This document shows positions 1 through 64,000 of a stretch of DNA of 64,000 nucleotides, one piece after another. Made by a program: the position numbers and the translations under genes. How positions within the stretch are numbered: the first letter of the stretch is position 1; every line of letters starts with the position of its first letter. This stretch comes from Escherichia phage phiLLS. The notes below the pieces were generated by a model. That model did not search any database. It worked only from the letters and a program-made list of their open reading frames with translations, and was not told the origin of the DNA. The stretch lies in sequence record NC_047822.1; one strand, written 5' to 3'.

Positions 1-30
1 GATTGCTGGCGAATTTAATTAAAAATTTAT

Positions 31-72
31 TTGCTAAATGCTTATAAATTCTGTATAATATATTCATAAATT
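31..72 (+). promoter_or_regulatory. T5-type early promoter (TTGCTA-17bp-TATAAT plus downstream ATAAATT element)
   Basis: -35 TTGCTA at 31-36, -10 TATAAT at 54-59, conserved CATAAATT downstream; same architecture recurs more than 14 times in the window. Confidence 0.6.
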
Positions 73-297
73 AGAGAACAGCGAGCCGATTACGCTGAAC
101 TTGTCTTAATGTAAGATGCGTCGAGCACTAAGATTCGTTGAATAGAGTCGGTGGGTTAGTTGTAAAACTAGTACACAGGGGGCGGCAATCCCGGTTAGTG
201 GCTAGAACGTGTAAAATGAGGCGTCTGAAACCTCTCCCCTAAACTCTTCTCTAATTTATAAATAGTGGGGTGTGGAAATCACTTATGTAGTAACACT

Positions 298-369
298 GCC
301 GTCCTAGTATAATTGGTATTATCAAGCCGTAACCGGTGGAAGATGTAGGTTCGAATCCTACGGTCGGTA
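298..369 (+). ncRNA. tRNA-like element (canonical T-arm, fold unresolved)
   Basis: GTAGG-TTCGAAT-CCTAC T-arm at 345-361; acceptor pairing only 6/7 and no clean anticodon arm found by hand. Confidence 0.3.
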
Positions 370-872
370 AGAACTGGATAACTGATGCTTTTAACGTAAA
401 AGCTTCCGAGGTTAGTTGCGCACTGCCTAAACCACGCGGTAGTTGGTTCCAGACTAACCAACCAGTCTGCTGAATAGTTTTATTACGATTTAACTATGTC
501 CAGGCTAAAGAAGAACTTTAGAAGGTATTCTAGGATAGTGAAGTTCTTTCTCCATATCGGAGTAGTTTTTCAAGCTATCCACAAAGTGGGAAATGCTGAC
601 ATGAGAGATGTCACTAATGGTGCACAATAGCACAGGTAATTCGCGATAACTCCTGTTGAGTAGCAGCAAAAGGCGGGAAGTCATGACCCCAAGCCTAACC
701 GAGTCCTCAATATACCGCAGGACATAACCACTAAGTCACCCTGACTTAAACTGGAAAATAATAGACGTTACTGTATTTTGTCTTGAAATACTTAATGAGT
801 GAGACTTATGACTCTCCCGGTATCGTCTGTATTTTTAAGAGTTTTTTACGAGAGTTCTTAAAAATACTTAAA

Positions 873-947
873 CGGGGTGTAGTCTAAGGGAGAGGCAGGA
901 GTCTTCTAAATTCCTTTATGCAGGTTCGAATCCTGTCACCTCGGCCA
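873..947 (+). tRNA. tRNA-Arg (anticodon TCT)
   Basis: Hand-folded cloverleaf: acceptor CGGGGTG/CACCTCG, T-arm GCAGG-TTCGAAT-CCTGT, anticodon loop CTTCTAA, encoded CCA. Confidence 0.55.
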
Positions 948-981
948 ATTTTATTAACTGTAACTAAAACAAAGGAAATAT

Positions 982-1929
982 ATGTTTGCTACTAAAAATA
1001 TGAAAGAACTGACTTCTGAGCAGAAAGTAATTCGTACTATTAAACGTTGGGGTATTGGTGCTGTAGTTGGTTTAGCAGGTTTAGTCCTAGCTTTTAATTC
1101 ATATACTATTGTTTCTGATGGTACGGTTAAAACCCAAACATTCCTGGGTAAAGTAGACCCTAATCCTGTATTACCTGGTTTTCATCTTGTAAACCCATTT
1201 GCATCTTTCGATACTTTTAGTACAAAAGACATTGCTGTAAAATTAGATAAACTTCAGGTTCCTAGTCAGGATAAGTTTAAATCCACTGTTGACCTGACTG
1301 TTATGTTGCAGTTTGATGGTTCTAAGGCACCAATTAACCGTATTAACGCAGGTACTCAGGACCAGGCGCTAGACAAGTATGTAACTGAAAAATTACTGTC
1401 TACTATTCGTGAGTTTGGTAAATCTGTACCTAAAGCACAAGATTTATTTGATGCTAAAATTCAGGCTCAATTGCAAACTGCAATTCAACAGGAAGTTGAA
1501 GAGTATGCACGCCCATATGGTTACACAGTTAAGCAGGTGTTTCTTCAGGATATTACTTTGCCACCAGTAATTATGGAGCAAGTACAAAATACAAAAGTTC
1601 GTGAAGAACAAGTTAATGCGGCTAAAGCTGAATTGGCTCGTGTTGAACAAGAAGCACAGCAGAAAGTCAAACAAGCTGAAGCAGATCGTGAAGCACGTAA
1701 CAACCAAGCTATCGCTAATGAACGTGACGCCGATGCTAAGCTGTATGCAGCTAAGAAAGAAGCTGAAGCTAACGCCGCATTGCAACGTACCATTACTCCT
1801 GAGATGATTCGTTGGAAGCAATTGGAAGTCGAAATGATTCGTGCTCAGAAATATCAAGGTGGTGTACCTCAGACTGTGGTAGGTACTGGCTACGATGGTC
1901 AAATGATCATGGATATGCGTAATAAATAA
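982..1929 (+). CDS. SPFH/band-7 (HflC/prohibitin-like) membrane protein
   Basis: 315 aa; N-terminal TM helix, SPFH-like core, Ala/Glu/Lys-rich coiled-coil C-terminus; RBS AAGGAAATA before ATG. Confidence 0.55.
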   Translation: MFATKNMKELTSEQKVIRTIKRWGIGAVVGLAGLVLAFNSYTIVSDGTVKTQTFLGKVDPNPVLPGFHLVNPFASFDTFSTKDIAVKLDKLQVPSQDKFKSTVDLTVMLQFDGSKAPINRINAGTQDQALDKYVTEKLLSTIREFGKSVPKAQDLFDAKIQAQLQTAIQQEVEEYARPYGYTVKQVFLQDITLPPVIMEQVQNTKVREEQVNAAKAELARVEQEAQQKVKQAEADREARNNQAIANERDADAKLYAAKKEAEANAALQRTITPEMIRWKQLEVEMIRAQKYQGGVPQTVVGTGYDGQMIMDMRNK

Positions 1930-1954
1930 TATCCGCACGTAACATCTGAAGTAA

Positions 1955-1989
1955 GCCCTGCGTTCCCTGGAGAGCGCAGGGCTTTTCTG
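1955..1989 (+). terminator. Rho-independent terminator
   Basis: GCCCTGCG...CGCAGGGC hairpin followed by TTTTCTG. Confidence 0.6.
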
Positions 1990-2006
1990 TACTTAAGATA
2001 AAAGAA

Positions 2007-2040
2007 AAGCCCCTAAGTCTTTCTACTAGGGGCTTTATTG
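2007..2040 (-). terminator. Rho-independent terminator for the minus-strand module
   Basis: GCCCCTA...TAGGGGC hairpin with T-run on the minus strand, downstream of 2050..3684. Confidence 0.45.
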
Positions 2041-2049
2041 TTTGGTTTC

Positions 2050-2244
2050 TTAGAACCATATACTCTTGTTACAGCAACCACCCATACGGGAGGCCAATCT
2101 TGACTGAAAATCTACTCTAGGGGGCAGGATAAGAGTAGGCTTAAAGGCAAAGGGATTGAACGCCGGTATTTGTGTAAACATTGCTGGAGAGCAACAACGT
2201 GCTACAGGCATTGGGCAGCACGAAACAGATTTTCTGCAACACAT
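2050..2244 (-). CDS. small Cys-rich protein (64 aa)
   Basis: Four CC dipeptides; strong RBS AAGGAGA 6 nt upstream; immediately follows stop of 2254..2670. Confidence 0.45.
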   Translation of the reverse strand: MCCRKSVSCCPMPVARCCSPAMFTQIPAFNPFAFKPTLILPPRVDFQSRLASRMGGCCNKSIWF

Positions 2245-2253
2245 AATTTCTCC

Positions 2254-2670
2254 TTAGGAGTTATTACCACCATTTTGAGCTTTTGCAACTTGGCTTTGGC
2301 AGAAGCTATTAAACTTACCCATAAGTGATACAAGCTGTTTCCCATCCTCTGTCTTTGCGAAGTCTTCGAAAAGGGCTAGTACTGCCTGTCCTTCCGCAGA
2401 AACCTGCGGTTGTTGGGTTTGTTGCTGAACTTGCTGCTGAGCCACCTGTTGCTGCATTTGTTGAGGCATTTGCGACTGCCCGCTCATTTGCTGCATCATT
2501 TGCATAGGACTCACACTTCCAGGGTTTTGCTGGAGTTGTTGCTGCATCTGTTGCGCTTCTGCTAAACGCTGTTGCAATTGTTGTAAGTAGGGGTTATCCA
2601 GACCCGGAATGGGCTGCTGGGAGCCCCTACTTTGATTAAGTCCGTTATTTACAAAACCATATTTACTCAT
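2254..2670 (-). CDS. Gln-rich low-complexity protein (138 aa)
   Basis: Long Q-rich tract; RBS GGAGG upstream; codirectional with 2692..3684. Confidence 0.5.
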   Translation of the reverse strand: MSKYGFVNNGLNQSRGSQQPIPGLDNPYLQQLQQRLAEAQQMQQQLQQNPGSVSPMQMMQQMSGQSQMPQQMQQQVAQQQVQQQTQQPQVSAEGQAVLALFEDFAKTEDGKQLVSLMGKFNSFCQSQVAKAQNGGNNS

Positions 2671-2691
2671 AATGGGCTCCTCCCCCTAATA

Positions 2692-3684
2692 TTAAGCCGG
2701 CAGTTTAGCCTGCAGACCAGCCAGAGTCTGAGTGATAGCACCAAGACTTACAGCGATTTGATTAATTACCTGACCGTTAGCACCGTTACCCGCAGCGATT
2801 GCTTCACGTAGGCGACATGCATCTAACTCATCCTGAATACGAGCAGTAGTTACACCAGCGATAGCAGTCTGAAGTTCACAGCAACATTCAGCGATCTGAC
2901 GTTCCAGAGAGTTCTGGTTAGCACACATCTGAGCCTGAACAGCGGCAAACTGGTTATTAGTTTGTAAAGTCTGCTGGAAAGCGATCTGTGCAGAATCAAA
3001 CTTATCTTGTGCACGAGCTATCTGATTAGCTGCGAAAGATTGATCAATCTGGCGAGAAAGATCGAACTGACCCTGAATAACGTTGCGAGTTTCCTGACAG
3101 ATCTGATTAGACAGATTAGCACCTGTACCATAGATCGTAGTTAGTACAGACTGAGTATCACGGCTCTGGTTTTGGGATGTCTGGCTAAACCCATTGTTAA
3201 CTGCGCTTAAAACAGCTCCAGTACCCTGGTTAGCTTCTGTACGAGTAGTGTTAATAGCTGCTAGAATACTAGCGGTATCTTGGTTCTGAAGTACTGCATC
3301 AACTGCGGTACCATCACCAACTACACCACGTCCACCGAATCCACCGAAACCACCGAATCCGCCTGTTAATAGAGCACCGATTAGGATAGCTCCGAATAGT
3401 CCCATACCTTCACCACCGAAAGCACCTGCGTTTGCTGGGTAACCACCCAGTAGGCCAGGGAAGCCACTAGTAAATACGTTTACTGGTTCTTGCATTTTAT
3501 GTTTTCCATATTTATGACAATGTTCATCGTCATCTTCTTCATCATCGTGTTCACGATGTTTTTCTTCGTAGGCTCTGACCTTCTCCCACTTTTTCTTATC
3601 TGATTCCTCGTGACGGTGCAGTTCTGCTGCAACGCTAGCGACGGTCTCAGGACTCTTAGCTACTTCTTCTGTCATTTTTGACAC
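2692..3684 (-). CDS. hypothetical protein with acidic His-rich N-terminus, Gly-rich hydrophobic segment and Q/N-rich C-terminus (330 aa)
   Basis: Strong RBS AGGAGGTG; uninterrupted 993-nt ORF; own sigma70-like promoter upstream. Confidence 0.55.
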   Translation of the reverse strand: MSKMTEEVAKSPETVASVAAELHRHEESDKKKWEKVRAYEEKHREHDDEEDDDEHCHKYGKHKMQEPVNVFTSGFPGLLGGYPANAGAFGGEGMGLFGAILIGALLTGGFGGFGGFGGRGVVGDGTAVDAVLQNQDTASILAAINTTRTEANQGTGAVLSAVNNGFSQTSQNQSRDTQSVLTTIYGTGANLSNQICQETRNVIQGQFDLSRQIDQSFAANQIARAQDKFDSAQIAFQQTLQTNNQFAAVQAQMCANQNSLERQIAECCCELQTAIAGVTTARIQDELDACRLREAIAAGNGANGQVINQIAVSLGAITQTLAGLQAKLPA

Positions 3685-3736
3685 CTCCTAGTATATAGAA
3701 AATGTGTGTCTCTTTGATCACTCATCCATAACATAT

Positions 3737-3765
3737 ACTTTACACTACCCCAGCGAAAATGTCAA
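3737..3765 (-). promoter_or_regulatory. sigma70-like promoter TTGACA-17-TAAAGT for the minus-strand module
   Basis: RC of 3760-3765 is TTGACA, RC of 3737-3742 is TAAAGT, spacer 17 bp. Confidence 0.45.
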
Positions 3766-3882
3766 GGGGTCTTTAAAAATTGCCCCTGAATTTTTAGTGG
3801 GGTCACAAATTTTGGTCCTCACCACTTATCTGCTATCCTTAAGTGCCCTATGATTTTCCTCTAAAAAGTTAAAAAAATTTGA

Positions 3883-3925
3883 TTGCTTGAATGCTAAATT
3901 CTCTGTATAATATATCTATAAATTT
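3883..3925 (+). promoter_or_regulatory. T5-type early promoter
   Basis: TTGCTT at 3883-3888, TATAAT at 3906-3911, downstream ATAAATTTGAAAGAGG. Confidence 0.55.
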
Positions 3926-3941
3926 GAAAGAGGAACCAAAT

Positions 3942-4460
3942 ATGAATGTTGATGAGCTAACACAGCACCTCTTATCTAGAGGATTTGATACAGATAAATA
4001 TCATTGCTGGTTAAGTCCGGAAGGATGGCTAACAGTCCCGTTGTATGACTTCTCTGGGATGTTGAGGGGCTATCAAACTTATAATCCTTCTGCTCCAAAA
4101 GGTCATGGTAAGTGCCCCTTTGAAGCTAAATACTTTACTTATTCTACTACCCAGTGTGTATGGGGACTAGAAACTCTCAATGGAGATGAAAAAGTAGTAT
4201 TGATTGCTGAATCTGTATTTAAGGCAGTTGCGTTACATAATGCTGGTTATCCAGCCCTAGCAATGTTGGGTTCTTCTCCAGGAAAAGCGTTATTAAAGCA
4301 ACTGAAATTACTACCTTTTAAATTGGTAGCTGTCGGAGATAATGATCCTGCGGGTGAAAAATTTGCTAGAAAATTAAACGGCTTTGTTTCTCCCGTAGAT
4401 GTGGATGAGATGTCTACCGAAAACTTGAAAAATTTTCTTGCTATGAAGCTAAATTTCTAA
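3942..4460 (+). CDS. hypothetical protein, possible Toprim-like fold
   Basis: Start moved to the ATG after the promoter and RBS; VLIAES and VGDNDPAGEK motifs resemble Toprim Glu and DxD. Confidence 0.45.
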   Translation: MNVDELTQHLLSRGFDTDKYHCWLSPEGWLTVPLYDFSGMLRGYQTYNPSAPKGHGKCPFEAKYFTYSTTQCVWGLETLNGDEKVVLIAESVFKAVALHNAGYPALAMLGSSPGKALLKQLKLLPFKLVAVGDNDPAGEKFARKLNGFVSPVDVDEMSTENLKNFLAMKLNF

Positions 4461-4480
4461 TATAATATATCTTATAAATT
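4438..4480 (+). promoter_or_regulatory. T5-type early promoter driving a tRNA pair
   Basis: TTGCTA 4438-4443, TATAAT 4461-4466, spacer 17; tRNA begins at 4482. Confidence 0.55.
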
Positions 4481-4481
4481 C

Positions 4482-4570
4482 GGAAGAATAGCATAACGGT
4501 ATTGCAGCAGATTGCTAATCTGTCGGTTTGAAATATAGCCTTGTGGGTTCGATTCCCGCTTCTTCCGCCA
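4482..4570 (+). tRNA. tRNA-Ser (anticodon GCT), long variable arm
   Basis: Acceptor GGAAGAA/TTCTTCC, T-arm GTGGG-TTCGATT-CCCGC, anticodon loop TTGCTAA, 89 nt, CCA encoded. Confidence 0.6.
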
Positions 4571-4577
4571 AATTCTG

Positions 4578-4654
4578 GTTCTCAAGCTCATATGGTATGA
4601 GCACCCGGCTCATAACCGGAAGGTACGTAGGTTCGAATCCTCGGGGAGCCACCA
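4578..4654 (+). tRNA. tRNA with anticodon CAT (Met, fMet or Ile-lysidine)
   Basis: Acceptor GGTTCTC/GGGAGCC, T-loop TTCGAAT, anticodon loop CTCATAA. Confidence 0.55.
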
Positions 4655-4673
4655 AATTAAATAGAGGTCACAA

Positions 4674-4862
4674 ATGGATCTATATATAGTTTATGTTGTG
4701 TTTATCCAAGATAGAGAATACCCGGATGAATATAAAAAAGGGTATAGGTTGGCCAGAGCTACCTCTGAAGCCCAAGCTATGGATAAAGTGGCAGATTATA
4801 TGATTACGGTAGAAAACATACACTATATCGACTACCTTGAAGCCTCAAAAGTAATTGACTAA
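4674..4862 (+). CDS. hypothetical protein (62 aa)
   Basis: ORF with RBS-like AGAGG upstream. Confidence 0.4.
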   Translation: MDLYIVYVVFIQDREYPDEYKKGYRLARATSEAQAMDKVADYMITVENIHYIDYLEASKVID

Positions 4863-4869
4863 ACTACAC

Positions 4870-4946
4870 GGGGGTGTAATCGAATTGGCATAGGTACTGG
4901 ACTTAAAATTCAGGTTTTGTGGGTTCGAATCCCACCACCCCTACCA
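4870..4946 (+). tRNA. tRNA with anticodon TAA (Leu codon reader) in a 77-nt short-variable-arm scaffold
   Basis: Acceptor GGGGGTG/CACCCCT, T-arm GTGGG-TTCGAAT-CCCAC, anticodon stem CTGGA/TTCAG, loop CTTAAAA. Confidence 0.5.
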
Positions 4947-4961
4947 AACTAAGGAAATAAG

Positions 4962-5129
4962 ATGTATAGACATCCACCTCCGCCAACACGTCGTTCTAGA
5001 GAAGTTATCCTCATGGAATTGACTAAAAACTTCAAGGCAACTCTTGAAGATAGAGATCTAGGTACAGATGAAGACGTTGATTTCATTTGTAAACTATTAA
5101 AAATGAAGCTGGAGAAACATCATGGCTAA
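4962..5129 (+). CDS. hypothetical protein (55 aa)
   Basis: RBS AAGGAAATAAG; stop overlaps start of next ORF. Confidence 0.4.
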   Translation: MYRHPPPPTRRSREVILMELTKNFKATLEDRDLGTDEDVDFICKLLKMKLEKHHG

Positions 5130-5328
5130 CCGTGAAATTACTATGCAACGAATCATGACTAAAGGCATGATAGCCGAGGCAGGTATTGAACAAGAAGTAA
5201 AAGGCTATTACGAACAGATTAAGACTATTATAGACTCTGCTAAAAACACCGGAGAAAAAGAGCATGGTGCGGCAATTATGGCTATAACTCTTATTAGTCT
5301 AGACTTGGCCGAAGAATCTGGAGTTTAG
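5122..5328 (+). CDS. hypothetical protein (68 aa)
   Basis: ATG overlaps upstream stop, suggesting translational coupling. Confidence 0.45.
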   Translation: MANREITMQRIMTKGMIAEAGIEQEVKGYYEQIKTIIDSAKNTGEKEHGAAIMAITLISLDLAEESGV

Positions 5329-5358
5329 CTCCTCCAAACAGAATTTTTAAAAATGTAC

Positions 5359-5402
5359 TTGCCTTTTGCTTTAAATTTCTGATATAATAGTTATATAAAT
5401 TG
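5359..5402 (+). promoter_or_regulatory. T5-type early promoter
   Basis: TATAAT 5383-5388 with -35-like TTGCCT and downstream ATAAATTGATGGAGG. Confidence 0.5.
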
Positions 5403-5418
5403 ATGGAGGAGTTAACGA

Positions 5419-5694
5419 ATGCAAAATCGTGTTGTAGCAACTGGTATTGAAAGTGCAATCTGTAAATCCTGGGAAGGCTGGGAAGGTGAGATTGAATGGC
5501 TTTATTTCTATGATGTAGAACTTCTACCGGAAGTTAAAGCTAAATGTATTGAAGCTGGCATGGCTCCAGATGCAAAAGCTGATATTGATATTTTAATGTC
5601 TGAACTTAAAGGTCGTGTAGTTACCGTTAGTAATGAGGGCGAAGAAGTTTTCGAACTTCCGTTCTCCTTAACTGTCACTCCTAAGTTCGACTAA
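5419..5694 (+). CDS. hypothetical protein (91 aa)
   Basis: RBS GGAGGAG 8 nt upstream of ATG. Confidence 0.5.
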   Translation: MQNRVVATGIESAICKSWEGWEGEIEWLYFYDVELLPEVKAKCIEAGMAPDAKADIDILMSELKGRVVTVSNEGEEVFELPFSLTVTPKFD

Positions 5695-5724
5695 CTAATA
5701 CAGCACTGAGCAAGTTCTTTAAAA

Positions 5725-5775
5725 TTTGACTTGCTCAGTGCTATAAAACTTGATATAATAGTTATCTAATTTGGA
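5725..5775 (+). promoter_or_regulatory. T5-type early promoter driving a tRNA cluster
   Basis: TTGACT/TTGCTC then TATAAT 5754-5759; tRNAs follow. Confidence 0.45.
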
Positions 5776-5893
5776 AAGTTCTTTTTAAGGTAGTTCCTAC
5801 TTTAGTAGAGTAAATTTTTGGCAGATGGCCCCCACCATTTTACCGATAACTCCTAGTCAGTGCGGCAACACTGGCTACCTTAAAGAGAATTTT

Positions 5894-5981
5894 GGGCGTT
5901 TATTCCGTAAGTGGTAGCGGAGGGGATTGTAAATCCCTGGTCATTGCGACTCGAGTGGTTCGACTCCATTAACGCCCACCA
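5894..5981 (+). tRNA. tRNA-Tyr (anticodon GTA), long variable arm
   Basis: Acceptor GGGCGTT/AACGCCC, T-loop TTCGACT, anticodon loop TTGTAAA, 88 nt. Confidence 0.55.
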
Positions 5982-5988
5982 ATTTAAT

Positions 5989-6063
5989 GCACCTATCGTC
6001 TAGCGGTTAGGACACCACTCTTTCACAGTGGGAACACGAGTTCGACCCTCGTTGGGTGTGCCA
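5989..6063 (+). tRNA. tRNA-Glu (anticodon TTC)
   Basis: Acceptor GCACCTA/TGGGTGT, T-arm ACGAG-TTCGACC-CTCGT, anticodon loop CTTTCAC. Confidence 0.55.
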
Positions 6064-6072
6064 ATTAATAAT

Positions 6073-6143
6073 TGGGGTACGCATAGGTTGCAAATGGGCC
6101 TCCAAAACCCATGAAAAGGTTTCGAATACCTTTACCCCTGCCA
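6073..6143 (+). tRNA. tRNA-Trp (anticodon CCA)
   Basis: T-arm AAGGT-TTCGAAT-ACCTT, anticodon loop CTCCAAA; first acceptor pair mismatched. Confidence 0.45.
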
Positions 6144-6149
6144 AAATTT

Positions 6150-6224
6150 GCACCTTTAGCTGAGATGGATTAGCGCTTGCCTGAAGAGCTTGAGAGGTTC
6201 GTTCGATTCGAACAGGGTGCACCA
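6150..6224 (+). tRNA. tRNA-Phe (anticodon GAA)
   Basis: Acceptor GCACCTT/AGGGTGC, D-stem GCTG/TAGC, anticodon loop CTGAAGA (weak stem), T-arm GTTCG-TTCGATT-CGAAC. Confidence 0.5.
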
Positions 6225-6241
6225 ATTTGAAGGAGCTGCTG

Positions 6242-6514
6242 ATGCATACTGAAAACTTCTTTATTTACTGCGCGGATAAGTCGCTGAAACGTAGAATTAA
6301 CAAAGTCTATCATTATCGTGTTAGTCAACAGCCTTATGTATATGCTTTTGACGGTGATCACATTCCACTAGAACAATTATCTTGTGATTACATGATATTG
6401 AAGAACTTTGACGAGACAAAGATCTCAAGCGTTCATAATCGACAGAATCCATTAACGTGGAAATATAAGAAGAAAAAGAAAGGCATCAAATTCTTAAAAA
6501 ATGTAGTTGCTTAG
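6242..6514 (+). CDS. hypothetical protein (about 90 aa)
   Basis: Start set at ATG after RBS AAGGAG; follows tRNA-Phe directly. Confidence 0.4.
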   Translation: MHTENFFIYCADKSLKRRINKVYHYRVSQQPYVYAFDGDHIPLEQLSCDYMILKNFDETKISSVHNRQNPLTWKYKKKKKGIKFLKNVVA

Positions 6515-6550
6515 TTTCCAAAAGTTCTGTATAATAATTACATAAATTGA
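6507..6550 (+). promoter_or_regulatory. T5-type early promoter
   Basis: TTGCTT 6507-6512, TATAAT 6530-6535, spacer 17. Confidence 0.55.
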
Positions 6551-6583
6551 ACTGGAGAAGCAACATGACAGAATAAGATAAAC

Positions 6584-6659
6584 CGACCGTTGGCTGAATG
6601 GCTTAGGCGAAGGATTGCAAATCCTTTTTATGTGAGTTCAAATCTCATGCGGTCGTCCA
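6584..6659 (+). tRNA. tRNA-Cys (anticodon GCA)
   Basis: Acceptor CGACCGT/GCGGTCG, T-arm GTGAG-TTCAAAT-CTCAT, anticodon loop TTGCAAA. Confidence 0.55.
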
Positions 6660-6680
6660 AATTACTAAAGGAAAGAAGTA

Positions 6681-7199
6681 GTGCATACAAAAGTTTTTGA
6701 TAGTTTGGTAAAGAAAGGCATTGTTACTAATAAGCCTTTCTGTATAACCGCAGAACTAATCCAAAGATTTATGGAAGAATATATAAATCTTTCAGGAACT
6801 AATGGTAATACCAAAAAGAATACAAATACTATGTATTCGAGAAAACTTGCCGCACTTTCCTTTATAAAGTTTAAGCAGGAAAATAAACTTCCTATTTCTG
6901 AAGGTTTTGTATACTGTATTAGTAATCCTGCATGGAAAAATCAGTATAAAATAGGTATGAGTCAAAATCCAAAAGAGAGATTAGCTCAATATCAGACCTA
7001 TTCCCCCTATAGGGATTATAAATTAGAGCATTGGTCGTTTTGGTTTGACAAACGAAAAGGTGAAAAACTAATTCACCAGTATTTCAAAGATTTAAAAGAA
7101 CATGAGTGGTTTAGTATAAATTCTAGGGATCTTAGTAAATATCTAGAACGTATTAACTCTAGTTCTGACTTATATGGTTCCTTAGCTCTAATTGGTTAG
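6681..7199 (+). CDS. GIY-YIG-like (T5orf172-type) endonuclease domain protein
   Basis: GTG start with RBS AAAGGAAAG; VYCISNP...YKIGMS motif; 3' end overlaps tRNA-Asn by about 24 nt. Confidence 0.5.
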   Translation: MHTKVFDSLVKKGIVTNKPFCITAELIQRFMEEYINLSGTNGNTKKNTNTMYSRKLAALSFIKFKQENKLPISEGFVYCISNPAWKNQYKIGMSQNPKERLAQYQTYSPYRDYKLEHWSFWFDKRKGEKLIHQYFKDLKEHEWFSINSRDLSKYLERINSSSDLYGSLALIG

Positions 7200-7253
7200 A
7201 GCGGCATCTTGTTAAGTTGAGGGTTGCTGGTTCGAATCCAGCAGGAACCGCCA
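7176..7253 (+). tRNA. tRNA-Asn (anticodon GTT)
   Basis: Acceptor GGTTCCT/AGGAACC, D-stem GCTC/GAGC, anticodon loop TTGTTAA (weak stem), T-arm GCTGG-TTCGAAT-CCAGC. Confidence 0.5.
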
Positions 7254-7355
7254 AATTCTGTGTAGAGTTAAGTAAACCGGTAGCCAACCAGCTATCATTG
7301 CTGACATCGAATTCAGCCACAGATACCATTTTCATTAATAACTGAGGAAATAAGC

Positions 7356-7541
7356 ATGTCCAAGAATGTAATTGCGCAGCTAGAAGTTCATCGTGATAGC
7401 ACTATCAACAATATTGAAGTTGAAAAGAAATACATCGAAGAACTTAAACACGATATACTAATAAGTCTCAATCGTCTTAATGTACGAAAAGAGTTTCTTA
7501 AAGAACTTAATGCAGCTATTGAAAAACTCAAAGCTGAGTAA
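7356..7541 (+). CDS. hypothetical protein (61 aa)
   Basis: RBS GAGGAAATAAG upstream of ATG. Confidence 0.4.
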   Translation: MSKNVIAQLEVHRDSTINNIEVEKKYIEELKHDILISLNRLNVRKEFLKELNAAIEKLKAE

Positions 7542-7550
7542 ATGAATTAT

Positions 7551-7627
7551 GCGACCGGGGCTGGCTTGGTAATGGTACTCCCCTGTCACGGGAGGGAATG
7601 TGGGTTCAAATCCCATCGGTCGCGCCA
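7551..7627 (+). tRNA. tRNA-Asp (anticodon GTC)
   Basis: Acceptor GCGACCG/CGGTCGC, anticodon stem CTCCC/GGGAG with loop CTGTCAC, T-loop TTCAAAT. Confidence 0.6.
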
Positions 7628-7652
7628 AATTAATTTAGTATGAGAATATACT

Positions 7653-8000
7653 ATGCGTAATGCCAAAGAAGAGCTGTTACTTGCCTTAAAAAATACTAAT
7701 TCTGAAGTTAAATGTATTAAAATAGAATTCGGGTATTATGGGGATAAAAAAGTTTGGGTATTGCCTTTAGGTTACACAGAAGAAGATATTGAGGATTTTC
7801 TTAATAACCTAGACTTTAAATATGACTCTGGGTACGGTGGACAATTACTTTATGGTAATGTATGGTTTGCCGATGGAACTTGGCTAGAACGTGGAGAATA
7901 TGATGGTGCTGAGTGGTGGGAATACAAAGCCACACCAGCAATTCCAGAGGAATGCCGAACAATTAATGGTGAAGTAGATAATACTTTACGGTTAAACTAA
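7653..8000 (+). CDS. hypothetical protein (115 aa)
   Basis: ORF between tRNAs; compositional fit to neighbours. Confidence 0.45.
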   Translation: MRNAKEELLLALKNTNSEVKCIKIEFGYYGDKKVWVLPLGYTEEDIEDFLNNLDFKYDSGYGGQLLYGNVWFADGTWLERGEYDGAEWWEYKATPAIPEECRTINGEVDNTLRLN

Positions 8001-8007
8001 TAAAATT

Positions 8008-8243
8008 TCAGTGCAGAACACGGAGCTAGCAATTCGGAAGTGCTGACTCATGATAAGCTGCCTATGTACTTGCGAAGCGGTCGTGTCCAAGACTCGGACT
8101 CTTGCACTGAAAACAATCAAACATTCTAGCGTGGTTGATGGGGAAACCAGCTTGGCTAGGGCAGAAGCTCGTTCGATTCGAGTGAAAGAATGGTTCTCGT
8201 AAGTCCGCACAAGTGATAACAGGTTCGAGTCCTGTCTAGAATG
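8008..8243 (+). ncRNA. structured RNA / tRNA-like region (unresolved)
   Basis: Long-range inverted repeat TCAGTGCAG/TTGCACTGA (8010/8102) and two T-loop-like motifs (TTCGATT near 8176, ACAGG-TTCGAGT-CCTGT at 8219-8235) with no standard cloverleaf. Confidence 0.3.
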
Positions 8244-8262
8244 ACATATTCTGGAGATTCTA

Positions 8263-8429
8263 TGGATTATGAAGAGTTAGATAAATTAGCTGATACATTA
8301 TCAGAACTATCTGATAATGTAGTAATAAAAGATTCTAGGATAGACAGTTTTATTGCTGATTATCGTAATGGTATTATCTCTAGGCAAGAACTAGTAGATA
8401 AAACTTATCAATATTTAAAGGGAAAGTAA
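8263..8429 (+). CDS. hypothetical acidic protein
   Basis: ORF track starts at 8241 inside the tRNA-like element; the internal ATG at 8263 is more plausible. Confidence 0.35.
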
Positions 8430-8447
8430 ACGAAAGTTTACTTATTA

Positions 8448-8547
8448 TGTAGGTTCCGATAGATCGGCGGGTCTATTCTGGCATTTAAGAGAAGTCTCGC
8501 AAACTTCTTTGTCAGCCGTGGGGTTGGTAGCCTCCAGGTGGCCTACA
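8448..8547 (+). ncRNA. tRNA-like / structured RNA candidate (about 100 nt)
   Basis: Perfect 7-bp closing stem TGTAGGT/GCCTACA; internal 6-bp stem AGAAGT/ACTTCT with 7-nt loop CTCGCAA; no canonical T-loop. Confidence 0.3.
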
Positions 8548-8574
8548 CAATAAGTAAATTTATTAAAAATTCAT

Positions 8575-8620
8575 TTGCTATTCTGCTTTATTATCTGTAT
8601 AATATATTTTATAAAGTGAA
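8575..8620 (+). promoter_or_regulatory. T5-type early promoter
   Basis: TTGCTA 8575-8580, TATAAT 8598-8603, spacer 17. Confidence 0.55.
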
Positions 8621-8635
8621 GAGAAGGAAAGCAAA

Positions 8636-8794
8636 ATGAAACACAAGATAGCTCAAGTTTTTATGGCATTATGGTGTATGCCAATAGCTATAACAGCATT
8701 TAATCTAGATACTTTTACTATAGAAGAAAAATGTATCGGATTAGTTAGCGGTTTTAGTATGCTGGGCTTATCTTTGCTGTGGTTAAAGAAATAA
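8636..8794 (+). CDS. small membrane protein (52 aa)
   Basis: Not in ORF track (under 60 aa); RBS GAGAAGGAAAG; two hydrophobic segments. Confidence 0.4.
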   Translation: MKHKIAQVFMALWCMPIAITAFNLDTFTIEEKCIGLVSGFSMLGLSLLWLKK

Positions 8795-8798
8795 TATT

Positions 8799-8876
8799 CT
8801 CCGTGTAGCTCAGTTTGGCCAGAGCGTTTCGTTTGGGGCGATAGGGTCGGGGGTTCAAATCCTCCCACGGAGACCA
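8799..8876 (+). tRNA. tRNA-Pro (anticodon TGG)
   Basis: Acceptor CTCCGTG/CACGGAG, D-stem GCTC/GAGC, anticodon loop TTTGGGG, T-arm GGGGG-TTCAAAT-CCTCC. Confidence 0.55.
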
Positions 8877-8882
8877 AACAAT

Positions 8883-8960
8883 TGCGGGTTAGATCTCTGG
8901 TAGAGATCGCTAGTCTCATAAGCTAGAAAGAGGTAGGTTCGATTCCTGCACCCGCTTCCA
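8883..8960 (+). tRNA. tRNA with anticodon CAT (second copy)
   Basis: Anticodon stem CTAGT/GCTAG with loop CTCATAA; T-arm GTAGG-TTCGATT-CCTGC. Confidence 0.5.
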
Positions 8961-8980
8961 TTTTAATAGAGGATTTCGAA

Positions 8981-9148
8981 ATGAAAGTATTTCGATTAGT
9001 AGTAAGTGACAAACGTTTAGGTAATAATACCTCAAGATCCTTACTTGCACATTATGGAAAAGATGAAAAAGAAGTAATGGCGGAGTTTGGGATTAATCAT
9101 TCTTACTTAAAAGTCCATTCTATTAAAGAAGTATACAATGGTTACTAA
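8981..9148 (+). CDS. hypothetical protein (55 aa)
   Basis: Small ORF between tRNAs. Confidence 0.35.
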   Translation: MKVFRLVVSDKRLGNNTSRSLLAHYGKDEKEVMAEFGINHSYLKVHSIKEVYNGY

Positions 9149-9149
9149 T

Positions 9150-9228
9150 AGATCGCTAGCTCAATAGGTTTAGTAGCATCCGACTTTTAATCGGAAGGTT
9201 CTGGGTTCGAGTCCCAGGCGATCTACCA
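9150..9228 (+). tRNA. tRNA-Lys (anticodon TTT)
   Basis: Acceptor AGATCGC/GCGATCT, anticodon stem TCCGA/TCGGA with loop CTTTTAA, T-arm CTGGG-TTCGAGT-CCCAG. Confidence 0.55.
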
Positions 9229-9246
9229 ATTTCAAGAAAAACGCAG

Positions 9247-9296
9247 TTGCTTGATGCTTAATTTCTTGTTATAATATTTATATAAATTGATGCGAA
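9247..9296 (+). promoter_or_regulatory. T5-type early promoter with no ORF downstream
   Basis: TTGCTT 9247-9252, TATAAT 9270-9275, spacer 17; followed by about 300 nt non-coding before tRNA-Ala. Confidence 0.55.
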
Positions 9297-9608
9297 AATA
9301 GCTGCCTAGATACCAGGTGTATGACGTCTACACTAGCAGAGCTACCGAAAAAGAGATCCTCAGGATAAACGTCGTAGCAAAATTAGTCTGGTATCCATCA
9401 ATTTAGTTCACTAAGGTATTAGCTCGACCTAGGACTGGCTGCCAAAAAGCACGATCCCTACGATTCGGGAGAAGTTCTAGATTAGTCCACTAGATTCAGC
9501 GGCAACTGAATAGTGTATTGGGTTTGCGAGATGACGCAGTTCCTTCCGCTCGAAGCGAAGGTGCTGTAGTTACGCCGAGCTAATAGCCTTAGTAAACTAA
9601 AGAATTTG
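9297..9608 (+). ncRNA. candidate promoter-driven non-coding RNA or tRNA-operon leader (about 310 nt)
   Basis: No ORF with RBS and no canonical tRNA fold; lies between a strong promoter and tRNA-Ala. Confidence 0.3.
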
Positions 9609-9684
9609 GGGGAATGGGTCTGCATGGAGTGGACACCTCGCTTGCACCGAGGACATCAGAACGGTTCGATTCCGTTATTCTCCA
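9609..9684 (+). tRNA. tRNA-Ala (anticodon TGC)
   Basis: Acceptor GGGGAAT/ATTCTCC, anticodon stem CCTCG/CGAGG with loop CTTGCAC, T-arm AACGG-TTCGATT-CCGTT; CCA not encoded. Confidence 0.55.
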
Positions 9685-9692
9685 CAAAATAC

Positions 9693-9770
9693 GCGTGATT
9701 GATGGAATTGGCATACATACCGTCCTTAGAAGTCGGGTTTTGAGGGTTCGAATCCCTTGTCACGCACCAA
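9693..9770 (+). tRNA. tRNA with anticodon TAG (Leu codon reader) in a short-variable-arm scaffold
   Basis: Acceptor GCGTGAT/GTCACGC, T-arm GAGGG-TTCGAAT-CCCTT, anticodon loop CTTAGAA (4/5-bp stem). Confidence 0.45.
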
Positions 9771-9845
9771 ATTTGATGGTCAGAGTAAATTAAACCTACT
9801 ATCTCGGTTGAGCTGTTTTAATGGGTTCGAATCCCAGCGGGGCGT
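9771..9845 (+). ncRNA. tRNA-like element (canonical T-arm, no acceptor pairing found)
   Basis: TGGG-TTCGAAT-CCCA at 9822-9836 but no complementary 5' acceptor strand; possible pseudo-tRNA. Confidence 0.25.
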
Positions 9846-9881
9846 AACTGCCTGGTGTGATAGAGGCATCATCTTATTATT

Positions 9882-9972
9882 GGAAGAGCAAATCGAATTG
9901 GCGACGAAAACCGCTTGGAAAGTGGCTGACTGGTAAAACGGCTTGAGAGTTCAAATCTCTCCTCTTCCGCCA
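9882..9972 (+). tRNA. tRNA-Ser (anticodon GGA), long variable arm
   Basis: Acceptor GGAAGAG/CTCTTCC, T-arm GAGAG-TTCAAAT-CTCTC, anticodon loop TTGGAAA, 91 nt. Confidence 0.55.
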
Positions 9973-9984
9973 AACAATTTATAT

Positions 9985-10079
9985 GGTAGGTCAATCCAAC
10001 GGCTGGCGCTGGACTCCGACTTGAAATCGGTTGATCGTAGTGATACGGTGTAAGGGTTCGATCCCCTTACCTACCTCCA
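9985..10079 (+). tRNA. tRNA-Ser (anticodon TGA), long variable arm
   Basis: Acceptor GGTAGGT/ACCTACC, T-arm AAGGG-TTCGATC-CCCTT, anticodon loop CTTGAAA, 95 nt. Confidence 0.5.
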
Positions 10080-10084
10080 AATCT

Positions 10085-10215
10085 TGGAATATGCCGGAAT
10101 TGGTAGACGGGACTGCCGAATAGGTTTACTAGGAACATCCACTCCTAGAAATATACCTTAAAAGCGGTTGAGTTAAATGGTCTAACTCATGAAGGTTCAA
10201 ATCCTTCTATTCCTT
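10085..10215 (+). ncRNA. atypical tRNA-like region (about 130 nt)
   Basis: D-loop-like AATTGGTAGACG, good T-arm GAAGG-TTCAAAT-CCTTC at 10192-10208, but body too long; perfect 7-bp hairpin TGAGTTA/TAACTCA. Confidence 0.3.
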
Positions 10216-10444
10216 GATACATCAATGGCTCAAAGTGTAACGGTGCTATTTGATGCACTTGGAAAGACTTTCCCGACATGCGTTCGGGGGTAAGCTTCTG
10301 AGGCTAGAATAGAAGAGTTTCTGGGAGCCGCCACAATCGAAAATTCGTACTCGTCTTGAGCTGCGTGCAATAGGAGATAACTTGATTAGTATTCTAGAAC
10401 ATGCTAATTGAGGATGGTTTCGCTAACCCTGCGAGTTTTCAATT

Positions 10445-10521
10445 GTGGCTATATCATAATTGGTTAATGATCCTGATTGTGAATCAGGCCTATGTGGATT
10501 CGAATTCCACTAGCCACCCCA
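10445..10521 (+). tRNA. tRNA-His (anticodon GTG)
   Basis: Acceptor GTGGCTA/TAGCCAC, D-stem TCAT/ATGA, anticodon stem CCTGA/TCAGG with loop TTGTGAA, T-arm GTGGA-TTCGAAT-TCCAC. Confidence 0.6.
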
Positions 10522-10546
10522 AATTAATTTAAATAGGAAATAAAAT

Positions 10547-10741
10547 ATGGCTGATTTCTGCAAACAATGCTCCATTGATATGTGGGGCAGAGATACTGGT
10601 GACTTAGCTGGTCTGATTACAGAAGCCGAAGTCAAAGAAGGTTATGGTGCAGTTGTGGTTTGCGAAGGATGCGGAGTCATTCGAGTAGACCATAAAGGTA
10701 AGCGCCTTGAAGAACCTGAGCCAGTTACTCTATTTCCATAG
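10547..10741 (+). CDS. hypothetical protein with zinc-ribbon-like Cys pairs (64 aa)
   Basis: CKQC...CEGC motifs; RBS AGGAAATAAAAT. Confidence 0.45.
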   Translation: MADFCKQCSIDMWGRDTGDLAGLITEAEVKEGYGAVVVCEGCGVIRVDHKGKRLEEPEPVTLFP

Positions 10742-10754
10742 AGTAAAGAATTAT

Positions 10755-10830
10755 TGGGATGTAGATCAATTGGCAGATCGTCGGCCTCTGACTCCGAAGG
10801 TTCCACGTTCGATCCGTGGCATCCCAGCCA
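10755..10830 (+). tRNA. tRNA-Gln (anticodon CTG)
   Basis: Acceptor TGGGATG/CATCCCA, T-arm CCACG-TTCGATC-CGTGG, anticodon loop CTCTGAC. Confidence 0.55.
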
Positions 10831-10836
10831 AATTAT

Positions 10837-10912
10837 TGGAGAGTAGTGTAACGGTTAGCACAACGGCCTTTGACTCCGTTAATGGTAGGTTCGATTCCTC
10901 CTTCTCCAGCCA
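10837..10912 (+). tRNA. tRNA-Gln (anticodon TTG)
   Basis: Acceptor TGGAGAG/TTCTCCA, anticodon loop CTTTGAC, T-loop TTCGATT. Confidence 0.5.
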
Positions 10913-10929
10913 ACTTAAAAGGTAAAAAT

Positions 10930-11490
10930 GTGAAGGTAATACCGGAATTTCCATTATATAGTATATCTGAGGATGGTAAAGTTTGGTCAACTTATTCTAA
11001 TAAGTTTTTATCCTCTTATATTAACAATGATGGGTATCCCTGTTATAAATTACATAAGAAGGGGGTTCAGTATACTCAACTAATACATAGATTATTAGCT
11101 AGAGTATACAAAGATCTGCCTTCTCTGGATTCTGACCTAGAGGTAGATCACAAAGATACTAATATTCTTAACTATGCACTAGAGAATATACAAGTTCTCA
11201 GTAAAGAGGATCACAGAAAGAAAACCTTACTAGATAATGGGTATACTGCGTATAACAAGGTATGTCCAACTTGCTCAGGATACAAAGATCCCGGAGCTAT
11301 TCAGTGTAAGGGATGTTCTTCGCTATCCCAAGTAAAGAATAAAGATGTTACTGCTGAGCAAATAGAATACTGGGTGTCCAAGTATTCATGGGTTAGAGCA
11401 GCCAAAGAATTTGGATACTCAGATAATGGACTTCGTAAAAGGTATAAATCCCTTACTGGTAAAGATCCAAAAACAATAAAACGCGGTTAG
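10930..11490 (+). CDS. HNH homing endonuclease
   Basis: HNH motif DHKDTN...N...EDH; probable GTG start after tRNA-Gln (no in-frame ATG); sits among tRNAs as T5 HNH nickases do. Confidence 0.55.
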   Translation: MKVIPEFPLYSISEDGKVWSTYSNKFLSSYINNDGYPCYKLHKKGVQYTQLIHRLLARVYKDLPSLDSDLEVDHKDTNILNYALENIQVLSKEDHRKKTLLDNGYTAYNKVCPTCSGYKDPGAIQCKGCSSLSQVKNKDVTAEQIEYWVSKYSWVRAAKEFGYSDNGLRKRYKSLTGKDPKTIKRG

Positions 11491-11554
11491 CCTCATGGTG
11501 GGGACTCAGCCTTCCAAGCTGATGGAGAGGGTTCGATTCCCTCTAGCCGCTCCA
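11483..11554 (+). tRNA. tRNA-Gly (anticodon TCC)
   Basis: Acceptor GCGGTTA/TAGCCGC, anticodon stem TCAGC/GCTGA with loop CTTCCAA, T-arm GAGGG-TTCGATT-CCCTC; overlaps HNH stop. Confidence 0.55.
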
Positions 11555-11570
11555 ACTTTAAGGAAACACT

Positions 11571-11822
11571 ATGCACGTTTTTGAGTTTCGTAATAAAAGT
11601 ACTGATAAGCGAGTTATCATTATTGGAGAAACATATCGAGCATATGAACAAACTGACGGCTCTGTTATCTTGAATGATGAGAAAGGAGGTTTTAGCTTTT
11701 ATCCAGAAGAACCTTATGAAGAGTTTCGAAAACAATTTAACCTAGACTGGAGAAAGCATTTAAACACTGTTGCTCCATCTGTAGTATTGCCAACTACCAG
11801 TACTGTACCCTCTAATGGCTGA
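11571..11822 (+). CDS. hypothetical protein (83 aa)
   Basis: RBS AAGGAAACACT before ATG. Confidence 0.45.
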   Translation: MHVFEFRNKSTDKRVIIIGETYRAYEQTDGSVILNDEKGGFSFYPEEPYEEFRKQFNLDWRKHLNTVAPSVVLPTTSTVPSNG

Positions 11823-11979
11823 CAACCTAAAAGTAAAGATTGATAAACAAAAGAAACGTGTAGAAGTAGAGATTGGCGAAGAACGTGTTGCCTTTACTTT
11901 CGAGTTTCTTCAGCAGTTGGCAATGACAGTAATGTCAGATAAATCCCCTGTATTTGAAAAAGAAATCCCGTTGAAATAA
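11815..11979 (+). CDS. hypothetical protein (54 aa)
   Basis: Not in ORF track; ATG overlaps upstream TGA (ATGGCTGA); hairpin follows. Confidence 0.35.
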   Translation: MADNLKVKIDKQKKRVEVEIGEERVAFTFEFLQQLAMTVMSDKSPVFEKEIPLK

Positions 11980-11989
11980 CGGGATTATC

Positions 11990-12064
11990 GCTCCTAAAGC
12001 ATTGCTGGCGATGCAGTTGCCTTGTAAGCATCTGAACCGGGTTCGATTCCTGGTGGGAGCACCA
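11990..12064 (+). tRNA. tRNA-Thr (anticodon TGT)
   Basis: Acceptor GCTCCTA/TGGGAGC, anticodon loop CTTGTAA, T-arm CCGGG-TTCGATT-CCTGG. Confidence 0.55.
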
Positions 12065-12078
12065 AATTTAAAAATTCA

Positions 12079-12125
12079 TTTGCTTTCTCCCTTATTTATT
12101 GCTATAATATTTATATAAATTAATG
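12079..12125 (+). promoter_or_regulatory. T5-type early promoter
   Basis: TTGCTT then TATAAT 12103-12108, downstream ATAAATTAATGAGAGGG. Confidence 0.55.
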
Positions 12126-12138
12126 AGAGGGAAACCAA

Positions 12139-12429
12139 ATGAAACGTTATCTTTCTGTAATATTCCAAACTGGTGGCCAAAGATACACCTATGAATTTCC
12201 ATCCTCTTGGAAAATCAAAGAGGGTGATCAAGTAGTAGTGCTAACACCGCGTGAAGGATATAAAGTAGTAACGGTTAAACAAGTATTTCCAAAAGATCAT
12301 GAACCAGCTAAAGGCATCCGCTATAAGATGATTCATGGTGTGGTTCGTCAAGTACCACGAACTGAGGTAGAAGTAGATAAGACTGGAGAAACTAAATTCC
12401 ATTATACTTCTTACTTAGACAGTGTGTGA
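12139..12429 (+). CDS. hypothetical protein (96 aa)
   Basis: RBS GAGAGGGAAACC after promoter. Confidence 0.5.
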   Translation: MKRYLSVIFQTGGQRYTYEFPSSWKIKEGDQVVVLTPREGYKVVTVKQVFPKDHEPAKGIRYKMIHGVVRQVPRTEVEVDKTGETKFHYTSYLDSV

Positions 12430-12444
12430 TGTAAATATTTTAAT

Positions 12445-12521
12445 GCTTCGGTAGCTTAGCGATCTAAAGCACTCGGCCGATAACCGAGAGATCGGGGGTT
12501 TAAATCCCTCCCGGAGTACCA
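12445..12521 (+). tRNA. tRNA-Ile (anticodon GAT)
   Basis: Acceptor GCTTCGG/CCGGAGT, anticodon stem CTCGG/CCGAG with loop CCGATAA, T-arm GGGGG-TTTAAAT-CCCTC. Confidence 0.5.
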
Positions 12522-12617
12522 AATTTAGGAATTAAGACTATGCGTCCAGGAAAGTTTAAAAAAGCTAATTGGTCTAAAGAGTATAAAGAATACTTACTTA
12601 GTCTAGTAAAACATAAC

Positions 12618-12693
12618 AGTTAGTTGGCAGAGTGGTTATGCACCTCCTTCATACGGAGCGACTACAGTGGTTCAAATCCACTACTAACTACCA
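12618..12693 (+). tRNA. tRNA with anticodon CAT (third copy)
   Basis: Acceptor AGTTAGT/ACTAACT, anticodon loop TTCATAC, T-arm AGTGG-TTCAAAT-CCACT. Confidence 0.5.
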
Positions 12694-12730
12694 TTAAAAT
12701 AGCTAGAGATAGCTAAATTTAGGAGCAGCT

Positions 12731-12925
12731 ATGTTAACAATTAAAATAATGTCAGCCAAGAATGGGGAGCAGATTCATACAGGCAAAAGTGTAAGCTTTA
12801 ATCCTAGAAATAAAAGATTAGCTATAGTTGGAGTAGACCAAGCCATCTTTTTAAAAGAAGATGAAGTAGCATATGTTATGAACCAAACTGGTAAGACAGT
12901 TTCCGTATACTATGGAAAAGTATAA
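12731..12925 (+). CDS. hypothetical protein (64 aa)
   Basis: RBS TAGGAGCAGCT. Confidence 0.4.
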   Translation: MLTIKIMSAKNGEQIHTGKSVSFNPRNKRLAIVGVDQAIFLKEDEVAYVMNQTGKTVSVYYGKV

Positions 12926-12967
12926 AGAATAAAGAGCTGAGCCAAATTCTAACATCGGGGAGATCTA

Positions 12968-13336
12968 ATGAAAGCATATCAAAACCTTAAATCTGGCGTA
13001 ATTAATATTGTTCATAATAATCAGATCATTCAGCTATACTCCGACAATGGTGAACTTAAACAGAAAGTTCTAGTTGAAGATCTAGAAGGTATTACACCAC
13101 AATTCGATCCTGAATCCTTCCGTGAAGTTAAGGTGGAAGTCGCCCCTCAAATCGAAGGTGGTCAGCACCTAAATGTCAATGTATTAAGCCGTGATCAGCT
13201 TTTGGATGCACAGAAACATCCTGAAAAGTACCCTCAATTAACTATCCGTGTTTCAGGGTACGCTGTACGTTTTAATGCACTGACTCGTGAACAGCAGAAC
13301 GACGTTATTAGTCGTACATTTACTCAGGCGATGTAA
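12968..13336 (+). CDS. hypothetical protein (122 aa)
   Basis: RBS GGGGAGATCTA. Confidence 0.5.
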
Positions 13337-13417
13337 TGGGGTTTGGATACGATTTCTCCGAATTACGTGAGGTAGTCGAGCAAATTCCATTTATCTCCCA
13401 AGTTTTAGGAGAAATGT

Positions 13418-13732
13418 GTGGATCGAGCATTAAGACGCCATCACCGGCAACGTGTGAAGAACAACCGCAAGAAGTATTGGACAGTATTTCCACATGAAGA
13501 AAGCCCTAAGCGGTTAGGTATTATCACTACTACTCCTTGCATCTGTTCTTGTTGGATGTGCGGGAACCCTCGCAAATATTATAAGAATAGTAAAGCAGGC
13601 ATGAAAATTTCGGAGATTAGGAAAATGGAAGCAATGATTATGGGCATCTCAAATGATGAATTTGATGGCTTTGTAGGATTCGGAGAAGGAATTAGCTCAG
13701 GCTGTTTCGAAGATGAACGCCCCGATCTGTAA
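13418..13732 (+). CDS. hypothetical Cys-rich protein (104 aa)
   Basis: CICSCWMC motif; ORF followed by terminator. Confidence 0.4.
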   Translation: MDRALRRHHRQRVKNNRKKYWTVFPHEESPKRLGIITTTPCICSCWMCGNPRKYYKNSKAGMKISEIRKMEAMIMGISNDEFDGFVGFGEGISSGCFEDERPDL

Positions 13733-13741
13733 TTAATAACA

Positions 13742-13778
13742 AACCCCAGCTATTGAATAAGTAGTCTGGGGTTTTTCT
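13742..13778 (+). terminator. Rho-independent terminator
   Basis: AACCCCAG...CTGGGGTT hairpin then TTTTCTG. Confidence 0.6.
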
Positions 13779-13853
13779 GTATAAAGGTACATAATATATG
13801 TATAACAAAATTCATCCACATTAGGTTAATTTAAAAGACTTAATGGAGGTAAT

Positions 13854-14201
13854 ATGAGCCGTACTTATCGTAAACAATCTGGTGATCAGTGGTGGAAGTC
13901 TAAAGAACAATTCTCTCAAGAATATTCTTTCATCAAAGAAAATGGCTACTGGATTCGTGTTATTTATGCTAAATCCTGGGATGATGTAGAACAGGAAATG
14001 AAGGAAGCAACCATTCGTAATGAGAAAAAGGATGGTTATAACTGGAATTCTATTAGTAAGAATGTTAAGTGGCATTCTAATAAAATGGTTCGTCAAGGGA
14101 ATCGTCAAGAACTCCACCGCGTGATGAAAGATCCAGAAAATTATGATTATAATCGCGATCATGACATGCGTAAGCGTGGATTATGGTGGTGCTATGACTA
14201 A
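13854..14201 (+). CDS. hypothetical basic Trp-rich protein (115 aa)
   Basis: RBS GGAGGTAATAT before ATG. Confidence 0.5.
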   Translation: MSRTYRKQSGDQWWKSKEQFSQEYSFIKENGYWIRVIYAKSWDDVEQEMKEATIRNEKKDGYNWNSISKNVKWHSNKMVRQGNRQELHRVMKDPENYDYNRDHDMRKRGLWWCYD

Positions 14202-14218
14202 ATTCTGAAATAATTCAT

Positions 14219-14262
14219 TTGCTAAACCTCTCTTTTCTTGCTATAATATATTTATAAATTGA
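14219..14262 (+). promoter_or_regulatory. T5-type early promoter
   Basis: TTGCTA 14219-14224, TATAAT 14243-14248, downstream ATAAATTGATGAGAGAGG. Confidence 0.55.
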
Positions 14263-14277
14263 TGAGAGAGGTTTGAA

Positions 14278-14559
14278 ATGAAAACTCGTCTAGACTGTGC
14301 TGTTCATGTTCTTGAACATGATGTTGTGGGAACCTGTATGTCTTATCACGAAGCAGGTCGTTTAATTAAAGAACGTGTGGCAGATGTGTGCGGATTGAAG
14401 ATTACTGCTGAGGAAGCTGATGATCTTTTAGGTCAAGCACTAGAGAAAACCGAAATGTTTCTCTGCGATTCTTGTTCTTGGTGGTGTGAAGCTCACGAAC
14501 GTTCTTTCAACGATTATGATGTATGTCGTGATTGTAGTGGGGAGGATGAAGATGAATAA
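14278..14559 (+). CDS. hypothetical Cys-containing protein (93 aa)
   Basis: C-terminus CRDCSGEDEDE; overlaps next start. Confidence 0.5.
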   Translation: MKTRLDCAVHVLEHDVVGTCMSYHEAGRLIKERVADVCGLKITAEEADDLLGQALEKTEMFLCDSCSWWCEAHERSFNDYDVCRDCSGEDEDE

Positions 14560-14851
14560 GTTTATTATTGCACTGATGATCTCCACAGTTAGTTTCGGTT
14601 CTCTGGCATCTACCAAAGTTTCTATGAAAAATGGTAATGTTAAAGTCCAACAGAACGGCATTATTACCGAGTATGGTAAAGTTCGTGATGTTAAGGAACG
14701 TAATGGTAAAGTAGAAATATATACTAATAAAAACTTCTCTACTCCAGCCGTTACTATTAGCAAACGCGGTGAAATAACCACTCAACGTACTAATAGCTCC
14801 AGTTCTTTTACTTGTCGTTATGATTGCGGCTTTGAAGGTGAAGATGAATAA
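14552..14851 (+). CDS. putative secreted protein with signal peptide (99 aa)
   Basis: Start moved to MNKFIIALMISTVSFGSLA; C-terminus CGFEGEDE resembles upstream gene; ATGAATAA overlap. Confidence 0.45.
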   Translation: MNKFIIALMISTVSFGSLASTKVSMKNGNVKVQQNGIITEYGKVRDVKERNGKVEIYTNKNFSTPAVTISKRGEITTQRTNSSSSFTCRYDCGFEGEDE

Positions 14852-15239
14852 TTTAGACCCTAGAATTAAATTTGCAATTACAGAAATCCAAGATCAAATT
14901 GATGAGGATTTCACTGTTTGGTCAAGATCTGGTAATGGAGAATATTGCCAGCTTTATAGCATGAAAATGGGTATCTCAATTGATCTTAATATCAACTCTG
15001 AAGGTAGAGTGGAAGCCCAACCCATGTTCAGTGTTCCAGGCTTCTCTGGATTTGTTGCAGGTATAAAATTGTGTCTACCAAATAACCATCTTCATCGAGT
15101 TATTTGTCAGCTAGAGACTATTAAGCATTTCTTGCCAGAAGGTAACATTAATGACTACTATCATGAAGTTGTAGCAGCTCATATGATGAAAGAATGCAAA
15201 CGTCGGAGAGAAGAGCGTGAAAAAGCTAAACATCAATAG
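14844..15239 (+). CDS. hypothetical protein (131 aa)
   Basis: Start at MNNLD with identical ATGAATAA junction to upstream gene. Confidence 0.45.
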   Translation: MNNLDPRIKFAITEIQDQIDEDFTVWSRSGNGEYCQLYSMKMGISIDLNINSEGRVEAQPMFSVPGFSGFVAGIKLCLPNNHLHRVICQLETIKHFLPEGNINDYYHEVVAAHMMKECKRRREEREKAKHQ

Positions 15240-15513
15240 CACAGTGCAGATTCCAGCAACTAAGGATATTTTAACATTCCTACGTAGTGAGAATACCCAG
15301 TTTTGGCATGACTATATTCAGGAAAATAAAAATAATCCAGACATAGTTGCTTTTGCCAAAAAACGTATTGGGGAATATAAAGATCCAGAGATTAAAGATG
15401 GCATGATTACTATGCAATTGTGGGTAGCCATGAATACGTTTGGACCTACTATGAGTCTAGGAGTTACTCCACTGTTTACTAATATTCTAATTAATGAAAA
15501 GGATCTAAAATGA
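15217..15513 (+). CDS. hypothetical protein (98 aa)
   Basis: ORF overlapping neighbours. Confidence 0.4.
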   Translation: MKKLNINSTVQIPATKDILTFLRSENTQFWHDYIQENKNNPDIVAFAKKRIGEYKDPEIKDGMITMQLWVAMNTFGPTMSLGVTPLFTNILINEKDLK

Positions 15514-15794
15514 TTATCTCTCCCTTTGCTCTTTGGTTCGTCATTGGATCTATAGTAGCTATTTACAGCTTGGTTGATGATCTGTATATTTCTAAGAATA
15601 AAGATGTAATATTATACGTTATACATAAAACTCGACCGTTAGATATACCTCCTCTTGATGATAAAACATTACTGAGATGTGCTAGATCTATGATATTTAT
15701 TGTGGATATTCTTCTAGGCCCAACATCTGTGTTTTTCTTTTATAGAAAGACTCGTAATATGAAAAAATTTAAAGCTGAAATGCAGAATACCTAA
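15510..15794 (+). CDS. membrane protein (94 aa)
   Basis: Two hydrophobic helices; ATGA overlap with upstream gene. Confidence 0.45.
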   Translation: MIISPFALWFVIGSIVAIYSLVDDLYISKNKDVILYVIHKTRPLDIPPLDDKTLLRCARSMIFIVDILLGPTSVFFFYRKTRNMKKFKAEMQNT

Positions 15795-15904
15795 AGAACT
15801 CGCGTAGGACCGAGTTGCGTCACCTGCAACTGTTACGGATAAGGGAGTCGTGCCCCTTAGTGCGGTAAGTGGTGAGGTGGCTGCTAGCCCTAACTGGAGA
15901 TAAT

Positions 15905-16249
15905 ATGACTATATTACTAATTCTTGTTACAACTTGGTTTTTAATCGGTGCTGGATACGCGATAGCTATTATTAGACATTTGGATGAACATTCTGCTGAA
16001 TGGTTTGTTAAGTATCTACGTATTGATGGTCAAGAACAGAAGTTTAAAGACGAAAAGCAGAAAAAAGCAGTAAATAATATGACAGCCAAAGAATGCTTGT
16101 TCTACATGCGTATTGTAGGGTTCTTTGGACTATTAGTTGCTGGCCCAATTGGTTCTACCATTGCTCCGTATAAGGAAACAGTTGCTGACATCAAATTGTG
16201 GAGAAATGCAGGGGTACTGCACAAAGCTAGAAAAACTAATATTACATAA
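15905..16249 (+). CDS. membrane protein (about 114 aa)
   Basis: Start moved to MTILLILV after RBS TGGAGA; two TM segments. Confidence 0.45.
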   Translation: MTILLILVTTWFLIGAGYAIAIIRHLDEHSAEWFVKYLRIDGQEQKFKDEKQKKAVNNMTAKECLFYMRIVGFFGLLVAGPIGSTIAPYKETVADIKLWRNAGVLHKARKTNIT

Positions 16250-16343
16250 GATTGACACTAAGTCAGCTTACTAGCAAAAGCAAATAATGACAAAGCCCAG
16301 CCTGCACTTTTGCGACTGGGCTATTTTTATAATAAAATTTTAG

Positions 16344-16390
16344 TTGCTTAGATGCCCAAACTTTTGTATAATATGTTTATAGATTGAGGC
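16344..16390 (+). promoter_or_regulatory. T5-type early promoter
   Basis: TTGCTT then TATAAT 16366-16371, downstream GATTGAGGCAAGAGG. Confidence 0.5.
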
Positions 16391-16403
16391 AAGAGGATTA
16401 AAT

Positions 16404-17102
16404 ATGAGGATTATTTCTAAGTTCGCCGATGTGTATGATTTGCAGAACAGTTTGTTTGACCCAGATCGTGTGTGGGAACGTAAAACTGAGGAGTTACTGG
16501 TTAAAGTAACCGATGATGCAGAAAAGAACATTGTGCATACTCGCCAGGTATTTCGTGATGGTTCGCTATCTTTCCATGGTGATTTCGAATATTTTGTAAA
16601 CCCACTATTTGTTGCAGGTGAAGTTTACTGGTTACACGAGCTGTACTGCTGGCATCCAGCATTTAGCTTCAAAACGTTCAACCTCGACACTATGTTCGAT
16701 AAAATGGAAGAGATGGGATTGCATGCTCGCTCTTACTTAATGGATAAAAGTCGTGGGGATGTTCGTGAAACAATGCGTGATCTGCTAGTTGAAGCAAAAC
16801 CTAAAGCAGAACGTATCTTATCCGAACTGCGTGTACCGATTGCATATGTGAAAGGTATTAAAAAGAATGATAACGATGATGTTCGTAACTTCGTAATTCA
16901 GACTAACATTCGTTTCCATCAGTCAGGTATTCCGTGGCAGGAAATTGAAAGTAACTTATACCGTTTACACCAAGTTCTCGAACAGTATATCTTTGGTGTA
17001 CTAGGAACTGGTGAGCCTGATATGATTAAAGTATCAGATAAAGACAGGTTAGCAGCGCATGGATTTGATACAAAAACTTCTTTCAGGAATATGGCAAGGT
17101 AA
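16404..17102 (+). CDS. hypothetical protein (232 aa)
   Basis: RBS AAGAGGATTAAAT after promoter. Confidence 0.55.
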   Translation: MRIISKFADVYDLQNSLFDPDRVWERKTEELLVKVTDDAEKNIVHTRQVFRDGSLSFHGDFEYFVNPLFVAGEVYWLHELYCWHPAFSFKTFNLDTMFDKMEEMGLHARSYLMDKSRGDVRETMRDLLVEAKPKAERILSELRVPIAYVKGIKKNDNDDVRNFVIQTNIRFHQSGIPWQEIESNLYRLHQVLEQYIFGVLGTGEPDMIKVSDKDRLAAHGFDTKTSFRNMAR

Positions 17103-17508
17103 GTGGTATATCCTGGGAGCAGGTCTAGCGATAGGCATCGGGTTCGGTGCTTATCACTTAGTAAATAAAGTGGAGACTTTGGCGGGAGATCTTGCGGTAG
17201 CTACTAAAAAGATTTCTTCTCTAGAGACTTCCCTTAACAAGGTGAAAGCTGAAAGCGAACTTCGTGAGACTAGAATGAATCAGTATTTCACAATGAATAA
17301 TATTTCGCAAGCAGATCTAGACAAAAAGATTAAGCAGCTAGATAAAGCTCTTAGTCGTCAAGATGTTATCGCTGCAAAGCCTGGATTGGTAACATTAATT
17401 GCTAAAAAGCAGAATAAAGAATTCGAGGAAAGATTAGCGTGTTTAACTGGAAACTTGGAGTACTGCTCGCAGCCACAATCACAATCGCAGGCTGTGCAGA
17501 AGAAATAA
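17059..17508 (+). CDS. membrane protein with coiled-coil (i-spanin-like candidate)
   Basis: N-terminal TM WYILGAGLAIGIGFGAYHLV then coiled-coil; 3' end overlaps the lipoprotein ORF. Confidence 0.4.
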   Translation: MDLIQKLLSGIWQGKWYILGAGLAIGIGFGAYHLVNKVETLAGDLAVATKKISSLETSLNKVKAESELRETRMNQYFTMNNISQADLDKKIKQLDKALSRQDVIAAKPGLVTLIAKKQNKEFEERLACLTGNLEYCSQPQSQSQAVQKK

Positions 17509-17792
17509 AACCAGAGCCATCTCATGAGTTAAAGCAAGCTCATGTAGACTGGCCTAAAGGACTTCAACCTTGTAGCTTTGACTTTAAGTTTGAAAAGAAA
17601 TTAGCTACAAATGGAGAAGATGGCGTAGTAGTTGTTGTACCGTATAAAGATTGGAATGCAAAAGCAAAATGTGAGGAAGCAGTTTACTCTTACATTTCAC
17701 GACTGACTGGTATGGTTTGCTTCTATCGCCAAGATTTACAAGAAAAACGTTGCTTAGTTTACTATCCACCAATTAACAATAGGAAAGATTAA
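17439..17792 (+). CDS. lipoprotein (o-spanin-like candidate)
   Basis: Signal peptide with lipobox ITIAGC; start embedded in upstream ORF in another frame. Confidence 0.4.
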   Translation: MFNWKLGVLLAATITIAGCAEEIKPEPSHELKQAHVDWPKGLQPCSFDFKFEKKLATNGEDGVVVVVPYKDWNAKAKCEEAVYSYISRLTGMVCFYRQDLQEKRCLVYYPPINNRKD

Positions 17793-18544
17793 TGTCAGTA
17801 TTAGTCGGTTTACATGGTGAAGCTGGTTCGGGAAAAGATACCGTTGCAAAATTAATTATCGATTGGTGTAATGACACGTATCCAACGTGTTTATCCCGTC
17901 GTTATAGTTTTGCTAAGCCCGTTTATGAACTTGCATCCGTAATCCTCGGTGTAACTCCAGAGTTTTTAGGAGAGCGCAGGGGAAAAGAGATTGACCAATG
18001 GTTTACGGTCACACAATCTCAACTGGAGCGAGCCAGAGATGTGTGGTTTAAGTACGGTATCGATAAGTTTGAAGACTTCTCGTACGTTTGGCCTATTTTT
18101 GAGGAAAAATATCTTAATCCTCAACAACTTATCTCAGAGAATAAAGAAGACGGACTTTATAGTTTATTTATTTCTCCGAGAAAAATGTTACAGCTCGTAG
18201 GGACAGAGCTAGGAAGGCAGCTGGTGCATGAACGCATTTGGCTCATAATTCTGGAGCAATCCATCGCTAAAGACGACCCAGATGTCGCCGTAATAACAGA
18301 TGTTAGATTCCCCAATGAAGGAGAGTTACTCAGAGAAACAAACCATTTAGATATGGATTCTTTGATAGTAAATGTAGTACCCGCTGAGCAGAAGTTCACT
18401 ATTAAATCAGATCATCCATCTGAAAGTGGTATTCCTGCAAAATATATTACTCACGAATTAGTTAATAAATTCGATGGTATCAATAACCTTAAACTAGAAG
18501 TTTATAACTTCTGTGACTTAGAGCTAGAACCACTAGTTGGATAA
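17792..18544 (+). CDS. deoxynucleoside monophosphate kinase
   Basis: P-loop GLHGEAGSGKDT; 250 aa as in the T5 dNMP kinase; ATG overlaps upstream stop. Confidence 0.65.
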   Translation: MSVLVGLHGEAGSGKDTVAKLIIDWCNDTYPTCLSRRYSFAKPVYELASVILGVTPEFLGERRGKEIDQWFTVTQSQLERARDVWFKYGIDKFEDFSYVWPIFEEKYLNPQQLISENKEDGLYSLFISPRKMLQLVGTELGRQLVHERIWLIILEQSIAKDDPDVAVITDVRFPNEGELLRETNHLDMDSLIVNVVPAEQKFTIKSDHPSESGIPAKYITHELVNKFDGINNLKLEVYNFCDLELEPLVG

Positions 18545-18556
18545 TCAAGGATCGCT

Positions 18557-19153
18557 ATGGCTAATAAAAAAGAAAAGACTAATCTGTTTCACTCCATTCG
18601 CCAATCTAACGAGTATACCTTCTTCTTTGATGAAGAATTAGGCCCGCCGGATGAATACCGTGATTTATCAATGGTACTTATGCAGGCAAATGAGGACGAC
18701 GAAATTAATCTGATGATTAATGGTCCGGGTGGTTATGTTGATACTGCTGCACAGTTATCTAACTTAATTGCTAATTGCCGTGGAACAGTTATAGGACACC
18801 TGATTGGTCCTAGTGCTTCTGCTTACTGCACAATTTTCCTATCCTGTCATGGATGGGTAGTACATCCACATGCTACGCTAATGGGACACACGTTCTCTGG
18901 CGGATTCTGTGAGAAGGGTCAAGAAATTAAGAAAGCCTATGAATCTTACAACAAGTTCGTAGAAGATATGATGCTAGATGTCTACTATCCGTTCTTCTCA
19001 ATAGACGAAATCGACGAGATGGTAAAAGACAACAAAAATATCTATCTAGATAGCAAAGAAATCCATAAGCGTATTGAAATCTTGGCAAAATATCGATCTG
19101 AGCAATATAATAAAGCCCAGTTACCTCAATTTGAGGAGCACAGTGGAGAGTAA
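18557..19153 (+). CDS. ClpP-like serine peptidase (S14 family)
   Basis: LMINGPGGYV...GPSASAYCTIFLSCHG parallels ClpP INSPGG...GQAASMGAFLL motifs. Confidence 0.5.
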   Translation: MANKKEKTNLFHSIRQSNEYTFFFDEELGPPDEYRDLSMVLMQANEDDEINLMINGPGGYVDTAAQLSNLIANCRGTVIGHLIGPSASAYCTIFLSCHGWVVHPHATLMGHTFSGGFCEKGQEIKKAYESYNKFVEDMMLDVYYPFFSIDEIDEMVKDNKNIYLDSKEIHKRIEILAKYRSEQYNKAQLPQFEEHSGE

Positions 19154-19162
19154 GTAGTTTTA

Positions 19163-19196
19163 AGCCAGGGTTTAACGACCCTGGCTTTTCTTTTAT
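19163..19196 (+). terminator. Rho-independent terminator
   Basis: GCCAGGGT...ACCCTGGC hairpin followed by TTTTCTTTT. Confidence 0.6.
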
Positions 19197-19309
19197 CTAA
19201 AATTCTTCTTGACAACGACAAAATTTTATGCTCCAGAAGTGATCTTTAAAAACACATTGTAATTTTCCTCCAAAATTAGTATAATGGTACTGGTTAGAGG
19301 AGGTTACAA

Positions 19310-19966
19310 TTGGAAAAGTTCTTACAATTATTAACGGTACTGCTCCAAGAAGCGAAAGATCCAGCATCGCTTCTTAAACGTCTGCTAACTATCTTAGTTG
19401 CTGTCATTATTTTCTTATTTGTTAGTAATACTAGCGAGGTGATGTCATTCTTAAAGACTTTCTCCACGTCTGCGGTCCTACAGGATGTTCAAACTCAAAG
19501 GATAGATAACTTTCCTAATGTAGCTAGAGAAAAGAGCATGGTACTCTTTTCTCAAACGGGTGCGGATGCTGTTTTTGTCGTCAAGTATAAACCCGATGCC
19601 ATTAATGATTATTCTAACATTATTGCATGGGAAAGCAATGCGCAATTAGATAGGGCTGACTTGGCCGATAAAGCGGTAAATAAAACGTCTGAGCTATATA
19701 GACGTCACTTGGAAGGCTTTAACTACGCATCGGATTTAAGTGTAAAAGTAAATAAATACATGGGGTTAAATATACCTGCGTTTAAGAACGTTACTTTTAA
19801 TTACATATACACTTGTCCATATTTCAATCTAAACAATATCTATGCTGGATATATTGGTATTGCTTGGAAAGATAATCCTGTAGATGCAGCCGATTCTGAG
19901 AAATTTAACGAGTATTTAACAAAGCTCTGTTCCCCACAACAGAGATCTTTAGGTAGATCAATATGA
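19310..19966 (+). CDS. holin-like membrane protein
   Basis: 218 aa with single TM (ILVAVIIFLFV); immediately upstream of endolysin with ATGA overlap. Confidence 0.5.
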   Translation: MEKFLQLLTVLLQEAKDPASLLKRLLTILVAVIIFLFVSNTSEVMSFLKTFSTSAVLQDVQTQRIDNFPNVAREKSMVLFSQTGADAVFVVKYKPDAINDYSNIIAWESNAQLDRADLADKAVNKTSELYRRHLEGFNYASDLSVKVNKYMGLNIPAFKNVTFNYIYTCPYFNLNNIYAGYIGIAWKDNPVDAADSEKFNEYLTKLCSPQQRSLGRSI

Positions 19967-20376
19967 GTTTTAAATTTGGTAAAAATAGCGAAAAACAATT
20001 AGCTACCGTTAAGCCAGAGCTACAAAAAGTAGCTCGTAGAGCTTTAGAATTATCTCCATATGATTTCACGATCGTACAGGGTATTCGTACAGTAGCACAA
20101 AGTGCCCAGAATATTGCTAATGGTACTTCATTTTTAAAAGATCCTAGTAAAAGCAAGCATATTACTGGTGATGCTCTTGATTTTGCTCCATACATTAATG
20201 GCAAAATTGATTGGAATGACTTAGAAGCATTTTGGGCAGTTAAAAAGGCTTTTGAACAAGCGGGTAAAGAACTAGGCATTAAACTTCGTTTTGGTGCTGA
20301 TTGGAATGCTTCGGGAGACTATCACGATGAAATAAAACGTGGTACCTATGATGGCGGTCATGTCGAACTAGTTTAA
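19963..20376 (+). CDS. endolysin, L-alanyl-D-glutamate peptidase (peptidase M15)
   Basis: 137 aa; Zn-binding SKHITGDALDF and DGGHVEL motifs; length matches T5 endolysin. Confidence 0.75.
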   Translation: MSFKFGKNSEKQLATVKPELQKVARRALELSPYDFTIVQGIRTVAQSAQNIANGTSFLKDPSKSKHITGDALDFAPYINGKIDWNDLEAFWAVKKAFEQAGKELGIKLRFGADWNASGDYHDEIKRGTYDGGHVELV

Positions 20377-20385
20377 TTAATAACT

Positions 20386-20412
20386 GAGGCGGGAATATTC
20401 CCGCCTTTTTAG
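20386..20412 (+). terminator. Rho-independent terminator
   Basis: GGCGGGAATATTCCCGCC hairpin followed by TTTTT. Confidence 0.65.
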
Positions 20413-20453
20413 GCAAAGGGGGCTTTAATAATTTTTAAAGATAGGAGAAAGCC

Positions 20454-20870
20454 ATGTTTGCAGAACTATTCACTATGATGCTGCTAGGTATCTGGAAAAT
20501 AAGTCTAGTAGTATTCGTTTTAATGATAGTCTTTACTATCATTGCATTAACTACCCGAAATAGCTTATTAATAAAGGTTATTCACGGACTAGAGTATATA
20601 ATTATGGGTTCATTCGGCGTTTGTAAATGCAATTGCCATAGAGATACGAAATATTGTTGGTTATGGATGGAACTAGAGAATCCTATATCCATAGCTTTGG
20701 CTGTTTCATTCGGCATGATTCTTATGGCCCTTACTCTAGCATTAATACCTTTGATGTTAGCTGGGGGAGTTACAGCGTATTTCACCCTTTTCTCCCCGAT
20801 ACTTATGTACTCAATTTACCCAATAACTATGTATCTAGTTAGGAAAAGATTTATACATGCAGTAGATTAA
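20454..20870 (+). CDS. polytopic membrane protein (138 aa)
   Basis: Four hydrophobic segments; RBS TAGGAGAAAGCC. Confidence 0.5.
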   Translation: MFAELFTMMLLGIWKISLVVFVLMIVFTIIALTTRNSLLIKVIHGLEYIIMGSFGVCKCNCHRDTKYCWLWMELENPISIALAVSFGMILMALTLALIPLMLAGGVTAYFTLFSPILMYSIYPITMYLVRKRFIHAVD

Positions 20871-20883
20871 GATAAAAAAGTAG

Positions 20884-20930
20884 TTGACTTTTAGCCCTAG
20901 TTATTATATAATATATACATAAATTAGTTA
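20884..20930 (+). promoter_or_regulatory. T5-type early promoter
   Basis: TTGACT 20884-20889, TATAAT 20907-20912, spacer 17. Confidence 0.55.
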
Positions 20931-20945
20931 AGAGAGGTATATAAT

Positions 20946-21377
20946 ATGTCTGATCGTTTCTACACTCAAATGGCGGAACATTTTCGTATACCACATTACG
21001 AGCTAAACATTGCACTCCGCGATCATGACTCTCCTGAGTACAAAAAGCTCGAAAAGAAAGCGGAAAAATCTATTGATACAAAGGTAGGTGCATCTATGTC
21101 TAAGGGCAAAAAGTTAACTCGTCTTGATCTTAATAAAATTTTAACTGAACTTTTGGGTACTGATATTGAGGGTGCTAAATTACCGCTTCTTGTACTAGAG
21201 ACTATGATTAAAAAGGTCAAAAATAAAGAATATAAGAAGGTAGAAGTCCCAGAAGGCAGATTAAAGGCTCCTTATCAGGAAGCATTAACCGAGTGTTTGG
21301 GTGTAAATCTTGATCTGAGCACCGCAACCGTAAAAACTATGAAAAACTTCTTAGAGGCCATTAATAACTATGAGTAA
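20946..21377 (+). CDS. hypothetical protein (143 aa)
   Basis: RBS AAGAGAGGTATATAAT after promoter. Confidence 0.5.
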   Translation: MSDRFYTQMAEHFRIPHYELNIALRDHDSPEYKKLEKKAEKSIDTKVGASMSKGKKLTRLDLNKILTELLGTDIEGAKLPLLVLETMIKKVKNKEYKKVEVPEGRLKAPYQEALTECLGVNLDLSTATVKTMKNFLEAINNYE

Positions 21378-21660
21378 ATTAGTATATCTATTGAAAGGTT
21401 CTACTTGCAATCCTTGCAAAATGTTTGAGCCAGTATTTGATAAAGTAGTCAATGACTATAATTTGGAAGTCCATAAAGAGACTGATAATACAGAATTAAT
21501 GCAGAAATTTGGTGTACGCCAAGTTCCTGTAGTAGTTCTAGCGGATCGCTTACCTAATGGTCGAGTAGAAGCTAATCATATTTTGATTGGACGCCAGCTT
21601 CGTAAAGAAACTATGCACGAAGCTATTAAAAATTTCCTGGATGATAATCCAGAGGATTAA
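21370..21660 (+). CDS. thioredoxin/glutaredoxin-like protein
   Basis: CNPC active-site-like motif and VPVVVL strand; 96 aa. Confidence 0.45.
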   Translation: MSKLVYLLKGSTCNPCKMFEPVFDKVVNDYNLEVHKETDNTELMQKFGVRQVPVVVLADRLPNGRVEANHILIGRQLRKETMHEAIKNFLDDNPED

Positions 21661-21666
21661 TAAACC

Positions 21667-21696
21667 AAGCCTGATCTTAGCGGATCAGGCTTTTAT
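21667..21696 (+). terminator. Rho-independent terminator
   Basis: AAGCCTGATC...GATCAGGCTT hairpin then TTTATTTT. Confidence 0.65.
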
Positions 21697-21701
21697 TTTA
21701 C

Positions 21702-21750
21702 TTGCTTTTTGCTAAAAATTTTGGTATAATAATTATATAAATTGATAAGA
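21702..21750 (+). promoter_or_regulatory. T5-type early promoter
   Basis: TTGCTT 21702-21707, TATAAT 21725-21730, spacer 17. Confidence 0.55.
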
Positions 21751-21787
21751 AGGCTATCTACACACTACAAGAAATAGGGGTATTCCA

Positions 21788-22165
21788 ATGAACTATGCAT
21801 ATCTAATTATTAATAATAACGTAGTTTGTGGTACTCGCGCTGTTGAGATGGGTATTACAGAAGAAAAGTATAAGTCACTTCCAGAAAAGGAACAACAATA
21901 TTATGTTGAAGAAGCTGCTTGGGAGTATGCTGAGGTTTATCCCGAAGAACGTGAAGATTGTCTTACTCTTGTTGTGTCTCTGGGTTTGGTTGGCTGTGAT
22001 ACCGAAGTTGATACAGACCTAGAGACTTTAGAGGAGTGGGAAGAGTTAGATATTTCAGCTAAAAACTCCTTAATCCGTGAAGCCTTTTGGGAAGCTGTAG
22101 ATTGCCATGTAGTATTTGAGCCTAATGATGAAGAGGCTGAAAAACATACTAACCATTGGAGATAA
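21788..22165 (+). CDS. hypothetical acidic protein (125 aa)
   Basis: Glu/Asp-rich; follows promoter. Confidence 0.5.
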   Translation: MNYAYLIINNNVVCGTRAVEMGITEEKYKSLPEKEQQYYVEEAAWEYAEVYPEEREDCLTLVVSLGLVGCDTEVDTDLETLEEWEELDISAKNSLIREAFWEAVDCHVVFEPNDEEAEKHTNHWR

Positions 22166-22169
22166 TCAA

Positions 22170-22415
22170 ATGTTAGCAGAACAAGCAAAACGTTTAGCTA
22201 GAATAAATAGAGCTGCACTCCTTAAGAGCCGAAAGAAAACGTATAGATGGGTTAAGCGGAGGATAGTATCTTCTGTAGAGATTGGAGGTTCCTTTGTACA
22301 GCTTAATCGTGACGAAATTAGTTATGAAGCTATAAAAGCCCTCAATAAAGAGGGTTATACTCTCCAATTATCTAATGAGTATGGCACAACTATTTTAACT
22401 GTTATTTGGGAATAA
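22170..22415 (+). CDS. hypothetical protein (about 81 aa)
   Basis: Start moved to ATG after RBS GGAGA. Confidence 0.4.
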   Translation: MLAEQAKRLARINRAALLKSRKKTYRWVKRRIVSSVEIGGSFVQLNRDEISYEAIKALNKEGYTLQLSNEYGTTILTVIWE

Positions 22416-22417
22416 TT

Positions 22418-23281
22418 ATGAAAAAAGAATTTAATGTGCATAAAACACTAGTAGTACCTGATGATGTTAACTTATTCTTTGTTGGTGATATTCATGGATG
22501 CAACGATTTACTAGAAGATGCACTACAATTAGCTGGCTATAACGGCAAGAAAGACTGCGTTGTATGCGTGGGGGATTTAATTGATCGAGGCACGCAGAAC
22601 CTACAAGTTTTAGCCAAATTCCTGTATAATCCACGCTTTATCAGTGTCCGTGGTAATCATGACCAATTTATGATTGTGGGAGATTGGGCTAACTGGATGT
22701 ATAACGGTGGTATGTGGGCCATGAATGAACTAGATGCAGATACCATTAAAAATATTGCTGAAGACATGGCTGAAAAAATGCCAGTATTTCTGACTGTATT
22801 GCATCGTGGTAAAAAGTATGGTGTTGTTCATGGTGGTGTACCTTTTACGTACAAAGAATGCGGTAACGAAGTAGAAACCCCAGTATGGGATAGTCTTATT
22901 GCACAAGTAGAAGCAGCTAAGGAAGACCCCCATGACCATCCTGGATACCATGTTGAGCCATACTTATGGGATCGAGATGTAATCCAAGAAATAGGTTTTC
23001 ACTTAGCTAAAAATGGTGAAGAACACTCATATTTCCAGCGTTATGCAGGGTTTAAAGAGAAATACATGGTAGAAGTACCTCCGGTTAATGGAGTAGACTT
23101 TGTATTTCATGGGCATACCGGAGTACCTTACCCGATTTTATACCAGAACCGTGTTTACCTAGATACTGGCGGTGTTTTCAACGGGCAGTTGACGGTTGCG
23201 CAAGTTAACGATGAAACTGGCAAAATCACCACATTTACCACAGACAAAAATGATAGCTGCGGTGTACAGAGGATCCTTTAA
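22418..23281 (+). CDS. Ser/Thr protein phosphatase (calcineurin-like metallophosphatase)
   Basis: GDIHGC, GDLIDRG, RGNHD motifs; start codon uncertain (22406 or 22418). Confidence 0.65.
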   Translation: MKKEFNVHKTLVVPDDVNLFFVGDIHGCNDLLEDALQLAGYNGKKDCVVCVGDLIDRGTQNLQVLAKFLYNPRFISVRGNHDQFMIVGDWANWMYNGGMWAMNELDADTIKNIAEDMAEKMPVFLTVLHRGKKYGVVHGGVPFTYKECGNEVETPVWDSLIAQVEAAKEDPHDHPGYHVEPYLWDRDVIQEIGFHLAKNGEEHSYFQRYAGFKEKYMVEVPPVNGVDFVFHGHTGVPYPILYQNRVYLDTGGVFNGQLTVAQVNDETGKITTFTTDKNDSCGVQRIL

Positions 23282-23580
23282 TGAATGATAGAATGAAAGA
23301 AGTACAAGAAGAATTACGAGCAATGCGTATTGATGCCCTTCGTTGGAGGGCATTAGTTAATGCTTTCGTCAAAGGAGACACCGGAGTAATATATTCTGGA
23401 ATAGCAGTCAATTTTTGTTTTAATTCTCCTGCTGAAATAGAGATAGAAACAAGGCTTACTACCTACCTTAATGAGGTAGATCTTAAGGAAGGAGAGACTC
23501 CTGAGGAGTTTAAAACCAAAGTGTTAACCTCTTGGGTTGATAGTTTAATACAGAATAAGGAAAAGAGTAATGAAAGTTAA
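23281..23580 (+). CDS. hypothetical protein (99 aa)
   Basis: TAATG overlap with phosphatase stop. Confidence 0.45.
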   Translation: MNDRMKEVQEELRAMRIDALRWRALVNAFVKGDTGVIYSGIAVNFCFNSPAEIEIETRLTTYLNEVDLKEGETPEEFKTKVLTSWVDSLIQNKEKSNES

Positions 23581-24160
23581 ATTCTGGTCAGACTTGCATC
23601 TAGACCACCCTGGAGCGTTACGTTTCCGTCCGTGGTTTAAGAACATGAAAGAGCACGATGAGTATATTCTAGATACTTTGTCTAAGCATATTGGTAAACG
23701 AACAAAACTTATTTTGCTAGGAGATATTGCAGTAGGTCGTGAAGGTCTAACCAAATTAAAGTCGGTTATCCACAATGTCCCTAATCAACTTATTATGGGT
23801 AATCATGATGCGGAACGTCAAGGACTGAGCATCAGGGATTTAGCGGAAGTTTATGACGATATCCAGGCTCTAGGTAAACAGACTGGAGGCGGCAAAAAGT
23901 TTTGGCTATCTCACTGCCCTTTGCACCCTAATGAACTTCGTGGCAAACTAAATATTCACGGACATGTACATACTACTTCTCTACGTGATCCACGTTATAT
24001 TAATGTCTCATTTGAAATGAGTAAAACTCCAATCCCACTGGAGGATATTGTATCTGGTAAGTTTACTAGCTATGATAGAGTAGTTAATTGTACTACCGGC
24101 GAAGTATTACAAATAGGGGAAGATGTAGCTGCCGTATTGCGTGGAGATATAAATGTCTAA
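23570..24160 (+). CDS. calcineurin-like metallophosphoesterase
   Basis: SDLHLD, GDIAVG, GNHD, GHVH motifs. Confidence 0.55.
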   Translation: MKVKFWSDLHLDHPGALRFRPWFKNMKEHDEYILDTLSKHIGKRTKLILLGDIAVGREGLTKLKSVIHNVPNQLIMGNHDAERQGLSIRDLAEVYDDIQALGKQTGGGKKFWLSHCPLHPNELRGKLNIHGHVHTTSLRDPRYINVSFEMSKTPIPLEDIVSGKFTSYDRVVNCTTGEVLQIGEDVAAVLRGDINV

Positions 24161-24275
24161 GTATATAGCTGAGGCTATTATTAAACGAATCATACAAACA
24201 GTAGCAATACTTATAATCATTTGTATTGCTATTGGCACAGGATTAGGCATTTTAACTAAAAGTTTTATTTGCTAA
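24153..24275 (+). CDS. small hydrophobic peptide (40 aa)
   Basis: Not in ORF track; RBS GGAGATATAA; single TM. Confidence 0.3.
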   Translation: MSKYIAEAIIKRIIQTVAILIIICIAIGTGLGILTKSFIC

Positions 24276-24313
24276 AATGCTTAAGTTTCTGTATAATTAC
24301 TTTATAAATTGAT
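24269..24313 (+). promoter_or_regulatory. T5-type early promoter
   Basis: TTGCTA 24269-24274, TATAAT 24292-24297, spacer 17. Confidence 0.55.
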
Positions 24314-24327
24314 GAGAAGGAATCAAA

Positions 24328-24759
24328 ATGAACAAAGTTGATAAAGCTCTAGTTTTCGCAGCAGCAGATAAGTTTGAACAAGTTAAGGCAACTTTCCGAA
24401 CCTTGTTCCAGTCTTACGTTCAGGATAAGTCCAATCCTATCTCTGAACGTTTGATGGTCTGGGAATGTTATGCTTGCAATGCCCTGCTAATTGCTGATTA
24501 CCGTAGTGACATAGATAAAGATCTTTGTGAAATCCTTATCCCTGAGGAAGCAGAACGTTATCAGCTAATCTCTTTCCAAGATTTGGCAGAGCACATCATC
24601 CCTGATGATCTTTGGGACAAGTATTATGGTGATCCTGAAGATGAAGGAATGACTCCAGAAGCCTGTATTGAGCTGATCTGCAAAGATCATCCTGAAATTG
24701 CAGAGAAATTTGAAAAAGTTTTTGCTTCTGAGTTCTCCGGCGTTGTTAACGATTGGTAA
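24328..24759 (+). CDS. hypothetical acidic protein (143 aa)
   Basis: RBS GAGAAGGAATCAAA after promoter. Confidence 0.5.
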   Translation: MNKVDKALVFAAADKFEQVKATFRTLFQSYVQDKSNPISERLMVWECYACNALLIADYRSDIDKDLCEILIPEEAERYQLISFQDLAEHIIPDDLWDKYYGDPEDEGMTPEACIELICKDHPEIAEKFEKVFASEFSGVVNDW

Positions 24760-24786
24760 GTAATTAAAAAATTCAGTTGCTTTAGG

Positions 24787-24830
24787 CCTTAAAATTCTGT
24801 ATAATAAGTTCATAAATTAATGAGAGAGGA
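24787..24830 (+). promoter_or_regulatory. T5-type early promoter
   Basis: TTGCTT 24787-24792, TATAAT 24810-24815, spacer 17. Confidence 0.55.
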
Positions 24831-24837
24831 AATTCTA

Positions 24838-25089
24838 ATGGAAAACATGACTAAAAACGAAATGGCTAACGTTCTGGCAATTCTCCTCGACATGCAGGGT
24901 TTTGAGGGTCAGCTAATGAAGATGTCTATTCCGGCGATGAAAAAGATGTATGATTCTCTGAATAAGAATGCTATGGCGTTCAACCTTGCAAAACAGGAAG
25001 CTCGTTTTGCTAAAGAGCATCAAGCGACTGCCGAACGTCGTGCAGCATCTTTTGAGCGTGAAGTTAAGCAACTGAAAGGTAAGAAATAA
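24838..25089 (+). CDS. hypothetical protein (about 83 aa)
   Basis: Start moved to ATG after RBS GAGAGAGGAAAT. Confidence 0.45.
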   Translation: MENMTKNEMANVLAILLDMQGFEGQLMKMSIPAMKKMYDSLNKNAMAFNLAKQEARFAKEHQATAERRAASFEREVKQLKGKK

Positions 25090-25250
25090 TGGAGAGTAAA
25101 CTAGCATTAGTAGCAATAATGGTAGTTTTCCAAGCGATATTTTTGGGACTTATTCACAATAAAGTTTCTAAACTAGAAAACTCAGCAAAAGAACTGAAAG
25201 TAGAAATGTGTAAACTAGTTCCAAACAATGAAAAATGTAAGGACATTTAA
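25089..25250 (+). CDS. small membrane protein (53 aa)
   Basis: Not in ORF track; TAATG overlaps at both ends. Confidence 0.35.
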   Translation: MESKLALVAIMVVFQAIFLGLIHNKVSKLENSAKELKVEMCKLVPNNEKCKDI

Positions 25251-25531
25251 TGTTGATTGAAATTCTCATTGGATTGCTAGTGCTTATGACACTAGTAGCT
25301 ATAGGTGGGATTATTGGTATTGTAAGCATGCGAAAAAATATAGAGAGTATGCTTACTACTAATAGTGGACTTCACTGCCGCTTAATAGAACAAGAACAAG
25401 ATATTGAACTAGCGCAAAGACGCTCAGATATTCTAAAAGAAAAACTAAATAATATTGAAGCAATAGCTGGGAATACAAAATTACCTAATAAAGTAATGCG
25501 TGCACAGATAATTACGGAGATTAAAAAATGA
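25250..25531 (+). CDS. membrane protein (93 aa)
   Basis: N-terminal TM; overlapped starts. Confidence 0.45.
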   Translation: MLIEILIGLLVLMTLVAIGGIIGIVSMRKNIESMLTTNSGLHCRLIEQEQDIELAQRRSDILKEKLNNIEAIAGNTKLPNKVMRAQIITEIKK

Positions 25532-25773
25532 TGATGTTTATTCTAGCGTTTTATTTGATTGTGGTTGGTGTACTGGTTACCAAGTACCACACATGGACGC
25601 CAAAGAATGTTGTTAAGGTAGCTTTATTTGTTATTCCAGTTCCACTTATTATCTTTTCTATGTTACTGGTGATGTTAGTTGGTAAAGTAACAAAAACCGA
25701 TATTAAACGTATTGCTGATGAATTACAACAGTCTTGTGATATGGTAGAGGACATTCTTAAAGATGAAGCTTAA
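25528..25773 (+). CDS. membrane protein (81 aa)
   Basis: Two TM helices; ATGA overlap. Confidence 0.45.
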   Translation: MMMFILAFYLIVVGVLVTKYHTWTPKNVVKVALFVIPVPLIIFSMLLVMLVGKVTKTDIKRIADELQQSCDMVEDILKDEA

Positions 25774-26089
25774 TTTTAACGAATTAAATACCTTACATGA
25801 GATATTACAGTTTGTGAATAATAATATTAGTATTCCAGATGATACACTAGAAGTTCTCATGTTAATCGAGAAAAAGGTAGGAATTGAGATTGAGGACTCC
25901 TGGAAACCACTTTCTGTATTAACACCTCTTAATATGAAAGTGATAGTTAAAAATATCGATACTGGTGAAGAATGTAAGATGATTCGTAAAGAGCTAGCTG
26001 ATAGCTATTCACCAAAGTCTGTAGTAATGTATCGTGATGACACACCTAAGGTTCTACAGACAGCTAATTACGTATGGCGTCTCCCATGA
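25763..26089 (+). CDS. hypothetical protein (108 aa)
   Basis: Overlaps neighbours. Confidence 0.45.
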   Translation: MKLNFNELNTLHEILQFVNNNISIPDDTLEVLMLIEKKVGIEIEDSWKPLSVLTPLNMKVIVKNIDTGEECKMIRKELADSYSPKSVVMYRDDTPKVLQTANYVWRLP

Positions 26090-26188
26090 TTGATTTAGTA
26101 CCAATTACTGCGGGGCTAATAGCACTATTAGTGCTCGCAGTTTTCATTATTGTGGAGCAGGCCAAAGTAATAAGGAGACTTAAAAACA

Positions 26189-26389
26189 ATGATAAAACGT
26201 CTTGTTTATCGGGCACCAAAGATTGTAACTGAGTATTTTGTATTACTGCCCCAGATTGTATTTCTAACAGCATTATTTAATATACTTTTTCGACATCTAG
26301 GAATAACGGAAAATATCTTCTACACTTCTGAACTACTTCCTTTTATGTATGAAGGCATCATCGTGGCAATTAACGGAGTTCGTAAATGA
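26189..26389 (+). CDS. membrane protein (66 aa)
   Basis: RBS AAGGAGA upstream. Confidence 0.4.
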   Translation: MIKRLVYRAPKIVTEYFVLLPQIVFLTALFNILFRHLGITENIFYTSELLPFMYEGIIVAINGVRK

Positions 26390-26847
26390 CAGCACTACAA
26401 CAACTACAGAATTACTGGTTTGATAACCAATTTAACGATCTCTTCATCCAGTTATTTGTCGAAACGAACGGACGCTTCAACTACCGATTCTTTAATAAGT
26501 TTCACGAAACAAAATTCTCGCATACAGAAATTAATGCAGCGATCCAAGACCTAACTGGTTCTAAAGTAGTTCAATATCGTGAAGTAGACTTTACACCAGA
26601 TTGTTTTGGATTTAAATTGTTTAAGAAAGCATATAAATTTGGTAAGTTTGAAGATGCTCGTCAATGGGTTCACGATTTTTGGTATAACACCGATATTGTT
26701 CCTAGTCGTGTACTGATTTTTAACTGGATTGCTAAACAACATCCGCCTAAAGCTCAATCATCCTTCTTACCAACTGACACAGGAAACCTCTACCATGACA
26801 GAAAAGAAAAATCCATTATTGGAGCAGATGAAGGAGTGGGAGAGTAA
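26386..26847 (+). CDS. hypothetical protein (153 aa)
   Basis: ATGA overlap with upstream. Confidence 0.5.
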   Translation: MTALQQLQNYWFDNQFNDLFIQLFVETNGRFNYRFFNKFHETKFSHTEINAAIQDLTGSKVVQYREVDFTPDCFGFKLFKKAYKFGKFEDARQWVHDFWYNTDIVPSRVLIFNWIAKQHPPKAQSSFLPTDTGNLYHDRKEKSIIGADEGVGE

Positions 26848-27166
26848 TATTGAATCTGGTCTAGTAGACGGAGAAGATATTGTTAACTCCATGCTAGAAG
26901 TAACAGTAGATAATATTAATCCTATTTTGGCCAAAGAAACCTCCGATCTTATAGGACTCTCTAGCACATTTGATTCTTTGGCTAAATTAGCTTTAGACGA
27001 TGAAGAGATAACCAAAGAAGATCTCGCTACAGCTATGAATATGGCTATTAACGCTTACATTGGTAAACGTACCGATGAACTTGGTAAACAGATCAATAAG
27101 CGTGATACTACGCTAGGTCTTATGGAAACGGCCACTATGTTACGAAGTGGTAAACAACTTCACTAA
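26795..27166 (+). CDS. hypothetical protein
   Basis: Start uncertain (26729, 26795 or 26828); terminator follows. Confidence 0.35.
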   Translation: MTEKKNPLLEQMKEWESNIESGLVDGEDIVNSMLEVTVDNINPILAKETSDLIGLSSTFDSLAKLALDDEEITKEDLATAMNMAINAYIGKRTDELGKQINKRDTTLGLMETATMLRSGKQLH

Positions 27167-27172
27167 TTCTAG

Positions 27173-27208
27173 AGGCCAGGACTTAATTGTTCTGGCCTTT
27201 TATGTTTT
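27173..27208 (+). terminator. Rho-independent terminator
   Basis: GGCCAGGA...TTCTGGCC hairpin then TTTTATGTTTT. Confidence 0.6.
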
Positions 27209-27221
27209 CAAGGAACTTCAA

Positions 27222-27425
27222 ATGCAAGTATATGTCCTTACCAGAGATATAAATGAGTATAATCAGGATGGTGAGTATTTTGTAAAAGTATTCGCTGAAA
27301 AGCCAAGTAAACAACAATTATTAGATGCTGGAGTACCGGAAGACCAAGCTAAGTGTTTACTACAAGATAAAGAGTTTACTGGAGATGCTTACGAATGTTT
27401 CTACCTTAACTGTGAGACTATTTAA
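27222..27425 (+). CDS. hypothetical protein (about 67 aa)
   Basis: Start moved downstream of terminator to ATG after AAGGAAC. Confidence 0.4.
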   Translation: MQVYVLTRDINEYNQDGEYFVKVFAEKPSKQQLLDAGVPEDQAKCLLQDKEFTGDAYECFYLNCETI

Positions 27426-27426
27426 T

Positions 27427-27873
27427 ATGAGAGAGAAAGTAAATGAATTATTAATCGAGGAAGCTAACAACTTTCCAATAAATAGGTTCATTAAATCGGA
27501 TGGTTCTATTAATAGAACTAGGATTAAGCAGCTACATCCCGACTTCCAGCAAGAAGCACTAAACCTTATATTTATCAAGAAAGCCGTTGCAGCTCACGGG
27601 GCTTTCTTCGGATATGAGCGTGTAAATTATAAAACAATGCAGCAGCAAGTCGAGATTTATTGTCCAGATCATGATGGTTATTACTGGCAGACTGCTAGAT
27701 CTCATTTAGAAGGGCATGGTTGTCGACTGTGTGCACACAAAGTTGTGCAGCGTGTCACGGATTATGGAACTTATACCGTACCAGCATGTTACCATAAATT
27801 TGTAATTGACGATAATCATATAGTTTGGTATAATAAGTTTTCAAAGCTAAGAATGGAGATAAGTAGTGAGTAG
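27427..27873 (+). CDS. hypothetical Cys/His-containing protein (about 148 aa)
   Basis: Start at MREKV; CPDHDG...HGCRLCAH. Confidence 0.45.
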   Translation: MREKVNELLIEEANNFPINRFIKSDGSINRTRIKQLHPDFQQEALNLIFIKKAVAAHGAFFGYERVNYKTMQQQVEIYCPDHDGYYWQTARSHLEGHGCRLCAHKVVQRVTDYGTYTVPACYHKFVIDDNHIVWYNKFSKLRMEISSE

Positions 27874-28156
27874 CTATATTGTATGGTCAAATCCACTAGC
27901 AGCACTTAGTAACAAACTATTTAAAACAACATGGGGGTATAATGAGATAGACTTAGGTAGTCGTCCAATACCAAACAAACACCCTTTAGTTCCAGAGCTG
28001 TATAGGGTAGTGATAAATGGCACAGAATATTTGGTTGATAAATTTGACAGAAAACGTTTACTAGAGGGTATCTACGATAATTCTACATCGATAAATGAAT
28101 TAGTAGAACATGCCCAAATATATGATAAAAGCTGGATGTTAATATGGAGATCATAG
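27866..28156 (+). CDS. hypothetical protein (96 aa)
   Basis: Overlapped start. Confidence 0.45.
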   Translation: MSSYIVWSNPLAALSNKLFKTTWGYNEIDLGSRPIPNKHPLVPELYRVVINGTEYLVDKFDRKRLLEGIYDNSTSINELVEHAQIYDKSWMLIWRS

Positions 28157-28377
28157 TAATTATTTTAGCAGTTATGTTATTTATTGTAACATTTGTATCA
28201 TTTGCTATTATGCGTAGAGCTAGAGAACTAGCAGAAGATCTAATAAAATTACGTGGTGAGTTAGCTGCTCTTAAATTACAACGTGAGGCTTTAAAGTTGT
28301 TTGTGGTTCAGGGTAGCGTAGAACATACAACAGAAGACTTCATCACGTACCTCAAACGTTACATGGGAATTAAATAA
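28144..28377 (+). CDS. membrane protein (77 aa)
   Basis: N-terminal TM. Confidence 0.4.
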   Translation: MEIIVIILAVMLFIVTFVSFAIMRRARELAEDLIKLRGELAALKLQREALKLFVVQGSVEHTTEDFITYLKRYMGIK

Positions 28378-28562
28378 TGGAAACTCTTTTTCTTTTAATG
28401 CTCGTAGGTTCCCTGCTAGTTATACTAGCACTTCTACTAATCTGTAATATTCTTAATAATAAGAATTTAGAGTTAAAGTGTGAGAACCAAATCCTTAATC
28501 GTGAACTTAAACAATATAACATAGCAGCGCACAAGCTACTAGACAAACTGGAGAATAAGTAA
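28377..28562 (+). CDS. membrane protein (61 aa)
   Basis: N-terminal TM; TAATG overlaps. Confidence 0.4.
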   Translation: METLFLLMLVGSLLVILALLLICNILNNKNLELKCENQILNRELKQYNIAAHKLLDKLENK

Positions 28563-29122
28563 TGACCTTATATGCACAACAATCTATTCAAGTAGTACCG
28601 GATCATGAACTGAACACATGGGATTATAGCTTTAAAGATTTAACTGCTACTGTACAATTCAAATCTATGAAGCTAACATTTGCACACACTGACCTTAGAG
28701 CCTGTAAAGATCTTGAAGGTAAGCTCGAAGATGCTCGTAAGATTTTTGGCACGGCTCGCATCCCAGCTGATAACCTGATTAATGCACTGATCGATGCTGG
28801 GTACAAACTCGTGAAGACCGAGGTGAACCGCCCTAGTACTCCAGTGACTATTAGAGATCCGTGGCAGTCAGGGACAATCTCAATGCTGAATAACTCCGAT
28901 AAAAGATTAATGTCGGATATGCACAATGTTCCATGTGGTGGTGTGGTAAGTAGTACGCAGTCATATAAGTTTGGGGAAGATTATGGGCCTTCTATACAGT
29001 TGAAACATACTCAAGAAGCTCTTGAGTCTGACATGAAAAGCGTAGCACCTGCGGATGCTGGAGTTTTTAATAAGTCTGTTTATACTATTCCTATGAACAA
29101 TCCTGTAAGAGTGGAAGTCTAG
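28562..29122 (+). CDS. hypothetical protein (186 aa)
   Basis: Overlapped start. Confidence 0.5.
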   Translation: MTLYAQQSIQVVPDHELNTWDYSFKDLTATVQFKSMKLTFAHTDLRACKDLEGKLEDARKIFGTARIPADNLINALIDAGYKLVKTEVNRPSTPVTIRDPWQSGTISMLNNSDKRLMSDMHNVPCGGVVSSTQSYKFGEDYGPSIQLKHTQEALESDMKSVAPADAGVFNKSVYTIPMNNPVRVEV

Positions 29123-29258
29123 AAGATGCAATTATGGAAGCACTAGGAGCTGTTATTAATGAGAATAAAAAGGATTAATAATTCCTAATACATGAGCCTC
29201 TACGGAGGCTCTAAAATAAAAAGAAGGTCATCCAGACCTTAAAAATGAGAGATAAATA

Positions 29259-30143
29259 ATGTATAACTTTAAAGATAAACTAAGACAAAATGCTGGTAAA
29301 ACAAAACCTAAAGAGAACAATAATGTTCCTAATGCCAAAGTATTATCATTTCCAGAACTGTCTCAAGAAGAAAAAGATAAGTTAGCATTTATGTTTGATG
29401 CCCTTCTAGAGCTAAATGGACGTTTATATTCCTCACTCAATATTAATGAGAAACGTTTAGTAGAGATGTTTTGTAAGCGTTATCAAGTTACTTCAAAGGG
29501 CAATTCTTATAAAGAAGGTGAGAAAGCATTCACAGTCTTAAAGATTAGCGCATATGCACATCGTTTCTTAGTTTATGGGTTACAGATGGAATACTTCACC
29601 ATCCCATCATTTAGCTCTTTCCATATCTTTGAAGATGAACGAATGAATATTGATGATCTCTATGGGGATACATACAAATACTCAGGAAGTCCATTCCATG
29701 ATGCATTAAGGAGTTACCCAACTAACTATTTACCAGTTAGGGCATCACAAGGTAAAGCTAGCATCTTCGCTGTTTACTCAGGATCTAAAGCATCGGATCT
29801 AGAAACTTATATATTTAAAGAGCGTAAATCTGTGCTTCCAGATGAAGCATTGTATAACAATCCATTGCTTCCAGAAAAAGAACCAGAAAAAGTTGATGTA
29901 ACCCCACCAATCCCATCTGATTCTCAGTATTTAATTTATGAGAAACAAGTTAAGTTATCCCTAGAAATTGGGTTAGTTACACCGCTTGCTGCAGCGTTCA
30001 TAAATAGATACCTAGAAATCCCAGAAGAGTTCCACCAACGTTATAGTACGAATGTTCAGATAACGGATGAACTAATTGCGTTAGCAAAAGATACACCTAC
30101 AGATACTGAGGCGTATCAAAAAGCATACCAAGAGTTACTGTAA
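29259..30143 (+). CDS. hypothetical protein (294 aa); last early gene before the repeat region
   Basis: RBS GAGAGATAAATA; followed by hairpin at 30150-30186. Confidence 0.55.
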   Translation: MYNFKDKLRQNAGKTKPKENNNVPNAKVLSFPELSQEEKDKLAFMFDALLELNGRLYSSLNINEKRLVEMFCKRYQVTSKGNSYKEGEKAFTVLKISAYAHRFLVYGLQMEYFTIPSFSSFHIFEDERMNIDDLYGDTYKYSGSPFHDALRSYPTNYLPVRASQGKASIFAVYSGSKASDLETYIFKERKSVLPDEALYNNPLLPEKEPEKVDVTPPIPSDSQYLIYEKQVKLSLEIGLVTPLAAAFINRYLEIPEEFHQRYSTNVQITDELIALAKDTPTDTEAYQKAYQELL

Positions 30144-30576
30144 GATCCTGCATGTCTCGGTGCACAATACCTGTACCGAGACAGAAATACAAACTCTCGT
30201 TGACAGATAGCTAAATGTATGTTATCATAACTCTATGAGTTAATAGAATTAACCATTTAGAGTTGCCACACAGAAGGTGTGGTGGTTCAGTAATTTAAAA
30301 TTACTAACTTGTAGCGGAGGATACGGAGCGACAGGACAAGTTAATAAGTAATTTAATATAAATTGCTAGAAACATCACGAGACCTTCTGGCGGGGGCAAA
30401 GCTCTATATGAGAACCCTGGGGGATCTTATATTTAAAATAAAAGTAAAACTTTTGACCACATAATTTACATTCAAGATGATACACCTGTTGCCGCTCTTC
30501 TGTTAGGATGGCACAACACTTTCCTAGAAACTCCAGAGTTCTCACGAGATACCACTCTTTCTAGGAACATATACTA

Positions 30577-30614
30577 GGCGGTTAATACAGGGCGGTTATA
30601 GGGAGGGCGGTTAT
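30577..30614. repeat. three direct copies of GGCGGTTA
   Basis: Read directly at 30578, 30591 and 30606. Confidence 0.6.
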
Positions 30615-30656
30615 TTCTAGAAGACATTTTTTGAAAACACATTTCCAGAAATTACT

Positions 30657-31256
30657 GTCGGATTTGCACACTGATATTCTAGAAATTTATGGTAGGATTT
30701 GCACAAATGCCTAAGTTTTTAGGAACTCTTACTCTCCTGAAAATAGCAGCATTATTTCGGGCCGAAGGCCCATGATTGCCTGAGTTTTTAGAGCCACAGA
30801 AATTTTCACTTGTCAAGCTATTTTGCCCCATTTTGCTAATAAAATTTCGCTTTTTCTGCACCTATCTCAAATTAACCCAAGTTATCTCACATCTCCTCCA
30901 AAATCCCCGCGGATCAGGTGCTCCGCACCAAACATGCGCTACATCCTTCTAGCCCCCAAATTTCTCTCACTCTCTCATCTTCTCCTCAAACCCACACAAT
31001 CACACACCCTCCAATCGAAGTCACAAAAATCTTGTCGGATTCGCACATCTTAATCCTAGAAAAACCGTGTCGGATTTGCACATACTCCACAGGATTGATG
31101 CGCAGCATCGGATTGCTGGAGTTTTTGGAAAAATTCATTGTCGGATTTGCACACTATAAAAATTTTTCGGGTCGGATTTGCACACTACCAAAAATTGTCG
31201 GATTTGCACATACGTGCCCGCACGTAACACCCGTGGAGCAATGTCGGATTTGCACA
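30657..31256. repeat. iteron array: 8 copies of 14-bp GTCGGATTTGCACA (two with 1 mismatch)
   Basis: Copies at 30657, 30692, 31034, 31069, 31140, 31171, 31197, 31243; non-coding. Confidence 0.8.
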
Positions 31257-31259
31257 AAA

Positions 31260-31281
31260 GCGCAGGGCAATTGCCCTGCGC
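31260..31281. repeat. perfect 22-bp palindrome GCGCAGGGCAATTGCCCTGCGC
   Basis: Read directly; sits between the two repeat families. Confidence 0.8.
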
Positions 31282-31284
31282 TAA

Positions 31285-31500
31285 ATACGAATGATAATAA
31301 GAATCATTCTCATTTAAAAAGCGGAATGAGAATGATAATAATTCGCATTTAGAAAGTGAAATGAGAATCAATCTCATTTAAGAAAGGGAATGAGAACTAT
31401 TCAAAAAGTGAAATGATTCTCATTTAGGAAAGGAAATGATTATCGGTTAGATAGTGGAATGCGAATGATAATGATTTGCATTTAAGAATGGAAGTGAGAA
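31285..31500. repeat. array of about 9 AATGAGAAT-type motifs, several as inverted pairs
   Basis: GGAATGAGAATGATAAT, GAAATGAGAATCAATCTCATTT, GGAATGAGAAC, GAAATGATTCTCATTT and others. Confidence 0.7.
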
Positions 31501-31520
31501 ACACTGTTATTTAAGTTATC

Positions 31521-31623
31521 CACAGACTTATCAACAGCACGATTTGACTTGACAGAATCCTAGCCATTTTGAAGCGTTATTAACAGACTTATCCACAGCT
31601 TATCCTACTGTATAAATATACAG
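31521..31623. repeat. left inverted repeat with DnaA-box-like TTATCCACA motifs
   Basis: ACAGACTTATCCACAGCTTATCCTACTGTATAAATATACAG (31583-31623) matches the RC of 34631-34671 with 1 mismatch; outer arms match imperfectly. Confidence 0.75.
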
Positions 31624-31744
31624 TATTCCTACGTAGTGAATAATTCTAATATACCGCTAAAACGTCCTGAATCGCATTCTAACGCGTTTAATTTTGGTGG
31701 GGATACTAAAACAAGGGGGTATTTAACTGGAGGCATGGAAAAAC

Positions 31745-31775
31745 GGGGAGCTAATCCCCGTCGTTCTCAGAGTAG
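31745..31775 (-). terminator. Rho-independent terminator ending the minus-strand 7-gene operon
   Basis: On minus strand ACGGGGATTAGCTCCCCGT hairpin followed by TTTTT. Confidence 0.55.
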
Positions 31776-31876
31776 CGGGCAACCGTTACGCTTTGCCCAC
31801 TCCCGCCACTCATCTTGATGTCTAGATTTGCGACGGCGTACTAAAAACCGCTTATACCAGTGATTAAACCATCGTT

Positions 31877-32080
31877 TCATAAACCATCCTCCGGTAATTG
31901 ATGCGTGATCTTTTCCTCTTCCCCATAGGAATCGACCAAATGCTGATAATAACCATCGTGATCATAAATCACTTTATCATACTCGCCACGCTCGACCGCT
32001 TGCCGGTTTTCTGGCGTATCGGGCACGTAAAAAACGTCAACCATTGTACTGATTTTGGTTACAACAATTTTATTGCTCAT
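31877..32080 (-). CDS. hypothetical acidic protein (67 aa), last gene of the island operon
   Basis: RBS GGGGG; codirectional with six upstream genes. Confidence 0.45.
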   Translation of the reverse strand: MSNKIVVTKISTMVDVFYVPDTPENRQAVERGEYDKVIYDHDGYYQHLVDSYGEEEKITHQLPEDGL

Positions 32081-32098
32081 AATAACCCCCGTTATTAA

Positions 32099-32257
32099 TT
32101 ATTTGCGTAAATATACGCTTGCCAATAGTCCAGCTAGAAAGCCCGCCGATACACCAAATGAAGCCACACCGGGAACACTAGCACCATGAGCATATAAAGC
32201 CCAGCAAATTACATAAGGCAACAACGGAAACATGCCAGCTATTAAAAACTTTTTCAT
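32099..32257 (-). CDS. small membrane protein (52 aa)
   Basis: Not in ORF track; MKKFLIAGMFPLLPYVICWALYAHG...; ATGA overlap with upstream stop. Confidence 0.4.
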   Translation of the reverse strand: MKKFLIAGMFPLLPYVICWALYAHGASVPGVASFGVSAGFLAGLLASVYLRK

Positions 32258-32598
32258 TGCGCCACCTTTCGAAACGCTGTTTCAATACTATCCGCAGTGG
32301 ATTGAATATACGCGCCTTTCATTACTAGGCGCTCGGTGCATATCTTGCGGAAAATATTAATAAAATCATCTTCATTTTCTGCAATTAACGCTTCACCCAT
32401 AACCTGAACGTCACAAGATGCAAAGGTCAAAAATTGAAACGCTAGTTCACGGGCAACGACCGCATTAATCTTATAATGCGCTTTGCCCTCATAAATATTA
32501 ATAACGCCCTTATAAGCTGGTGAAAGCTGGTTTAAATAGTTTGCTAACAATGCCGGGCGGCAATTAGCAACAAAGCGGTTGCCTTCATAAATAACCAT
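32254..32598 (-). CDS. hypothetical protein (114 aa)
   Basis: Start set at MVIYEG (TAAaATG junction with upstream gene); ORF track extends to 32637. Confidence 0.45.
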   Translation of the reverse strand: MVIYEGNRFVANCRPALLANYLNQLSPAYKGVINIYEGKAHYKINAVVARELAFQFLTFASCDVQVMGEALIAENEDDFINIFRKICTERLVMKGAYIQSTADSIETAFRKVAQ

Positions 32599-32599
32599 T

Positions 32600-32812
32600 T
32601 TATAACACCCCACGAAACGCAGCGTAAAAGGTGGCAAAGTGTTTAACCGTTTCAGCGATCACGTTGCCGCGCTTGTCAAATTTCTTTTCTGTAACACGAA
32701 AGGCATTCTTATTACGTGCTACATATTCGATTTTACAATCTTCACGCTCGAACGTGTTAACATCCACCAGCTTAAAGCCTTTCGAACGAGCAAGAGAAAC
32801 GTTGCGGATCAT
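32600..32812 (-). CDS. hypothetical basic protein (70 aa)
   Basis: RBS AAGGAGAATAAAA. Confidence 0.45.
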   Translation of the reverse strand: MIRNVSLARSKGFKLVDVNTFEREDCKIEYVARNKNAFRVTEKKFDKRGNVIAETVKHFATFYAAFRGVL

Positions 32813-32814
32813 TT

Positions 32815-32970
32815 TTATTCTCCTTTACTAGTCATGCAGCCCAGCAGATAAGAAAAAACGGCGATACCCGCGCCGACAATAACGGCGTGAACGTCGAAAG
32901 CTATAGCAAAAAGTGATAAAATAGCACCCAAGATACCTGCTAGAATTGACCGAAAAATAACCATTTTCAT
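32815..32970 (-). CDS. small membrane protein (51 aa)
   Basis: Not in ORF track; MKMVIFRSILAGILGAILSLFAIAF...; RBS AGGGGAATG. Confidence 0.4.
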   Translation of the reverse strand: MKMVIFRSILAGILGAILSLFAIAFDVHAVIVGAGIAVFSYLLGCMTSKGE

Positions 32971-33010
32971 TCCCCTAGTTAATGGGGCGAAAGTAACGCC
33001 CCGTTATTAA

Positions 33011-33241
33011 TTACATTAAAACAATTTTTGCAGCTTGTTTTTTAGTACAGTGTTCCGCTTTCAGGGTATCCAGCAAAAAGCCCGCTGTTTGCTGATCAAT
33101 CTTATCAGCGTTGTATAGTTCTTGGATGGTGTTATAGGTTTTAGCAATGCCGAACTCCTGCACCATTTCATGAATAACAACACGATTAGATACCCAACCT
33201 TGCGCGGTGAACAGATGACTAGCAGAAGAATAAGCAACCAT
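33011..33241 (-). CDS. hypothetical protein (76 aa)
   Basis: Start set at MVAYSS after RBS GGAGG; ORF track extends to 33298. Confidence 0.45.
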   Translation of the reverse strand: MVAYSSASHLFTAQGWVSNRVVIHEMVQEFGIAKTYNTIQELYNADKIDQQTAGFLLDTLKAEHCTKKQAAKIVLM

Positions 33242-33358
33242 TTTAAACCTCCAAATTTTTGGGAAAATTTTCAATCCACCGTTTTGGTGTAAAAGCATTA
33301 TAACAAAAAAGGCCGCCTATTATGGCGACCTTTACAAAACTTTACACTAAATTAATTA

Positions 33359-34363
33359 TTACTCGCTTTCGGTGCTAGTGGTAAAAGTAGAAATATCAAT
33401 ACCTTTCACCATTTCATCGATCATTTCAGCGATGTTAAAACTTTGCACCATTTCTAACATTGCCGCTTCCATAGCGGCCCCTGCTACCGCTTTCGCTTTC
33501 TGGTTGCTTGGGGCATACTGGTCAACCGCTACGCTCAGCAGGTTGGCAATTACTACTCGACCGATAGGCGTATCAATATAACCTTTAATCATGAACGGTG
33601 CTTTTTTAGCCGCTACTTTCGTAATTTGAGTAAGTGCAATTTTACCCGCTTCCAGTTTTGCAGCGTTTACAACAGCGGATTTATTAGCGGCAACAATGTT
33701 AGCAATCTTGGTCATAGTATTTTTTCCTTTGTTTTCAGTGATTTGAGTATTAACGCTTTGAGTGTTAGAATTTACAACATGGTTTTCTGTATTGTCAACT
33801 GGTTTTAGCGTAAATCCAGCATTTGCAACATTTGATTCATTCCCATATTCTAAATAATCGCTAGGGATCAACATGTTGCCACTAGCGCGTTCAAAACATA
33901 ACACGCCAGTTGTAGAAATTACATCACTATCAGCACTTTTGTAATTAGCTGATAGTTCACGCCAAATGCTAGTTAATAACGATCCGACACTATCAGTCCT
34001 GATATTACTTACTTTTGTTGCTGTTACTTGCTCTTTTTCTTGCACGTTATATAATCGCGCAATGTAGCCACTATTAGATTCACTATAACCAACAATGATA
34101 AAATCAATATCACTCCCACGTTGATTGCGGAAAATGTGATAATCACGGTTGAAAATTACTAGCGCCCTTTTCTGGTCTAGTAATTGTGTGAAATCTTCAA
34201 CTGAATAATGAGTATCATTACTGTCTAAAATTTCATCATGAATCTTTTCAACCATGCTAGCGGTATGTTGTACACTTGCCGCGCTACTACCATCTAGCAG
34301 GTTGCGCAAACTACCCTTTACAATAGTTGCGTTTGCTGGTACTGCAATTCTAGTAAAAGACAT
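33359..34363 (-). CDS. hypothetical protein (334 aa), first gene of the island operon
   Basis: Strong RBS GAGGGAGA; Ala/Lys-rich C-terminal half; no recognisable catalytic motif. Confidence 0.55.
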   Translation of the reverse strand: MSFTRIAVPANATIVKGSLRNLLDGSSAASVQHTASMVEKIHDEILDSNDTHYSVEDFTQLLDQKRALVIFNRDYHIFRNQRGSDIDFIIVGYSESNSGYIARLYNVQEKEQVTATKVSNIRTDSVGSLLTSIWRELSANYKSADSDVISTTGVLCFERASGNMLIPSDYLEYGNESNVANAGFTLKPVDNTENHVVNSNTQSVNTQITENKGKNTMTKIANIVAANKSAVVNAAKLEAGKIALTQITKVAAKKAPFMIKGYIDTPIGRVVIANLLSVAVDQYAPSNQKAKAVAGAAMEAAMLEMVQSFNIAEMIDEMVKGIDISTFTTSTESE

Positions 34364-34630
34364 TTTCTTGTCTCCCTCGTTAATCGGTGAGTAAATGATA
34401 AAGGTATTTTCTTTCTAGGGGCAAATATTATTTTACCTTTTTATTTTCCTTGCCTAGCGCCTAGTTTTATGCTAACCGCGCAGCGGTACAGTAAAGAGCA
34501 AAACACGGTGAAGCCGCTAGGGCGGCGCATTGAGGCTTTACTTTAATATTACCCCCACTGCATTTAGCTCGTTAGAAAGCGATTTAGGCCGCTTAAAATT
34601 GATTGCAGTTGTTAACACTACCTTTCTACC

Positions 34631-34740
34631 CTGTATATTTATACAGTAGGATAATCTGTGGATAAGTCTGTGTAAAAGTCCTTATATCGCCGCCTATCGT
34701 GTCAAATCATTTTGTGCTGTGGATAACGTTGGGGATAACT
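34631..34740. repeat. right inverted repeat (partner of 31521-31623) with DnaA-box-like motifs
   Basis: CTGTATATTTATACAGTAGGATAATCTGTGGATAAGTCTGT and downstream TGTGGATAAC. Confidence 0.75.
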
Positions 34741-34776
34741 TAAATGATAGTGGTTCTCACTCAGGCCGATAGTTTC

Positions 34777-34831
34777 TTATAGTTATTATTTCTATCGGTT
34801 ACGATTTCTTATAGTTATTATTTCTCATTAA
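34777..34831. repeat. tandem direct repeat TTTCTTATAGTTATTATTTCT x2
   Basis: Two 21-bp copies separated by ATCGGTTACGA. Confidence 0.75.
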
Positions 34832-35017
34832 TTTATAAGTATATTATATATTATGGAATAGTTAGTTGGCTAATGAGATTTTCCGTGATTAATAGTCTGC
34901 TAATAGTTTAAGCCGTTACAATCCACCAGCATGATTATCGTTCTAGCAATTATTAGTCTGCTATCTTTCCGATGCATACTAACAAATAAAAGTCAATTAA
35001 TTTATTTCATAAAATAA

Positions 35018-35062
35018 GTAGTTATCCACTGGAAAATAAAAGTCAAGTGGATAACTAGGAAA
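35018..35062. promoter_or_regulatory. inverted pair of DnaA-box-like sites (TTATCCACT / AGTGGATAA)
   Basis: AGTTATCCACTGG and AAGTGGATAACTA about 30 bp apart; more GATAA motifs to 35190. Confidence 0.5.
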
Positions 35063-35501
35063 ATTTCATTTTTGCTTCTGGGGATAAGTTATCAACAAGG
35101 CTAGAATGCGCCTAAAACGCCCTACAACGCAGTAAAGTTTTTAGCCATCCCATCATAAGGGGATAAGCCGTTTATCGCTGCCACGAGCTTTTTAGATTTT
35201 GTCAAGTAGGGCAAGGCAAATATAAATGAAAAAATTACTTGCTTATCTGCTGGGTTTTATGGTATTCGCGCGCCCGTTTCTTTTAATTTTAGGCCGTCGC
35301 CGGACGCGGTGCGAGTATTTGCCTTCTTTACATTTCTTTACAAAAATAAGGTTGCGCCTTTTTCGTTGTTTGTTATTATTTATCTCGTAGGGCGGCAATG
35401 ACGAACTACACGGCGGGAAGTTTACCGCCGCGCTCTTTAAAAATTGGGTATATCTTAAAGTCTATCGGCGGTAAACTTATCAATTATAAGGAATCGACGA
35501 T

Positions 35502-35705
35502 ATGAAACAAACTTTACTAATCACTGGTAAACCTAGCAAGGCACTGGACAGCAAAACAAAAAATTTGTTGACAGTAGCGCAAAGATCGGTAAAATATCGA
35601 TTTAAGCAGTACAAGAAAGGCCGCCAGCAAGGTCTGGAAATGATCTGGCGAAATATTATGATTGACCTGAAAGAAAATCATAAAAAACTGCAAAAAATAG
35701 TTTGA
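35502..35705 (+). CDS. hypothetical basic protein (67 aa)
   Basis: RBS AAGGAATCGACGAT. Confidence 0.4.
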   Translation: MKQTLLITGKPSKALDSKTKNLLTVAQRSVKYRFKQYKKGRQQGLEMIWRNIMIDLKENHKKLQKIV

Positions 35706-35933
35706 CTTCCTAGCCGATAGGCTTTAAGATGTACCCAGTTCGATGAGAGTGATAACTTGATACAATTTGACGGCCGGTACTTGCCATAATGTGCCCCGCC
35801 CCCTAACTGGGATATAGCGGCCTGAGTGGAGTTCTTTAATTTGATTATAATGGCGAGTGGATTTTTTCTTATTATCTGCTACTTTCTAGCAGATAATGCG
35901 GAACAATCCACTGAATAAACTGGAGTTTATACC

Positions 35934-36185
35934 ATGAAAAACGTTATTACCGCGCCGAAAGTTGGTCAATCCGTTTTTATTCCTTTCGTTACTAAAACGG
36001 ACGAATTAACCGGAAAAGCCGAACGTATTAAAGGTGCGGCGCTTATGCCGTTCGATACAATCGACGCGGTATACGCTGAAAATGAACGCAGCAACAACGG
36101 AAAGCCCGTTTTTAGCGTTCGCGTTAAATCCGGCGACGTTGTAAAGGTTGTTCAACGCAACGAAAAATGGGAAGCTGTGTTGTAA
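35934..36185 (+). CDS. hypothetical protein (83 aa)
   Basis: RBS CTGGAGTTTATACC. Confidence 0.5.
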   Translation: MKNVITAPKVGQSVFIPFVTKTDELTGKAERIKGAALMPFDTIDAVYAENERSNNGKPVFSVRVKSGDVVKVVQRNEKWEAVL

Positions 36186-36283
36186 TTTAGTGTTAACTTT
36201 ATATTCCCCTGAAATATGGGGAATATAACGATTAACATTATGTTAATCTTATCCCTTAAATTAAATCAACAGGAGTTACAATC

Positions 36284-36691
36284 ATGACTAACGTTAAAAC
36301 CGCAAAATTCGCATGGAATGAAGAAAACACTCAGAAAGCTGTTTCCATGTACCAGCAGTTAATCAATGAAAACGGTTTAGATTTCGCAAATAGCGACGGC
36401 CTGAAAGAGATTGCAAAAGCAGTAGGCGCGGCTTCTCCCGTATCCGTTCGCTCAAAATTGACCAGCGCGAAAGCGTATCAGAAAAGCGATAAGCCGCGCA
36501 AAGTTGGCGGCGGCAGTTCAATCCGCAAAGCTCACTATGTACGCGTTATTGCAAAACATGCCATTGATTCCGGCATTATCAAAGACGCTGACGATCTGGC
36601 ATCACTGGAAAGCGCAAAACTGGAAACGCTGGACGCAGTAGCACAACTGTTAGGCGTTGCCGATGAAGTAAAACAAGCCGCAGGCGAATAA
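36284..36691 (+). CDS. pre-early-region protein, possibly A2-like (135 aa)
   Basis: RBS CAGGAGTTACAATC; position upstream of A1-like gene; assignment by synteny and size only. Confidence 0.4.
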   Translation: MTNVKTAKFAWNEENTQKAVSMYQQLINENGLDFANSDGLKEIAKAVGAASPVSVRSKLTSAKAYQKSDKPRKVGGGSSIRKAHYVRVIAKHAIDSGIIKDADDLASLESAKLETLDAVAQLLGVADEVKQAAGE

Positions 36692-36749
36692 ATTTAATTA
36701 GTGGGGAATACTCCCCACTATAATTTCCCTTAAATCAGGAGTTATTAAA

Positions 36750-36947
36750 ATGATCTTTTACCCTACTGAATCGTTAATTCTAGGCTTGTTTATTATGGCG
36801 GCCTCATTACTATTCGCTTATTTTCAAAATGATCTGGATTCGTATTATTTTAAGCGCAAAGCTAATCTAGCAAAGCGTTTGGGCTTATTTTGCTTTATTG
36901 CCGCCGTTGTTTGTGGTGTTAGTTCTAGCCTGATGCCGATTAGTTAA
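36750..36947 (+). CDS. small membrane protein (65 aa)
   Basis: RBS CAGGAGTTATTAAA; two TM helices. Confidence 0.4.
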   Translation: MIFYPTESLILGLFIMAASLLFAYFQNDLDSYYFKRKANLAKRLGLFCFIAAVVCGVSSSLMPIS

Positions 36948-37043
36948 ATGTTGCAAATTATAACGCCTATTATTCAAGGCGTTATATCTGGCAATATTGC
37001 CAATAACAAACGTTTTTAATCCCTTTAATGGAGTTTTATTATC

Positions 37044-38714
37044 ATGGTTATTTCCGCAGAAAAACAAACCCAGATCCTCAATCTTGCCGCTGATTTCAAT
37101 TTCTATGGTAAACGTCTGCGCGCTACTAAACTGGAAGTTTGTGACGATATATCAAAAGCGGTTTACGATACTGCAAAACATTCCACCGCGATTTGTGACT
37201 GGTTGGAAGCAAATAAACCAGCGAAACCAAAAGCGGCGAAAGTAGCAAAAGCCATTAAAAACGATGACCGCCCTGAAGCCGCCGGAGTTATTTCTAGCAC
37301 GGTGGAGCAATGGGAAGTAAAGCAGGGCAACCGCTTCATTATCACATCAATCCAGAACAACACGTTCCCGCATAAAAACTTTTTAGCCTCGCTCGAGCAA
37401 TATGCCCAGTTTATTGGCGCTGATTTGCTTGTTAGCAAGTTTATTTATAACAAAAACGGTTTTCAAAATGGGGAAGGCGCGGACGGAATAAAATACGATT
37501 CCGCGTTTGACAAATATATCTGCAATAAGAACGTATTTTTAAACAATCGCCGTTTTGCTTTCATGGCTGAGATTAATGTTTTGCCCACCGCAGATTATCC
37601 GCTATCTGGATTCGCTGAAACTGCAACGGCTTTAAATATTGAGGGTCTGGCAATTGGGGCGGCTAAAATCACCGCCGAAAGCGTGCCAGCTTTAAAAGGT
37701 GAAGTAGTGCGCCGCATGTATTCAACGGGAACGGCAACGCTAAAAAACTATATTCAGCAAAAAGCAGGGCAAAAAGCGGAGGCGCTACATAACTTTGGGG
37801 CGCTGATTGTTGAGTTCGACGAAGACGGTGAATTTTTTGTTCGCCAGCTTGAAACGATGGATGAAAGCGGCGTTTTTTACGATTTGAATATTTGCGCTAC
37901 TCCCGCCGGATGCTATGAAACATCGGGGCATGTTTTAGGCTTGCAATATGGTGACGTCCACGCTGAAAAACTAGATGAAGAGTGCGCCGCAGCGTCATGG
38001 GGACACGGTGACACCTACGGGCTTGTGGATATTCTCAAGCCAAAATATCAATTCGTCCATGACGTGCATGATTTTACATCACGCAACCATCACAACCGCG
38101 CCTCTGGTGTATTCCTAGCAAAACAATACGCCGCCGGACGTGATAAGGTTCTGGATGATCTTATCGATACGGGGCGCGTACTGGAAGCAATGGAGCGCGA
38201 TTTCTCGCAAACAATCATTGTTGAATCTAACCATGATCTGGCGTTATCTCGTTGGCTTGATGATCGTAATGCTAACATTAAAGACGACCCAGCAAACGCG
38301 GAACTATATCACCGCCTTAATGCTGCAATTTACGGAGCTATTGCAGAAAAAGACGACACTTTCAACGTGCTAGATTATGCGCTGCGCAAGGTTGCAGGCT
38401 GCGAGTTTAACGCTATTTTCCTAACGACTGACCAATCATTTAAAATTGCAGGCATCGAGTGCGGCGTACACGGTCACAATGGCATAAACGGCAGTCGTGG
38501 CAATCCGAAACAGTTCAAGAAATTGGGCAAATTAAACACGGGGCACACTCATACCGCCAGCATTTACGGCGGCGTATATACCGCTGGCGTGTCTGGTAGT
38601 CTGGACATGGGCTATAATGTTGGCGCGTCAAGCTGGACGCAAACGCATGTTATTACCTATGCAAACGGTCAGCGCACTTTGATTGACTTTAAAAACGGTA
38701 AATTTTTCGCGTAA
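37044..38714 (+). CDS. A1-like pre-early protein (calcineurin-like metallophosphoesterase motifs)
   Basis: 556 aa as T5 A1; GDVHAEK, GVHGHNG, GHTHT motifs; RBS AATGGAGTT. Confidence 0.6.
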   Translation: MVISAEKQTQILNLAADFNFYGKRLRATKLEVCDDISKAVYDTAKHSTAICDWLEANKPAKPKAAKVAKAIKNDDRPEAAGVISSTVEQWEVKQGNRFIITSIQNNTFPHKNFLASLEQYAQFIGADLLVSKFIYNKNGFQNGEGADGIKYDSAFDKYICNKNVFLNNRRFAFMAEINVLPTADYPLSGFAETATALNIEGLAIGAAKITAESVPALKGEVVRRMYSTGTATLKNYIQQKAGQKAEALHNFGALIVEFDEDGEFFVRQLETMDESGVFYDLNICATPAGCYETSGHVLGLQYGDVHAEKLDEECAAASWGHGDTYGLVDILKPKYQFVHDVHDFTSRNHHNRASGVFLAKQYAAGRDKVLDDLIDTGRVLEAMERDFSQTIIVESNHDLALSRWLDDRNANIKDDPANAELYHRLNAAIYGAIAEKDDTFNVLDYALRKVAGCEFNAIFLTTDQSFKIAGIECGVHGHNGINGSRGNPKQFKKLGKLNTGHTHTASIYGGVYTAGVSGSLDMGYNVGASSWTQTHVITYANGQRTLIDFKNGKFFA

Positions 38715-38787
38715 ATAAATCAGGTTGGCGGCTTGAAATATGGCCGCCATTATAAAAGTTTATTAAATTAATTGGAGTTTTATAAAT

Positions 38788-39180
38788 ATGAAAAAGCAAA
38801 ATATCCCATTCGATCGCGCTCAGTCTTCTATTGTTCTAGTTTATTCTAGTGGTGAGCGCTATCACGTCGAGGCGGGGCACGTTGTTGATGATTTAATCGA
38901 GTTTAACGAGGCGCTACAGATCACTACTTTCGCCTATACCACGGGCAAACTATCAAGCCGCATCAAGGCGAAAGGCGTTTATATTGACACGATGAAGCAG
39001 GAAACGATTATCATTGACGCGGTGAAGTCCGGTCTAGCCTTTGCAGTTGTCGCGCCTTGTCCCGCTTGTCTTGATGATCAGTTAATGAGCGCGAAGGTAT
39101 TCACATGCGCGGGCATTCGTTCCAGCGTATCAGGTGAGGATATTAGTTTTATCGCTGATGCGCTTGCGTTTGGCCTTTAA
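38788..39180 (+). CDS. hypothetical protein (130 aa)
   Basis: RBS TTGGAGTTTTATAA. Confidence 0.5.
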   Translation: MKKQNIPFDRAQSSIVLVYSSGERYHVEAGHVVDDLIEFNEALQITTFAYTTGKLSSRIKAKGVYIDTMKQETIIIDAVKSGLAFAVVAPCPACLDDQLMSAKVFTCAGIRSSVSGEDISFIADALAFGL

Positions 39181-39254
39181 TAGCTGGACTAGTCCAGCCC
39201 ATCCAGCGGGCTGGATTAATTTAATTTAATCCCTTAAACGGAGAACGTAACAAA

Positions 39255-39974
39255 ATGAAGATTACCCGTAATTTCCCGCATGTTTCCCGCGTCATGATTT
39301 GGGATCTGGATGGCACTATCGTTAACTCATTCCATCGCGTAGCGCCTTGCTTTGATAGTGAGGGCAATCTAGATCTAAATAAGTATAAAAATGAAGCGTG
39401 TAAACATGCTTTGATAATGCAAGATACACTGTTACCGCTTGTTACCTATATGCGCCAGTGCATGAATGACGCCAACACGTTAAACATTATTTGTACCGCT
39501 CGACTAATGAGCAAATCAGATTACTATTACCTACGGAAGCAAGGGCTGCGAGGGCGTGGGGGTAGCAATATCCGCGTATTTTCCCGCGATACACTGCACA
39601 AATATTTTGAAGCTGATAAGGTTAGCGAAATATACCACAGCAAAGACGCTATATATAAAAGCCACTATTTTGAGTTATTTAAGCAATTATATCCGAACGC
39701 TGATTTCACGATGATTGATGATCATAAAGGCGTGCTATCAGCGGCGGCATCATACGGATTTAAAACGCTGGACGCGCAAGCCGTTAACGATATTCTATCG
39801 ATTGGGGTTACATTGATAGGTGAAACCTTTATCGATGAATCTCTTGAGGATGATAATGATTATCAGTTCCTGGCCGACCGCCTGCAATTATGTTGGGAAG
39901 GTATGACCGAAGAAGAACGCGCAGAATATAGTTGCAGCCCGCAACAATATATTGAGAAATTAAAAGTTGCGTAA
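39255..39974 (+). CDS. HAD-family 5'-deoxyribonucleotidase (dmp-like)
   Basis: N-terminal WDLDGTIV HAD motif; 239 aa; RBS AACGGAGAACG. Confidence 0.6.
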   Translation: MKITRNFPHVSRVMIWDLDGTIVNSFHRVAPCFDSEGNLDLNKYKNEACKHALIMQDTLLPLVTYMRQCMNDANTLNIICTARLMSKSDYYYLRKQGLRGRGGSNIRVFSRDTLHKYFEADKVSEIYHSKDAIYKSHYFELFKQLYPNADFTMIDDHKGVLSAAASYGFKTLDAQAVNDILSIGVTLIGETFIDESLEDDNDYQFLADRLQLCWEGMTEEERAEYSCSPQQYIEKLKVA

Positions 39975-39989
39975 TAATTAAAGTTGAAA

Positions 39990-40040
39990 TTGTTTCACCT
40001 TGCAATTAAAATGGTTGCAGGGTGAAACAGTTAGCATGGT
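39990..40040 (+). terminator. large hairpin after dmp-like gene
   Basis: TGTTTCACC ... GGTGAAACA 9-bp stem with internal TTGCAA/TTGCAG. Confidence 0.4.
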
Positions 40041-40138
40041 AATAGTAACGGGGGTGGCGGTTAGCAGACTAAGTATTTTCGCCGGAGGCAGTGAGCACAT
40101 CCTCATGTGTAATCTTATGAAATTTCGAGATTTCCAAA

Positions 40139-40384
40139 TTAGCGCATAGAAGGGTCACCAAACCGATGTTCAGGTCTGAACTCACGGAATCTCTTCCGCG
40201 ACGCCCGAGAACCATCCGACCATTCTCGTTCAAACTCCGCACGTTTCTCGTCAAACTTCCGCTCCCTTTCCGCAATCTCCCGCGTCACTCCCGCAATATA
40301 TTTACGATGCTTGTTGATTGCCGCAGTTGTCCCGAAAACCCCCGCGAGTATCCCGATAATAAAAGCAATTACAATACTAAACAT
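40139..40384 (-). CDS. membrane protein with charged C-terminal tail (81 aa)
   Basis: N-terminal TM IVIAFIIGILAGVFG; RBS GAGGGAA; last of four overlapped genes. Confidence 0.45.
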   Translation of the reverse strand: MFSIVIAFIIGILAGVFGTTAAINKHRKYIAGVTREIAERERKFDEKRAEFEREWSDGSRASRKRFREFRPEHRFGDPSMR

Positions 40385-40568
40385 CTAATTCCCTCTCAAT
40401 TTGCAGAATACGGGTACTATCACAACGTTGCAGTAGTGCTAGCTTTTCTAGAGTAACTTGTTGTTTTACCTGAGCTTCTAGAGTTTTTAGGCGGAGATAC
40501 ACGATACGAGAGACAATGAGGATTACCCAGACTAATATTACCATTAGTGTAATTGCCACTTCCATCAT
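40377..40568 (-). CDS. small membrane protein (63 aa)
   Basis: TM plus coiled-coil; ATGA overlap with upstream ORF. Confidence 0.4.
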   Translation of the reverse strand: MMEVAITLMVILVWVILIVSRIVYLRLKTLEAQVKQQVTLEKLALLQRCDSTRILQIERELDV

Positions 40569-40672
40569 TTACGTTTCTCCGATAGTAAGGTTTCGATTCT
40601 AGCTAAGTGATTATCTAAGATACATTGCCCAATAATCACAACCCCCAGTAGTGCAATAATTACCCATTCCAT
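40565..40672 (-). CDS. small membrane peptide (35 aa)
   Basis: Not in ORF track; MEWVIIALLGVVIIGQ...; TAATG and ATGA overlaps. Confidence 0.3.
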   Translation of the reverse strand: MEWVIIALLGVVIIGQCILDNHLARIETLLSEKRK

Positions 40673-40800
40673 TAAATCCACCCCGCCATAGCTGCTAACC
40701 AAAAACCTACGAAGATTAGGAATAATACAAAACCAAATCCGTAAATATTAATCCACGCTTCGTACACTTCTCCGCGTCTGTTCTTTCTTTTATTTGACAT
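40672..40800 (-). CDS. small membrane peptide (42 aa)
   Basis: Not in ORF track; basic N-terminus then TM; first gene of overlapped chain. Confidence 0.3.
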   Translation of the reverse strand: MSNKRKNRRGEVYEAWINIYGFGFVLFLIFVGFWLAAMAGWI

Positions 40801-40976
40801 ATCTTTCGTACTCCCGTAAATGTGATTTTTGAAATATTCTATAATTTGTGCACAACCAACCGTGCCTGTGGACCCCTAGAAGGGCTTCTACTTTTCTTAT
40901 ATAGTGTTTTCTGCCAGTATACCGTCCAAGAAATAAAAAATTTAGTTTACTTGGATGTCTTTTTGCTTTATACTAA

Positions 40977-41243
40977 TTACAAGTAATTAGATTGCTCTAG
41001 TTTAAATTTACAATCACCGTATTTAAGGTCAAACTGACTGAGATCCCACCACCCAAACTTAGTACGGAGCTGTACTACTGGAAAGCGATCTCCCTTAATA
41101 CGAACTTTTTGAACCTTGAGGCCGTAATGTTCCTCTCCCGCACCACCAAAAGATTTTACAAATCCCGTACAAAATGGTTTGGGGGCAGGTGCACAACCAG
41201 ATAACATAACTGCGGCAACTAGTGCAATCACAAACTTTTTCAT
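40977..41243 (-). CDS. lipoprotein (88 aa)
   Basis: Signal peptide with lipobox LSGC; strong PN25-like promoter upstream; divergent from fiber gene. Confidence 0.55.
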   Translation of the reverse strand: MKKFVIALVAAVMLSGCAPAPKPFCTGFVKSFGGAGEEHYGLKVQKVRIKGDRFPVVQLRTKFGWWDLSQFDLKYGDCKFKLEQSNYL

Positions 41244-41257
41244 ATTTATCTCTCCAT

Positions 41258-41305
41258 TTCTAATTTATGAATCTATTATAGCAAAATAGAGAGATGAAAG
41301 CAAAT
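41258..41305 (-). promoter_or_regulatory. PN25-like strong T5 promoter on minus strand
   Basis: Minus strand reads TTGCTTTCATCTCTCTATTTTGCTATAATAGATTCATAAATTAGAAATGGAGAG, near-identical to the T5 PN25 core. Confidence 0.6.
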
Positions 41306-41328
41306 ACATTTTTATAATAGGAGATTAT

Positions 41329-43086
41329 ATGGGTTTTTTCGCTGGAAAATATAGCGATGGTAAGACCGTACTATCTTTAAATACTGAATCTGGTGGTGAC
41401 ATTAATCGTCACTATAGTCCAAATAATAATAGTATTTTTCATAGTGATATGCCATTTGTCCTAGTTGATGGTACTTATGAGGCAGGATTAGGAGATGCCG
41501 GGAATGGGTTTTTTGTCTGTCAGATGCCCTCTGACATAATAAATATTAAATCCAACGACCCGGGTAGAGTTATACTAACTGCTATTGAGATTAATGGTAC
41601 TCATAGGGCTTTTCTTAATGGTACTCAAAGTAAGGTTGGCCAAACTATAGTTGCTACTCAAGCAGATCCCTTTAGATCTTTTGCTAGTGTTTCTCAAACC
41701 AGTGGATTTGCATTTGGTAATAGTCTAGCATCTGGCACTTATAATTATAATCCCTCTCTAGGGCATGAAGAATCTATCTCTAGAAATGGTACTGGAGGTA
41801 CTACGTTACATAGTACCTATCACGGTATAGTTAGGCCCGGTGCGGGAGCTCCTGTAGGTATTACTGTTGCACAAGCTTTTGAGCAATTGGGTTTCCCTAC
41901 TAATAGTAGCACAGTACCTGTAGATGGGAATAACCCGTACTATTGGGATCCCGGATGGATGTCGCCTCTAGGAGCAGCGCATAGAGGGCATGATTGGTTT
42001 TATGTCTGCAATTCTAATATACGTGGATATGGTGGAGTTAGACAAGGGCTCCCAGGTAATGTAAATACTATGTACCACGACGGTGGGAACAGGTTTGTTT
42101 GTAGGGGATCTACTACTAATCTAGCTAACCAGTCGGGTGACTCTACAATACTACAGGATTGGTATAATATAACTCCTACTAAGGTTATTTGGTATGTTCT
42201 TAATTTAAGGTACTCGAATGGTGGAATGAGTATTTCAGGTAATCCCTTTACTGGTTCTGATATTCTTATATCTCCTTCTAATTTCATAATTAAAGGGGTA
42301 AGTCTCCCTAATACCGGGTATAAATTTATTAATCAGAATGCTTTTGGTAACTTAGGTTATCGTCCTGATATGGAGTATATAGGGAATAACGCAGCGTATA
42401 CTGGAGCCTTCGGAGATACCACTGCAAGGTGTGAACTTGTAGGATCTAGTAATGGAGGGTTGTGGTCTCCTGTAGATTATGGAGGGGCTAAATCCCAAAT
42501 TAGCATTTACAAATTTGGAGCAGGTAAACAGTGGTATGTAAACTCTAACGATAATACTATTGGTAATGAGCATGGGGTTGTTTGGGGACCCTCAGCAGTT
42601 CCACTGCGACTTTTTGGTGGAAATGTAGGTAGTTCCTATATGGGAGATGATATTACTCCCCACTATCCAGGAACGGGTGATAGATACGTTGGTTTATCAA
42701 CTATTGGGCTAGGTATACCAGGCGGAAATGCTACAGTAATTCTTACTACTGAAGTTATATCAGGTAATCTTAATTGTGCGGGTGTTCCAGCTAATACATG
42801 GAATAATGGTGTGTTTCAAGTGCAAGGAAGAAGAGCGTATAGCTATAGCGGCGGGGATGCAATATTCCACCAGATTTTAACGCTACCTGTGGGCTATCTA
42901 GTACCTTTTCATACTACATCTGCTTTTAGATACACGCCTAACAATGCTCTTAGTAGAAACAGTTTTATATATACCGTTAAAAATCTAGGAAATGGAAATG
43001 TAGAGTTAGGAGTAGTTATGCATGTGAGTTTGGGTAGCGCAGTTTTCCTACCTAGATTAAGAGTAACAGTTCAACGCCTTACCTAA
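41329..43086 (+). CDS. tail fiber protein (L-shaped/side fiber-like, 585 aa)
   Basis: Gly/Asn/Ser/Thr-rich beta-rich composition; directly upstream of terminase genes as T5 ltf is; RBS TAGGAGATTAT. Confidence 0.45.
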
Positions 43087-43096
43087 AGGAGGAAAT

Positions 43097-43579
43097 ATGG
43101 CAAATGATGTATTAGTACCAGATCTTATGTCCCCTGAAGGGATGGATGTAATTGAAGCTTATTTACAGTGCGGCAGCGATGTGCCTTCTGCCGCACGTAG
43201 TCTTGGAATGTCCGAAATTGCTTTCCGAGATATTATGAATCGTAGTGAAGTTAAGAACTACTTAAATGATATTTTTATGGAGAGTGGTTTCCGTAATAGG
43301 GATCGTTTATTTGGTGTTCTGGATGAAGTTATTAAGCGTAAGCTGGAGGAACTAGAAGAAACGGGCATGGGTTCTGACCAGGATATTATGGATATTCTCT
43401 GGAAAGCACACAAAATGAAGATGGAAGAAATGAAAATGATGGTGGAGTTAGAAAAAGCTAAAGCTGCCGTTCGAGCTCCTGCTAATCAGACTAATATCCA
43501 GAATAACATTATTGCTGGAGCTGGGGATCAAAACTACATGGATTTAATTACTTCCCTAGCTACTGGAGGTAAGAAGTAA
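43097..43579 (+). CDS. terminase small subunit (putative)
   Basis: 160 aa immediately upstream of and overlapping TerL; strong RBS AAAGGAGGAAAT. Confidence 0.5.
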
Positions 43580-44895
43580 TGGAAGTATCAAGACCCTATG
43601 TTAATACAGTAGATGTTATTGATTTCGGAATAGATAAGCGTTTCTTTCGTCTACCTGTTTCAGGAATACTAGCGCAAGAAGGTATTACACCTAATGGTCC
43701 TCAAATAGCAATTATCAATGCCCTAGAAGACCCTAGACATCGTTTTGTAACGGCGTGTGTATCACGCCGTGTAGGTAAATCTTTTATAGCATATACACTT
43801 GGGTTCCTAAAATTGCTGGAACCTAATGTGAAGGTGCTAGTAGTTGCCCCTAACTACTCACTGGCCAATATCGGATGGTCTCAGATTCGTGGTCTTATTA
43901 AGAAGTACGGTCTACAAACCGAACGTGAAAACGCTAAAGATAAAGAGATTGAGTTAGCTAATGGTTCTCTATTTAAACTAGCTTCCGCGGCTCAGGCTGA
44001 CTCCGCAGTTGGACGTTCATATGATTTTATCATCTTTGACGAGGCGGCAATTTCCGATGTGGGTGGTGATGCCTTTAGGGTTCAGCTGCGCCCTACTCTA
44101 GATAAACCTAATTCTAAGGCTCTATTTATTTCCACCCCTCGTGGAGGTAACTGGTTTAAAGAGTTTTATGCCTACGGATTTGATGATACGTTGCCTAACT
44201 GGGTATCTATTCATGGTACATACCGTGATAACCCTCGTGCTGACCTGAATGACATTGAGGAAGCACGTCGTACGGTTAGTAAAAACTACTTCCGCCAAGA
44301 ATACGAGGCTGACTTCTCTGTATTCGAAGGACAGATATTTGATACTTTCAATGCTATCGATCATGTTAAAGACCTCAAAGGTATGCGCCACTTCTTTAAA
44401 GATGATGAAGCATTCGAAACGTTGCTGGGTATTGACGTTGGTTATCGTGATCCTACAGCAGTTCTCACTATTAAATATCATTACGATACGGATACTTACT
44501 ATGTATTAGAAGAGTACCAGCAGGCGGAGAAAACTACAGCTCAGCATGCTGCTTATATTCAGCATTGTATAGATCGTTATAATGTTGATCGTATTTTTGT
44601 TGACTCTGCAGCAGCTCAGTTCCGCCAGGACTTAGCTTATGAGCATGAAATTGCCTCAGCTCCAGCCAAAAAATCTGTCCTAGATGGCCTAGCATGTCTG
44701 CAAGCACTGTTCCAACAGGGCAAGATTATTGTAGATGCCTCATGTTCCTCCTTAATTCATGCATTGCAGAATTATAAGTGGGACTTCCAAGAAGGTGAAG
44801 AGAAATTATCACGTGAAAAACCACGTCATGATGCTAACTCTCACCTTTGTGATGCGCTGCGCTATGGAATTTACTCTATTTCCCGTGGTAAATAA
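43579..44895 (+). CDS. terminase large subunit
   Basis: 438 aa; Walker A-like VSRRVGKS, Walker B DFIIFDEAA, C-terminal nuclease Asp residues; length as T5 TerL. Confidence 0.8.
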   Translation: MEVSRPYVNTVDVIDFGIDKRFFRLPVSGILAQEGITPNGPQIAIINALEDPRHRFVTACVSRRVGKSFIAYTLGFLKLLEPNVKVLVVAPNYSLANIGWSQIRGLIKKYGLQTERENAKDKEIELANGSLFKLASAAQADSAVGRSYDFIIFDEAAISDVGGDAFRVQLRPTLDKPNSKALFISTPRGGNWFKEFYAYGFDDTLPNWVSIHGTYRDNPRADLNDIEEARRTVSKNYFRQEYEADFSVFEGQIFDTFNAIDHVKDLKGMRHFFKDDEAFETLLGIDVGYRDPTAVLTIKYHYDTDTYYVLEEYQQAEKTTAQHAAYIQHCIDRYNVDRIFVDSAAAQFRQDLAYEHEIASAPAKKSVLDGLACLQALFQQGKIIVDASCSSLIHALQNYKWDFQEGEEKLSREKPRHDANSHLCDALRYGIYSISRGK

Positions 44896-45009
44896 ATAAA
44901 TATAGGATGGGATACTACTCAGTTGGTATCCCATTCCTGTATTTTAAAATCCCCTTTACAAATTCGATACGATTATGTATACTATATTCATACAGTTGAG
45001 GAGAACACT

Positions 45010-45447
45010 ATGGCAAGCAATATAAAATATAAACGCGATGCTATATCCCTTATGAGAGACGGAATAAAAAGTCAATATAAAAAAGACTCTCAATGTGCTA
45101 TCTGCGGTTGTGCTGAAGAATTAGAGCTTCATCATTACCATACGGTGTCTCTACTAGTTAAAAAATTTGCTAAAGAACTCCAATTGGATTTCACTGACGA
45201 AGAAACAGTCCTTTCAAATAGGACGGCATTCTATGATCGATATAGGCATGAGCTAGTAGAAGACACTGTTACCCTCTGTGTACACCATCACCAATTATTA
45301 CATAAGGTTTACACAAAAGAACCTCCTTTATTTTCTGCTAATAAGCAAAAAGTGTGGGTTCAAAAGCAGAAAGACAAATTACAGAATCCTCAAGAAAAGA
45401 CACAAGTCAAGACTGAAACAAAATCAGGATTCGCAAGGTTCTTATAA
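45010..45447 (+). CDS. HNH endonuclease
   Basis: CAICGC...ELHHYH...LCVHHHQLLH motifs; start moved to ATG after RBS GAGGAGA. Confidence 0.6.
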   Translation: MASNIKYKRDAISLMRDGIKSQYKKDSQCAICGCAEELELHHYHTVSLLVKKFAKELQLDFTDEETVLSNRTAFYDRYRHELVEDTVTLCVHHHQLLHKVYTKEPPLFSANKQKVWVQKQKDKLQNPQEKTQVKTETKSGFARFL

Positions 45448-46664
45448 TGGGTTTTAAAAGCTGGATTACTGAAAAGCTAAATCCGGGTCAACGTATTATA
45501 AGAGACATGGAACCAGTTAGTCATCGCACTAACCGTAAGCCTTTTACCACTGGACAAGCCTACAGTAAAATTGAGATTCTCAATAGAACTGCTAATATGG
45601 TTATAGATAGTGCGGCGGAGTGTTCTTATACTGTCGGAGATAAATATAATATTGTTACGTACGCTAATGGCGTCAAAACAAAGACTCTAGACACTCTCTT
45701 AAATGTACGACCTAATCCATTCATGGATATAAGCACATTCCGTAGACTTGTAGTCACTGACCTACTTTTTGAAGGTTGTGCATACATCTATTGGGATGGC
45801 ACATCGCTTTACCACGTCCCGGCTGCTCTTATGCAGGTCGAGGCAGATGCCAATAAGTTTATCAAAAAATTTATATTTAATAATCAGATAGACTATCGCG
45901 TAGATGAGATTATCTTTATAAAGGATAACAGTTACGTGTGTGGCACAAATTCTCAAATTTCTGGACAATCTCGTGTTGCTACTGTTATTGATTCTCTTGA
46001 GAAGCGTTCTAAGATGCTTAACTTTAAAGAGAAATTCCTCGATAACGGAACCGTGATTGGTCTTATTCTTGAAACGGATGAAATCCTGAACAAGAAATTG
46101 CGTGAGCGTAAACAAGAAGAATTACAACTCGATTATAATCCTAGTACTGGTCAGTCTTCTGTCCTGATTCTAGATGGTGGTATGAAAGCTAAACCGTACT
46201 CCCAAATATCCTCTTTTAAAGATCTAGACTTTAAGGAAGACATCGAAGGATTTAATAAATCTATTTGTCTAGCCTTTGGAGTTCCGCAAGTACTGCTTGA
46301 TGGTGGTAATAATGCGAATATTCGACCAAACATCGAATTGTTTTATTATATGACTATCATTCCTATGCTGAACAAACTGACTAGTTCTCTTACTTTCTTT
46401 TTTGGTTATAAGATTACTCCTAATACTAAGGAGGTAGCTGCATTAACACCAGATAAAGAAGCTGAGGCTAAACATTTAACCTCATTGGTTAATAATGGTA
46501 TTATGACTGGTAACGAAGCTCGTTTAGAGCTGAACCTTGAACCTTTAGATGATGAGCAGATGGATAGGATTCGTATTCCTGCTAACGTTGCTGGTTCTGC
46601 AACAGGTGTATCTGGTCAAGAAGGTGGTAGACCTCAAGGTTCCACCGAGGGAGATAAAGAATGA
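45447..46664 (+). CDS. portal protein
   Basis: 405 aa between terminase and prohead protease; TAATG overlap. Confidence 0.7.
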   Translation: MGFKSWITEKLNPGQRIIRDMEPVSHRTNRKPFTTGQAYSKIEILNRTANMVIDSAAECSYTVGDKYNIVTYANGVKTKTLDTLLNVRPNPFMDISTFRRLVVTDLLFEGCAYIYWDGTSLYHVPAALMQVEADANKFIKKFIFNNQIDYRVDEIIFIKDNSYVCGTNSQISGQSRVATVIDSLEKRSKMLNFKEKFLDNGTVIGLILETDEILNKKLRERKQEELQLDYNPSTGQSSVLILDGGMKAKPYSQISSFKDLDFKEDIEGFNKSICLAFGVPQVLLDGGNNANIRPNIELFYYMTIIPMLNKLTSSLTFFFGYKITPNTKEVAALTPDKEAEAKHLTSLVNNGIMTGNEARLELNLEPLDDEQMDRIRIPANVAGSATGVSGQEGGRPQGSTEGDKE

Positions 46665-47155
46665 TTGATTATAATGGTCTAAAGACCATTTTTGGTGAAA
46701 AACTGCCAGAATCTCATATCTTCTTTGCTACGGTTGCTGCGCATAAATATGTTCCTAGCTATGCTTTTCTGCGTAGAGAACTAGGGCTTTCATCTGCGCA
46801 TACTAACCGTAAAGTATGGAAGAAATTTGTAGAGGCTTATGGTAAAGCAGTTCCTCCTGCTCCACCGGCTCCACCATTAACTCTTTCTAAAGATTTAACT
46901 GCTAGCATGTCAGTTGAAGAGGGAGCAGCATTAACACTTTCTGTTACTGCAACTGGTGGTACTGGTCCATATACCTATGCATGGACTAAAGATGGTTCTC
47001 CTATTCCTGGTGCTTCAGGAGCTACCTATACTAAGCCTGCAGCAGCTACGGAGGATTCTGGAGCCTATAAAGTAACTGTGACAGATAGTAAGCAAGTAAG
47101 CAAGGACTCTACTACATGTGCTGTGACAGTTAATCCTACTGTTCCTGGAGGCTAA
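46661..47155 (+). CDS. capsid decoration protein with C-terminal Ig-like domain (pb10-like)
   Basis: 164 aa; PPAPPAPP linker then Ig-like LTLSVTATGGTGPYTYAWTKDG...YKVTVTD. Confidence 0.5.
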   Translation: MIDYNGLKTIFGEKLPESHIFFATVAAHKYVPSYAFLRRELGLSSAHTNRKVWKKFVEAYGKAVPPAPPAPPLTLSKDLTASMSVEEGAALTLSVTATGGTGPYTYAWTKDGSPIPGASGATYTKPAAATEDSGAYKVTVTDSKQVSKDSTTCAVTVNPTVPGG

Positions 47156-47158
47156 TAA

Positions 47159-47791
47159 ATGACACAAGCTGCTATTGACTATAACAAGTTAAAATCAGCA
47201 CCCGTTCATTTAGATGCTTATATTAAATCTATTGATAGCGAATCCAAAGAAGGTGTTGTAAAAATCCGCGGATTCGCTAATACAATTAGTAAAGATCGCG
47301 CTGGCGATGTAATCCCTGCTTCCGCATGGAAAACATCTAATGCACTTACTAACTATATGAAAAACCCGATTATTCTTTTTGGACACGATCATCGTCGTCC
47401 AATCGGTAAGTGTATTGATCTTAACCCTACTGAAATGGGTCTCGAAATCGAATGCGAGATCTATGAAAGTTCTGACCCGGCTATCTTTTCACTAATTAAA
47501 AACGGTGTACTGAAAACTTTTAGTATCGGATTCCGCTGCCTAGATGCAGAGTGGGATGAAGCTACTGATATATTTATTATTAAAGATTTAGAACTATACG
47601 AAGTTTCGGTAGTTTCTGTACCTTGTAATCAGGACTCAACGTTCAATCTCGCTAAGAGCATGAATGGTCATGATTATACTGAATGGCGTAAATCTTTTAC
47701 TGCAATAAGTTCTAAAGCTGTCCCAGCTCAAGAACGTAATCTTTCTGAACTAGAAAAACTTGCGATAGCTTTAGGCTACGTTAAAGAATAA
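47159..47791 (+). CDS. prohead maturation protease
   Basis: 210 aa directly upstream of major capsid gene; assigned by position and size. Confidence 0.65.
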   Translation: MTQAAIDYNKLKSAPVHLDAYIKSIDSESKEGVVKIRGFANTISKDRAGDVIPASAWKTSNALTNYMKNPIILFGHDHRRPIGKCIDLNPTEMGLEIECEIYESSDPAIFSLIKNGVLKTFSIGFRCLDAEWDEATDIFIIKDLELYEVSVVSVPCNQDSTFNLAKSMNGHDYTEWRKSFTAISSKAVPAQERNLSELEKLAIALGYVKE

Positions 47792-47808
47792 CGGAGAATT
47801 ATTTAAAA

Positions 47809-49185
47809 ATGACTATTGATATTAATAAGCTGAAAGAAGAACTTGGTCTGGGTGATCTGGCTAAATCTCTGGAAGGTCTGACCGCTGCTCAGAAAGCTCA
47901 GGAAGCTGAACGTATGCGTAAAGAGCAGGAAGAAAAAGAACTGGCTCGTATGAATGACCTGGTTTCTAAAGCAGTTGGCGAAGATCGTAAGCGTCTGGAA
48001 GAGGCTCTGGATCTGGTTAAGTCTCTGGATGAGAAATCTAAGAAGAGCGCAGAACTGTTTGCACAAACTGTAGAAAAACAACAGGAAACTATTGTTGGTC
48101 TTCAGGATGAAATTAAATCTCTGCTGACAGCTCGTGAAGGTCGTTCCTTCGTTGGTGATAGTGTTGCTAAAGCACTGTACGGTACTCAGGAAAACTTTGA
48201 AGATGAAGTTGAAAAACTGGTTCTGTTATCTTATGTAATGGAAAAGGGCGTATTCGAGACCGAACACGGTCAAAAACACCTGAAAGCAGTGAATCAGTCT
48301 TCTTCTGTAGAAGTTTCTAGTGAAAGCTATGAAACTATTTTCTCTCAGCGTATTATCCGTGACCTGCAGAAAGAGCTTGTAGTTGGCGCACTGTTCGAAG
48401 AACTGCCGATGTCCAGTAAGATTCTTACTATGCTGGTTGAACCGGATGCTGGTAAAGCTACTTGGGTTGCTGCTTCTACTTATGGTACTGATGCAACTAC
48501 TGGTGATGAAGTTAAAGGTGCTCTTAAAGAAATCCACTTCAGTACTTACAAACTGGCTGCTAAGTCCTTCATTACTGATGAAACTGAAGAAGATGCAATC
48601 TTCTCCCTGCTGCCACTGCTTCGTAAGCGTCTGATCGAAGCACACGCTGTTTCTATTGAAGAAGCCTTCATGACTGGTGATGGTTCCGGTAAACCGAAAG
48701 GTCTGCTGACTCTTGCTAGTGAAGATAGTGCTAAAGTTATTACTGAAGCTAAAGCTGATGGTTCCGTACTGGTAACTGCTAAAACTATCTCTAAATTGCG
48801 TCGTAAACTGGGCCGTCATGGTCTGAAACTGAGCAAACTGGTACTGATTGTATCTATGGATGCTTACTATGATCTGCTGGAAGATGAAGAATGGCAGGAT
48901 GTTGCCCAAGTTGGTAATGATGCTGTTAAACTGCAGGGTCAGGTTGGTCGTATTTATGGTCTGCCGGTTGTAGTTTCTGAGTATTTCCCAGCTAAAGCTA
49001 CTTCCGCAGAGTTCGCAGTTATTGTTTATAAAGATAACTTCGTAATGCCACGCCAGCGTGCTGTTACTGTTGAACGTGAGCGCCAAGCTGGTAAACAGCG
49101 TGACGCATACTACGTTACTCAGCGTGTTAACCTGCAACGTTACTTTGCAAATGGCGTTGTATCTGGTGCTTACGCTGCATCTTAA
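47809..49185 (+). CDS. major capsid protein precursor (HK97-fold with N-terminal scaffold domain)
   Basis: 458 aa; coiled-coil charged N-terminal about 150 aa then capsid core; highly expressed codon bias; length as T5 pb8. Confidence 0.8.
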   Translation: MTIDINKLKEELGLGDLAKSLEGLTAAQKAQEAERMRKEQEEKELARMNDLVSKAVGEDRKRLEEALDLVKSLDEKSKKSAELFAQTVEKQQETIVGLQDEIKSLLTAREGRSFVGDSVAKALYGTQENFEDEVEKLVLLSYVMEKGVFETEHGQKHLKAVNQSSSVEVSSESYETIFSQRIIRDLQKELVVGALFEELPMSSKILTMLVEPDAGKATWVAASTYGTDATTGDEVKGALKEIHFSTYKLAAKSFITDETEEDAIFSLLPLLRKRLIEAHAVSIEEAFMTGDGSGKPKGLLTLASEDSAKVITEAKADGSVLVTAKTISKLRRKLGRHGLKLSKLVLIVSMDAYYDLLEDEEWQDVAQVGNDAVKLQGQVGRIYGLPVVVSEYFPAKATSAEFAVIVYKDNFVMPRQRAVTVERERQAGKQRDAYYVTQRVNLQRYFANGVVSGAYAAS

Positions 49186-49202
49186 TACAGGCTTTTCAGC
49201 CG

Positions 49203-49232
49203 ATAAGGAGAGCTTCGGCTCTCCTTTTTTAT
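49203..49232 (+). terminator. Rho-independent terminator after capsid gene
   Basis: GGAGAGC-TTCG-GCTCTCC hairpin plus TTTTTTATT. Confidence 0.7.
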
Positions 49233-49244
49233 TGGGAAAAATAA

Positions 49245-49757
49245 ATGCAAATAATCACAGCTGAAGACTATAGATTATATGGTGGGTTAAAACGACCTGA
49301 ACTAGAATCTGGAGTAGAGATGATGATTACTGCTGCCAATGCGCTGATTACTAGCCTTTTAGGTATGGATGATGCTGATGCGGTAGACCAGTTAATCAAT
49401 ACAAAACCTACTCGTAAAAAATACTTCTTAAGTTCTCCCTCGGCTACTTCAGTAACCAAAATGACTATTAACGACAAGGAGATAGATCCAGAACAATATA
49501 AGTTGTATTCTGATGGGGTTATACTTCTTAAATTTAATCCCCCAGAAGGTTATATGGATGTAGAATACACACAAGGTGGATTTAATCCAATACCTGAGGA
49601 TCTCAAACTTGCAGCATGTATGCTAGTAGATCATTGGCATAAACAGGATTACCGTCAAGCTAAAACAATTGGCGGAGAAACAGTTACTTTTAATAATACT
49701 AAGTCTGGTATTCCAGAGCATATTCGTACTATTATTGAAGTTTACAGGAGAGTATAA
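49245..49757 (+). CDS. head completion / head-tail connector protein (putative)
   Basis: 170 aa; position after MCP. Confidence 0.4.
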   Translation: MQIITAEDYRLYGGLKRPELESGVEMMITAANALITSLLGMDDADAVDQLINTKPTRKKYFLSSPSATSVTKMTINDKEIDPEQYKLYSDGVILLKFNPPEGYMDVEYTQGGFNPIPEDLKLAACMLVDHWHKQDYRQAKTIGGETVTFNNTKSGIPEHIRTIIEVYRRV

Positions 49758-50524
49758 TGTCTCTTTCTGATTTAGCTACACAAATTATTAAGGAGCAGCT
49801 AGATAATGTTGGGCGTTCCGAGAACAATAAGAATACTGTTGTATATTCTGTTGAAACAGGACTGAAAGATCCTACTAGAGATGGTACTGTTGCTCAGGTA
49901 TCTTTTAAATTCTCAAAACCTGTATCCCAAGATCTCCTTAATGTTAGGACCGCTTCTATTCTAAAAGCAGTTTCTTCTAGCTTAGATCTAACAGGAGATT
50001 TAGGTGCTCTAGAGAATTTAATACAAGCAACCGCTGGTAAAAAATCTGCTGTAGGTAAAAAACGTTCTACTGGTAGAGTTCAAGTAAACTTTGGGGATCC
50101 TAGAGACGTAGAAGATGGATATTCTGGTGCAGTAACAGGTGCTTCTGGTCGTTTTGTATCAAATAGTAATATGAAGGTTATTCTGGAGTTGGTTGCTAAA
50201 GAATACTTAATAAAGGATATGAAAAAAGCAGGAGCTCCACTTAAATTTAGAACAGGTCGTTTTGCAAACTCTCTAAAAGTTAAAGATGTTATGCTTAGAG
50301 ATGCTGGAACTAGCAAAGGTGCTCCGGAATTAAACGTTACATATAATTATATGGTACGTCCATATTCAGTATTTAATCCTGCAGTATCTACATATCGAAG
50401 ATTGTCACTACGACCCTACCCAGGTGCTAGAAACCCTCAAAGACTAATTGGAGAGGCGATAGCTAAAGCTGCAAGAGACTTAATTCACTCCAGATACAAA
50501 ATTAAGGTTAATCAAGGAACCTAA
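49757..50524 (+). CDS. neck / tail completion protein (putative)
   Basis: 255 aa; synteny only. Confidence 0.35.
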   Translation: MSLSDLATQIIKEQLDNVGRSENNKNTVVYSVETGLKDPTRDGTVAQVSFKFSKPVSQDLLNVRTASILKAVSSSLDLTGDLGALENLIQATAGKKSAVGKKRSTGRVQVNFGDPRDVEDGYSGAVTGASGRFVSNSNMKVILELVAKEYLIKDMKKAGAPLKFRTGRFANSLKVKDVMLRDAGTSKGAPELNVTYNYMVRPYSVFNPAVSTYRRLSLRPYPGARNPQRLIGEAIAKAARDLIHSRYKIKVNQGT

Positions 50525-50527
50525 TAA

Positions 50528-51013
50528 ATGGATCACAGAACAAGTATAGCACAAGCTCTGGTTGATCGAATAGCCAAACAAATGGATGGCTCTCAACCAG
50601 ATGAATATTTTAATAACTTGTATGGAAACGTCTCACGTCAAACTTATAAGTTTGAGGAGATACGAGAGTTTCCTTATGTTGCAGTTCATATCGGAACTGA
50701 AACTGGGCAGTATCTTCCCTCAGGTCAACAGTGGATGTTTTTAGAACTTCCTATCCTGGTGTATGATAAAGAGAAAACAGACATTCAAGAGCAACTTGAA
50801 AAACTCGTAGCGGATATAAAAACCGTTATTGACACAGGTGGAAATTTAGAATATACTGTTAGTAAACCTAATGGATCGACCTTCCCATGTGAGGCGACTG
50901 ATATGAGCATTACATCAGTTAGTACAGATGAGGGTCTACTGGCCCCATATGGTTTAGCAGAAATAAATGTAACAGTGAGGTATCAGCCTCCACGTAGGTC
51001 ACTTCGCAGATAA
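50528..51013 (+). CDS. tail terminator protein (putative)
   Basis: 161 aa immediately upstream of tail tube gene. Confidence 0.4.
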   Translation: MDHRTSIAQALVDRIAKQMDGSQPDEYFNNLYGNVSRQTYKFEEIREFPYVAVHIGTETGQYLPSGQQWMFLELPILVYDKEKTDIQEQLEKLVADIKTVIDTGGNLEYTVSKPNGSTFPCEATDMSITSVSTDEGLLAPYGLAEINVTVRYQPPRRSLRR

Positions 51014-51039
51014 GTTACAGATTAGGAGAAAATAATTAA

Positions 51040-52446
51040 ATGTCTTTACAACTATTACGTAATACTCGAATCTTCGTGTCTACGGTTAAGACTGGTCACG
51101 ATAAGACCAACACGCAAGAGATTCTAGTTCAGGATGATATTTCTTGGGGTCAGGACAGTAACTCAACAGATATTACTGTTAACGAAGCTGGTCCGCGTCC
51201 TACTCGTGGTTCTAAACGTTTTAACGATTCCTTGAATGCAGCTGAGTGGAGCTTCTCCACCTATATCCTGCCATACATGGATAAAACTACTAGCAAACAA
51301 ATTGTTCCTGACTATATGTTATGGCATGCACTTTCTAGTGGTAAAGCTATTAACCTTGATGGAGATACTGGAGCACATAATAATGCTACTAACTTCATGG
51401 TTAACTTCAAAGATAACGCATATCACGAACTGGCTATGCTGCATATTTACATTCTAACTGACAATGCGTGGAGTTACATTGACTCTTGCCAGATCAACCA
51501 GGCAGAAGTTAACGTTGATATTGAAGATATTGGTCGTGTAACTTGGTCTGGTAACGGTAATCAGCTCATTCCGTTAGATAGCCAACCATTTGACCCTGAT
51601 GCATTAGGTATTGATGATGAAACTTATATGACTATTCAGAGTTCTTACATTAAGAACAAGTTAACTATCCTAAAAATTAAGGATATGGATTCTGATAAGG
51701 CATATGATATTCCTATTACTGGTGGTACTTTTACCATTAATAACAACATCACGTACCTAACCCCGAATATTATGTCACGTGTAAATATTCCAATCGGCTC
51801 ATTTACGGGTGCGTTTGAGTTAACGGGTTCTTTGACAGCTTACCTTAATGATAAGTCTCTTGGTTCTATGGAACTGTACAAAGATCTGATTAAAACCCTT
51901 AAGGTAGTTAACCGTTTTGAAATCGCACTTATTTTGGGTGGAGAATATGACGAGGAACGTCCGGCAGCTGTGTTAGTTGCTAAACAGGCGCACGTTAATA
52001 TCCCTACTATTGAGACTGATGATGTACTTGGTACTTCAGTAGAGTTTAAAGCTATTCCTACTGATTTGGATACTGGTGACGAAGGTTATCTTGGATTTTC
52101 TAACAAGTATACAAAAACTACTGTGGCTAATCTGATTGCTACGGGGGATGGTGCTAAAACTCCTCCAGTTCCCGTTAAATCCATTACAGTTAAGTCGGCA
52201 GGTGAGGCTGTTTCTGTAACAAATAGTAATACTTTACAGATGTCTGTTGAGGTAACACCTTCAGAAGCTACTAATAAGGCTGTAACTTGGTCTATTTCTA
52301 GTGGTAACGCAGCTACAATTGATGCAGAATCTGGGTTATTAACAGCTGATGCCTCTAAAACTGGTGCAGTTACTGTGAAGGCTGTAGCTAAAGATGGTTC
52401 TGGTGTAGAAGGTACTAAAACTATCACAGTTAGTGCTGGTGGTTAA
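51040..52446 (+). CDS. tail tube protein with C-terminal Ig-like (Big_2) domain (pb6-like)
   Basis: 468 aa; C-terminal ITVKSAGEAVSVTNSNTLQMSVEVTPSEATNKAVTWS... Big_2-like. Confidence 0.7.
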   Translation: MSLQLLRNTRIFVSTVKTGHDKTNTQEILVQDDISWGQDSNSTDITVNEAGPRPTRGSKRFNDSLNAAEWSFSTYILPYMDKTTSKQIVPDYMLWHALSSGKAINLDGDTGAHNNATNFMVNFKDNAYHELAMLHIYILTDNAWSYIDSCQINQAEVNVDIEDIGRVTWSGNGNQLIPLDSQPFDPDALGIDDETYMTIQSSYIKNKLTILKIKDMDSDKAYDIPITGGTFTINNNITYLTPNIMSRVNIPIGSFTGAFELTGSLTAYLNDKSLGSMELYKDLIKTLKVVNRFEIALILGGEYDEERPAAVLVAKQAHVNIPTIETDDVLGTSVEFKAIPTDLDTGDEGYLGFSNKYTKTTVANLIATGDGAKTPPVPVKSITVKSAGEAVSVTNSNTLQMSVEVTPSEATNKAVTWSISSGNAATIDAESGLLTADASKTGAVTVKAVAKDGSGVEGTKTITVSAGG

Positions 52447-52450
52447 ATAA

Positions 52451-53353
52451 ATGTACTACTCTCTAATGCGAGAGTCAAAAGTTATAGTTGAGTATGATGG
52501 TAGGGCATTTCATTTTGATGCCCTATCAAACTATGATATACAGACTTCCTACGAGGAATTCAAGACTCTTCGTAGGACTGTTCATCGTAGAACTAACTAT
52601 GCAGACTCTATTATAAATGCTCAAACCCCCTCTTCTATCTCTCTAGCAATAAATTTCAGTAATACTCTTACAGAGGCTAACTTCTTTGAATGGTTAGGTT
52701 TTGATAGAAAAGGTAATACTTTCTTACTCCCACTATATAGTAGTAATATTGAACCTATTATGTTCAATATCTATATAGTAAATAAAGATAACAACTGTGT
52801 ATATTTTGAAAACTGTTATGTATCTACAGTAGATTTTTCTTTAGATAAGAATATACCAATTCTTAACGTTGGTATTGAGTCAGGGAAATTCTCAGAAGTA
52901 TCTACCTATAGAGAAGCAGCTTCTATTATACAGGGTGAAGTAATGTCTTACAGCCCAGTAATAGCTTCTACTAATGGCAGCATCTTACCCGGTCTTATTT
53001 CTGCCTCTTTATCTTTCCAACAGCAGTGCTCCTGGAGAGAGGATAAGAGTGTTTTTGATATAAATAAAATTTATAATAATAAAAGAGCTTATGTAAATGA
53101 AATGAATGCTTCGGCAACCATTTCTCTATATTACTTAAAACGTTTTGCAGGAGATATGGTTTACAATATCGAACCGGAGACAGATGTACCTTTAAATATA
53201 AGAAATAATAATATTTCTATAGATTTTCCTTCAGCACGTATTACAAAACGCCTAGATTTCTCAGATGTGTATAGAGTTGAGTGGGATATTATACCTACTG
53301 CTTCTTCAGACCCAGTGAGAATAGATTTCTTTGGAGAAATTAAAAATGATTAA
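52451..53353 (+). CDS. tail protein (p140-like, putative)
   Basis: 300 aa between tail tube and chaperone/TMP genes. Confidence 0.4.
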   Translation: MYYSLMRESKVIVEYDGRAFHFDALSNYDIQTSYEEFKTLRRTVHRRTNYADSIINAQTPSSISLAINFSNTLTEANFFEWLGFDRKGNTFLLPLYSSNIEPIMFNIYIVNKDNNCVYFENCYVSTVDFSLDKNIPILNVGIESGKFSEVSTYREAASIIQGEVMSYSPVIASTNGSILPGLISASLSFQQQCSWREDKSVFDINKIYNNKRAYVNEMNASATISLYYLKRFAGDMVYNIEPETDVPLNIRNNNISIDFPSARITKRLDFSDVYRVEWDIIPTASSDPVRIDFFGEIKND

Positions 53354-53750
53354 TTTAAAAGATATTACTCTTGATACTCGTACTATTACTCTTTCCTACC
53401 CAGGTATGCCTAACTTTAAATTAGAACTTAACTATATGTCTCGTGCTACCTCTAAACGTGTTATTTCTTCTGCTAAACGCGATGAATGGGTTAATGGTAC
53501 TTTGATTCAGGTACAGGATGATGATAAGTTCATTGAAGCCTTCGTTGACGCAGCTATTAAAGGTTGGACCGGTTTGACTGTAGGTGACGTTGAAAAACTG
53601 ATGCTGATTGAAACAGATGCTGATCCTGCTACTGAAGTTCCTTTTAGCCGCGATAATGCTGTAATGCTCATGCAGAACTCTGCTGCGTTTGATTCTTGGA
53701 TCAACCAGACAGTGTTCCACTTAGACACTTTTCGTAGCCCAAAAGCGTAA
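53331..53750 (+). CDS. tail assembly chaperone (putative)
   Basis: 139 aa upstream of tape measure; position only. Confidence 0.4.
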   Translation: MEKLKMINLKDITLDTRTITLSYPGMPNFKLELNYMSRATSKRVISSAKRDEWVNGTLIQVQDDDKFIEAFVDAAIKGWTGLTVGDVEKLMLIETDADPATEVPFSRDNAVMLMQNSAAFDSWINQTVFHLDTFRSPKA

Positions 53751-53811
53751 AGAACTCCTAGATGCTGTTGCTGATTTTGCAGATAAATGTATTAAAAGCT
53801 CAGCGTCTAAA

Positions 53812-54180
53812 ATGACCAAACAACAATATTTAATACTTTGTGAGTCAATGGGTATAGAACCTGATCCTAAGGCTATGCCTGTTGAACTCGAAGATTTTCC
53901 ACCTATTGTAGCTATTAGTATGAATATTTATAATAGTCTAGTTGACTGTTTCATACCTGGTGACTTTCCTATATTTATAGGTAAAGACAAAGCTGCTTTA
54001 GGTGTTTTATTCGATATTTATGGGATTACCGATCCTATAGAAAAAGAATTTGTTCTACACATTATCAATATATTTGATGCTAAAGCTGTAGACGCTGCAC
54101 GTAAACGTGCTGAGAAGCATAAACCGCAAAACGGAAGGATTCCTAACGTTAAGCCACATGCTAGATCTCGTGCACGGTAA
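53812..54180 (+). CDS. tail assembly protein (putative)
   Basis: 122 aa basic C-terminus; upstream of TMP; terminator follows. Confidence 0.35.
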   Translation: MTKQQYLILCESMGIEPDPKAMPVELEDFPPIVAISMNIYNSLVDCFIPGDFPIFIGKDKAALGVLFDIYGITDPIEKEFVLHIINIFDAKAVDAARKRAEKHKPQNGRIPNVKPHARSRAR

Positions 54181-54206
54181 AAGTTTCCTCCAATGGGCGT
54201 TCCACG

Positions 54207-54247
54207 ATGAGGCTTGGCTCTGGGTGATTTGCCCAGAGCCTTTTTTA
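54207..54247 (+). terminator. Rho-independent terminator
   Basis: GGCTCTGGG-TGATTTG-CCCAGAGCC hairpin plus TTTTTTATT. Confidence 0.7.
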
Positions 54248-54263
54248 TTGGGAAAAATAAAAC

Positions 54264-57200
54264 ATGACTGATAAGCTAATACGAGAATTACTAATAGACG
54301 TTAAACAGAAGGGGGCAACTCGTACTGCAAAGTCTATTGAAAACGTATCTGATGCGTTGGAAAATGCTGCTGCTGCTTCCGAACTGACAAATGAGCAGTT
54401 AGGTAAAATGCCCAGAACTCTTTATTCCATTGAGAGGGCAGCAGACAGAGCAGCGAAAAGTCTTACTAAAATGCAAGCTAGTAGGGGTATGGCTAGTATC
54501 ACTAAATCCATTGATGGTATTGGTGATAAGCTAGACTACCTAGCTATCCAGCTTATTGAAGTAACAGATAAACTAGAAATTGGATTCGATGGAGTTTCTA
54601 GATCTGTTAAAACAATGGGTAATGATGTTGCAGCTGCAACAGAAAAAGTCCAGGATAGATTATATGATACTAATAGAGCATTAGGTGGCACAGCTAGGGG
54701 TTTTAATGATACTGCTGGTGCCGCTGGTAGAGCTTCTAGAGCTATTGGTAATACTTCTGGTTCAGCACGTGGTGCAACTCGTGATTTTGCGGCAATGGCT
54801 AAGATCGGTGGTAGTCTACCTATTATGTACGCAGCTCTTGCTTCCAACATCTTCGTTTTGCAATCTGCATTCGAACAACTTAAACTAGGTGACCAGCTAA
54901 ATCGTCTAGAAAAATTTGGTGTTATAGTAGGTACTCAGACAGGTACTCCTGTTCAGACCCTTGCTAGGTCACTACAAGAAGCTGCTGGATATGCTATTTC
55001 TTTTGAGGAAGCAATGAGACAGGCATCTTCAGCATCTGCTTATGGATTTGATGCCGAACAACTTAATAAATTTGGTTTAGTAGCTCGTCGTGCTGCTGCT
55101 GTTCTTGGTGTTGATATGACTGATGCACTTAACCGTGTAATTAAGGGCGTATCTAAACAAGAAATCGAACTTCTGGATGAACTTGGTGTCACCATTCGTC
55201 TTAATGACGCATACGCTGATTATGTTAAACAGTTAAATGCTGCAAACACAGGTATAACATATAATGTTAATAGTCTTACCACTTTCCAGAAACAACAAGC
55301 ATACGCTAACGCGGTAATTGCTGAATCTACTAAGCGGTTTGGCTACCTAGATGAAGTACTACGTGCAACTCCATGGGAGCAATTTGCTGCTAATGCAGAT
55401 GCTGCACTAAGAAAAATACAACAAGCTGCTGCTAAGTATTTAGGGCCAGTAATTGATGCTATCAACACAGTATTTTATACATCTCAGGCTTCTATATCTG
55501 CGGAGGCAGCTAGAGCTCAAGAAAAAACTAATAGACAGATAGACCCTACCAACGTTGGTGCTGTTGCTTTAAGTTTAGCTGCTTCTGAAGAAGGCTATAA
55601 TAAAGCTCTAGATATGTATAAGGAATCTCTTGATAAGCGTAATAAGCTAAAATCTGAGTTTGATAAACGAATGGAACAAGCAGATTTCTATACAAAATTA
55701 GCTATACGTCAAGTTGGTGAAGGTATTCCTATTGGTCTTGCAGCAGCAGGTGCTTCGGAGGCCAATAAGCAATTTGTAGCAGAAACTGCAGCTATGGGTC
55801 TACAAGTAACTAGACTTGGTAAGGAAGTAGAGGATTCTACAGAGAATCTCAATGCTTGGAAATCAGCGTATCAAGCTGCTGGGGCCGCTGCTGCAAAGGC
55901 TAGTCCAGAGTTTCAGAAGCAAATTAATCTACAGAGAGATACTACTGATCCTGATGCTGTATACGATTTTAACTCTACTGTATTAAAAGGACTAACTGAG
56001 CAGCAGAAAGCGTACAATCAGACTAAGAAAACGGCTAGTGACTTAGCTAATGACATACAGAACGTTGCTCAGAATACAGATACTGCTGCTAAAACTAGTG
56101 CTACTTTAGCAGATGCTATAAAAAATATAGAATCTCTATCTCTAGGTACTGGTAAGAGTGCTGATGAATACGTTAAAAATCTTAACCTAGGCTACAATAC
56201 TCTGTCCGAAATGAAAACTGCGTCTCAGGCCTTATCTGAGTACGTTAAACTAACCGGTAATGAGACTAAGAACCAGTTAGCAGTTCAACAGAAGATAGCT
56301 GATGTATATAACCAAACTAAGGATAAAGAAAAAGCACAGGAAGCCGGTAGGCGTTTAGAACTCCAACAGTTAGAAGAGCAAGAAGCTGCTTTACGCCGTG
56401 TTCTTCAAACAAACCAGGGAAATAAAGCTGTTGAGAAAGAAATTGAAAAAATTCAGCTGGAGAAACTTAAACTTACCAATCAGGGTATGGAGGCCCAGAA
56501 GAAGGTTAAGGATTATACAGATAAAATTCTGGGTGTAGATCGTGAGATAGCTCTCTTAAATAACCGTACTATGACAGATACTCAGTATCGTCTAGCACAG
56601 TTAAATCTTGAATTGACCGTTGAAAAAGAGAAGTACGAATGGTATACAAAACAAGCTGATAAACAGAAGGAGGCGGAACAGTCTAGACGTGCTCAAGCCC
56701 AAATTGAACGTGAAATCTGGAAATTCCGCCAAGATCAGATTGCTTCAATGGCTGCTGGTAGAGAGGAAGAACAGCAAAGGCAATTTACTACTAAACCATT
56801 AATGGGAAATGCGGAGCGCTTACAGGAACAGCTAAAATTATATGAAGACTTAAAGCAGAAAACATTAGGTAATGCTGCGGCACAAGCAGAATATAATAAA
56901 AAGATAGCTGAAACTAGGGCACAACTAGCAGGTTTAAGGGCACAGAGAAATGCGGAGATGCAAGCTTCTGTTGGATCTTCTTTAGGTGCTGTGTACACTC
57001 CTACAACTGGACTATCTGGAGAAGATAAAGATTTTGCTGATATGGGAAATAGAATGGCTTCTTATGATCAGGCAATCTCTAAGTTATCTGAGCTAAACTC
57101 CGAAGCAACTGCTGTGGCTCAAAGCATGGGTAATTTAACTAATGCTATGATTCAGTTCTCAATGAAATCACTAGATACTACTTCCACGATCGCAGCAGGT

Positions 57201-57944
57201 ATGCAAGCTGTATCTTCTGTGATTCAGTATAGTGCTAGTCAGCAGGTTAGTGCAATTGATCAGGCTATTGCAGCTGAACAGAAGCGTGATGGTAAATCAG
57301 AAGCATCGAAAGCTAAGTTGAAGAAGTTGGAAGCTGAAAAGCTGAAGATTCAACAAGACGCAGCTAAGAAGCAGATTATCATCCAAACTGCAGTAGCTGT
57401 AATGCAGGCAGCCACCGCTGTTCCATATCCGTTCTCTATTCCACTAATGGTTGCGGCAGGTTTAGCGGGTGCATTGGCATTAGCACAAGCATCTTCTGCA
57501 TCTGGTATGTCAAGTATTGCTGATTCTGGAGCGGATACAACTAGTTACCTAACCTTAGGAGAGCGTCAGAAGAATATAGATGTGTCTATGTCTGCTAATG
57601 CTGGTGAATTATCTTATATCCGTGGTGATAAAGGCATAGGTGGTGCTAACTCTTTCGTTCCTCGTGCTGAGGGTGGTAATATGTACCCTGGAGTTAGCTA
57701 TCAAATGGGTGAGCATGGTACAGAAGTAGTTACCCCTATGGTTCCTATGAAAGCTACGCCTAATGATGAGCTAAAAACCTCATCTAACTCAACTTCAGGA
57801 AGACCTATCATCTTGAATATTAGTGCTATGGATGCTGCAAGTTTTAGAGAGTTTGCTTCTAGTAATAGTGGTGCTCTAAGAGACGCAGTAGAATTAGCTC
57901 TGAATGAGAACGGTGCTAGTCTGAAAACATTAGGAAATTCTTAA
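54264..57944 (+). CDS. tail tape measure protein (pb2-like)
   Basis: 1226 aa, Ala/Gln/Lys-rich helical repeats, hydrophobic segment near C-terminus. Confidence 0.8.
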   Translation: MTDKLIRELLIDVKQKGATRTAKSIENVSDALENAAAASELTNEQLGKMPRTLYSIERAADRAAKSLTKMQASRGMASITKSIDGIGDKLDYLAIQLIEVTDKLEIGFDGVSRSVKTMGNDVAAATEKVQDRLYDTNRALGGTARGFNDTAGAAGRASRAIGNTSGSARGATRDFAAMAKIGGSLPIMYAALASNIFVLQSAFEQLKLGDQLNRLEKFGVIVGTQTGTPVQTLARSLQEAAGYAISFEEAMRQASSASAYGFDAEQLNKFGLVARRAAAVLGVDMTDALNRVIKGVSKQEIELLDELGVTIRLNDAYADYVKQLNAANTGITYNVNSLTTFQKQQAYANAVIAESTKRFGYLDEVLRATPWEQFAANADAALRKIQQAAAKYLGPVIDAINTVFYTSQASISAEAARAQEKTNRQIDPTNVGAVALSLAASEEGYNKALDMYKESLDKRNKLKSEFDKRMEQADFYTKLAIRQVGEGIPIGLAAAGASEANKQFVAETAAMGLQVTRLGKEVEDSTENLNAWKSAYQAAGAAAAKASPEFQKQINLQRDTTDPDAVYDFNSTVLKGLTEQQKAYNQTKKTASDLANDIQNVAQNTDTAAKTSATLADAIKNIESLSLGTGKSADEYVKNLNLGYNTLSEMKTASQALSEYVKLTGNETKNQLAVQQKIADVYNQTKDKEKAQEAGRRLELQQLEEQEAALRRVLQTNQGNKAVEKEIEKIQLEKLKLTNQGMEAQKKVKDYTDKILGVDREIALLNNRTMTDTQYRLAQLNLELTVEKEKYEWYTKQADKQKEAEQSRRAQAQIEREIWKFRQDQIASMAAGREEEQQRQFTTKPLMGNAERLQEQLKLYEDLKQKTLGNAAAQAEYNKKIAETRAQLAGLRAQRNAEMQASVGSSLGAVYTPTTGLSGEDKDFADMGNRMASYDQAISKLSELNSEATAVAQSMGNLTNAMIQFSMKSLDTTSTIAAGMQAVSSVIQYSASQQVSAIDQAIAAEQKRDGKSEASKAKLKKLEAEKLKIQQDAAKKQIIIQTAVAVMQAATAVPYPFSIPLMVAAGLAGALALAQASSASGMSSIADSGADTTSYLTLGERQKNIDVSMSANAGELSYIRGDKGIGGANSFVPRAEGGNMYPGVSYQMGEHGTEVVTPMVPMKATPNDELKTSSNSTSGRPIILNISAMDAASFREFASSNSGALRDAVELALNENGASLKTLGNS

Positions 57945-57946
57945 AA

Positions 57947-57982
57947 CTGGAGGAGGACTTTGAGTCCTCCTTTTCTTTATGG
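57947..57982 (+). terminator. Rho-independent terminator after TMP
   Basis: GGAGGACTTTGAGTCCTCC hairpin followed by TTTTCTTTAT. Confidence 0.7.
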
Positions 57983-57997
57983 AAAAATAAAAATTTC

Positions 57998-58053
57998 TTG
58001 ATAAAATTTTCTAATACTATTATAATAATTGTATCTAAGAGGAGAAATTAACT
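57998..58053 (+). promoter_or_regulatory. sigma70-like promoter and strong RBS before distal tail gene
   Basis: TTGATA 57998-58003, 17-bp spacer, TATAAT 58021-58026; then AAGAGGAGAAATTAACT-ATG, as I recall identical to the RBSII element of T5-promoter expression vectors. Confidence 0.5.
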
Positions 58054-58668
58054 ATGAGATTACCAGACCCATACACGAATCCAGAACTTTCAGGATTAGG
58101 ATTCGAAAGTGTTAACCTGATTGATAATGACCCAGTAATTCGTGATGAGTTACCTAATGGTAAAGTTAACGAAGTTAAGGTATCTGCTCAATACTGGGGT
58201 ATAAATATTTCTTACCCAGAATTGTTTCCTGATGAATATAGTGTTCTAGATTCCTTTATTCTAGAGTATAAGAGGACAGGAGGCTACATTGATGTTATAT
58301 TACCTCAGTATGAGGCTTTTAGGGTTAGGGGTAATACTAACTTAGTAAATATACCTGCTGGACAGAAAGGTTCCAATATTACTATGGATACAAAAGGTGT
58401 TCTTACCGGTATTCCTAAACCAGGTGATTTATTTAAGTTATCCAACCACCCAAAAGTTTATAAAATAACATCATTTAATAGATCTGGTAATTCATGGTCT
58501 ATTAACGTATATCCTGATTTATTTGTAACTACTACTGGAGCGGAGAAGCCAGTATTTAATGGAATACTATTTAGAACAAAACTCATGAATGGTGATGCTT
58601 TTGGATCTACATTAAATAATAACGGAACATATTCCGGCATCTCATTAAATTTACGGGAAAGTTTATGA
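58054..58668 (+). CDS. distal tail protein Dit (pb9-like)
   Basis: 204 aa directly after TMP. Confidence 0.6.
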   Translation: MRLPDPYTNPELSGLGFESVNLIDNDPVIRDELPNGKVNEVKVSAQYWGINISYPELFPDEYSVLDSFILEYKRTGGYIDVILPQYEAFRVRGNTNLVNIPAGQKGSNITMDTKGVLTGIPKPGDLFKLSNHPKVYKITSFNRSGNSWSINVYPDLFVTTTGAEKPVFNGILFRTKLMNGDAFGSTLNNNGTYSGISLNLRESL

Positions 58669-61514
58669 AAAAAATACTAGATAGTGCTAGAAACTACTTA
58701 AAAAATAATAGCAGAATAAAAACTGCTAGTCTAATTTCTCTAGAGTTACCTGGCTCTACTGGTACTAGTACTGCTTTTATTTATTTAACTGATTATTTTA
58801 GGGATATACTATATAATGGCATCCTATACCAGGCGGGTAAAGTTAAGTCTATTAGCACACACAAACAAAATAGAGATTTATCTATTGGTAGTCTATCTTT
58901 TACTATTACTGGTACAGCACAGGATGAAGTACTAAAACTAGTACAAAATGGTGTATCCTTCTTAGATAGAACCGTATCAATTCATCAAGCAATTATTACC
59001 GAAGATGGTTCTATTCTACCAGTAGACCCAGATACAAATGGTCCTTTACTATATTTTAGGGGGAGGATTACTGGAGGTGGCATTAAAGATAACATTAGTA
59101 CCTCTGGAGTAGGGACCTCTACAATTACCTGGAATTGTTCTAACCAATTCTATGACTTTGATAGAGTTAATGGTAGATTTACTGATGATGCTTCTCATAG
59201 AGGACTTGAGGTTGTAGCGGGACAATTAGTTCCATCTAACGGGGCTAAAAGACTTGAGTACCAAGAAGACTATGGGTTCTTCCACTCTAATAAAAGTATC
59301 TCTATCCTAGCAAAGTACCAAGTACAGGAAGAAAGGTATAAGCTAAAATCAAAGAAAAAACTATTTGGCTTATCTAGAAGCTACAGCCTTAAAAAATACT
59401 ATGAAACTGTCACTAAGGAAGTAGATATAGATTTTAACCTTGCTGCTAAATATATCCCAGTAGTTTATGGCGTACAGAAAATACCAGGAATACCAATTTT
59501 TGCTGATACAGAACTGCACAATCCCAACATAGTTTATGTCGTATACGCCTTTGCTGAGGGGGAGATTGATGGTTTTCTTGATTTCTCCTTTGGTGATAAC
59601 CCCATGATTTGTATAGATTCTAATGATAGCTCTGCTAGAACCTGCTTCGGTGTTAAAAAAGTAGCCGGAGACACCATGCAAAGAATAGCATCAGGAATAT
59701 CTTCTAGTAGTCCTTCTGTGCATGGTCAGGAATATAAATATAATGATGGTAATGGTGATATAAGGATTTGGACGTATCACGGAAAATCTGATCAAACGGC
59801 TTCTGAAGTATTAGTAGATATAGCTAAAGAACGTGGGTTCTACCTTCAGAATATGAATGGCAATGGACCTGAGTACTGGGATGCTAGATATAAACTACTA
59901 GATACTGCATACGCAGTGGTGCGCTTCACTATTAATGAAAATAGGACTGAGATTCCTGAAGTTAGTGCTGAAATTCAAGGTAAAAAAGTAAAAGTCTATC
60001 ATTCTGATGGTAGAGTAACTGCTAATAGTACTAGTTTAAATGGTATTTGGCAAACACTTGATTACTTAACCTCTGATAGATATGGCGCTAATATTACCAT
60101 TGATCAGTTCCCCCTTCAGCAACTAATACAGGAAGCAGCTATTTTAGATATTATAGATGAATCCTATCAGGTATCTTGGCAGCCATATTGGAGATACGTT
60201 GGATGGACTGATCCACTAGCAGAAAATAGACAAATAGTACAAATGAATACTATTCTGGATACATCTGAATCAGTATTTAAAAATGTGCAAGGTTTGTTAG
60301 AGTCCTATGGTGGGGCTATTAACAACTTATCTGGCCAGTACAGGGTTACTGTAGAAAAATACTCTAATACTCCATTAGAGATTAATTTTCTAGATACTTA
60401 TGGTGATTTGGAGCTATCAGATACTACTGGTAGAAATAAATTCAACTCAGTTCAAGCATCTATCGTAGACCCAGCCCTTAGCTGGAAAACTAATTCCATT
60501 ACATTCTATAACTCCAAGTATAAGGAACAAGACAAGAACCTGGATAAAAAACTACAACTATCTTTTGCTAATATTACTAATTATTATACTGCAAGAAGTT
60601 TTGCTGATAGGGAACTTAAGAAATCTAGATACTCAAGAACACTTTCTTTCTCATTGCCATATCAATTCATTGGTATTGAGCCTAATGATGCTATTGCATT
60701 CACGTATGATCGTTATGGATGGAACAAAAAGTATTTCCTAGTTGATGAGGTTGAAAATTCTAGAGAAGGAAAGATAAATGTTACTCTACAGGAATACGGG
60801 GAAGATGTATTTATCAACTCTGATCAAGTAGATAATAGTGGTAATGATATACCAGATATTAGTAACAACGTTCTTCCTCCTAGAGATTTTAAGTATACTC
60901 CTACACCCGGTGGCTTAGTTGGTTCTATAGGAAAAAATGGTGAGTTATCTTGGCTCCCAAGCTTAACTAATAACGTAGTTTATTACTCTATCGTGCATTC
61001 CGGTCATGCTGAACCTTACATAGTACAACAGTTAGAGACCAATCCTAACGAACGTATGATCCAAGAAATAATTGGGGAACCAGCAGGCCTGGCTATATTT
61101 GAGATAAGGGCAGTAGATATTAATGGTAGAAGAAGTTCTCCAGTAACATTATCCATAGAACTTAACTCTGCTAAAAACCTAAGCGTAGTATCTAATTTTA
61201 GAGTAACTAATACAGCCTCTGGGGATGTAACTGAGTTTGTAGGCCCAGATGTGAAACTAGCCTGGGATAGAATACCTGAAGAAGATATAATAGAGAGTAT
61301 ATTTTATACCCTTGAAATACACGATTCGCAAAATAGGATGTTAAGAAGTGTACGTATTGAAAATCAGTATACTTATGACTATTTATTAACATATAATAAG
61401 GCAGACTTTGCTCTCCAGAACAGCGGTGCTCTAGGAATCAATAGAAAATTGTATTTTCGTATTAGGGCAGAAGGGGATGATGGAGAACAGTCTGTGGAGT
61501 GGGCATCCATTTAA
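58665..61514 (+). CDS. baseplate hub / tail tip protein (pb3-like)
   Basis: 949 aa after Dit; length equals T5 pb3. Confidence 0.65.
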   Translation: MKKILDSARNYLKNNSRIKTASLISLELPGSTGTSTAFIYLTDYFRDILYNGILYQAGKVKSISTHKQNRDLSIGSLSFTITGTAQDEVLKLVQNGVSFLDRTVSIHQAIITEDGSILPVDPDTNGPLLYFRGRITGGGIKDNISTSGVGTSTITWNCSNQFYDFDRVNGRFTDDASHRGLEVVAGQLVPSNGAKRLEYQEDYGFFHSNKSISILAKYQVQEERYKLKSKKKLFGLSRSYSLKKYYETVTKEVDIDFNLAAKYIPVVYGVQKIPGIPIFADTELHNPNIVYVVYAFAEGEIDGFLDFSFGDNPMICIDSNDSSARTCFGVKKVAGDTMQRIASGISSSSPSVHGQEYKYNDGNGDIRIWTYHGKSDQTASEVLVDIAKERGFYLQNMNGNGPEYWDARYKLLDTAYAVVRFTINENRTEIPEVSAEIQGKKVKVYHSDGRVTANSTSLNGIWQTLDYLTSDRYGANITIDQFPLQQLIQEAAILDIIDESYQVSWQPYWRYVGWTDPLAENRQIVQMNTILDTSESVFKNVQGLLESYGGAINNLSGQYRVTVEKYSNTPLEINFLDTYGDLELSDTTGRNKFNSVQASIVDPALSWKTNSITFYNSKYKEQDKNLDKKLQLSFANITNYYTARSFADRELKKSRYSRTLSFSLPYQFIGIEPNDAIAFTYDRYGWNKKYFLVDEVENSREGKINVTLQEYGEDVFINSDQVDNSGNDIPDISNNVLPPRDFKYTPTPGGLVGSIGKNGELSWLPSLTNNVVYYSIVHSGHAEPYIVQQLETNPNERMIQEIIGEPAGLAIFEIRAVDINGRRSSPVTLSIELNSAKNLSVVSNFRVTNTASGDVTEFVGPDVKLAWDRIPEEDIIESIFYTLEIHDSQNRMLRSVRIENQYTYDYLLTYNKADFALQNSGALGINRKLYFRIRAEGDDGEQSVEWASI

Positions 61515-63571
61515 TGATTTCGAATAATGCACCAGCCAAAATGGTCTTAAATAGTATAATGACTGGATATACAATGGCATATGTCCAGCACTCTATATAT
61601 ACTGACTATGACGTTATTGGTAGATCTTTTTGGTTAAAGACAGAAGAAAGTATAGATAGACGTGATTACACTGGTATAGATACTTTCTTCGTAATGATTA
61701 ATAATCTAATCCCCTCTACCTCCTATGAGATTCAGGGGGCTTTCTATGACTCAATTATTGACTCAGAGTTACTGGAAGCTAAGATTGGTATCAATCTCTC
61801 TAATGAAACTAACTTTAGAACAAAGGAAAAGCCAATAATTACTGCAGCAAGATCTGAATCAGAACCCGTTGACGTTGGTGTTGGTGCTCCAATAGTTGTT
61901 GTAGAGACTACTGGTGAAGCTAGTTACTGCATTATTGAATTAAAAAGTACTGCATCAGAAGATAGTGAATGGGTTAAGTATTATATAGGCGCGTTGGGAC
62001 CTACTATCAAATTTGGTGGTGTTCCGGTTGGCGACTATAAGATCAGAATATCGGGTCAAGTTACGATGCCAGATGGTGTTACAGTTGACTCATCTGGTTA
62101 TTATGAATATCCTAGCATTTTCACTGTAGCCTATAATTTTGTACCACCTACTGCACCTACTAACATTGCCTTTAAAGCTGCACGAATTGCAGATGGTAAG
62201 GAACGATATGATATCAGAATAGAGTGGGACTGGGAACGTGGTGCGGGTGCTAATGTCCGTGAATTTCTGGTTACTTATATAAACTCTGAAGAATACGCTA
62301 AGACTGGCTGGGCTAAAGCTCAAAAGATAAACGTTGGGGCTGCTAGAGCTGCAACGATTATATCATTCCCGTGGAAAGTTGAGCATACTTTTAAGGTATC
62401 ATCAATTGCCTGGGGACCAAATAAGCAAGATATAACAGAGTCAGCTCCTGTAACATTTATATTGAATGAAGATACTCCTCTAGACAACAGCTTTGTCAAT
62501 GAGACGGGTATTGATGTTAATTATGCCTTTATTAAGGGTAGCATGAAAGATGGGGAAATTTGGAGACAGACATTCTTAATCGACGCAGCTACTGGTGCAA
62601 TTAACATTGGTCTACTAGATGAAGAAGGAAAAGCACCTATTTCTTTTGACCCTATAAACCGTGTTGTTAACGTTGATGGTAAAGTAATTACTAGAGATAT
62701 TAATGCTGCGAATTTTATCATGACTAACTTATCTGGTAAGGATAACCCAGCAATTTACACTCAAGGTAAATCTTGGGGGGATAATAACTCTGGTATTTGG
62801 ATGGGCATGGATAATACCTCTGCCAAAGCTAAGTTAGACATTGGTAATGCTACACAGTGGATTCGTTATGATGGTGATGTGCTACGTATTTCTAGTGGAG
62901 TAGTTATTGGAACTCCTAATGGTGATGTAGATCTGGGTACTGGTATGCAAGGTAAGCAAACAGTATTTGTTTATAAGTTAGCAACATCTCTACCTGCTAA
63001 ACCACTAGAACAAGATTATCCGCCTCCTGGTTGGTCAAAAACTCCACCTAACCGTACAGATATGACACAAAATATCTATGCTACTACAGGTACACTTGAT
63101 CCAGTTACTAACAAACTTCTTGAAGGTACTAGCTGGTCTGATGTAGTTCAGTGGAGTGGTACTGAAGGTACTATAGGGCATGACGGACAACGTGGTCCTG
63201 GGATGTACTCCTTAGGTATACCTGGTCTTGGGGGCTGGGATGATGGACAAGCTAATTCCTTCTTCCAGAATAACTTTGGTAGTCCCCCTGTTAAATATGA
63301 TGTATTAACTGAATTTAATAGTAATGCCCCACAATCAGCATTTACACGGCAATGGAATGGTTCTAGTTGGGTTAACCCTGCAATGGTTCTCCACGGAAAC
63401 ATGATTGTTAACGGAACGGTGACGGCAGATAAAATTGTAGCAGGAAATGCTTTCTTATCCCAGATCGGTGTTAACATCATTTATGATAGGAACGCTGCAT
63501 TATCCGGAAACCCTGAGGCGTACTACAAGATGAAGATAGACCTAAATAGTGGGTATATCCATATAAGGTAA
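61499..63571 (+). CDS. central straight fiber / tail tip protein (pb4-like)
   Basis: 690 aa following hub gene; Gly/Thr/Asn-rich. Confidence 0.6.
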
Positions 63572-63576
63572 TAAAT

Positions 63577-63999
63577 ATGAGTACTGAAAATAGAGTTATA
63601 GACTTAGTGATAGATGAGAAAGTACCTTATGGTCTAATGATGCAATTCTTAGATGTTGATGATAGTACTTATCCACCTACAAATACCCCTGTTAACTTAA
63701 CAGGGTATTCCCTAAGGGGTACTATAAAGACCGGGCTTGATGAGAACGCGGAAACTTTGGCGTCTTTTACTACTAAAATTATTGATGCTGCTCAAGGTGC
63801 TATAGCTATAAGTTTACCTGTAGAGGCTGTAGAGAATATTGGCGAAAAAGCCACCAAAGAAAGAGACAGATATAACCCTCGTCAGCGATTCGCAGGATAC
63901 TATGATATAATTATGACTAGAGATGTTATAGGATCTGCAATTAGCTCCTTTCGTATAATGGAGGGTAAAGTATTTATCAGTGATGGGGTAACTAGATAA
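63577..63999 (+). CDS. tail collar protein (p132-like, putative)
   Basis: 140 aa, ends 1 nt before window end; synteny after pb4-like gene. Confidence 0.4.
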
Positions 64000-64000
64000 T

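Follow-up and report, generated by a model that had tools for sequence, protein, structure and literature searches.

Gene pair and genomic neighbourhood

The window analysed here, 64,000 nucleotides of Escherichia phage phiLLS (NC_047822.1), is the genome sequence of a Tequintavirus (T5-like phage) and is 98% identical at the DNA level to several deposited phages. At 17059–17792 it carries two genes, which we refer to as the putative i-spanin and o-spanin genes. These and the surrounding features are as follows.

16310–16338: promoter-like site, matching the position of an annotated T5 promoter
16404–17102, + strand: T5.047 homologue of unknown function (phrog_4243), whose last 44 nt are shared with the start of the i-spanin gene
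17059–17508, + strand: putative i-spanin gene, 149 aa, ATG start (open reading frame, phrog_739, AKFV33 identity, T4 PseT.3 homology)
17107–17163, + strand: predicted i-spanin transmembrane helix, residues 17–35, YILGAGLAIGIGFGAYHLV (hydropathy maximum, spanin census, Sugarland note)
17425–17429, + strand: o-spanin Shine–Dalgarno sequence, GAGGA, within the i-spanin gene and 9 nt 5' of the GTG
17439–17792, + strand: putative o-spanin gene, 117-aa precursor, 99 aa mature, GTG start (open reading frame, phrog_812, T4 PseT.2 homology)
17439–17495, + strand: predicted lipoprotein signal peptide, lipobox IAGC at residues 16–19 (regular-expression match)
17439–17508, + strand: dual-coding overlap, 70 nt, encoding the C-terminal i-spanin residues 127–149 together with residues 20–23 of the o-spanin and its signal peptide
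17718–17753, + strand: o-spanin C-terminal cysteine pair C94...C105, motif C-F-Y-R-x-x-L-x-E-x-x-C (alignment A1)
17792–18544, + strand: dNMP kinase gene (Pfam PF21448, E 1.5e-11; PHROG match)
18557–19153, + strand: Clp-protease-like gene (Pfam PF00574, E 4.6e-8; PHROG match)
19162–19187, + strand: intrinsic-terminator-like hairpin, 11-bp stem and T run, at the position of an annotated T5 terminator
19257–19285: promoter-like site of the holin and endolysin genes
19310–19966, + strand: holin gene, T4 T-type (PF11031, E 8e-114; phrog_860)
19963–20376, + strand: endolysin gene, M15 peptidase (PF13539, E 1e-4; phrog_465)

The order of the genes (unknown gene, i-spanin, o-spanin, dNMP kinase, Clp-like gene, holin, endolysin) is conserved, and the o-spanin start, the lipobox and the synteny are kept in three genera of the Demerecviridae, Tequintavirus, Sugarlandvirus and Myunavirus. 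The T5.047 homologue probably opens the spanin-containing transcription unit, which the hairpin at 19162–19187 would end. The two genes are outside the holin–endolysin transcription unit and appear to be co-transcribed with the dNMP kinase gene, a point that counts against their being spanins. The earlier note had placed the pair upstream of the holin–endolysin pair; upstream it is, but not adjacent, as the dNMP kinase gene, the Clp-like gene, the strong terminator-like hairpin and the promoter-like site all lie in between.

The two proteins and their overlapping genes

The 149-aa protein has a short cytoplasmic N-terminus, one TM helix and a helical, coiled-coil periplasmic domain. Residues 17–35 form its sole hydrophobic stretch, with a maximal 19-residue Kyte–Doolittle mean of 1.55. 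Measured against the customary TM cut-off of 1.6 this is borderline and counts against the spanin assignment; the value falls slightly short because the stretch is Gly-rich. SpaninDB treats the matching stretch of the AKFV33 protein as a TMD and has the periplasmic domain begin at residue 36 (PMC6139136), and the depositor's note on the Sugarland orthologue reads 'N-terminal TMD'. The census gives, for the 149-aa orthologues of AKFV33 and FFH1, one Pepcoil coiled coil at residues 33–76 and approximately 55% helix by JPred (PMC6139136). In the phiLLS protein, a crude heptad count over residues 35–80 finds hydrophobic residues at 77% of the a/d positions in one register. The predicted topology is therefore a single N-terminal TMD with the bulk of the protein in the periplasm, and the periplasmic domain is predicted to be largely alpha-helical with coiled-coil character. 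The hydropathy profile, the AKFV33 census entry and the heptad count thus bear out the N-terminal TM helix and coiled coil proposed in the earlier note. Both cysteines of the protein, C128 and C136, are close to the C-terminus.

The o-spanin gene begins within the i-spanin gene, with the last base of i-spanin codon 127 as its first nucleotide, and is read in the +2 frame. C128 is encoded by the first codon of the overlap and C136 also falls within it. The genes are adjacent, the i-spanin gene comes first, and the arrangement is of the 'overlapped' class. According to the spanin census, "the T5 spanins overlap by 70 bp" (Kongari et al. 2018, PMC6139136). Its Table S4 lists an overlap of 70 and an i-spanin gene of 450 nt for AKFV33 and FFH1, and the phiLLS gene lengths of 450 and 354 nt with a 70-nt overlap are the same as the values tabulated there for the two phages. 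The overlap also has the same length in T5, from which it differs at 5 of 70 nt; over the whole o-spanin gene the difference is ~12%.

The N-terminus of the 117-aa protein reads MFNWKLGVLLAATITIAGC, followed by AEE, and the only lipobox match in it is IAGC, residues 16–19. Cys19 is the predicted lipid acceptor and, since residue +2 (Ala20) is alanine and not aspartate, outer-membrane sorting is expected. The protein thus carries a predicted SPII lipobox together with a predicted outer-membrane sorting signal, and the lipoprotein that the earlier note saw starting within the first gene in another frame is confirmed. Besides C19, the protein contains four cysteines (C45, C78, C94 and C105). The mature form has 7.1% Pro and no Pro run. 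Six phages of the Demerecviridae and Straboviridae show no variation at Met1, Gly18 and Cys19. Columns C94, Y96, R97, L100, E102 and C105 of alignment A1 are likewise invariant, and C94 and C105 are aligned there with C87 and C98 of T4 PseT.2.

The overlap might be an artefact of ORF calling in an AT-rich genome, in which case the 117-aa frame would not be a real gene or would start elsewhere. The start codon is GTG and not ATG, and several deposited genomes, for example vB_Sen-E22 and the NBSal005 RefSeq record, leave the gene unannotated. However, overlapped o-spanins are routinely missed by gene callers (PMC6139136). The GAGGAAAGATTAGC-(A/G)TG context of the start is common to T5, JLBYU40, vB_Sen-E22 and NBSal005; the codon is GTG in phiLLS, vB_Sen-E22 and NBSal005 and ATG in T5 and JLBYU40, and the G/A difference is synonymous in the i-spanin frame. 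The internal start is thus conserved in relatives, a check that the earlier note had proposed, as are the Gly-Cys of the lipobox and a GAGGA or similar ribosome-binding site. In comparison with T5, the o-spanin gene outside the overlap has a pN/pS of 0.16 and the i-spanin gene one of 0.09, and 8 and 11 stops interrupt the two alternative frames of the o-spanin region. Both frames are under purifying selection. A tblastn search with the lipoprotein found 550 phage records, 544 of which cover at least 80% of the query, with identities down to ~32%. Moreover, a non-coding region here would leave a 284-nt gap in a tightly packed genome. We therefore see next to no chance that the o-spanin frame is spurious.

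Family membership and homology to T4 PseT.3 and PseT.2

Against the PHROG profiles, the 149-aa protein matches phrog_739 (E 4e-38) and the 117-aa protein phrog_812 (E 7e-30), both named 'Rz-like spanin'. The i-spanin and its curated AKFV33 counterpart in SpaninDB are 97% identical, which settles the identity of the feature, and the o-spanin is 90% identical to T5.044. In the T5 RefSeq record both T5.045 and T5.044 are labelled 'Rz-like spanin', and the same pair is annotated as 'putative i-spanin' and 'putative o-spanin' in the JLBYU40 record; i- and o-spanin labels have been given by independent annotators, for Sugarland and other phages. Each sequence criterion that we tested points to a spanin, and by sequence the pair is a member of the published T5 spanin family. 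The gene pair at 17059–17792 is thus very probably the two-component spanin of a T5-like phage, whose inner-membrane protein and outer-membrane lipoprotein would disrupt the outer membrane of the host as lysis ends. The earlier note had read it in the same way, and the PHROG matches, the AKFV33 entry, the T5 annotation and the census all support that reading.

The pair is already known and, being catalogued and annotated in many relatives, it is ordinary. In many other deposited genomes one or both genes are called 'hypothetical protein', or the o-spanin is omitted. As the standard spanin of T5-like phages, the pair has little significance beyond correct annotation. T5-like phages find wide use in the biocontrol of Salmonella and E. 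coli, and the practical value lies in labelling 17059–17508 as i-spanin and 17439–17792 as o-spanin.

Several searches count against the spanin assignment or add nothing to it. Neither protein matches a spanin model in Pfam-A or NCBIfam, which counts against it. The weak Pfam and NCBIfam matches that were obtained (CNOT1, MctB, FtsL-like and others) are far below the cut-offs and reflect only TMD-plus-coiled-coil composition. A PDB sequence search found no solved relative of either protein, and its best hits, at E 0.1–0.9, are coiled-coil noise. The literature on T5.044/T5.045 and on Tequintavirus spanins yielded annotation-level statements and no direct experiment on a T5-type spanin, which also counts against the assignment; spanin function is attributed to the T5-type pair by homology.

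That homology leads to T4. In pairwise BLASTP the i-spanin matches T4 PseT.3 (E 2e-6) and the o-spanin T4 PseT.2 (E 2e-7), and the T4 proteins themselves match phrog_739 and phrog_812 with E 1e-37 and 3.5e-43, respectively. The T4 and T5 sequences were those of their GenBank records. The T5 RefSeq notes also record the similarity to PseT.3/PseT.2. Judged by sequence, the phiLLS proteins are distant homologues of the T4 pair, and identity to these validated spanins is only 27–29%, which counts against the spanin assignment. T4 pseT.3/pseT.2 complemented the lysis defect of lambda Rz-am Rz1-am, and both C87 and C98 of PseT.2 are essential for lysis (PMC6139136).

Lipoproteins of T5-like phages can serve another purpose. 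T5-like phages encode Llp, a lipoprotein that in T5 blocks FhuA (cited in PMC4342426). The phiLLS lipoprotein might accordingly act in superinfection exclusion or receptor masking, with the membrane protein unrelated and the spanin-like layout a coincidence. The location of the pair in an apparent early-type unit with dNMP kinase and not with holin and endolysin would agree with such a role, as would the size of the mature protein, which at 99 aa is probably folded and is unusual next to lambda Rz1. On the other hand, its sole PHROG match at E<=0.01 is spanin phrog_812, the family that also holds T4 PseT.2; that scan met no similarity to the exclusion and receptor-masking family (T5 Llp, Cor). 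Throughout the Demerecviridae and T4-like phages, a TMD/coiled-coil partner always accompanies the lipoprotein, with the order unchanged, and the cysteine pair that is essential in PseT.2 is invariant. Furthermore, Shivani lacks llp, yet it retains the pair (PMC4342426). An Llp-like role is extremely unlikely on these grounds.

The gene linkage raises a second question, namely whether the two proteins, as a complex that spans the envelope, have a task that is not outer-membrane disruption, such as an envelope function early in infection. Such a role would fit the linkage of the pair to early genes in T5 and T4. In both the T5-like phages and T4 the genes are located away from holin and endolysin and adjoin nucleotide or RNA-repair genes, and we found no T5-specific lysis phenotype in the searchable literature. 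By established spanin biology, however, early expression is no argument against a role in lysis: as long as the peptidoglycan is intact it keeps spanins inactive, and their early expression is therefore tolerated. Since the T4 homologues also fully replace lambda Rz/Rz1 in lysis (PMC6139136), we regard a function outside lysis as very unlikely and retain the spanin assignment.

Proposed mechanism and comparison with known spanins

The present analysis establishes the anatomy of both open reading frames, the families to which they belong and their homology to the validated T4 pair, whereas the steps proposed for the T5-type pair are drawn from the lambda and T4 spanin literature. The 149-aa protein would insert into the inner membrane via its N-terminal helix and extend its helical coiled-coil domain into the periplasm. 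The o-spanin would be translated from its own internal start (GTG; ATG in T5), served by the GAGGA ribosome-binding site within the i-spanin gene. The 117-aa precursor would receive its lipid at Cys19 and be processed by signal peptidase II, and the lipoprotein would then be directed to the outer membrane and sit in its inner leaflet. The two proteins are expected to bind each other by their C-terminal regions. The complexes so formed would pass through the mesh of the peptidoglycan and bridge the periplasm, and disulfides in which o-spanin C94/C105 take part probably stabilise them. As long as the wall is intact, the complexes would be inert. After release of the M15 endolysin by the T-type holin and degradation of the wall, they would be free to move sideways and collapse, and the collapsed complexes would fuse the inner and outer membranes, removing the last barrier to phage release.

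It is possible, if unlikely, that the T5-type complex has a disulfide arrangement or a control of timing unlike both lambda and T4. This is left open by the extra C45/C78 and the C-terminal extension of the o-spanin, by C128/C136 in an i-spanin tail that is absent from the T4 i-spanin, and by the apparent co-transcription with the early dNMP kinase gene and not with holin and endolysin. On the same unlikely reading, the GTG/ATG polymorphism of the o-spanin start might tune the ratio of the two subunits.

Like lambda Rz/Rz1, the pair combines a type II inner-membrane coiled-coil protein with an outer-membrane lipoprotein, both with periplasmic cysteines as predicted, and its second gene begins inside the first in another reading frame. 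The lambda Rz1 gene is wholly embedded in Rz, whereas here only 70 of the 354 nt of the o-spanin gene lie in the i-spanin gene. Lambda spanins are encoded in the same late operon as holin and endolysin; the phiLLS genes, unlike these, are in a separate unit. Pfam models for lambda Rz and Rz1 exist, and neither phiLLS protein gives a relevant Pfam-A match to this family at E<=0.1. Of the Rz/Rz1 architecture invoked in the earlier note, the spanin pair as such therefore stands, but lambda-like embedding and homology to Rz/Rz1 do not. Mature lambda Rz1 is a small protein, rich in proline and including a penta-proline stretch (PMC6139136), whereas the mature phiLLS o-spanin has 99 aa and 7% Pro. 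The earlier note had rightly remarked that the lipoprotein is larger and less Pro-rich than typical o-spanins; this is nevertheless normal for the T4/T5 type and is explained by the homology to PseT.3/PseT.2.

P2 LysB/LysC shares the 'overlapped' architecture class in the census (PMC6139136). According to the census tables, it belongs to different sequence families.

The T4 pair is closer. The KPGLV motif of PseT.3 is conserved in the i-spanin; the o-spanin shares the H-x-x-W-P and C-x-Y-R-x-x-L-x-E-x-x-C motifs with PseT.2; in both phages the pair lacks a proline-rich region and is unlinked from holin and endolysin. The T4 genes are 'separated' (4-nt overlap), whereas the phiLLS genes overlap by 70 nt. 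The phiLLS i-spanin is longer by 32 aa than its T4 counterpart, which lacks cysteine, and has an additional C-terminal tail with two Cys; the phiLLS o-spanin differs from PseT.2 by two additional Cys (C45 and C78) and a 12-residue C-terminal extension. The 'separated' architecture and cysteine-free i-spanin that mark the T4 family are thus not found in phiLLS, with its 70-nt overlap and two i-spanin Cys; in keeping with this, the census treats T5 and T4 as separate families.

The closest match is the T5 family of the census, which comprises 10 phages, T5, AKFV33, FFH1, DT57C, EPS7, Stitch, SPC35, My1, Shivani and phiR201; in Shivani and phiR201 the pair is split by a GIY-YIG endonuclease gene (PMC6139136). 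T5 itself differs from phiLLS in the HNH homing endonuclease gene (hegF) inserted just upstream and in its i-spanin, which has 147 aa and another cytoplasmic N-terminus. The phiLLS pair agrees with the T5 family in its 149-aa i-spanin, 117-aa o-spanin, overlap length and frame relation, and in its neighbours, dNMP kinase, Clp-like protease, T-type holin and M15 endolysin.

Gene order and transcription context

The 4 kb around the spanin pair (window positions 16400–20400) match 452 phage records, with query coverage of 80% or more in 419 of these. The top matches, at 98% identity (Escherichia phage Es2, Citrobacter phage Cit2, Salmonella phage Kenya-K15 and Escherichia phage JLBYU40), are T5-like phages, and the records of JLBYU40, vB_Sen-E22 and NBSal005 place these phages in Tequintavirus (Demerecviridae). 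The genes around the pair run in this order.

16404–17102, unknown gene, 232 aa (T5.047 homolog)
17059–17508, + strand, i-spanin ORF, 149 aa, ATG start
17439–17792, + strand, o-spanin ORF, 117 aa, GTG start
downstream of the o-spanin ORF, dNMP kinase (PF21448)
after the kinase, Clp-protease-like protein (PF00574)
19310–19966, holin, T4 T-type (PF11031, E 8e-114)
after the holin, endolysin, M15 peptidase

The pair thus lies upstream of the holin and endolysin, as the earlier note had it, with the dNMP kinase and Clp-like genes in between. Promoter-like sites precede the 232-aa gene (16310–16338, 9/12) and the holin (19257–19285, 10/12), and a strong terminator-like hairpin with an 11-bp stem (19162–19187) is found 3' of the Clp-like gene. 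Since T5 has promoters and terminators annotated at the corresponding places, the spanins appear from sequence to belong to a separate transcription unit with the dNMP kinase gene, apart from the holin and endolysin. An intact wall keeps spanins inert, and their early expression would therefore be tolerable.

The 138-aa ORF immediately 3' of the endolysin (20454–20870) is a homolog of T5.039 (four transmembrane domains according to T5 RefSeq); because it adjoins the holin and endolysin, it could encode an accessory lysis protein, for instance an antiholin-like one. Two small membrane-protein ORFs upstream of the spanin unit (15510–15794 and 15869–16249) are homologs of T5.049 and T5.048, with two transmembrane domains each in the T5 RefSeq notes. 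Inside the dNMP kinase gene (dnk), GAGA|GCGCAG (17970–17979) fits the T5 nick-site consensus (Pu-pGCGC) and lies ~182 nt into dnk, the position of the 'major DNA single-chain interruption' annotated in T5 RefSeq. The window phage probably carries the same genomic nick as T5, immediately 3' of the spanin pair.

The two proteins and their family

The 149-aa protein shows the sequence features of the N-terminal transmembrane helix and the coiled coil proposed for it. Its one hydrophobic stretch (residues 17–35) has a Kyte-Doolittle 19-residue mean of 1.55, slightly under the customary cut-off of 1.6 because the stretch is Gly-rich. A heptad pattern covers residues 35–80; for the 149-aa orthologs of AKFV33 and FFH1, the curated spanin census tabulates a single coiled coil at residues 33–76 (Pepcoil) and a periplasmic domain of ~55% helix (JPred) (PMC6139136).

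The lipoprotein begins inside the 149-aa ORF in another frame, and both ORFs are exactly as the earlier note described them. The genes overlap by 70 nt, with the o-spanin in the +2 frame, and a GAGGA ribosome-binding site lies inside the i-spanin gene, 9 nt 5' of the GTG. The o-spanin N-terminus reads MFNWKLGVLLAATITIAGC followed by AEE; it contains IAGC, the protein's sole match to a lipobox, in which Cys19 would accept the lipid, and the Ala at +2 implies a predicted sorting to the outer membrane. At 99 aa and 7.1% Pro, the mature protein is indeed larger and less Pro-rich than typical o-spanins, which is accounted for by the T4/T5 type of the pair.

Both proteins match families named "Rz-like spanin" in the PHROG lysis category: phrog_739 (149-aa protein, E 4e-38) and phrog_812 (117-aa protein, E 7e-30). 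The JLBYU40 record labels precisely the same ORFs, of 450 and 354 nt, "putative i-spanin" and "putative o-spanin", and this labelling occurs in many further phage records. In Sugarland (Center for Phage Technology annotation) the orthologs are an I-spanin with the depositor's note "N-terminal TMD" and an O-spanin with "LipoP SPII signal cleavage at residues 18-19". In T5 RefSeq, T5.045 and T5.044 each carry the name "Rz-like spanin" and share a 70-nt overlap at 22802–22871; the notes record similarity to PseT.2 of T4 and of RB69/Aeh1, although one of the T4 accessions appears to belong to PseT.3.

Some other database labels for this region appear doubtful. In the JLBYU40 region (L001, from OK272480.1), the T5.047 homolog (1505–2203) is labelled 'putative DNA polymerase III subunit epsilon' and a small upstream gene (1–340) 'putative tail tape-measure protein'; Pfam gives no match for the window's T5.047 homolog.

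The census lists both components for a T5 family comprising T5, EPS7, Stitch, SPC35, AKFV33, FFH1, DT57C, My1, Shivani and phiR201, and places it in the overlapped class ("the T5 spanins overlap by 70 bp"); AKFV33 and FFH1 are tabulated with a 450-nt i-spanin gene and a 70-nt overlap (PMC6139136). The window pair fits this family, and its i-spanin is identical to that of AKFV33 at 145 of 149 positions. The pair, overlap length included, is therefore already known from the literature.

Selection and conservation of the overlapping genes

With T5 as reference (~88–90% DNA identity across this region), pN/pS is 0.09 in the i-spanin gene and 0.16 in the o-spanin gene outside the overlap. The two alternative frames of the o-spanin region hold 8 and 11 stop codons, and the 70-nt overlap contains five differences, fewer than the flanking sequence. 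A tblastn search with the lipoprotein matched 550 phage records, 108 of them below 60% identity (Klebsiella, Proteus, Pectobacterium and Providencia phages and T4-like phages). Selection and conservation together exclude a chance ORF.

The internal start was compared in T5, Klebsiella phage Sugarland (Sugarlandvirus), Pectobacterium phage My1 (Myunavirus), a T4-like Shigella phage and T4. In all five the lipoprotein begins at the aligned Met1, followed by a basic residue at position 2, 3 or 5 and a hydrophobic core, and the lipobox Gly-Cys is invariant. The overlap varies (70 nt in the window and T5, 88 in Sugarland, 34 in My1, 4 in the Shigella phage and T4); the +2 frame relation holds in all six. 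Conservation of the i-spanin is lowest in the residues that the overlap encodes, as also found in the census (PMC6139136). Among near-identical phages the o-spanin start is polymorphic: T5 and JLBYU40 have ATG, and the window, vB_Sen-E22 and NBSal005 have GTG. The G/A substitution at 17439 leaves the i-spanin residue unchanged (GCG/GCA, Ala) and could shift the ratio of o-spanin to i-spanin.

The lipoprotein is unlikely to be an Llp-like exclusion lipoprotein, because the spanin PHROG is its only family match, it is always paired with a TMD/coiled-coil partner, and Shivani lacks llp yet retains the pair.

Comparison with lambda, T4 and T5

Neither protein shows similarity to lambda Rz/Rz1, judged by the lack of a Pfam match at E ≤ 0.1. 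T4 PseT.3 and PseT.2 are distant homologs of the window i-spanin (29% identity, E 2e-6) and o-spanin (29%, E 2e-7), and also match phrog_739 and phrog_812 (E 1e-37 and 3.5e-43). Motifs kept in both phages include KPGLV of the i-spanin and, in the lipoprotein, H-x-x-W-P and C-x-Y-R-x-x-L-x-E-x-x-C. PseT.2 cysteines C87 and C98, both essential (PMC6139136), align with C94 and C105 of the window o-spanin and are invariant. The Rz/Rz1 architecture seen in the earlier note is thus supported as a two-component spanin, but of the overlapped rather than the embedded class and of the T4/T5 rather than the lambda sequence type.

Although the literature searched yielded no direct experimental work on T5-type spanins, a non-lysis function of the pair in the envelope is very improbable: T4 pseT.3/pseT.2 complement the lysis defect of lambda Rz-am Rz1-am (PMC6139136), which argues against it. 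As spanins, and by analogy with lambda and T4 (literature summarised in PMC6139136), the i-spanin would be anchored in the inner membrane and the lipidated o-spanin most likely in the outer membrane. Their periplasmic C-terminal regions would bind to form complexes, probably disulfide-stabilised, threaded through the peptidoglycan, and these would fuse both membranes once the holin and endolysin had destroyed the wall.

In the window, the first 44 nt of the i-spanin gene (17059–17102) are shared with the gene upstream. In the stretch of T5 compared with it (4246–4743 of region L004), the HNH homing endonuclease gene hegF (T5.046), absent from the window, lies between the T5.047 homolog and the i-spanin. 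The cytoplasmic N-terminus of the i-spanin is MDLIQKLLSGIWQGKW in the window and MRKWFVDLVWNNKM in T5. In Shivani and phiR201 a GIY-YIG gene separates the two spanin genes (PMC6139136). Both ends of the locus seem to have been reshaped by gain or loss of homing endonucleases.

T-type holins (PF11031) and PseT.3/PseT.2-type spanins are two lysis modules common to T5-like phages and T4. The endolysin, an M15 peptidase in the window, is unlike that of T4. Neither group has its spanins linked to the holin; T4 pseT.3/pseT.2 sit between alc and pseT, like the window pair away from the holin and endolysin.

Follow-up and report, generated by a model that had tools for sequence, protein, structure and literature searches.

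We conclude, with a probability of roughly 0.9, that the 64,000-nucleotide stretch of phiLLS DNA analyzed here (the window) belongs to a T5-like (Tequintavirus) genome, presented as the reverse complement relative to T5, in which the long direct terminal repeat (the pre-early or first-step-transfer region) is represented once, at positions 30791-40097 (9,307 bp; boundaries predicted by homology). This single copy joins both unique ends of the genome, as in a collapsed and circularized assembly or in a replication concatemer. Both junctions should be real contiguous virion DNA, and the only non-physical part would be that one repeat copy is shared between them. An earlier note on this DNA had proposed, from an order of early genes, repeat region, A1-like and dmp-like genes, minus-strand membrane cluster, and late genes, that a T5-type terminal repeat sits between the early and late modules, collapsed by assembly or read in reverse orientation. 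Every element of that order was found where the note had placed it, and comparison with four genomes whose records include both repeats supports one repeat copy, in reverse orientation, at this place.

The whole left terminal repeat of T5 (AY543070 1-10219) aligned collinearly in BLAST to positions 40097-30791 of the window. The likeness in gene order to T5 is evidently not a chance resemblance, because the DNA is 85-93% identical to, and collinear with, both T5 ends. The T5 alignment did not stop at the repeat: past the left copy it covered early unique DNA (30791 to 28072), and beyond the start of the right copy it covered late unique DNA (40098 to 40841). DNA to the left of 30791 matches what T5 has only beside its left repeat, and DNA to the right of 40097 matches what T5, BF23, and chee24 have only beside their right repeat. 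The same partition was seen in tblastn comparisons of open reading frames (ORFs): each of those from 31767 to 39974 matches both ends in one or more of T5, BF23, and chee24, the ORF at 29259-30143 matches T5 at the left locus only, and those from 40139 to 45447 match these three genomes at the right loci only. BLAST and ORF matches alike thus place a single repeat between left-repeat-proximal and right-repeat-proximal unique DNA, which is the collapsed arrangement that had been suggested. No second repeat copy was found within the 64 kb; a window crossing the origin of a circularized record that holds both repeats, which predicts two tandem copies, was rejected on this ground.

In the order of the window, the repeat contains the injection-stop-signal (iss) repeat region, homologs of T5.011-017, a divergent promoter gap, A2, A1, and dmp. 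Read inward from the left terminus, the order is dmp, A1, A2, which Davison (2020) used as a criterion, and all three are transcribed towards 40097. The leftward pre-early set (31767-34363, minus strand; homologs of T5.011-T5.017 by tblastn to both ends of T5, BF23, and chee24) includes a DUF7566 protein (33359-34363; Pfam DUF7566, 2.8e-135) and a 70-amino-acid protein annotated as an abasic-site-nicking endonuclease (32600-32812; PHROG 4227). The divergent-promoter gap at 34364-35225, which corresponds to T5 Repeat Regions 1 and 2 and includes the second arm of an inverted repeat, is non-coding, with no ORF of at least 50 amino acids. The HNH gene hegG, present at this place in T5, is absent, and T5 5419-6098 has no counterpart. 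The hegG-type insert is missing from most T5-like phages. A scan for consensus sequences returned 44 promoter-like sites compared to 29.5 expected, and terminators were not in excess.

The rightward pre-early operon (35226-39974, plus strand; PHROG matches and the tblastn map) comprises small ORFs homologous to T5.009, T5.008, and T5.007, followed by A2 (36284-36691; 99% amino acid identity to T5), a membrane protein (36750-36947), the 556-amino-acid A1 (37044-38714; 97%), a T5.002 homolog (38788-39180), and dmp (39255-39974; 97%). The label of HAD nucleotidase given to the dmp-like gene in the earlier note agrees with the visible DLDGT motif, the match to PHROG 415, and the identity to T5 Dmp, which are its only basis; Pfam and PDB sequence searches returned no match for dmp. 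Likewise, Pfam gave no match for A1, A2, the receptor-binding protein, or the small terminase, and a PDB sequence search with A1 gave only chance-level matches (E of 0.4 or above).

The genes on either side are those expected beside the two ends of T5. To the left, the ORF at 29259-30143 (plus strand; PHROG 8583), preceded upstream by a block of 21 tRNA genes, is 99.3% identical in amino acid sequence to T5 10939-11820 and is the homolog of T5.018, which in T5 is the first unique gene of the early region, next to the left repeat at its inner edge. To the right lie four small minus-strand membrane-protein ORFs (40139-40800; homologs of T5.162,.161,.160, and.159, with matches to right-end loci only and to the membrane protein family PHROG 6447) and a receptor-blocking lipoprotein of the Cor/Llp type (40977-41243, minus strand; PHROG 1119 Cor; lipobox LPAM_1) with 100% amino acid identity to the BF23 receptor-blocking protein. 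The late/structural module starts next (41329-44895, plus strand; PHROG 4815 and 3802; Pfam Terminase_6N and Terminase_6C), with a receptor-binding tail protein (41329-43086; 97% amino acid identity to chee24), the small terminase TerS (43097-43579; 98% to T5), and the large terminase TerL (43579-44895; 99.8% to T5). By these matches, the minus-strand membrane cluster at 40139-41243 is assigned to unique right-end DNA outside the repeat. The interval of 30150-41330 that the earlier note gave for the pre-early block thus contains the repeat, but its first ~640 bp (30150-30790) and the membrane cluster fall outside.

The inner end of the repeat carries the elements of the T5 injection-stop region. 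Eight direct copies of GTCGGATTYGCACA (the T5 "DRD" repeats, of which T5 has nine) lie between 30657 and 31256 and straddle the repeat boundary; all eight are on the plus strand, and the 64 kb contain only one further match, with one mismatch, at 28912. Two DRD-type copies (30657 and 30692) fall in the non-coding unique DNA between the T5.018 homolog and the boundary (30144-30790), which is collinear with T5 10219-10436 and 10539 onward, and they correspond to the segment of T5 "Repeat Region 3" that extends beyond the left repeat into unique DNA, for 270 bp according to Davison (2020). The core of the injection-stop-signal region is formed by degenerate tandem and palindromic AATGAgAATGA...CATTTAaaAAG repeats (31284-31500, plus strand; direct and inverted repeat families and TRF arrays) with a period of about 23-35 nt, which align to the T5 iss feature at 9140-10149. 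An inverted repeat of 146 nt has one arm at 31493-31638 (plus strand), equivalent to IRD'-spacer-IRC' of T5, with DnaA or DnaA-like box pairs at 31516/31528 and 31577/31589, and the other at 34616-34761, with DnaA-type box pairs at 34657/34669 and 34718/34730. There are thus eight boxes in four pairs, with 3 bp between the boxes of each pair. The published T5 injection-stop region consists of IRD'-spacer-IRC' and IRC-spacer-IRD, eight DnaA-type boxes in 3-bp-spaced pairs, and DRD repeats, a structure described in 25 T5-like phages. Each element of the phiLLS cluster has its counterpart in the published T5 Repeat Region 3, and a novel repeat array was ruled out on this basis. No Rfam family was found in 29.5-41.5 kb.

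Alignment to relatives allows both physical ends to be predicted. The ends of T5, BF23, NBEco002, and EASG3 align, within 1-2 nt, to 30791 and to 40096/40097; those of BF23 were called from reads with PhageTerm, and those of the other three are the ends of the records. The left, first-injected terminus, at which the right repeat copy would also start, is predicted at 40096-40098, 122-123 nt beyond the stop codon of dmp: T5 base 1 maps to 40097, and BF23 base 1 maps 1 nt further in, at 40096. The right physical end is predicted between 30790 and 30791. Both termini are conserved compared to the determined ends of these relatives. The earlier note had expected a physical end near 40.0-41.3 kb; the left end does map there, but the boundary at 30790/30791 had been missed.

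We consider it unlikely, though less so than the alternatives discussed below, that a terminal repeat is present with its true ends tens to hundreds of bases from 30791 and 40097. Such a displacement is suggested by the records of chee24 and its near-identical relatives, which stop about 107 nt and 0.2 kb short of the ends of T5 and BF23, and by differences from T5 in two of the four terminal bases at the left. The offset of chee24 from the other genomes (~0.1 and 0.2 kb) shows that deposited record ends are not uniformly reliable. Against displaced ends, four genomes concur on both positions, the terminal 30 nt at the right are the same in the window and in T5, and the terminal ~50 nt at the left, with a further ~30 nt outside the junction, are identical to those of BF23, whose ends came from reads.

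The single-copy arrangement would arise if an assembler merged the two identical repeats and then closed the genome into a circle that was opened at an arbitrary point. Davison (2020) noted that many GenBank records of T5-like phages misplace dmp, A1, and A2 owing to faulty handling of the large terminal repeats by assemblers; the PhageTerm paper states that assemblers choose an arbitrary starting base for such phages and attributes the repeats to extension from staggered nicks. We compared the arrangement in the best 40 of 491 matching phage records, nearly all of which are from enterobacterial T5-like phages, with nearest relatives 94-95% identical over the flanks. In 36 of these 40, both junctions are spanned in one continuous place, and record lengths are 98.7-113.5 kb, short by about one repeat, except for one record of 56.9 kb; records deposited with both repeats are 114.5-121.8 kb. 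The 37th, S131 (two accessions), together with the near-identical S130, spans the 30.8-kb junction and runs to 40841. In EASG3 and HASG4 (120.6-120.7 kb), matches begin at 30791, which aligns to the last base of each record.

An identical arrangement would be expected where genome units join in a replication concatemer, and the window could be real DNA of this kind, taken from concatemers under replication, or from phage DNA of intracellular or metagenomic origin, with units joined through a single repeat. An early, repeat, late order is what a concatemer junction of a phage with staggered-nick direct terminal repeats should show, and the sequence itself has nothing that separates this origin from assembly collapse. 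By contrast, the 36 of the best 40 records that share the arrangement, about one repeat short of genomes with both repeats, are nearly all from phage isolates, which indicates routine assembly collapse, and the literature cited above describes exactly this artifact. We therefore regard a concatemer source as quite improbable. A truly internal pre-early block, in a rearranged or circularly permuted genome without a T5-type terminal repeat, is hardly credible: it has in its favor only the raw gene order, which in a single sequence looks the same as collapse, and it is opposed by the conservation of the junction sequences, injection-stop repeats, and terminus-flanking bases with phages of known fixed ends, by the near-identity of the terminase to that of T5, one such phage, and by the absence of any T5-like phage described as repeat-less among the genomes and literature examined. 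Overall, it is very improbable that the block is internal or that the ends lie elsewhere than in T5 and BF23; were either the case, the packaging or injection strategy would have changed within an otherwise 94-95% identical Tequintavirus. The arrangement read here as a collapsed terminal repeat is instead ordinary, a familiar and already known outcome of assembling T5-like genomes that implies no new biology.

Compared to T5 (AY543070), whose left and right terminal repeat of 10,219 bp is the first-step-transfer (pre-early) region, phiLLS shows the same order inward from the left end (dmp, T5.002, A1, T5.005, A2, T5.007-009, divergent gap, T5.011-017, and injection-stop repeats), 97-99% amino acid identity in A1, A2, and dmp, the same unique genes on both flanks, and conserved terminus bases. 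In contrast to T5, the phiLLS repeat is ~0.9 kb shorter, lacks hegG and T5.003, has a 52-amino-acid ORF in place of T5.016, and encodes a DUF7566 protein that is only ~60% identical. In the unique DNA, phiLLS has a receptor-binding protein and a lipoprotein of the kind seen in BF23 and chee24 instead of the FhuA type of T5. BF23 (OR083247) has terminal repeats of 9,743 bp, determined with PhageTerm, and its linear record of 114,544 bp carries one copy at either end. Its termini align to the same positions, its left junction is identical to that of phiLLS over ~80 nt, and its receptor-blocking lipoprotein is the same; the phiLLS window differs from this record in having one repeat copy between unique ends and in a receptor-binding protein with just 65% identity across the compared portion. 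GenBank assemblies with a collapsed repeat (for example, Salmonella phages WP85, PK7, and S131; Escherichia phages IME178 and phiAPCEc03), in records of ~99-114 kb, likewise have one repeat, arbitrary in position and orientation, between early and late unique DNA, and do not differ from the window in kind. Because identity to these assemblies is only 88-90% across the repeat, the window represents a different isolate.

By analogy with T5, we infer that the repeat follows the same functional sequence. The end at 40096/40097 would enter the cell first, and injection would halt at the repeat-rich injection-stop region (~30.8-31.7 kb) with its paired DnaA boxes. Divergent transcription of the pre-early genes would then start from the 34.4-35.2-kb gap, dmp and A1 would act in host takeover, and A1 with A2 would let the remaining DNA enter. 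At packaging, the terminase would cut at two fixed positions and the repeat would be duplicated.

The main value of this result is practical, as guidance for an annotator on re-opening and re-orienting the genome, which would begin at the complement of 40097, finish at 30791, and have a second copy of 30791-40097 appended. The repeats at 30.8-31.7 kb would be read as a conserved injection-stop region rather than as an unknown element. In the virion, the 30791-40097 segment should occur twice, once at each end of the linear molecule, such that the virion genome would be ~9.3 kb longer than the assembled sequence and the ~18 pre-early ORFs would each be present in two copies.

In the annotation of Escherichia phage T5 (AY543070), positions 1-10219 form the left terminal repeat, whose identical right copy occupies 111532-121750; both ends of this genome were compared with the window by BLAST. 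T5 1-10219 is collinear with the window from 40097 down to 30791. At the left T5 locus, the alignment runs unbroken past 10219 into early unique DNA (window 30791 to 28072), and at the right locus the alignment (window 40841 to 38760) begins in late unique DNA, crosses 40097 uninterrupted, and enters the right repeat at its start. We also mapped 27 window ORFs by tblastn against both ends of T5 and of the T5-like phages BF23 (OR083247) and chee24 (NC_047885.1). Each ORF in 31767-39974 had hits at both ends in one or more of these phages, the ORF left of this block matched only at the left T5 locus, and all ORFs right of 40139 matched the right loci only. Self-comparison of the 64 kb found no further copy of 30791-40097. 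Taken together, the two-sided collinearity, the ORF map, and the lack of a second copy indicate that a single repeat copy joins both unique ends. This arrangement is impossible for a linear T5-type virion molecule and fits either an assembly in which the repeat was collapsed and the genome circularised, or the junction between units of a concatemer. The proposal of the earlier note that a T5-type terminal repeat is collapsed here is thus supported, with the refinements described below.

Every element on which that proposal was built (early gene, repeats, A1, dmp, membrane cluster, and late genes) was found in the window, which is the reverse complement of the T5 convention. The homologue of T5.018 (29259-30143, + strand; 99% identity), in T5 the first unique gene adjoining the left terminal repeat, is followed by a dense repeat cluster (30.66-31.64 kb) and by the pre-early genes A2 (36284-36691; 99% identity to the T5 protein), A1 (37044-38714; 556 aa, 97%), and dmp (39255-39974; 97%). 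Four small membrane ORFs (40139-40800, - strand) and a lipoprotein gene (40977-41243, - strand) come next, and then genes for a receptor-binding protein (41329-43086, + strand) and the small and large terminase. The window also carries a tRNA block (873-12693; 21 genes, all on the + strand) of the kind typically seen in the early region of T5.

The physical ends were predicted by aligning the deposited ends of four genomes (T5, the T5-like phages NBEco002 and EASG3, and BF23, whose ends are read-based by PhageTerm) to the window. All four genomes terminate at the right end between 30790 and 30791, where the window reads, in T5 orientation, ...AAATTTCTGTGGCTC, with the last 30 nt identical to T5. 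At the left end, base 1 of T5 falls at 40097 and base 1 of BF23 at 40096; here the window reads TGCTCACTGCCTCCGGCG... in T5 orientation and matches BF23 identically for ≈50 nt inside and ≈30 nt outside the junction. The distance from the dmp stop codon to this end is 122-123 nt, compared to 124 nt in T5 and 123 nt in BF23. Because the ends of relatives align at these two positions, the repeat is predicted to span 30791-40097 (9,307 bp), with homology-based boundaries, compared to 10,219 bp in T5, 10,111 bp in NBEco002, and 9,743 bp in BF23. The end that had been placed at 40.0-41.3 kb therefore corresponds to the left, first-injected end, but the second boundary at 30.8 kb had been missed. The membrane cluster, which the earlier note set after the pre-early genes and ahead of the late ones, had not been recognized as unique DNA outside the repeat. 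The chee24 record starts ≈107 nt and ends ≈0.2 kb inside the termini common to T5, BF23, NBEco002, and EASG3. Since its internal junctions do contain the bases missing from its ends, its annotated repeat (9,968 bp) is probably an underestimate, and its ends, 0.1-0.2 kb inside the consensus, show that the ends of a deposited record cannot always be trusted.

Megablast with the 11.2-kb interval 30150-41330 returned 491 phage records, nearly all T5-like (Salmonella, Escherichia, and other enterobacteria), most at 80-90% identity. Both boundaries are spanned continuously at one place in 36 of the 40 best of these records; these 36 are 98.7-113.5 kb long, except one of 56.9 kb, and so about one repeat short of the 114.5-121.8 kb of genomes whose records include both copies. 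Among the same best 40, phage S131 (two accessions) and the near-identical S130 cover the 30.8-kb boundary and extend to window 40841, beyond the 40.1-kb boundary. Matches to EASG3 and HASG4 (120.6-120.7 kb), also among these 40, start only at window 30791, where each of these records reaches its final base. In many GenBank T5-like sequences, dmp, A1, and A2 are misplaced due to mishandling of large terminal repeats by assembly software (Davison, bioRxiv 10.1101/866236). In phages with direct terminal repeats, which arise through extension synthesis at staggered nicks, assemblers set the first base arbitrarily and the repeat shows 2x average coverage (PhageTerm paper, PMC5557969).

This repeat cluster is already known from T5, as the injection-stop (iss) region or 'Repeat Region 3', plus Repeat Regions 1 and 2. 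It contains eight copies of GTCGGATTYGCACA (30657-31256), versus nine copies of this 'DRD' motif in T5. Two of the eight lie outside the repeat, just as the T5 region overruns the left terminal repeat by 270 bp. AATGA/ATTTA repeats (31284-31500) and a 146-nt inverted repeat (31493-31638 with 34616-34761) follow, the latter with eight DnaA or DnaA-like boxes arranged as four pairs, 3 bp within each pair; an exactly matching structure is reported in 25 T5-like phages (Davison). No Rfam family was found in the repeat region. An isolated ninth DRD copy with one mismatch (GTCGGATATGCACA) at 28912, in the early gene region ≈1.7 kb from the cluster, may be due to chance.

Across the 25-kb flanks, identity to Tequintavirus genomes (chee24, NBEco002, and S131 among them) is 94-95%, and no near-identity record covering the interval or these flanks was among the database matches. 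The window therefore represents a new isolate within a phage group that is very well known. Compared to T5, the repeat lacks the HNH endonuclease gene hegG and T5.003 (loci 34364-35225 and 38715-38787), and a 52-aa membrane-like ORF (32099-32257), also present in chee24, takes the place of T5.016. The DUF7566 pre-early protein (33359-34363, - strand; 334 aa), the T5.011 homologue, is only ≈60% identical to its T5, BF23, and chee24 counterparts, whereas adjacent genes show 85-100% identity. No identical protein sequence was found in a large protein collection, and by these comparisons this protein of unknown function is a locally divergent allele. The ORF that directly follows the large terminase gene (44923-45447, + strand) has a match to PHROG 3497 and a weak one to an HNH endonuclease family. 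With CxxC...HH motifs and a match to the T5 locus in its first 23 codons only, it is probably a homing-endonuclease insertion.

The receptor module (40977-43086) is, by sequence, of the BF23/chee24 type and not the T5 type. The lipoprotein shares 100% amino acid identity with the receptor-blocking protein of BF23 and does not match T5 llp, and the receptor-binding protein is 97% identical to that of chee24 but only 30% to T5 pb5. Since BF23 uses BtuB, these likenesses suggest a BtuB-type rather than an FhuA-type receptor.

By analogy with established T5 biology, from which the whole mechanism is inferred, cell entry would begin with the end at 40096/40097 and transfer would stop at the iss region, with ≈8% of the genome then inside the cell. 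The 34.4-35.2 kb gap would be the source of divergent pre-early transcription, dmp and A1 would act in host takeover, and A1 and A2 together would be needed to transfer the remaining DNA. During packaging, fixed-site cuts at both boundaries and fill-in synthesis would duplicate the repeat.

Follow-up and report, generated by a model that had tools for sequence, protein, structure and literature searches.

The injection stop region of T5 and its counterpart

The two-step transfer of T5 DNA has, to our knowledge, been without a mechanism since its description in the 1960s. Interruption-deficient T5 mutants are viable, and the nick itself is therefore not essential. The stop is independent of the receptor and requires the cell, because ejection goes to completion in FhuA liposomes, and the pauses observed during ejection in vitro coincide with the nick positions. 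T5 positions 9140-10409 are labelled “injection stop signal (iss)” in AY543070 and annotated repeat by repeat in AY587007, and the region is described as Repeat Region 3 by Davison (2020, bioRxiv 10.1101/866236, citing Heusterspreute et al. 1987 and Wang et al. 2005). The label derives from the position relative to the blender-shear point (~9.6 kb, error unstated) and from conservation, rather than from experiments on the motifs.

In the 64,000 nucleotides of Escherichia phage phiLLS analysed here (the window), positions 30577-31500 and their continuation to ~31760 are almost certainly a T5-type Repeat Region 3/injection stop signal region. The region is collinear with T5 9140-10409 at 88% identity and is 96.9% identical to NBSal003. 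A first-pass annotation had named the injection stop of T5-like first-step transfer as a candidate and recommended comparison with the T5 repeat region; the match found covers the annotated iss, thus supporting this candidate, and each annotated T5 repeat and palindrome has a counterpart in the window, one to one, with the exception of DRD9. The location between early and pre-early genes is as had been proposed, with homologues of ORF018/019 on the left and A2, A1 and dmp on the right. T5 and the present phage thus share the position of the region, the order of repeats and palindromes, the nick motif, the terminal-repeat boundary and the flanking genes. They differ in that three GGCGGTTA(T) repeats take the place of DRD9, in that palJ, imperfect in T5, is here a perfect 24-bp palindrome carrying the nick motif on both strands, and in that the Fur-like array has one unit more than in T5. 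The features, with their coordinates in the window, are as follows.

28912-28925, + strand: outlying ninth iteron GTCGGATATGCACA, homologue of T5 DRD copy 10, within an ORF019-like early gene
30657-30705, + strand: two iterons outside the terminal repeat, T5 DRD8 (30657-30670) and DRD7 (30692-30705)
30759-30771, + strand: hairpin GGGCC-GAA-GGCCC followed by a T run, as read from the sequence, directly before the terminal-repeat boundary and conserved in T5
30790-30791, no strand: long terminal repeat boundary, the physical right genome end, at the conserved TTTTTA/GAGCCACAG
30860-31030, + strand: tract rich in C and poor in G (13 G in 171 nt), with T5 direct repeats A2 and A3
31034-31256, + strand: six iterons inside the terminal repeat, T5 DRD6 to DRD1 (31034, 31069, 31140, 31171, 31197, 31243)
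31259-31282, no strand: perfect 24-bp palindrome (T5 palJ), with the nick motif A^GCGCAGG at 31260-31266 (+)
31289-31487, no strand: array of Fur-box-like palindromes (T5 direct repeats C1-C4/E, palE to palI)
31290-31314, 31325-31349 and 31458-31482: long-form Fur-like units
31359-31379: short-form Fur-like unit
31389-31448: half or degenerate Fur-like units
31516-31597, + strand: two DnaA-box pairs, TTATCCACA/TTATCAACA and TTATTAACA/TTATCCACA (T5 IRC'-spacer-IRD' and DRB)
31606-31625, no strand: LexA (SOS) box-like palindrome TACTGTATAAATATACAGTA (T5 palD), from matrix score and the T5 map
31743-31762, - strand: rho-independent terminator of the pre-early operon (T5 palC), from the T5 annotation
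34629-34740, - strand: inverted second LexA-like box accompanied by DnaA-box pairs (IRC-spacer-IRD of T5 Repeat Region 2), ~3 kb into the repeat

The bounds of 30577-31500 first given for the region hold only in part, and its arrays do not end at 31500, as the conserved block continues through the DnaA pairs (31516-31597), the LexA-like palindrome (31606-31625) and the terminator (31743-31762). The start at 30577 falls within the three GGCGGTTA(T) repeats, which that annotation did not include in its title. Its statement that the region holds no credible open reading frame agrees with our results: the longest (144 aa, 30918-31352) gave no Pfam hit over the cut-off, and an uninterrupted frame is limited to the window and its nearest relative, stops or frameshifts disrupting it in 16 of 18 aligned relatives; a coding function was rejected. 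An Rfam search of the region returned no family, its sole match having E = 0.97.

The region itself is thus already described and annotated in the type phage. Added here are the recognition of the AATGAGAAT family as Fur boxes, that of palD as a LexA box, and the conservation of host-type boxes into a Vibrio phage. Davison (2020) mentions neither Fur nor LexA, and among the papers covered by a literature search none connects Fur boxes with T5; an earlier mention in the 2015 Davison review or in the 1987 and 2005 primary papers is possible. For the best explanation as a whole, which comprises the identity of the region, the occupancy of its boxes and a mechanism of arrest, our probability is about 0.75; the parts carry their own grades.

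Fur-like, LexA-like and DnaA boxes

About nine AATGAGAAT motifs had been reported, and a search allowing at most one mismatch finds 12 in the 183 bp from 31290 to 31472 and 36 in the remaining 63.8 kb. The matches are arranged as palindromic units with periods of 23, 29 or 35 nt, and by sequence these palindromes are Fur boxes. The evidence for this comes from two directions. A forward matrix was built from 11 published iron boxes, which themselves score 2.9 to 26.1 when left out one at a time. Its best match in the window (31293, 21.9 bits) lies inside the array, as do five of its ten window matches of at least 12 bits; the site at 31293 fits GATAATGATAATCATTATC at 16 of 19 positions, and 6 of the 18 window sites with at most three mismatches to the 7-1-7 consensus TGATAATnATTATCA are also within the array. 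A reverse matrix (consensus AAATGAGAATCATTCTCATTT) was made only of palindromic 21-mers from 25 T5-like arrays and used to scan a total of 98 kb of E. coli K-12 DNA. In K-12 600-649 kb its six best matches are all intergenic, located in fepD/entS, fepB/entC and fepA/fes, and in 145-194 kb the fhuA promoter box ranks first.

The phage motif shares with the Fur operators of fhuA, fepA-fes, fepB-entC, fepD-entS and iucA the 19-bp GATAATGATAATCATTATC with its overlapping 7-1-7 repeats. The iron box GATAATGAGAATCATTATT, which we take to be the aerobactin operator, contains a 13-mer, AATGAGAATCATT, that is also found in units of related phages and of Certrevirus P7_Pc; the 13-mer is absent from the window, in which the nearest array unit reads AATGAGAATCAATCTCATT. 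Unlike these operators, the phage array has five to seven putative boxes within 200 bp and lacks a gene or strong promoter that they could control, and the phage that carries it is virulent. The Fur likeness is weaker in some lineages, the Klebsiella phage GZ8 having no Fur-matrix match of at least 12 bits. Palindromes of the array also adjoin CCCTGCGC-like sequence in unrelated myoviruses (Fur-like arrays are present in Phapecoctavirus and Certrevirus), where they could indicate a shared phage-encoded binder rather than host Fur. Since T5 grows in both iron-rich and iron-poor media, and since relatives that use BtuB (EPS7) retain the Fur-like array, any effect of Fur would not be tied to the receptor.

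The palindrome palD was scored with a matrix of 18 E. coli SOS boxes, which range from 2.9 to 24.8 bits in leave-one-out tests. At 26.7 bits palD lies above all 18 of these boxes, followed in the window by its partner at 34629 (22.5 bits) and a next site at 17.9 bits. Like the E. coli boxes it has the form CTGT-N8-ACAG with a TA-rich centre, fitting TACTGTATATATATACAGTA at 19 of 20 positions, and it is thus a putative LexA box of operator grade. Unlike them, the palD copy does not lie over a recognisable promoter and is found at a fixed distance from DnaA boxes. The latter match TT(A/T)TNCACA perfectly at 31516 and 31589, with one-off variants at 31528 and 31577, and the spacer between the two pairs is conserved.

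This arrangement recurs among relatives, for which a protein search with the ORF018 homologue supplied 10 loci and a DNA pattern scan and distant blastn supplied the diversity. Across ~40 loci, no enterobacterial relative has more than 2 mismatches in its LexA-like box, and the Vibrio phage has 3; relative to this box, a DnaA box lies at -90 in most loci, a second at -17 or -29, and the Fur-like array at ~-140 to -400. Column conservation is 0.95 for the LexA-like box, 0.92 for the DnaA boxes and 1.0 for the nick, and 0.80 for the Fur units versus 0.64 for their spacers. The Vibrio phage ValDsh2 retains GCGCAG, the Fur-like, DnaA and LexA-like boxes and a 2 + 4 layout of iterons. It is probable that Fur, LexA and DnaA occupy their candidate boxes, and the sequence content is consistent with the earlier suggestion of a nucleoprotein assembly site.

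What such occupancy would do can be read in more than one way. Davison (2020) proposed a tether of DnaA only, in which transfer stops because the box pairs of this region and of Repeat Region 2 are captured by membrane-bound DnaA. A1/A2 would then cleave the DNA on the right-hand side of the block, with no more than a supporting part for the other repeats. This model is consistent with the paired boxes at fixed positions in the great majority of relatives (one Klebsiella locus has only variants), with the DnaA column conservation and with the inverted second copy 3 kb away. However, it leaves without a role the Fur-like array, LexA-like box, nick motif and iterons, which are just as conserved, a point that its author acknowledges, and the proposed cleavage and loss of first-step DNA is unsupported. 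As a full account it appears unlikely.

Alternatively, the sites may serve transcription, as operators or as roadblocks against host RNA polymerase that, coming from convergent units, would hit or pull on the DNA held in the channel; in a variant, they would tie nearby promoters to the iron or SOS state. The region does lie between convergent transcription units, each with a terminator at its end, and the second LexA/DnaA copy lies between divergent pre-early promoters that are annotated in T5 at 5938-6012 and 6411-6489. Fur-like boxes are moreover enriched over the whole terminal repeat, with four further loci where 0.3 would be expected; the 54.7 kb beyond the repeat have none. This supports a transcriptional role. 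Within the array, however, promoter-like matches are weak (9/12) and arise from the Fur hexamers themselves, and there is no gene downstream of the region for such control, which makes this reading quite unlikely.

The nick motif, the iterons and the genome end

A perfect 22-bp palindrome, GCGCAGGGCAATTGCCCTGCGC, had been reported; it is present at 31260-31281, and its length was understated, as it is perfect over 24 bp at 31259-31282. At 4^-12 per position, ~0.004 such palindromes are expected in 64 kb. Its left arm carries the nick motif at 31260, known here from sequence alone and homologous to T5 major nick 1 (7.9%), and its second arm puts GCGCAGG on the - strand at 31275-31281. The three annotated major nicks of T5 have (A)GCGCAGGG in common, on one strand, and the window has only three + strand copies of GCGCAGG, at 1974, 17974 and 31260, which correspond by homology to T5 nicks 3, 2 and 1. 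Among 18 relatives GCGCAGG is invariant and always starts 17 nt past the start of DRD1. The perfect palindrome, with its second arm, is found in only 7 of the 18, Klebsiella and Pantoea phages being without it, and was for this reason rejected as a functional unit. This bears on a structural block, in which hairpins, cruciforms or a flexible joint at the nick would jam the DNA in the tail or portal with no sequence-specific protein. The dense palindromes of the region and the in vitro pauses at nicks would be in keeping with such a block. Nevertheless, it is GCGCAGG rather than the palindrome that is conserved, the conserved positions correspond to protein consensus motifs and not to stem pairing, and ejection in vitro runs to completion, rendering a purely structural stop very unlikely.

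The eight iterons reported were all recovered, in one orientation and between 30657 and 31256, six of them exact and those at 30692 and 31034 with one mismatch each, at start-to-start spacings of 35, 342, 35, 71, 31, 26 and 46 nt. With the outlying copy at 28912, GTCGGATTTGCACA has nine matches (at most two mismatches) in the window, all on the + strand, versus 0.42 expected, and 0 of 100 shuffles reach nine. Mean column conservation is 0.87 for the inner iterons versus 0.72 for the spacers between them.

A DnaA-like 9-mer, ATTTGCACA, is embedded in 124 of 195 iteron copies, one base off the DnaA consensus and in the same orientation as the true DnaA boxes. The idea that the iterons are low-affinity DnaA boxes was rejected, as only 7 copies hold a perfect box; the iteron is treated here as a motif of its own, because conservation falls on the off-consensus A and the likeness to a DnaA box is lost in the Vibrio iteron. 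In ValDsh2 the iterons read TAGAATCCGCACTCACA, unlike the enterobacterial ones. The iteron sequence thus shifts with phage lineage and the host-type boxes do not, which points to a phage-encoded protein as the reader of the iterons.

The region also contains a physical end of the genome. The terminal repeat spans 30791 to ~40097, its two copies having been collapsed into one in the window assembly. The end of the T5 long terminal repeat maps to 30790/30791, as does position 1 of the NBSal003 record, and seven records (T5 and five relatives) terminate at the homologous position, within 2 nt. Iterons lie on both sides of this end: enterobacterial phages have 2-3 outside it and 6 inside, and the layout of the Vibrio phage is 2 + 4. 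No G-free run in the window is longer than the one of 64 nt that starts at 30953, in the C-rich tract between the two iteron groups. Because the genome end lies within the region, packaging has to be separated from ejection before the iterons are assigned a function.

It is possible that the iterons, perhaps with the host-factor boxes as architecture, are the region recognised by terminase in making the genome end. That end is made inside the region, at the conserved TTTTTA/GAGCCACAG, between iterons of one orientation, and their lineage-dependent sequence is what is expected if the binding protein is encoded by the phage, a small terminase subunit for instance. The left end of T5 is ejected first, according to the literature, and the right end, at the 30790/30791 boundary, should therefore be packaged first; the iterons of the left repeat would on this view be no more than a by-product of repeat duplication. 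This polarity comes from the principle of “last in, first out”. Against the packaging role, the inner iterons begin 243 bp from the end, farther than cosB from cosN, no iterons are found around the other repeat boundary, 40097, at up to 3 mismatches, and a literature search on T5 terminase recognition returned nothing. The R sites of lambda cosB with their IHF site, and SPP1 pacL/pacR around pacC, are likewise short repeats of one orientation near a site where ends are made, with host-factor sites among them, a likeness read from sequence; the distances in the phage are larger, and its direct terminal repeats measure 9.3 kb. The packaging and stop-signal readings are compatible, and since the iterons flank the genome end they probably also serve its recognition in packaging. 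A common cut motif at the two repeat ends was also considered, and the resemblance is weak (TCCACWG-like in T5).

Iterons, DnaA boxes and AT-rich repeats together look like a plasmid origin, and an origin of replication or a partition site had been put forward as the alternative to a stop signal. Iteron origins (P1 oriR, pSC101) and oriC do combine iterons with clustered DnaA boxes, but the phage region, unlike them, has no initiator gene. No rep or par (parA/parB) gene lies next to it, the neighbours being PHROGs of unknown function with no Pfam match, and a plasmid search found nothing similar. T5 origins are near the genome centre, and its replication genes enter only with the second-step DNA (Davison 2020). 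This alternative finds no support and is extremely improbable.

A possible mechanism of arrest

The elements would enter the cell from right to left in the window, in the order pre-early terminator, LexA-type operator, two DnaA-box pairs, five to seven Fur boxes, the nick-1 site A^GCGCAGG, six iterons, C-rich tract, physical genome end and the remaining two iterons. Element order, homology, the match of the boxes to host consensus sequences and their conservation are direct observations. From these we infer that LexA, DnaA and Fur may load on the last ~330 bp of the left repeat to enter the cell, forming a bulky nucleoprotein complex just within the entry channel, which DnaA may tether to the membrane, as in Davison's proposal. 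The complex would turn the intrinsic pause of ejection at the first nick into a stable hold, and the pre-early proteins A1 and A2 would release it.

Arrest by such a LexA/DnaA/Fur complex is a tentative proposal, and it is not obvious that proteins bound in the cytoplasm could halt an ejection driven by capsid pressure. More doubtful is the stricter claim that occupancy by a Fur-dimer array, DnaA and LexA, and not structure or DnaA alone, holds the DNA after 8% has entered (or helps packaging assembly). If true, the length of the pause would depend on the iron status of the host and on the SOS signal that arises as A1 destroys the host chromosome, and LexA cleavage would be the cue that degradation of host DNA has started. 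The recognition of Fur and LexA boxes makes the stop region open to specific tests with existing tools.

A role of the iterons as a ruler of tail length was also considered. Starting from the 160-nm tail tube of T5, the span from DRD1 to DRD9 (~740 bp) is near the estimated length of DNA between cytoplasm and capsid at the pause. The idea was dropped because the span ranges from 600 to ~1250 bp among relatives.

Repeats, genome end and predicted nick site of the injection-stop region

The phage is T5-like (Tequintavirus), and the region matches 454 phage records (NBSal003 at 96.9% identity, T5 at 88%) and no plasmid. Its T5 counterpart sits in the left terminal repeat. AY543070 labels it "injection stop signal (iss)", and AY587007 gives its repeats and palindromes individual names. 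A first-pass annotation had described iterons, a perfect 22-bp palindrome and a second motif family, often in inverted pairs, at 30577-31500, and all three element types are found there far above chance. With up to two mismatches, the 64-kb window has nine copies of the iteron GTCGGATTTGCACA, all of them + strand, versus 0.42 expected; the palindrome is perfect across 24 bp; and AATGAGAAT, allowing one mismatch, has 12 copies in 31290-31472 versus 36 in the remaining window, its units being palindromes themselves. The stretch is non-coding, as had been proposed: the longest ORF, of 144 aa, matches no family above cut-off and is broken in 16 of 18 relatives, and an Rfam search of the stretch returned no family match. 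T5 features were transferred to the window by pairwise alignment, and every one maps onto it except direct repeat D copy 9, which T5 has and phiLLS lacks:

Left flank: ORF018/019 homologues
28912, + strand: outlying ninth GTCGGATTTGCACA copy, within a gene (motif search); direct repeat D copy 10
30657-31256, + strand: eight GTCGGATTTGCACA-type iterons (motif search); direct repeat D copies 1 to 8
31259-31282: palindrome; palJ, overlapping T5 "major single-stranded nick 1, 7.9%"
31290-31472: AATGAGAAT family; direct repeat C/E with palE to palI
Beyond 31500: DnaA-box pairs (DRB, IRC', IRD'), palD and the pre-early terminator palC
Right flank: small pre-early genes, then A2, A1 and dmp

The flanking genes, among them A2 (PHROG "DNA binding protein") and A1 ("DNA transfer protein"), agree with the T5 placement of the iss. 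The element is already known, in a close T5 relative, and its earlier interpretation as the injection stop, which is the standard annotation, was correct; the element, its repeats, nick, DnaA boxes and conservation in T5-like phages have been published.

In place of copy 9, window 30571-30614 holds three GGCGGTTA(T) repeats, through which the alignment continues in NBSal003, not in T5. In 30200-30570, a sigma-70 promoter-like site close to consensus (TTGACA-17-TATCAT with TG, 11/12) faces rightward past the ORF018 terminator. The ~340 nt downstream are ORF-free and could represent a small RNA or leader; Rfam gave no match to them. They lie within a stretch that shares 95% identity with T5 and exceeds the iss region in conservation. 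The sequence GTCGGTTATCCACA at 23761-23774, which lies 7.5 kb away from the clustered iterons, joins an iteron 5' half to a perfect DnaA box.

In T5, all three annotated major nicks have (A)GCGCAGGG in common on one strand, and + strand GCGCAGG occurs in the window only at 1974, 17974 and 31260, the homologues of T5 nicks 3, 2 and 1. The first two are GAGAGCGCAGGG sequences on the + strand, corresponding to nicks 3 (32.6%) and 2 (18.3%). GCGCAGG is invariant across 18 aligned relatives and, in all the loci compared, begins 17 nt past the iteron 1 start. The palindrome as such is not conserved: it is perfect in 7 of the 18, T5 has an imperfect version, EPS7-type phages have a stem-loop, and Klebsiella and Pantoea phages lack it. 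To judge by motif and alignment, the palindrome is the predicted nick site; its perfect form in phiLLS places GCGCAGG on both strands.

Alignment places both the end of the T5 left repeat and position 1 of the NBSal003 record between 30790 and 30791, inside a conserved sequence at the junction of TTTTTA and GAGCCACAG, and seven records (T5 and five relatives) terminate at the homologous position, within 2 nt. Two iterons thus lie outside the repeat and six inside. The opposite boundary is at ~40097 (40097/40098), homologous to T5 position 1, and from there the window reads directly into what is the right unique end on the T5 map, indicating that the assembly collapsed two repeat copies into one. 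That a genome end is made in this region would suit iterons that mark the packaging end, by analogy with cosB or pac repeats; this end should also be the first one packaged, provided that ejection begins with the left end, a polarity that is itself presumed. Such a role carries the same weight as arrest and holding of the entering DNA, and the two are not exclusive. A C-rich tract separates the genome end from the inner iterons and contains the longest G-free run of the whole window (30953-31016, 64 nt). The equivalent tract of Klebsiella phages has many C runs, making the opposite strand rich in G runs.

Fur-like and LexA-like boxes

The AATGAGAAT-family palindromes have the consensus AAATGAGAAT-N-ATTCTCATTT, and their longer form, TGCGAATGATAATGATTCGCA, can be read as two 7-1-7 repeats sharing six bases. 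The 19-bp Fur box is classically read, reportedly following Baichoo and Helmann in 2002, as overlapping 7-1-7 repeats. The Fur box consensus is confirmed in PMC4506495. With a matrix built from 11 published Gram-negative iron boxes (2.9 to 26.1 bits in leave-one-out), the top match of the whole window is at 31293, with 21.9 bits; ten matches reach at least 12 bits, five of them in the array and all ten inside the terminal repeat. The reverse matrix used only palindromic 21-mers that had been picked, with no regard to Fur, from arrays in 25 T5-like phages. In E. coli K-12 600-649 kb its six best matches are confined to the intergenic regions fepD/entS, fepB/entC and fepA/fes, and in 145-194 kb its best match is a box 55 nt upstream of fhuA. 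All of these loci are Fur-regulated. Taken together, the matrices point to the AATGAGAAT family consisting of Fur-like boxes. The second-best match of the phage-derived matrix in 145-194 kb, a 49-kb stretch, is AATTGAGAATCATTCTGAATT at 189,580 (L147, 44581), between map and rpsB. At 12 bits the terminal repeat holds four further loci versus 0.3 expected, and the 54.7 kb outside it none:

32361: Fur-like locus
34204: Fur-like locus
39000: Fur-like locus
39851-39865: perfect Fur 7-1-7 TGATAATGATTATCA in dmp, ~240 bp from the left genome end, kept in T5 and NBSal003

The palindrome palD, TACTGTATAAATATACAGTA, is one position off the LexA consensus. Under a matrix of 18 E. coli SOS boxes (PMC3009722) it reaches 26.7 bits, more than any of these genuine boxes attains in leave-one-out. 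The inverted partner of palD, at 34629, has 22.5 bits and the rest of the window at most 17.9, and palD is a putative LexA-type operator. Window 34629-35097, an inverted second copy with LexA-like box and DnaA-box pairs, is T5 Repeat Region 2, which in T5 lies between divergent pre-early promoters; a further DnaA-like box cluster occupies 35022-35097. No mention of Fur or LexA sites was found in Davison 2020, and a literature search found no link between Fur boxes and T5. Judged from these sources, the sites are provisionally unreported.

Conservation and a possible role in arrest

A motif search across T5-like genomes found element order and spacing fixed in ~40 loci. Relative to the LexA-like box (at most two mismatches), most loci have a DnaA box at -90, with another at -17 or -29, and the Fur-like array spans about -140 to -400, followed by GCGCAGG, six iterons, the genome end and two or three more iterons. 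Conservation is higher in motif columns than in the intervening spacers. The iteron is unchanged in Klebsiella, Pantoea and EPS7-type phages, and as the EPS7 receptor is BtuB rather than FhuA, the array does not track the receptor. In Vibrio phage ValDsh2, GCGCAG, a 2 + 4 iteron layout and all three box types (Fur-like, DnaA, LexA-like) are retained, the iterons themselves differing (TAGAATCCGCACTCACA). Host-type boxes at host consensus beside drifting iterons would be the expected pattern if the former are recognised by conserved host proteins and the latter by a phage protein.

The firm result is this conserved mosaic of sites. T5 transfer halts after ~8% only in cells, not with FhuA liposomes, the stop is receptor-independent, resumption requires A1 and A2, and pauses of in vitro ejection coincide with nicks; the sole molecular proposal so far is a DnaA-membrane tether. 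The region may be an arrest-and-hold site, to which we assign a chance of roughly three in ten: DNA entry would pause at the first nick, the last ~330 bp entered would become occupied by LexA, DnaA and several Fur dimers, which stabilise the pause, and A1 and A2 would then free the DNA. The weak point is that it is not obvious how binding in the cytoplasm would counter capsid pressure. Transcriptional insulation, a purely structural block, and the origin or partition role that the first-pass annotation had also entertained, all rank lower than arrest or packaging. The host-factor reading makes an old open question testable, which somewhat raises an otherwise modest discovery value.

Similar palindrome clusters occur in long intergenic regions of unrelated myoviruses, Phapecoctavirus tuntematon (MN850618, 1490-1600) and Certrevirus P7_Pc (ON712643, 1460-1580). 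The tuntematon cluster adjoins CCCTGCGC-like sequence, as in phiLLS, and for this reason the Fur-like cluster may be a shared mobile module. Each myovirus cluster comprises three or four palindromes of this same Fur-like kind and leads into a conserved GC-rich element, and P7_Pc also carries two copies of a structured-looking GC-rich segment of ~90 nt.
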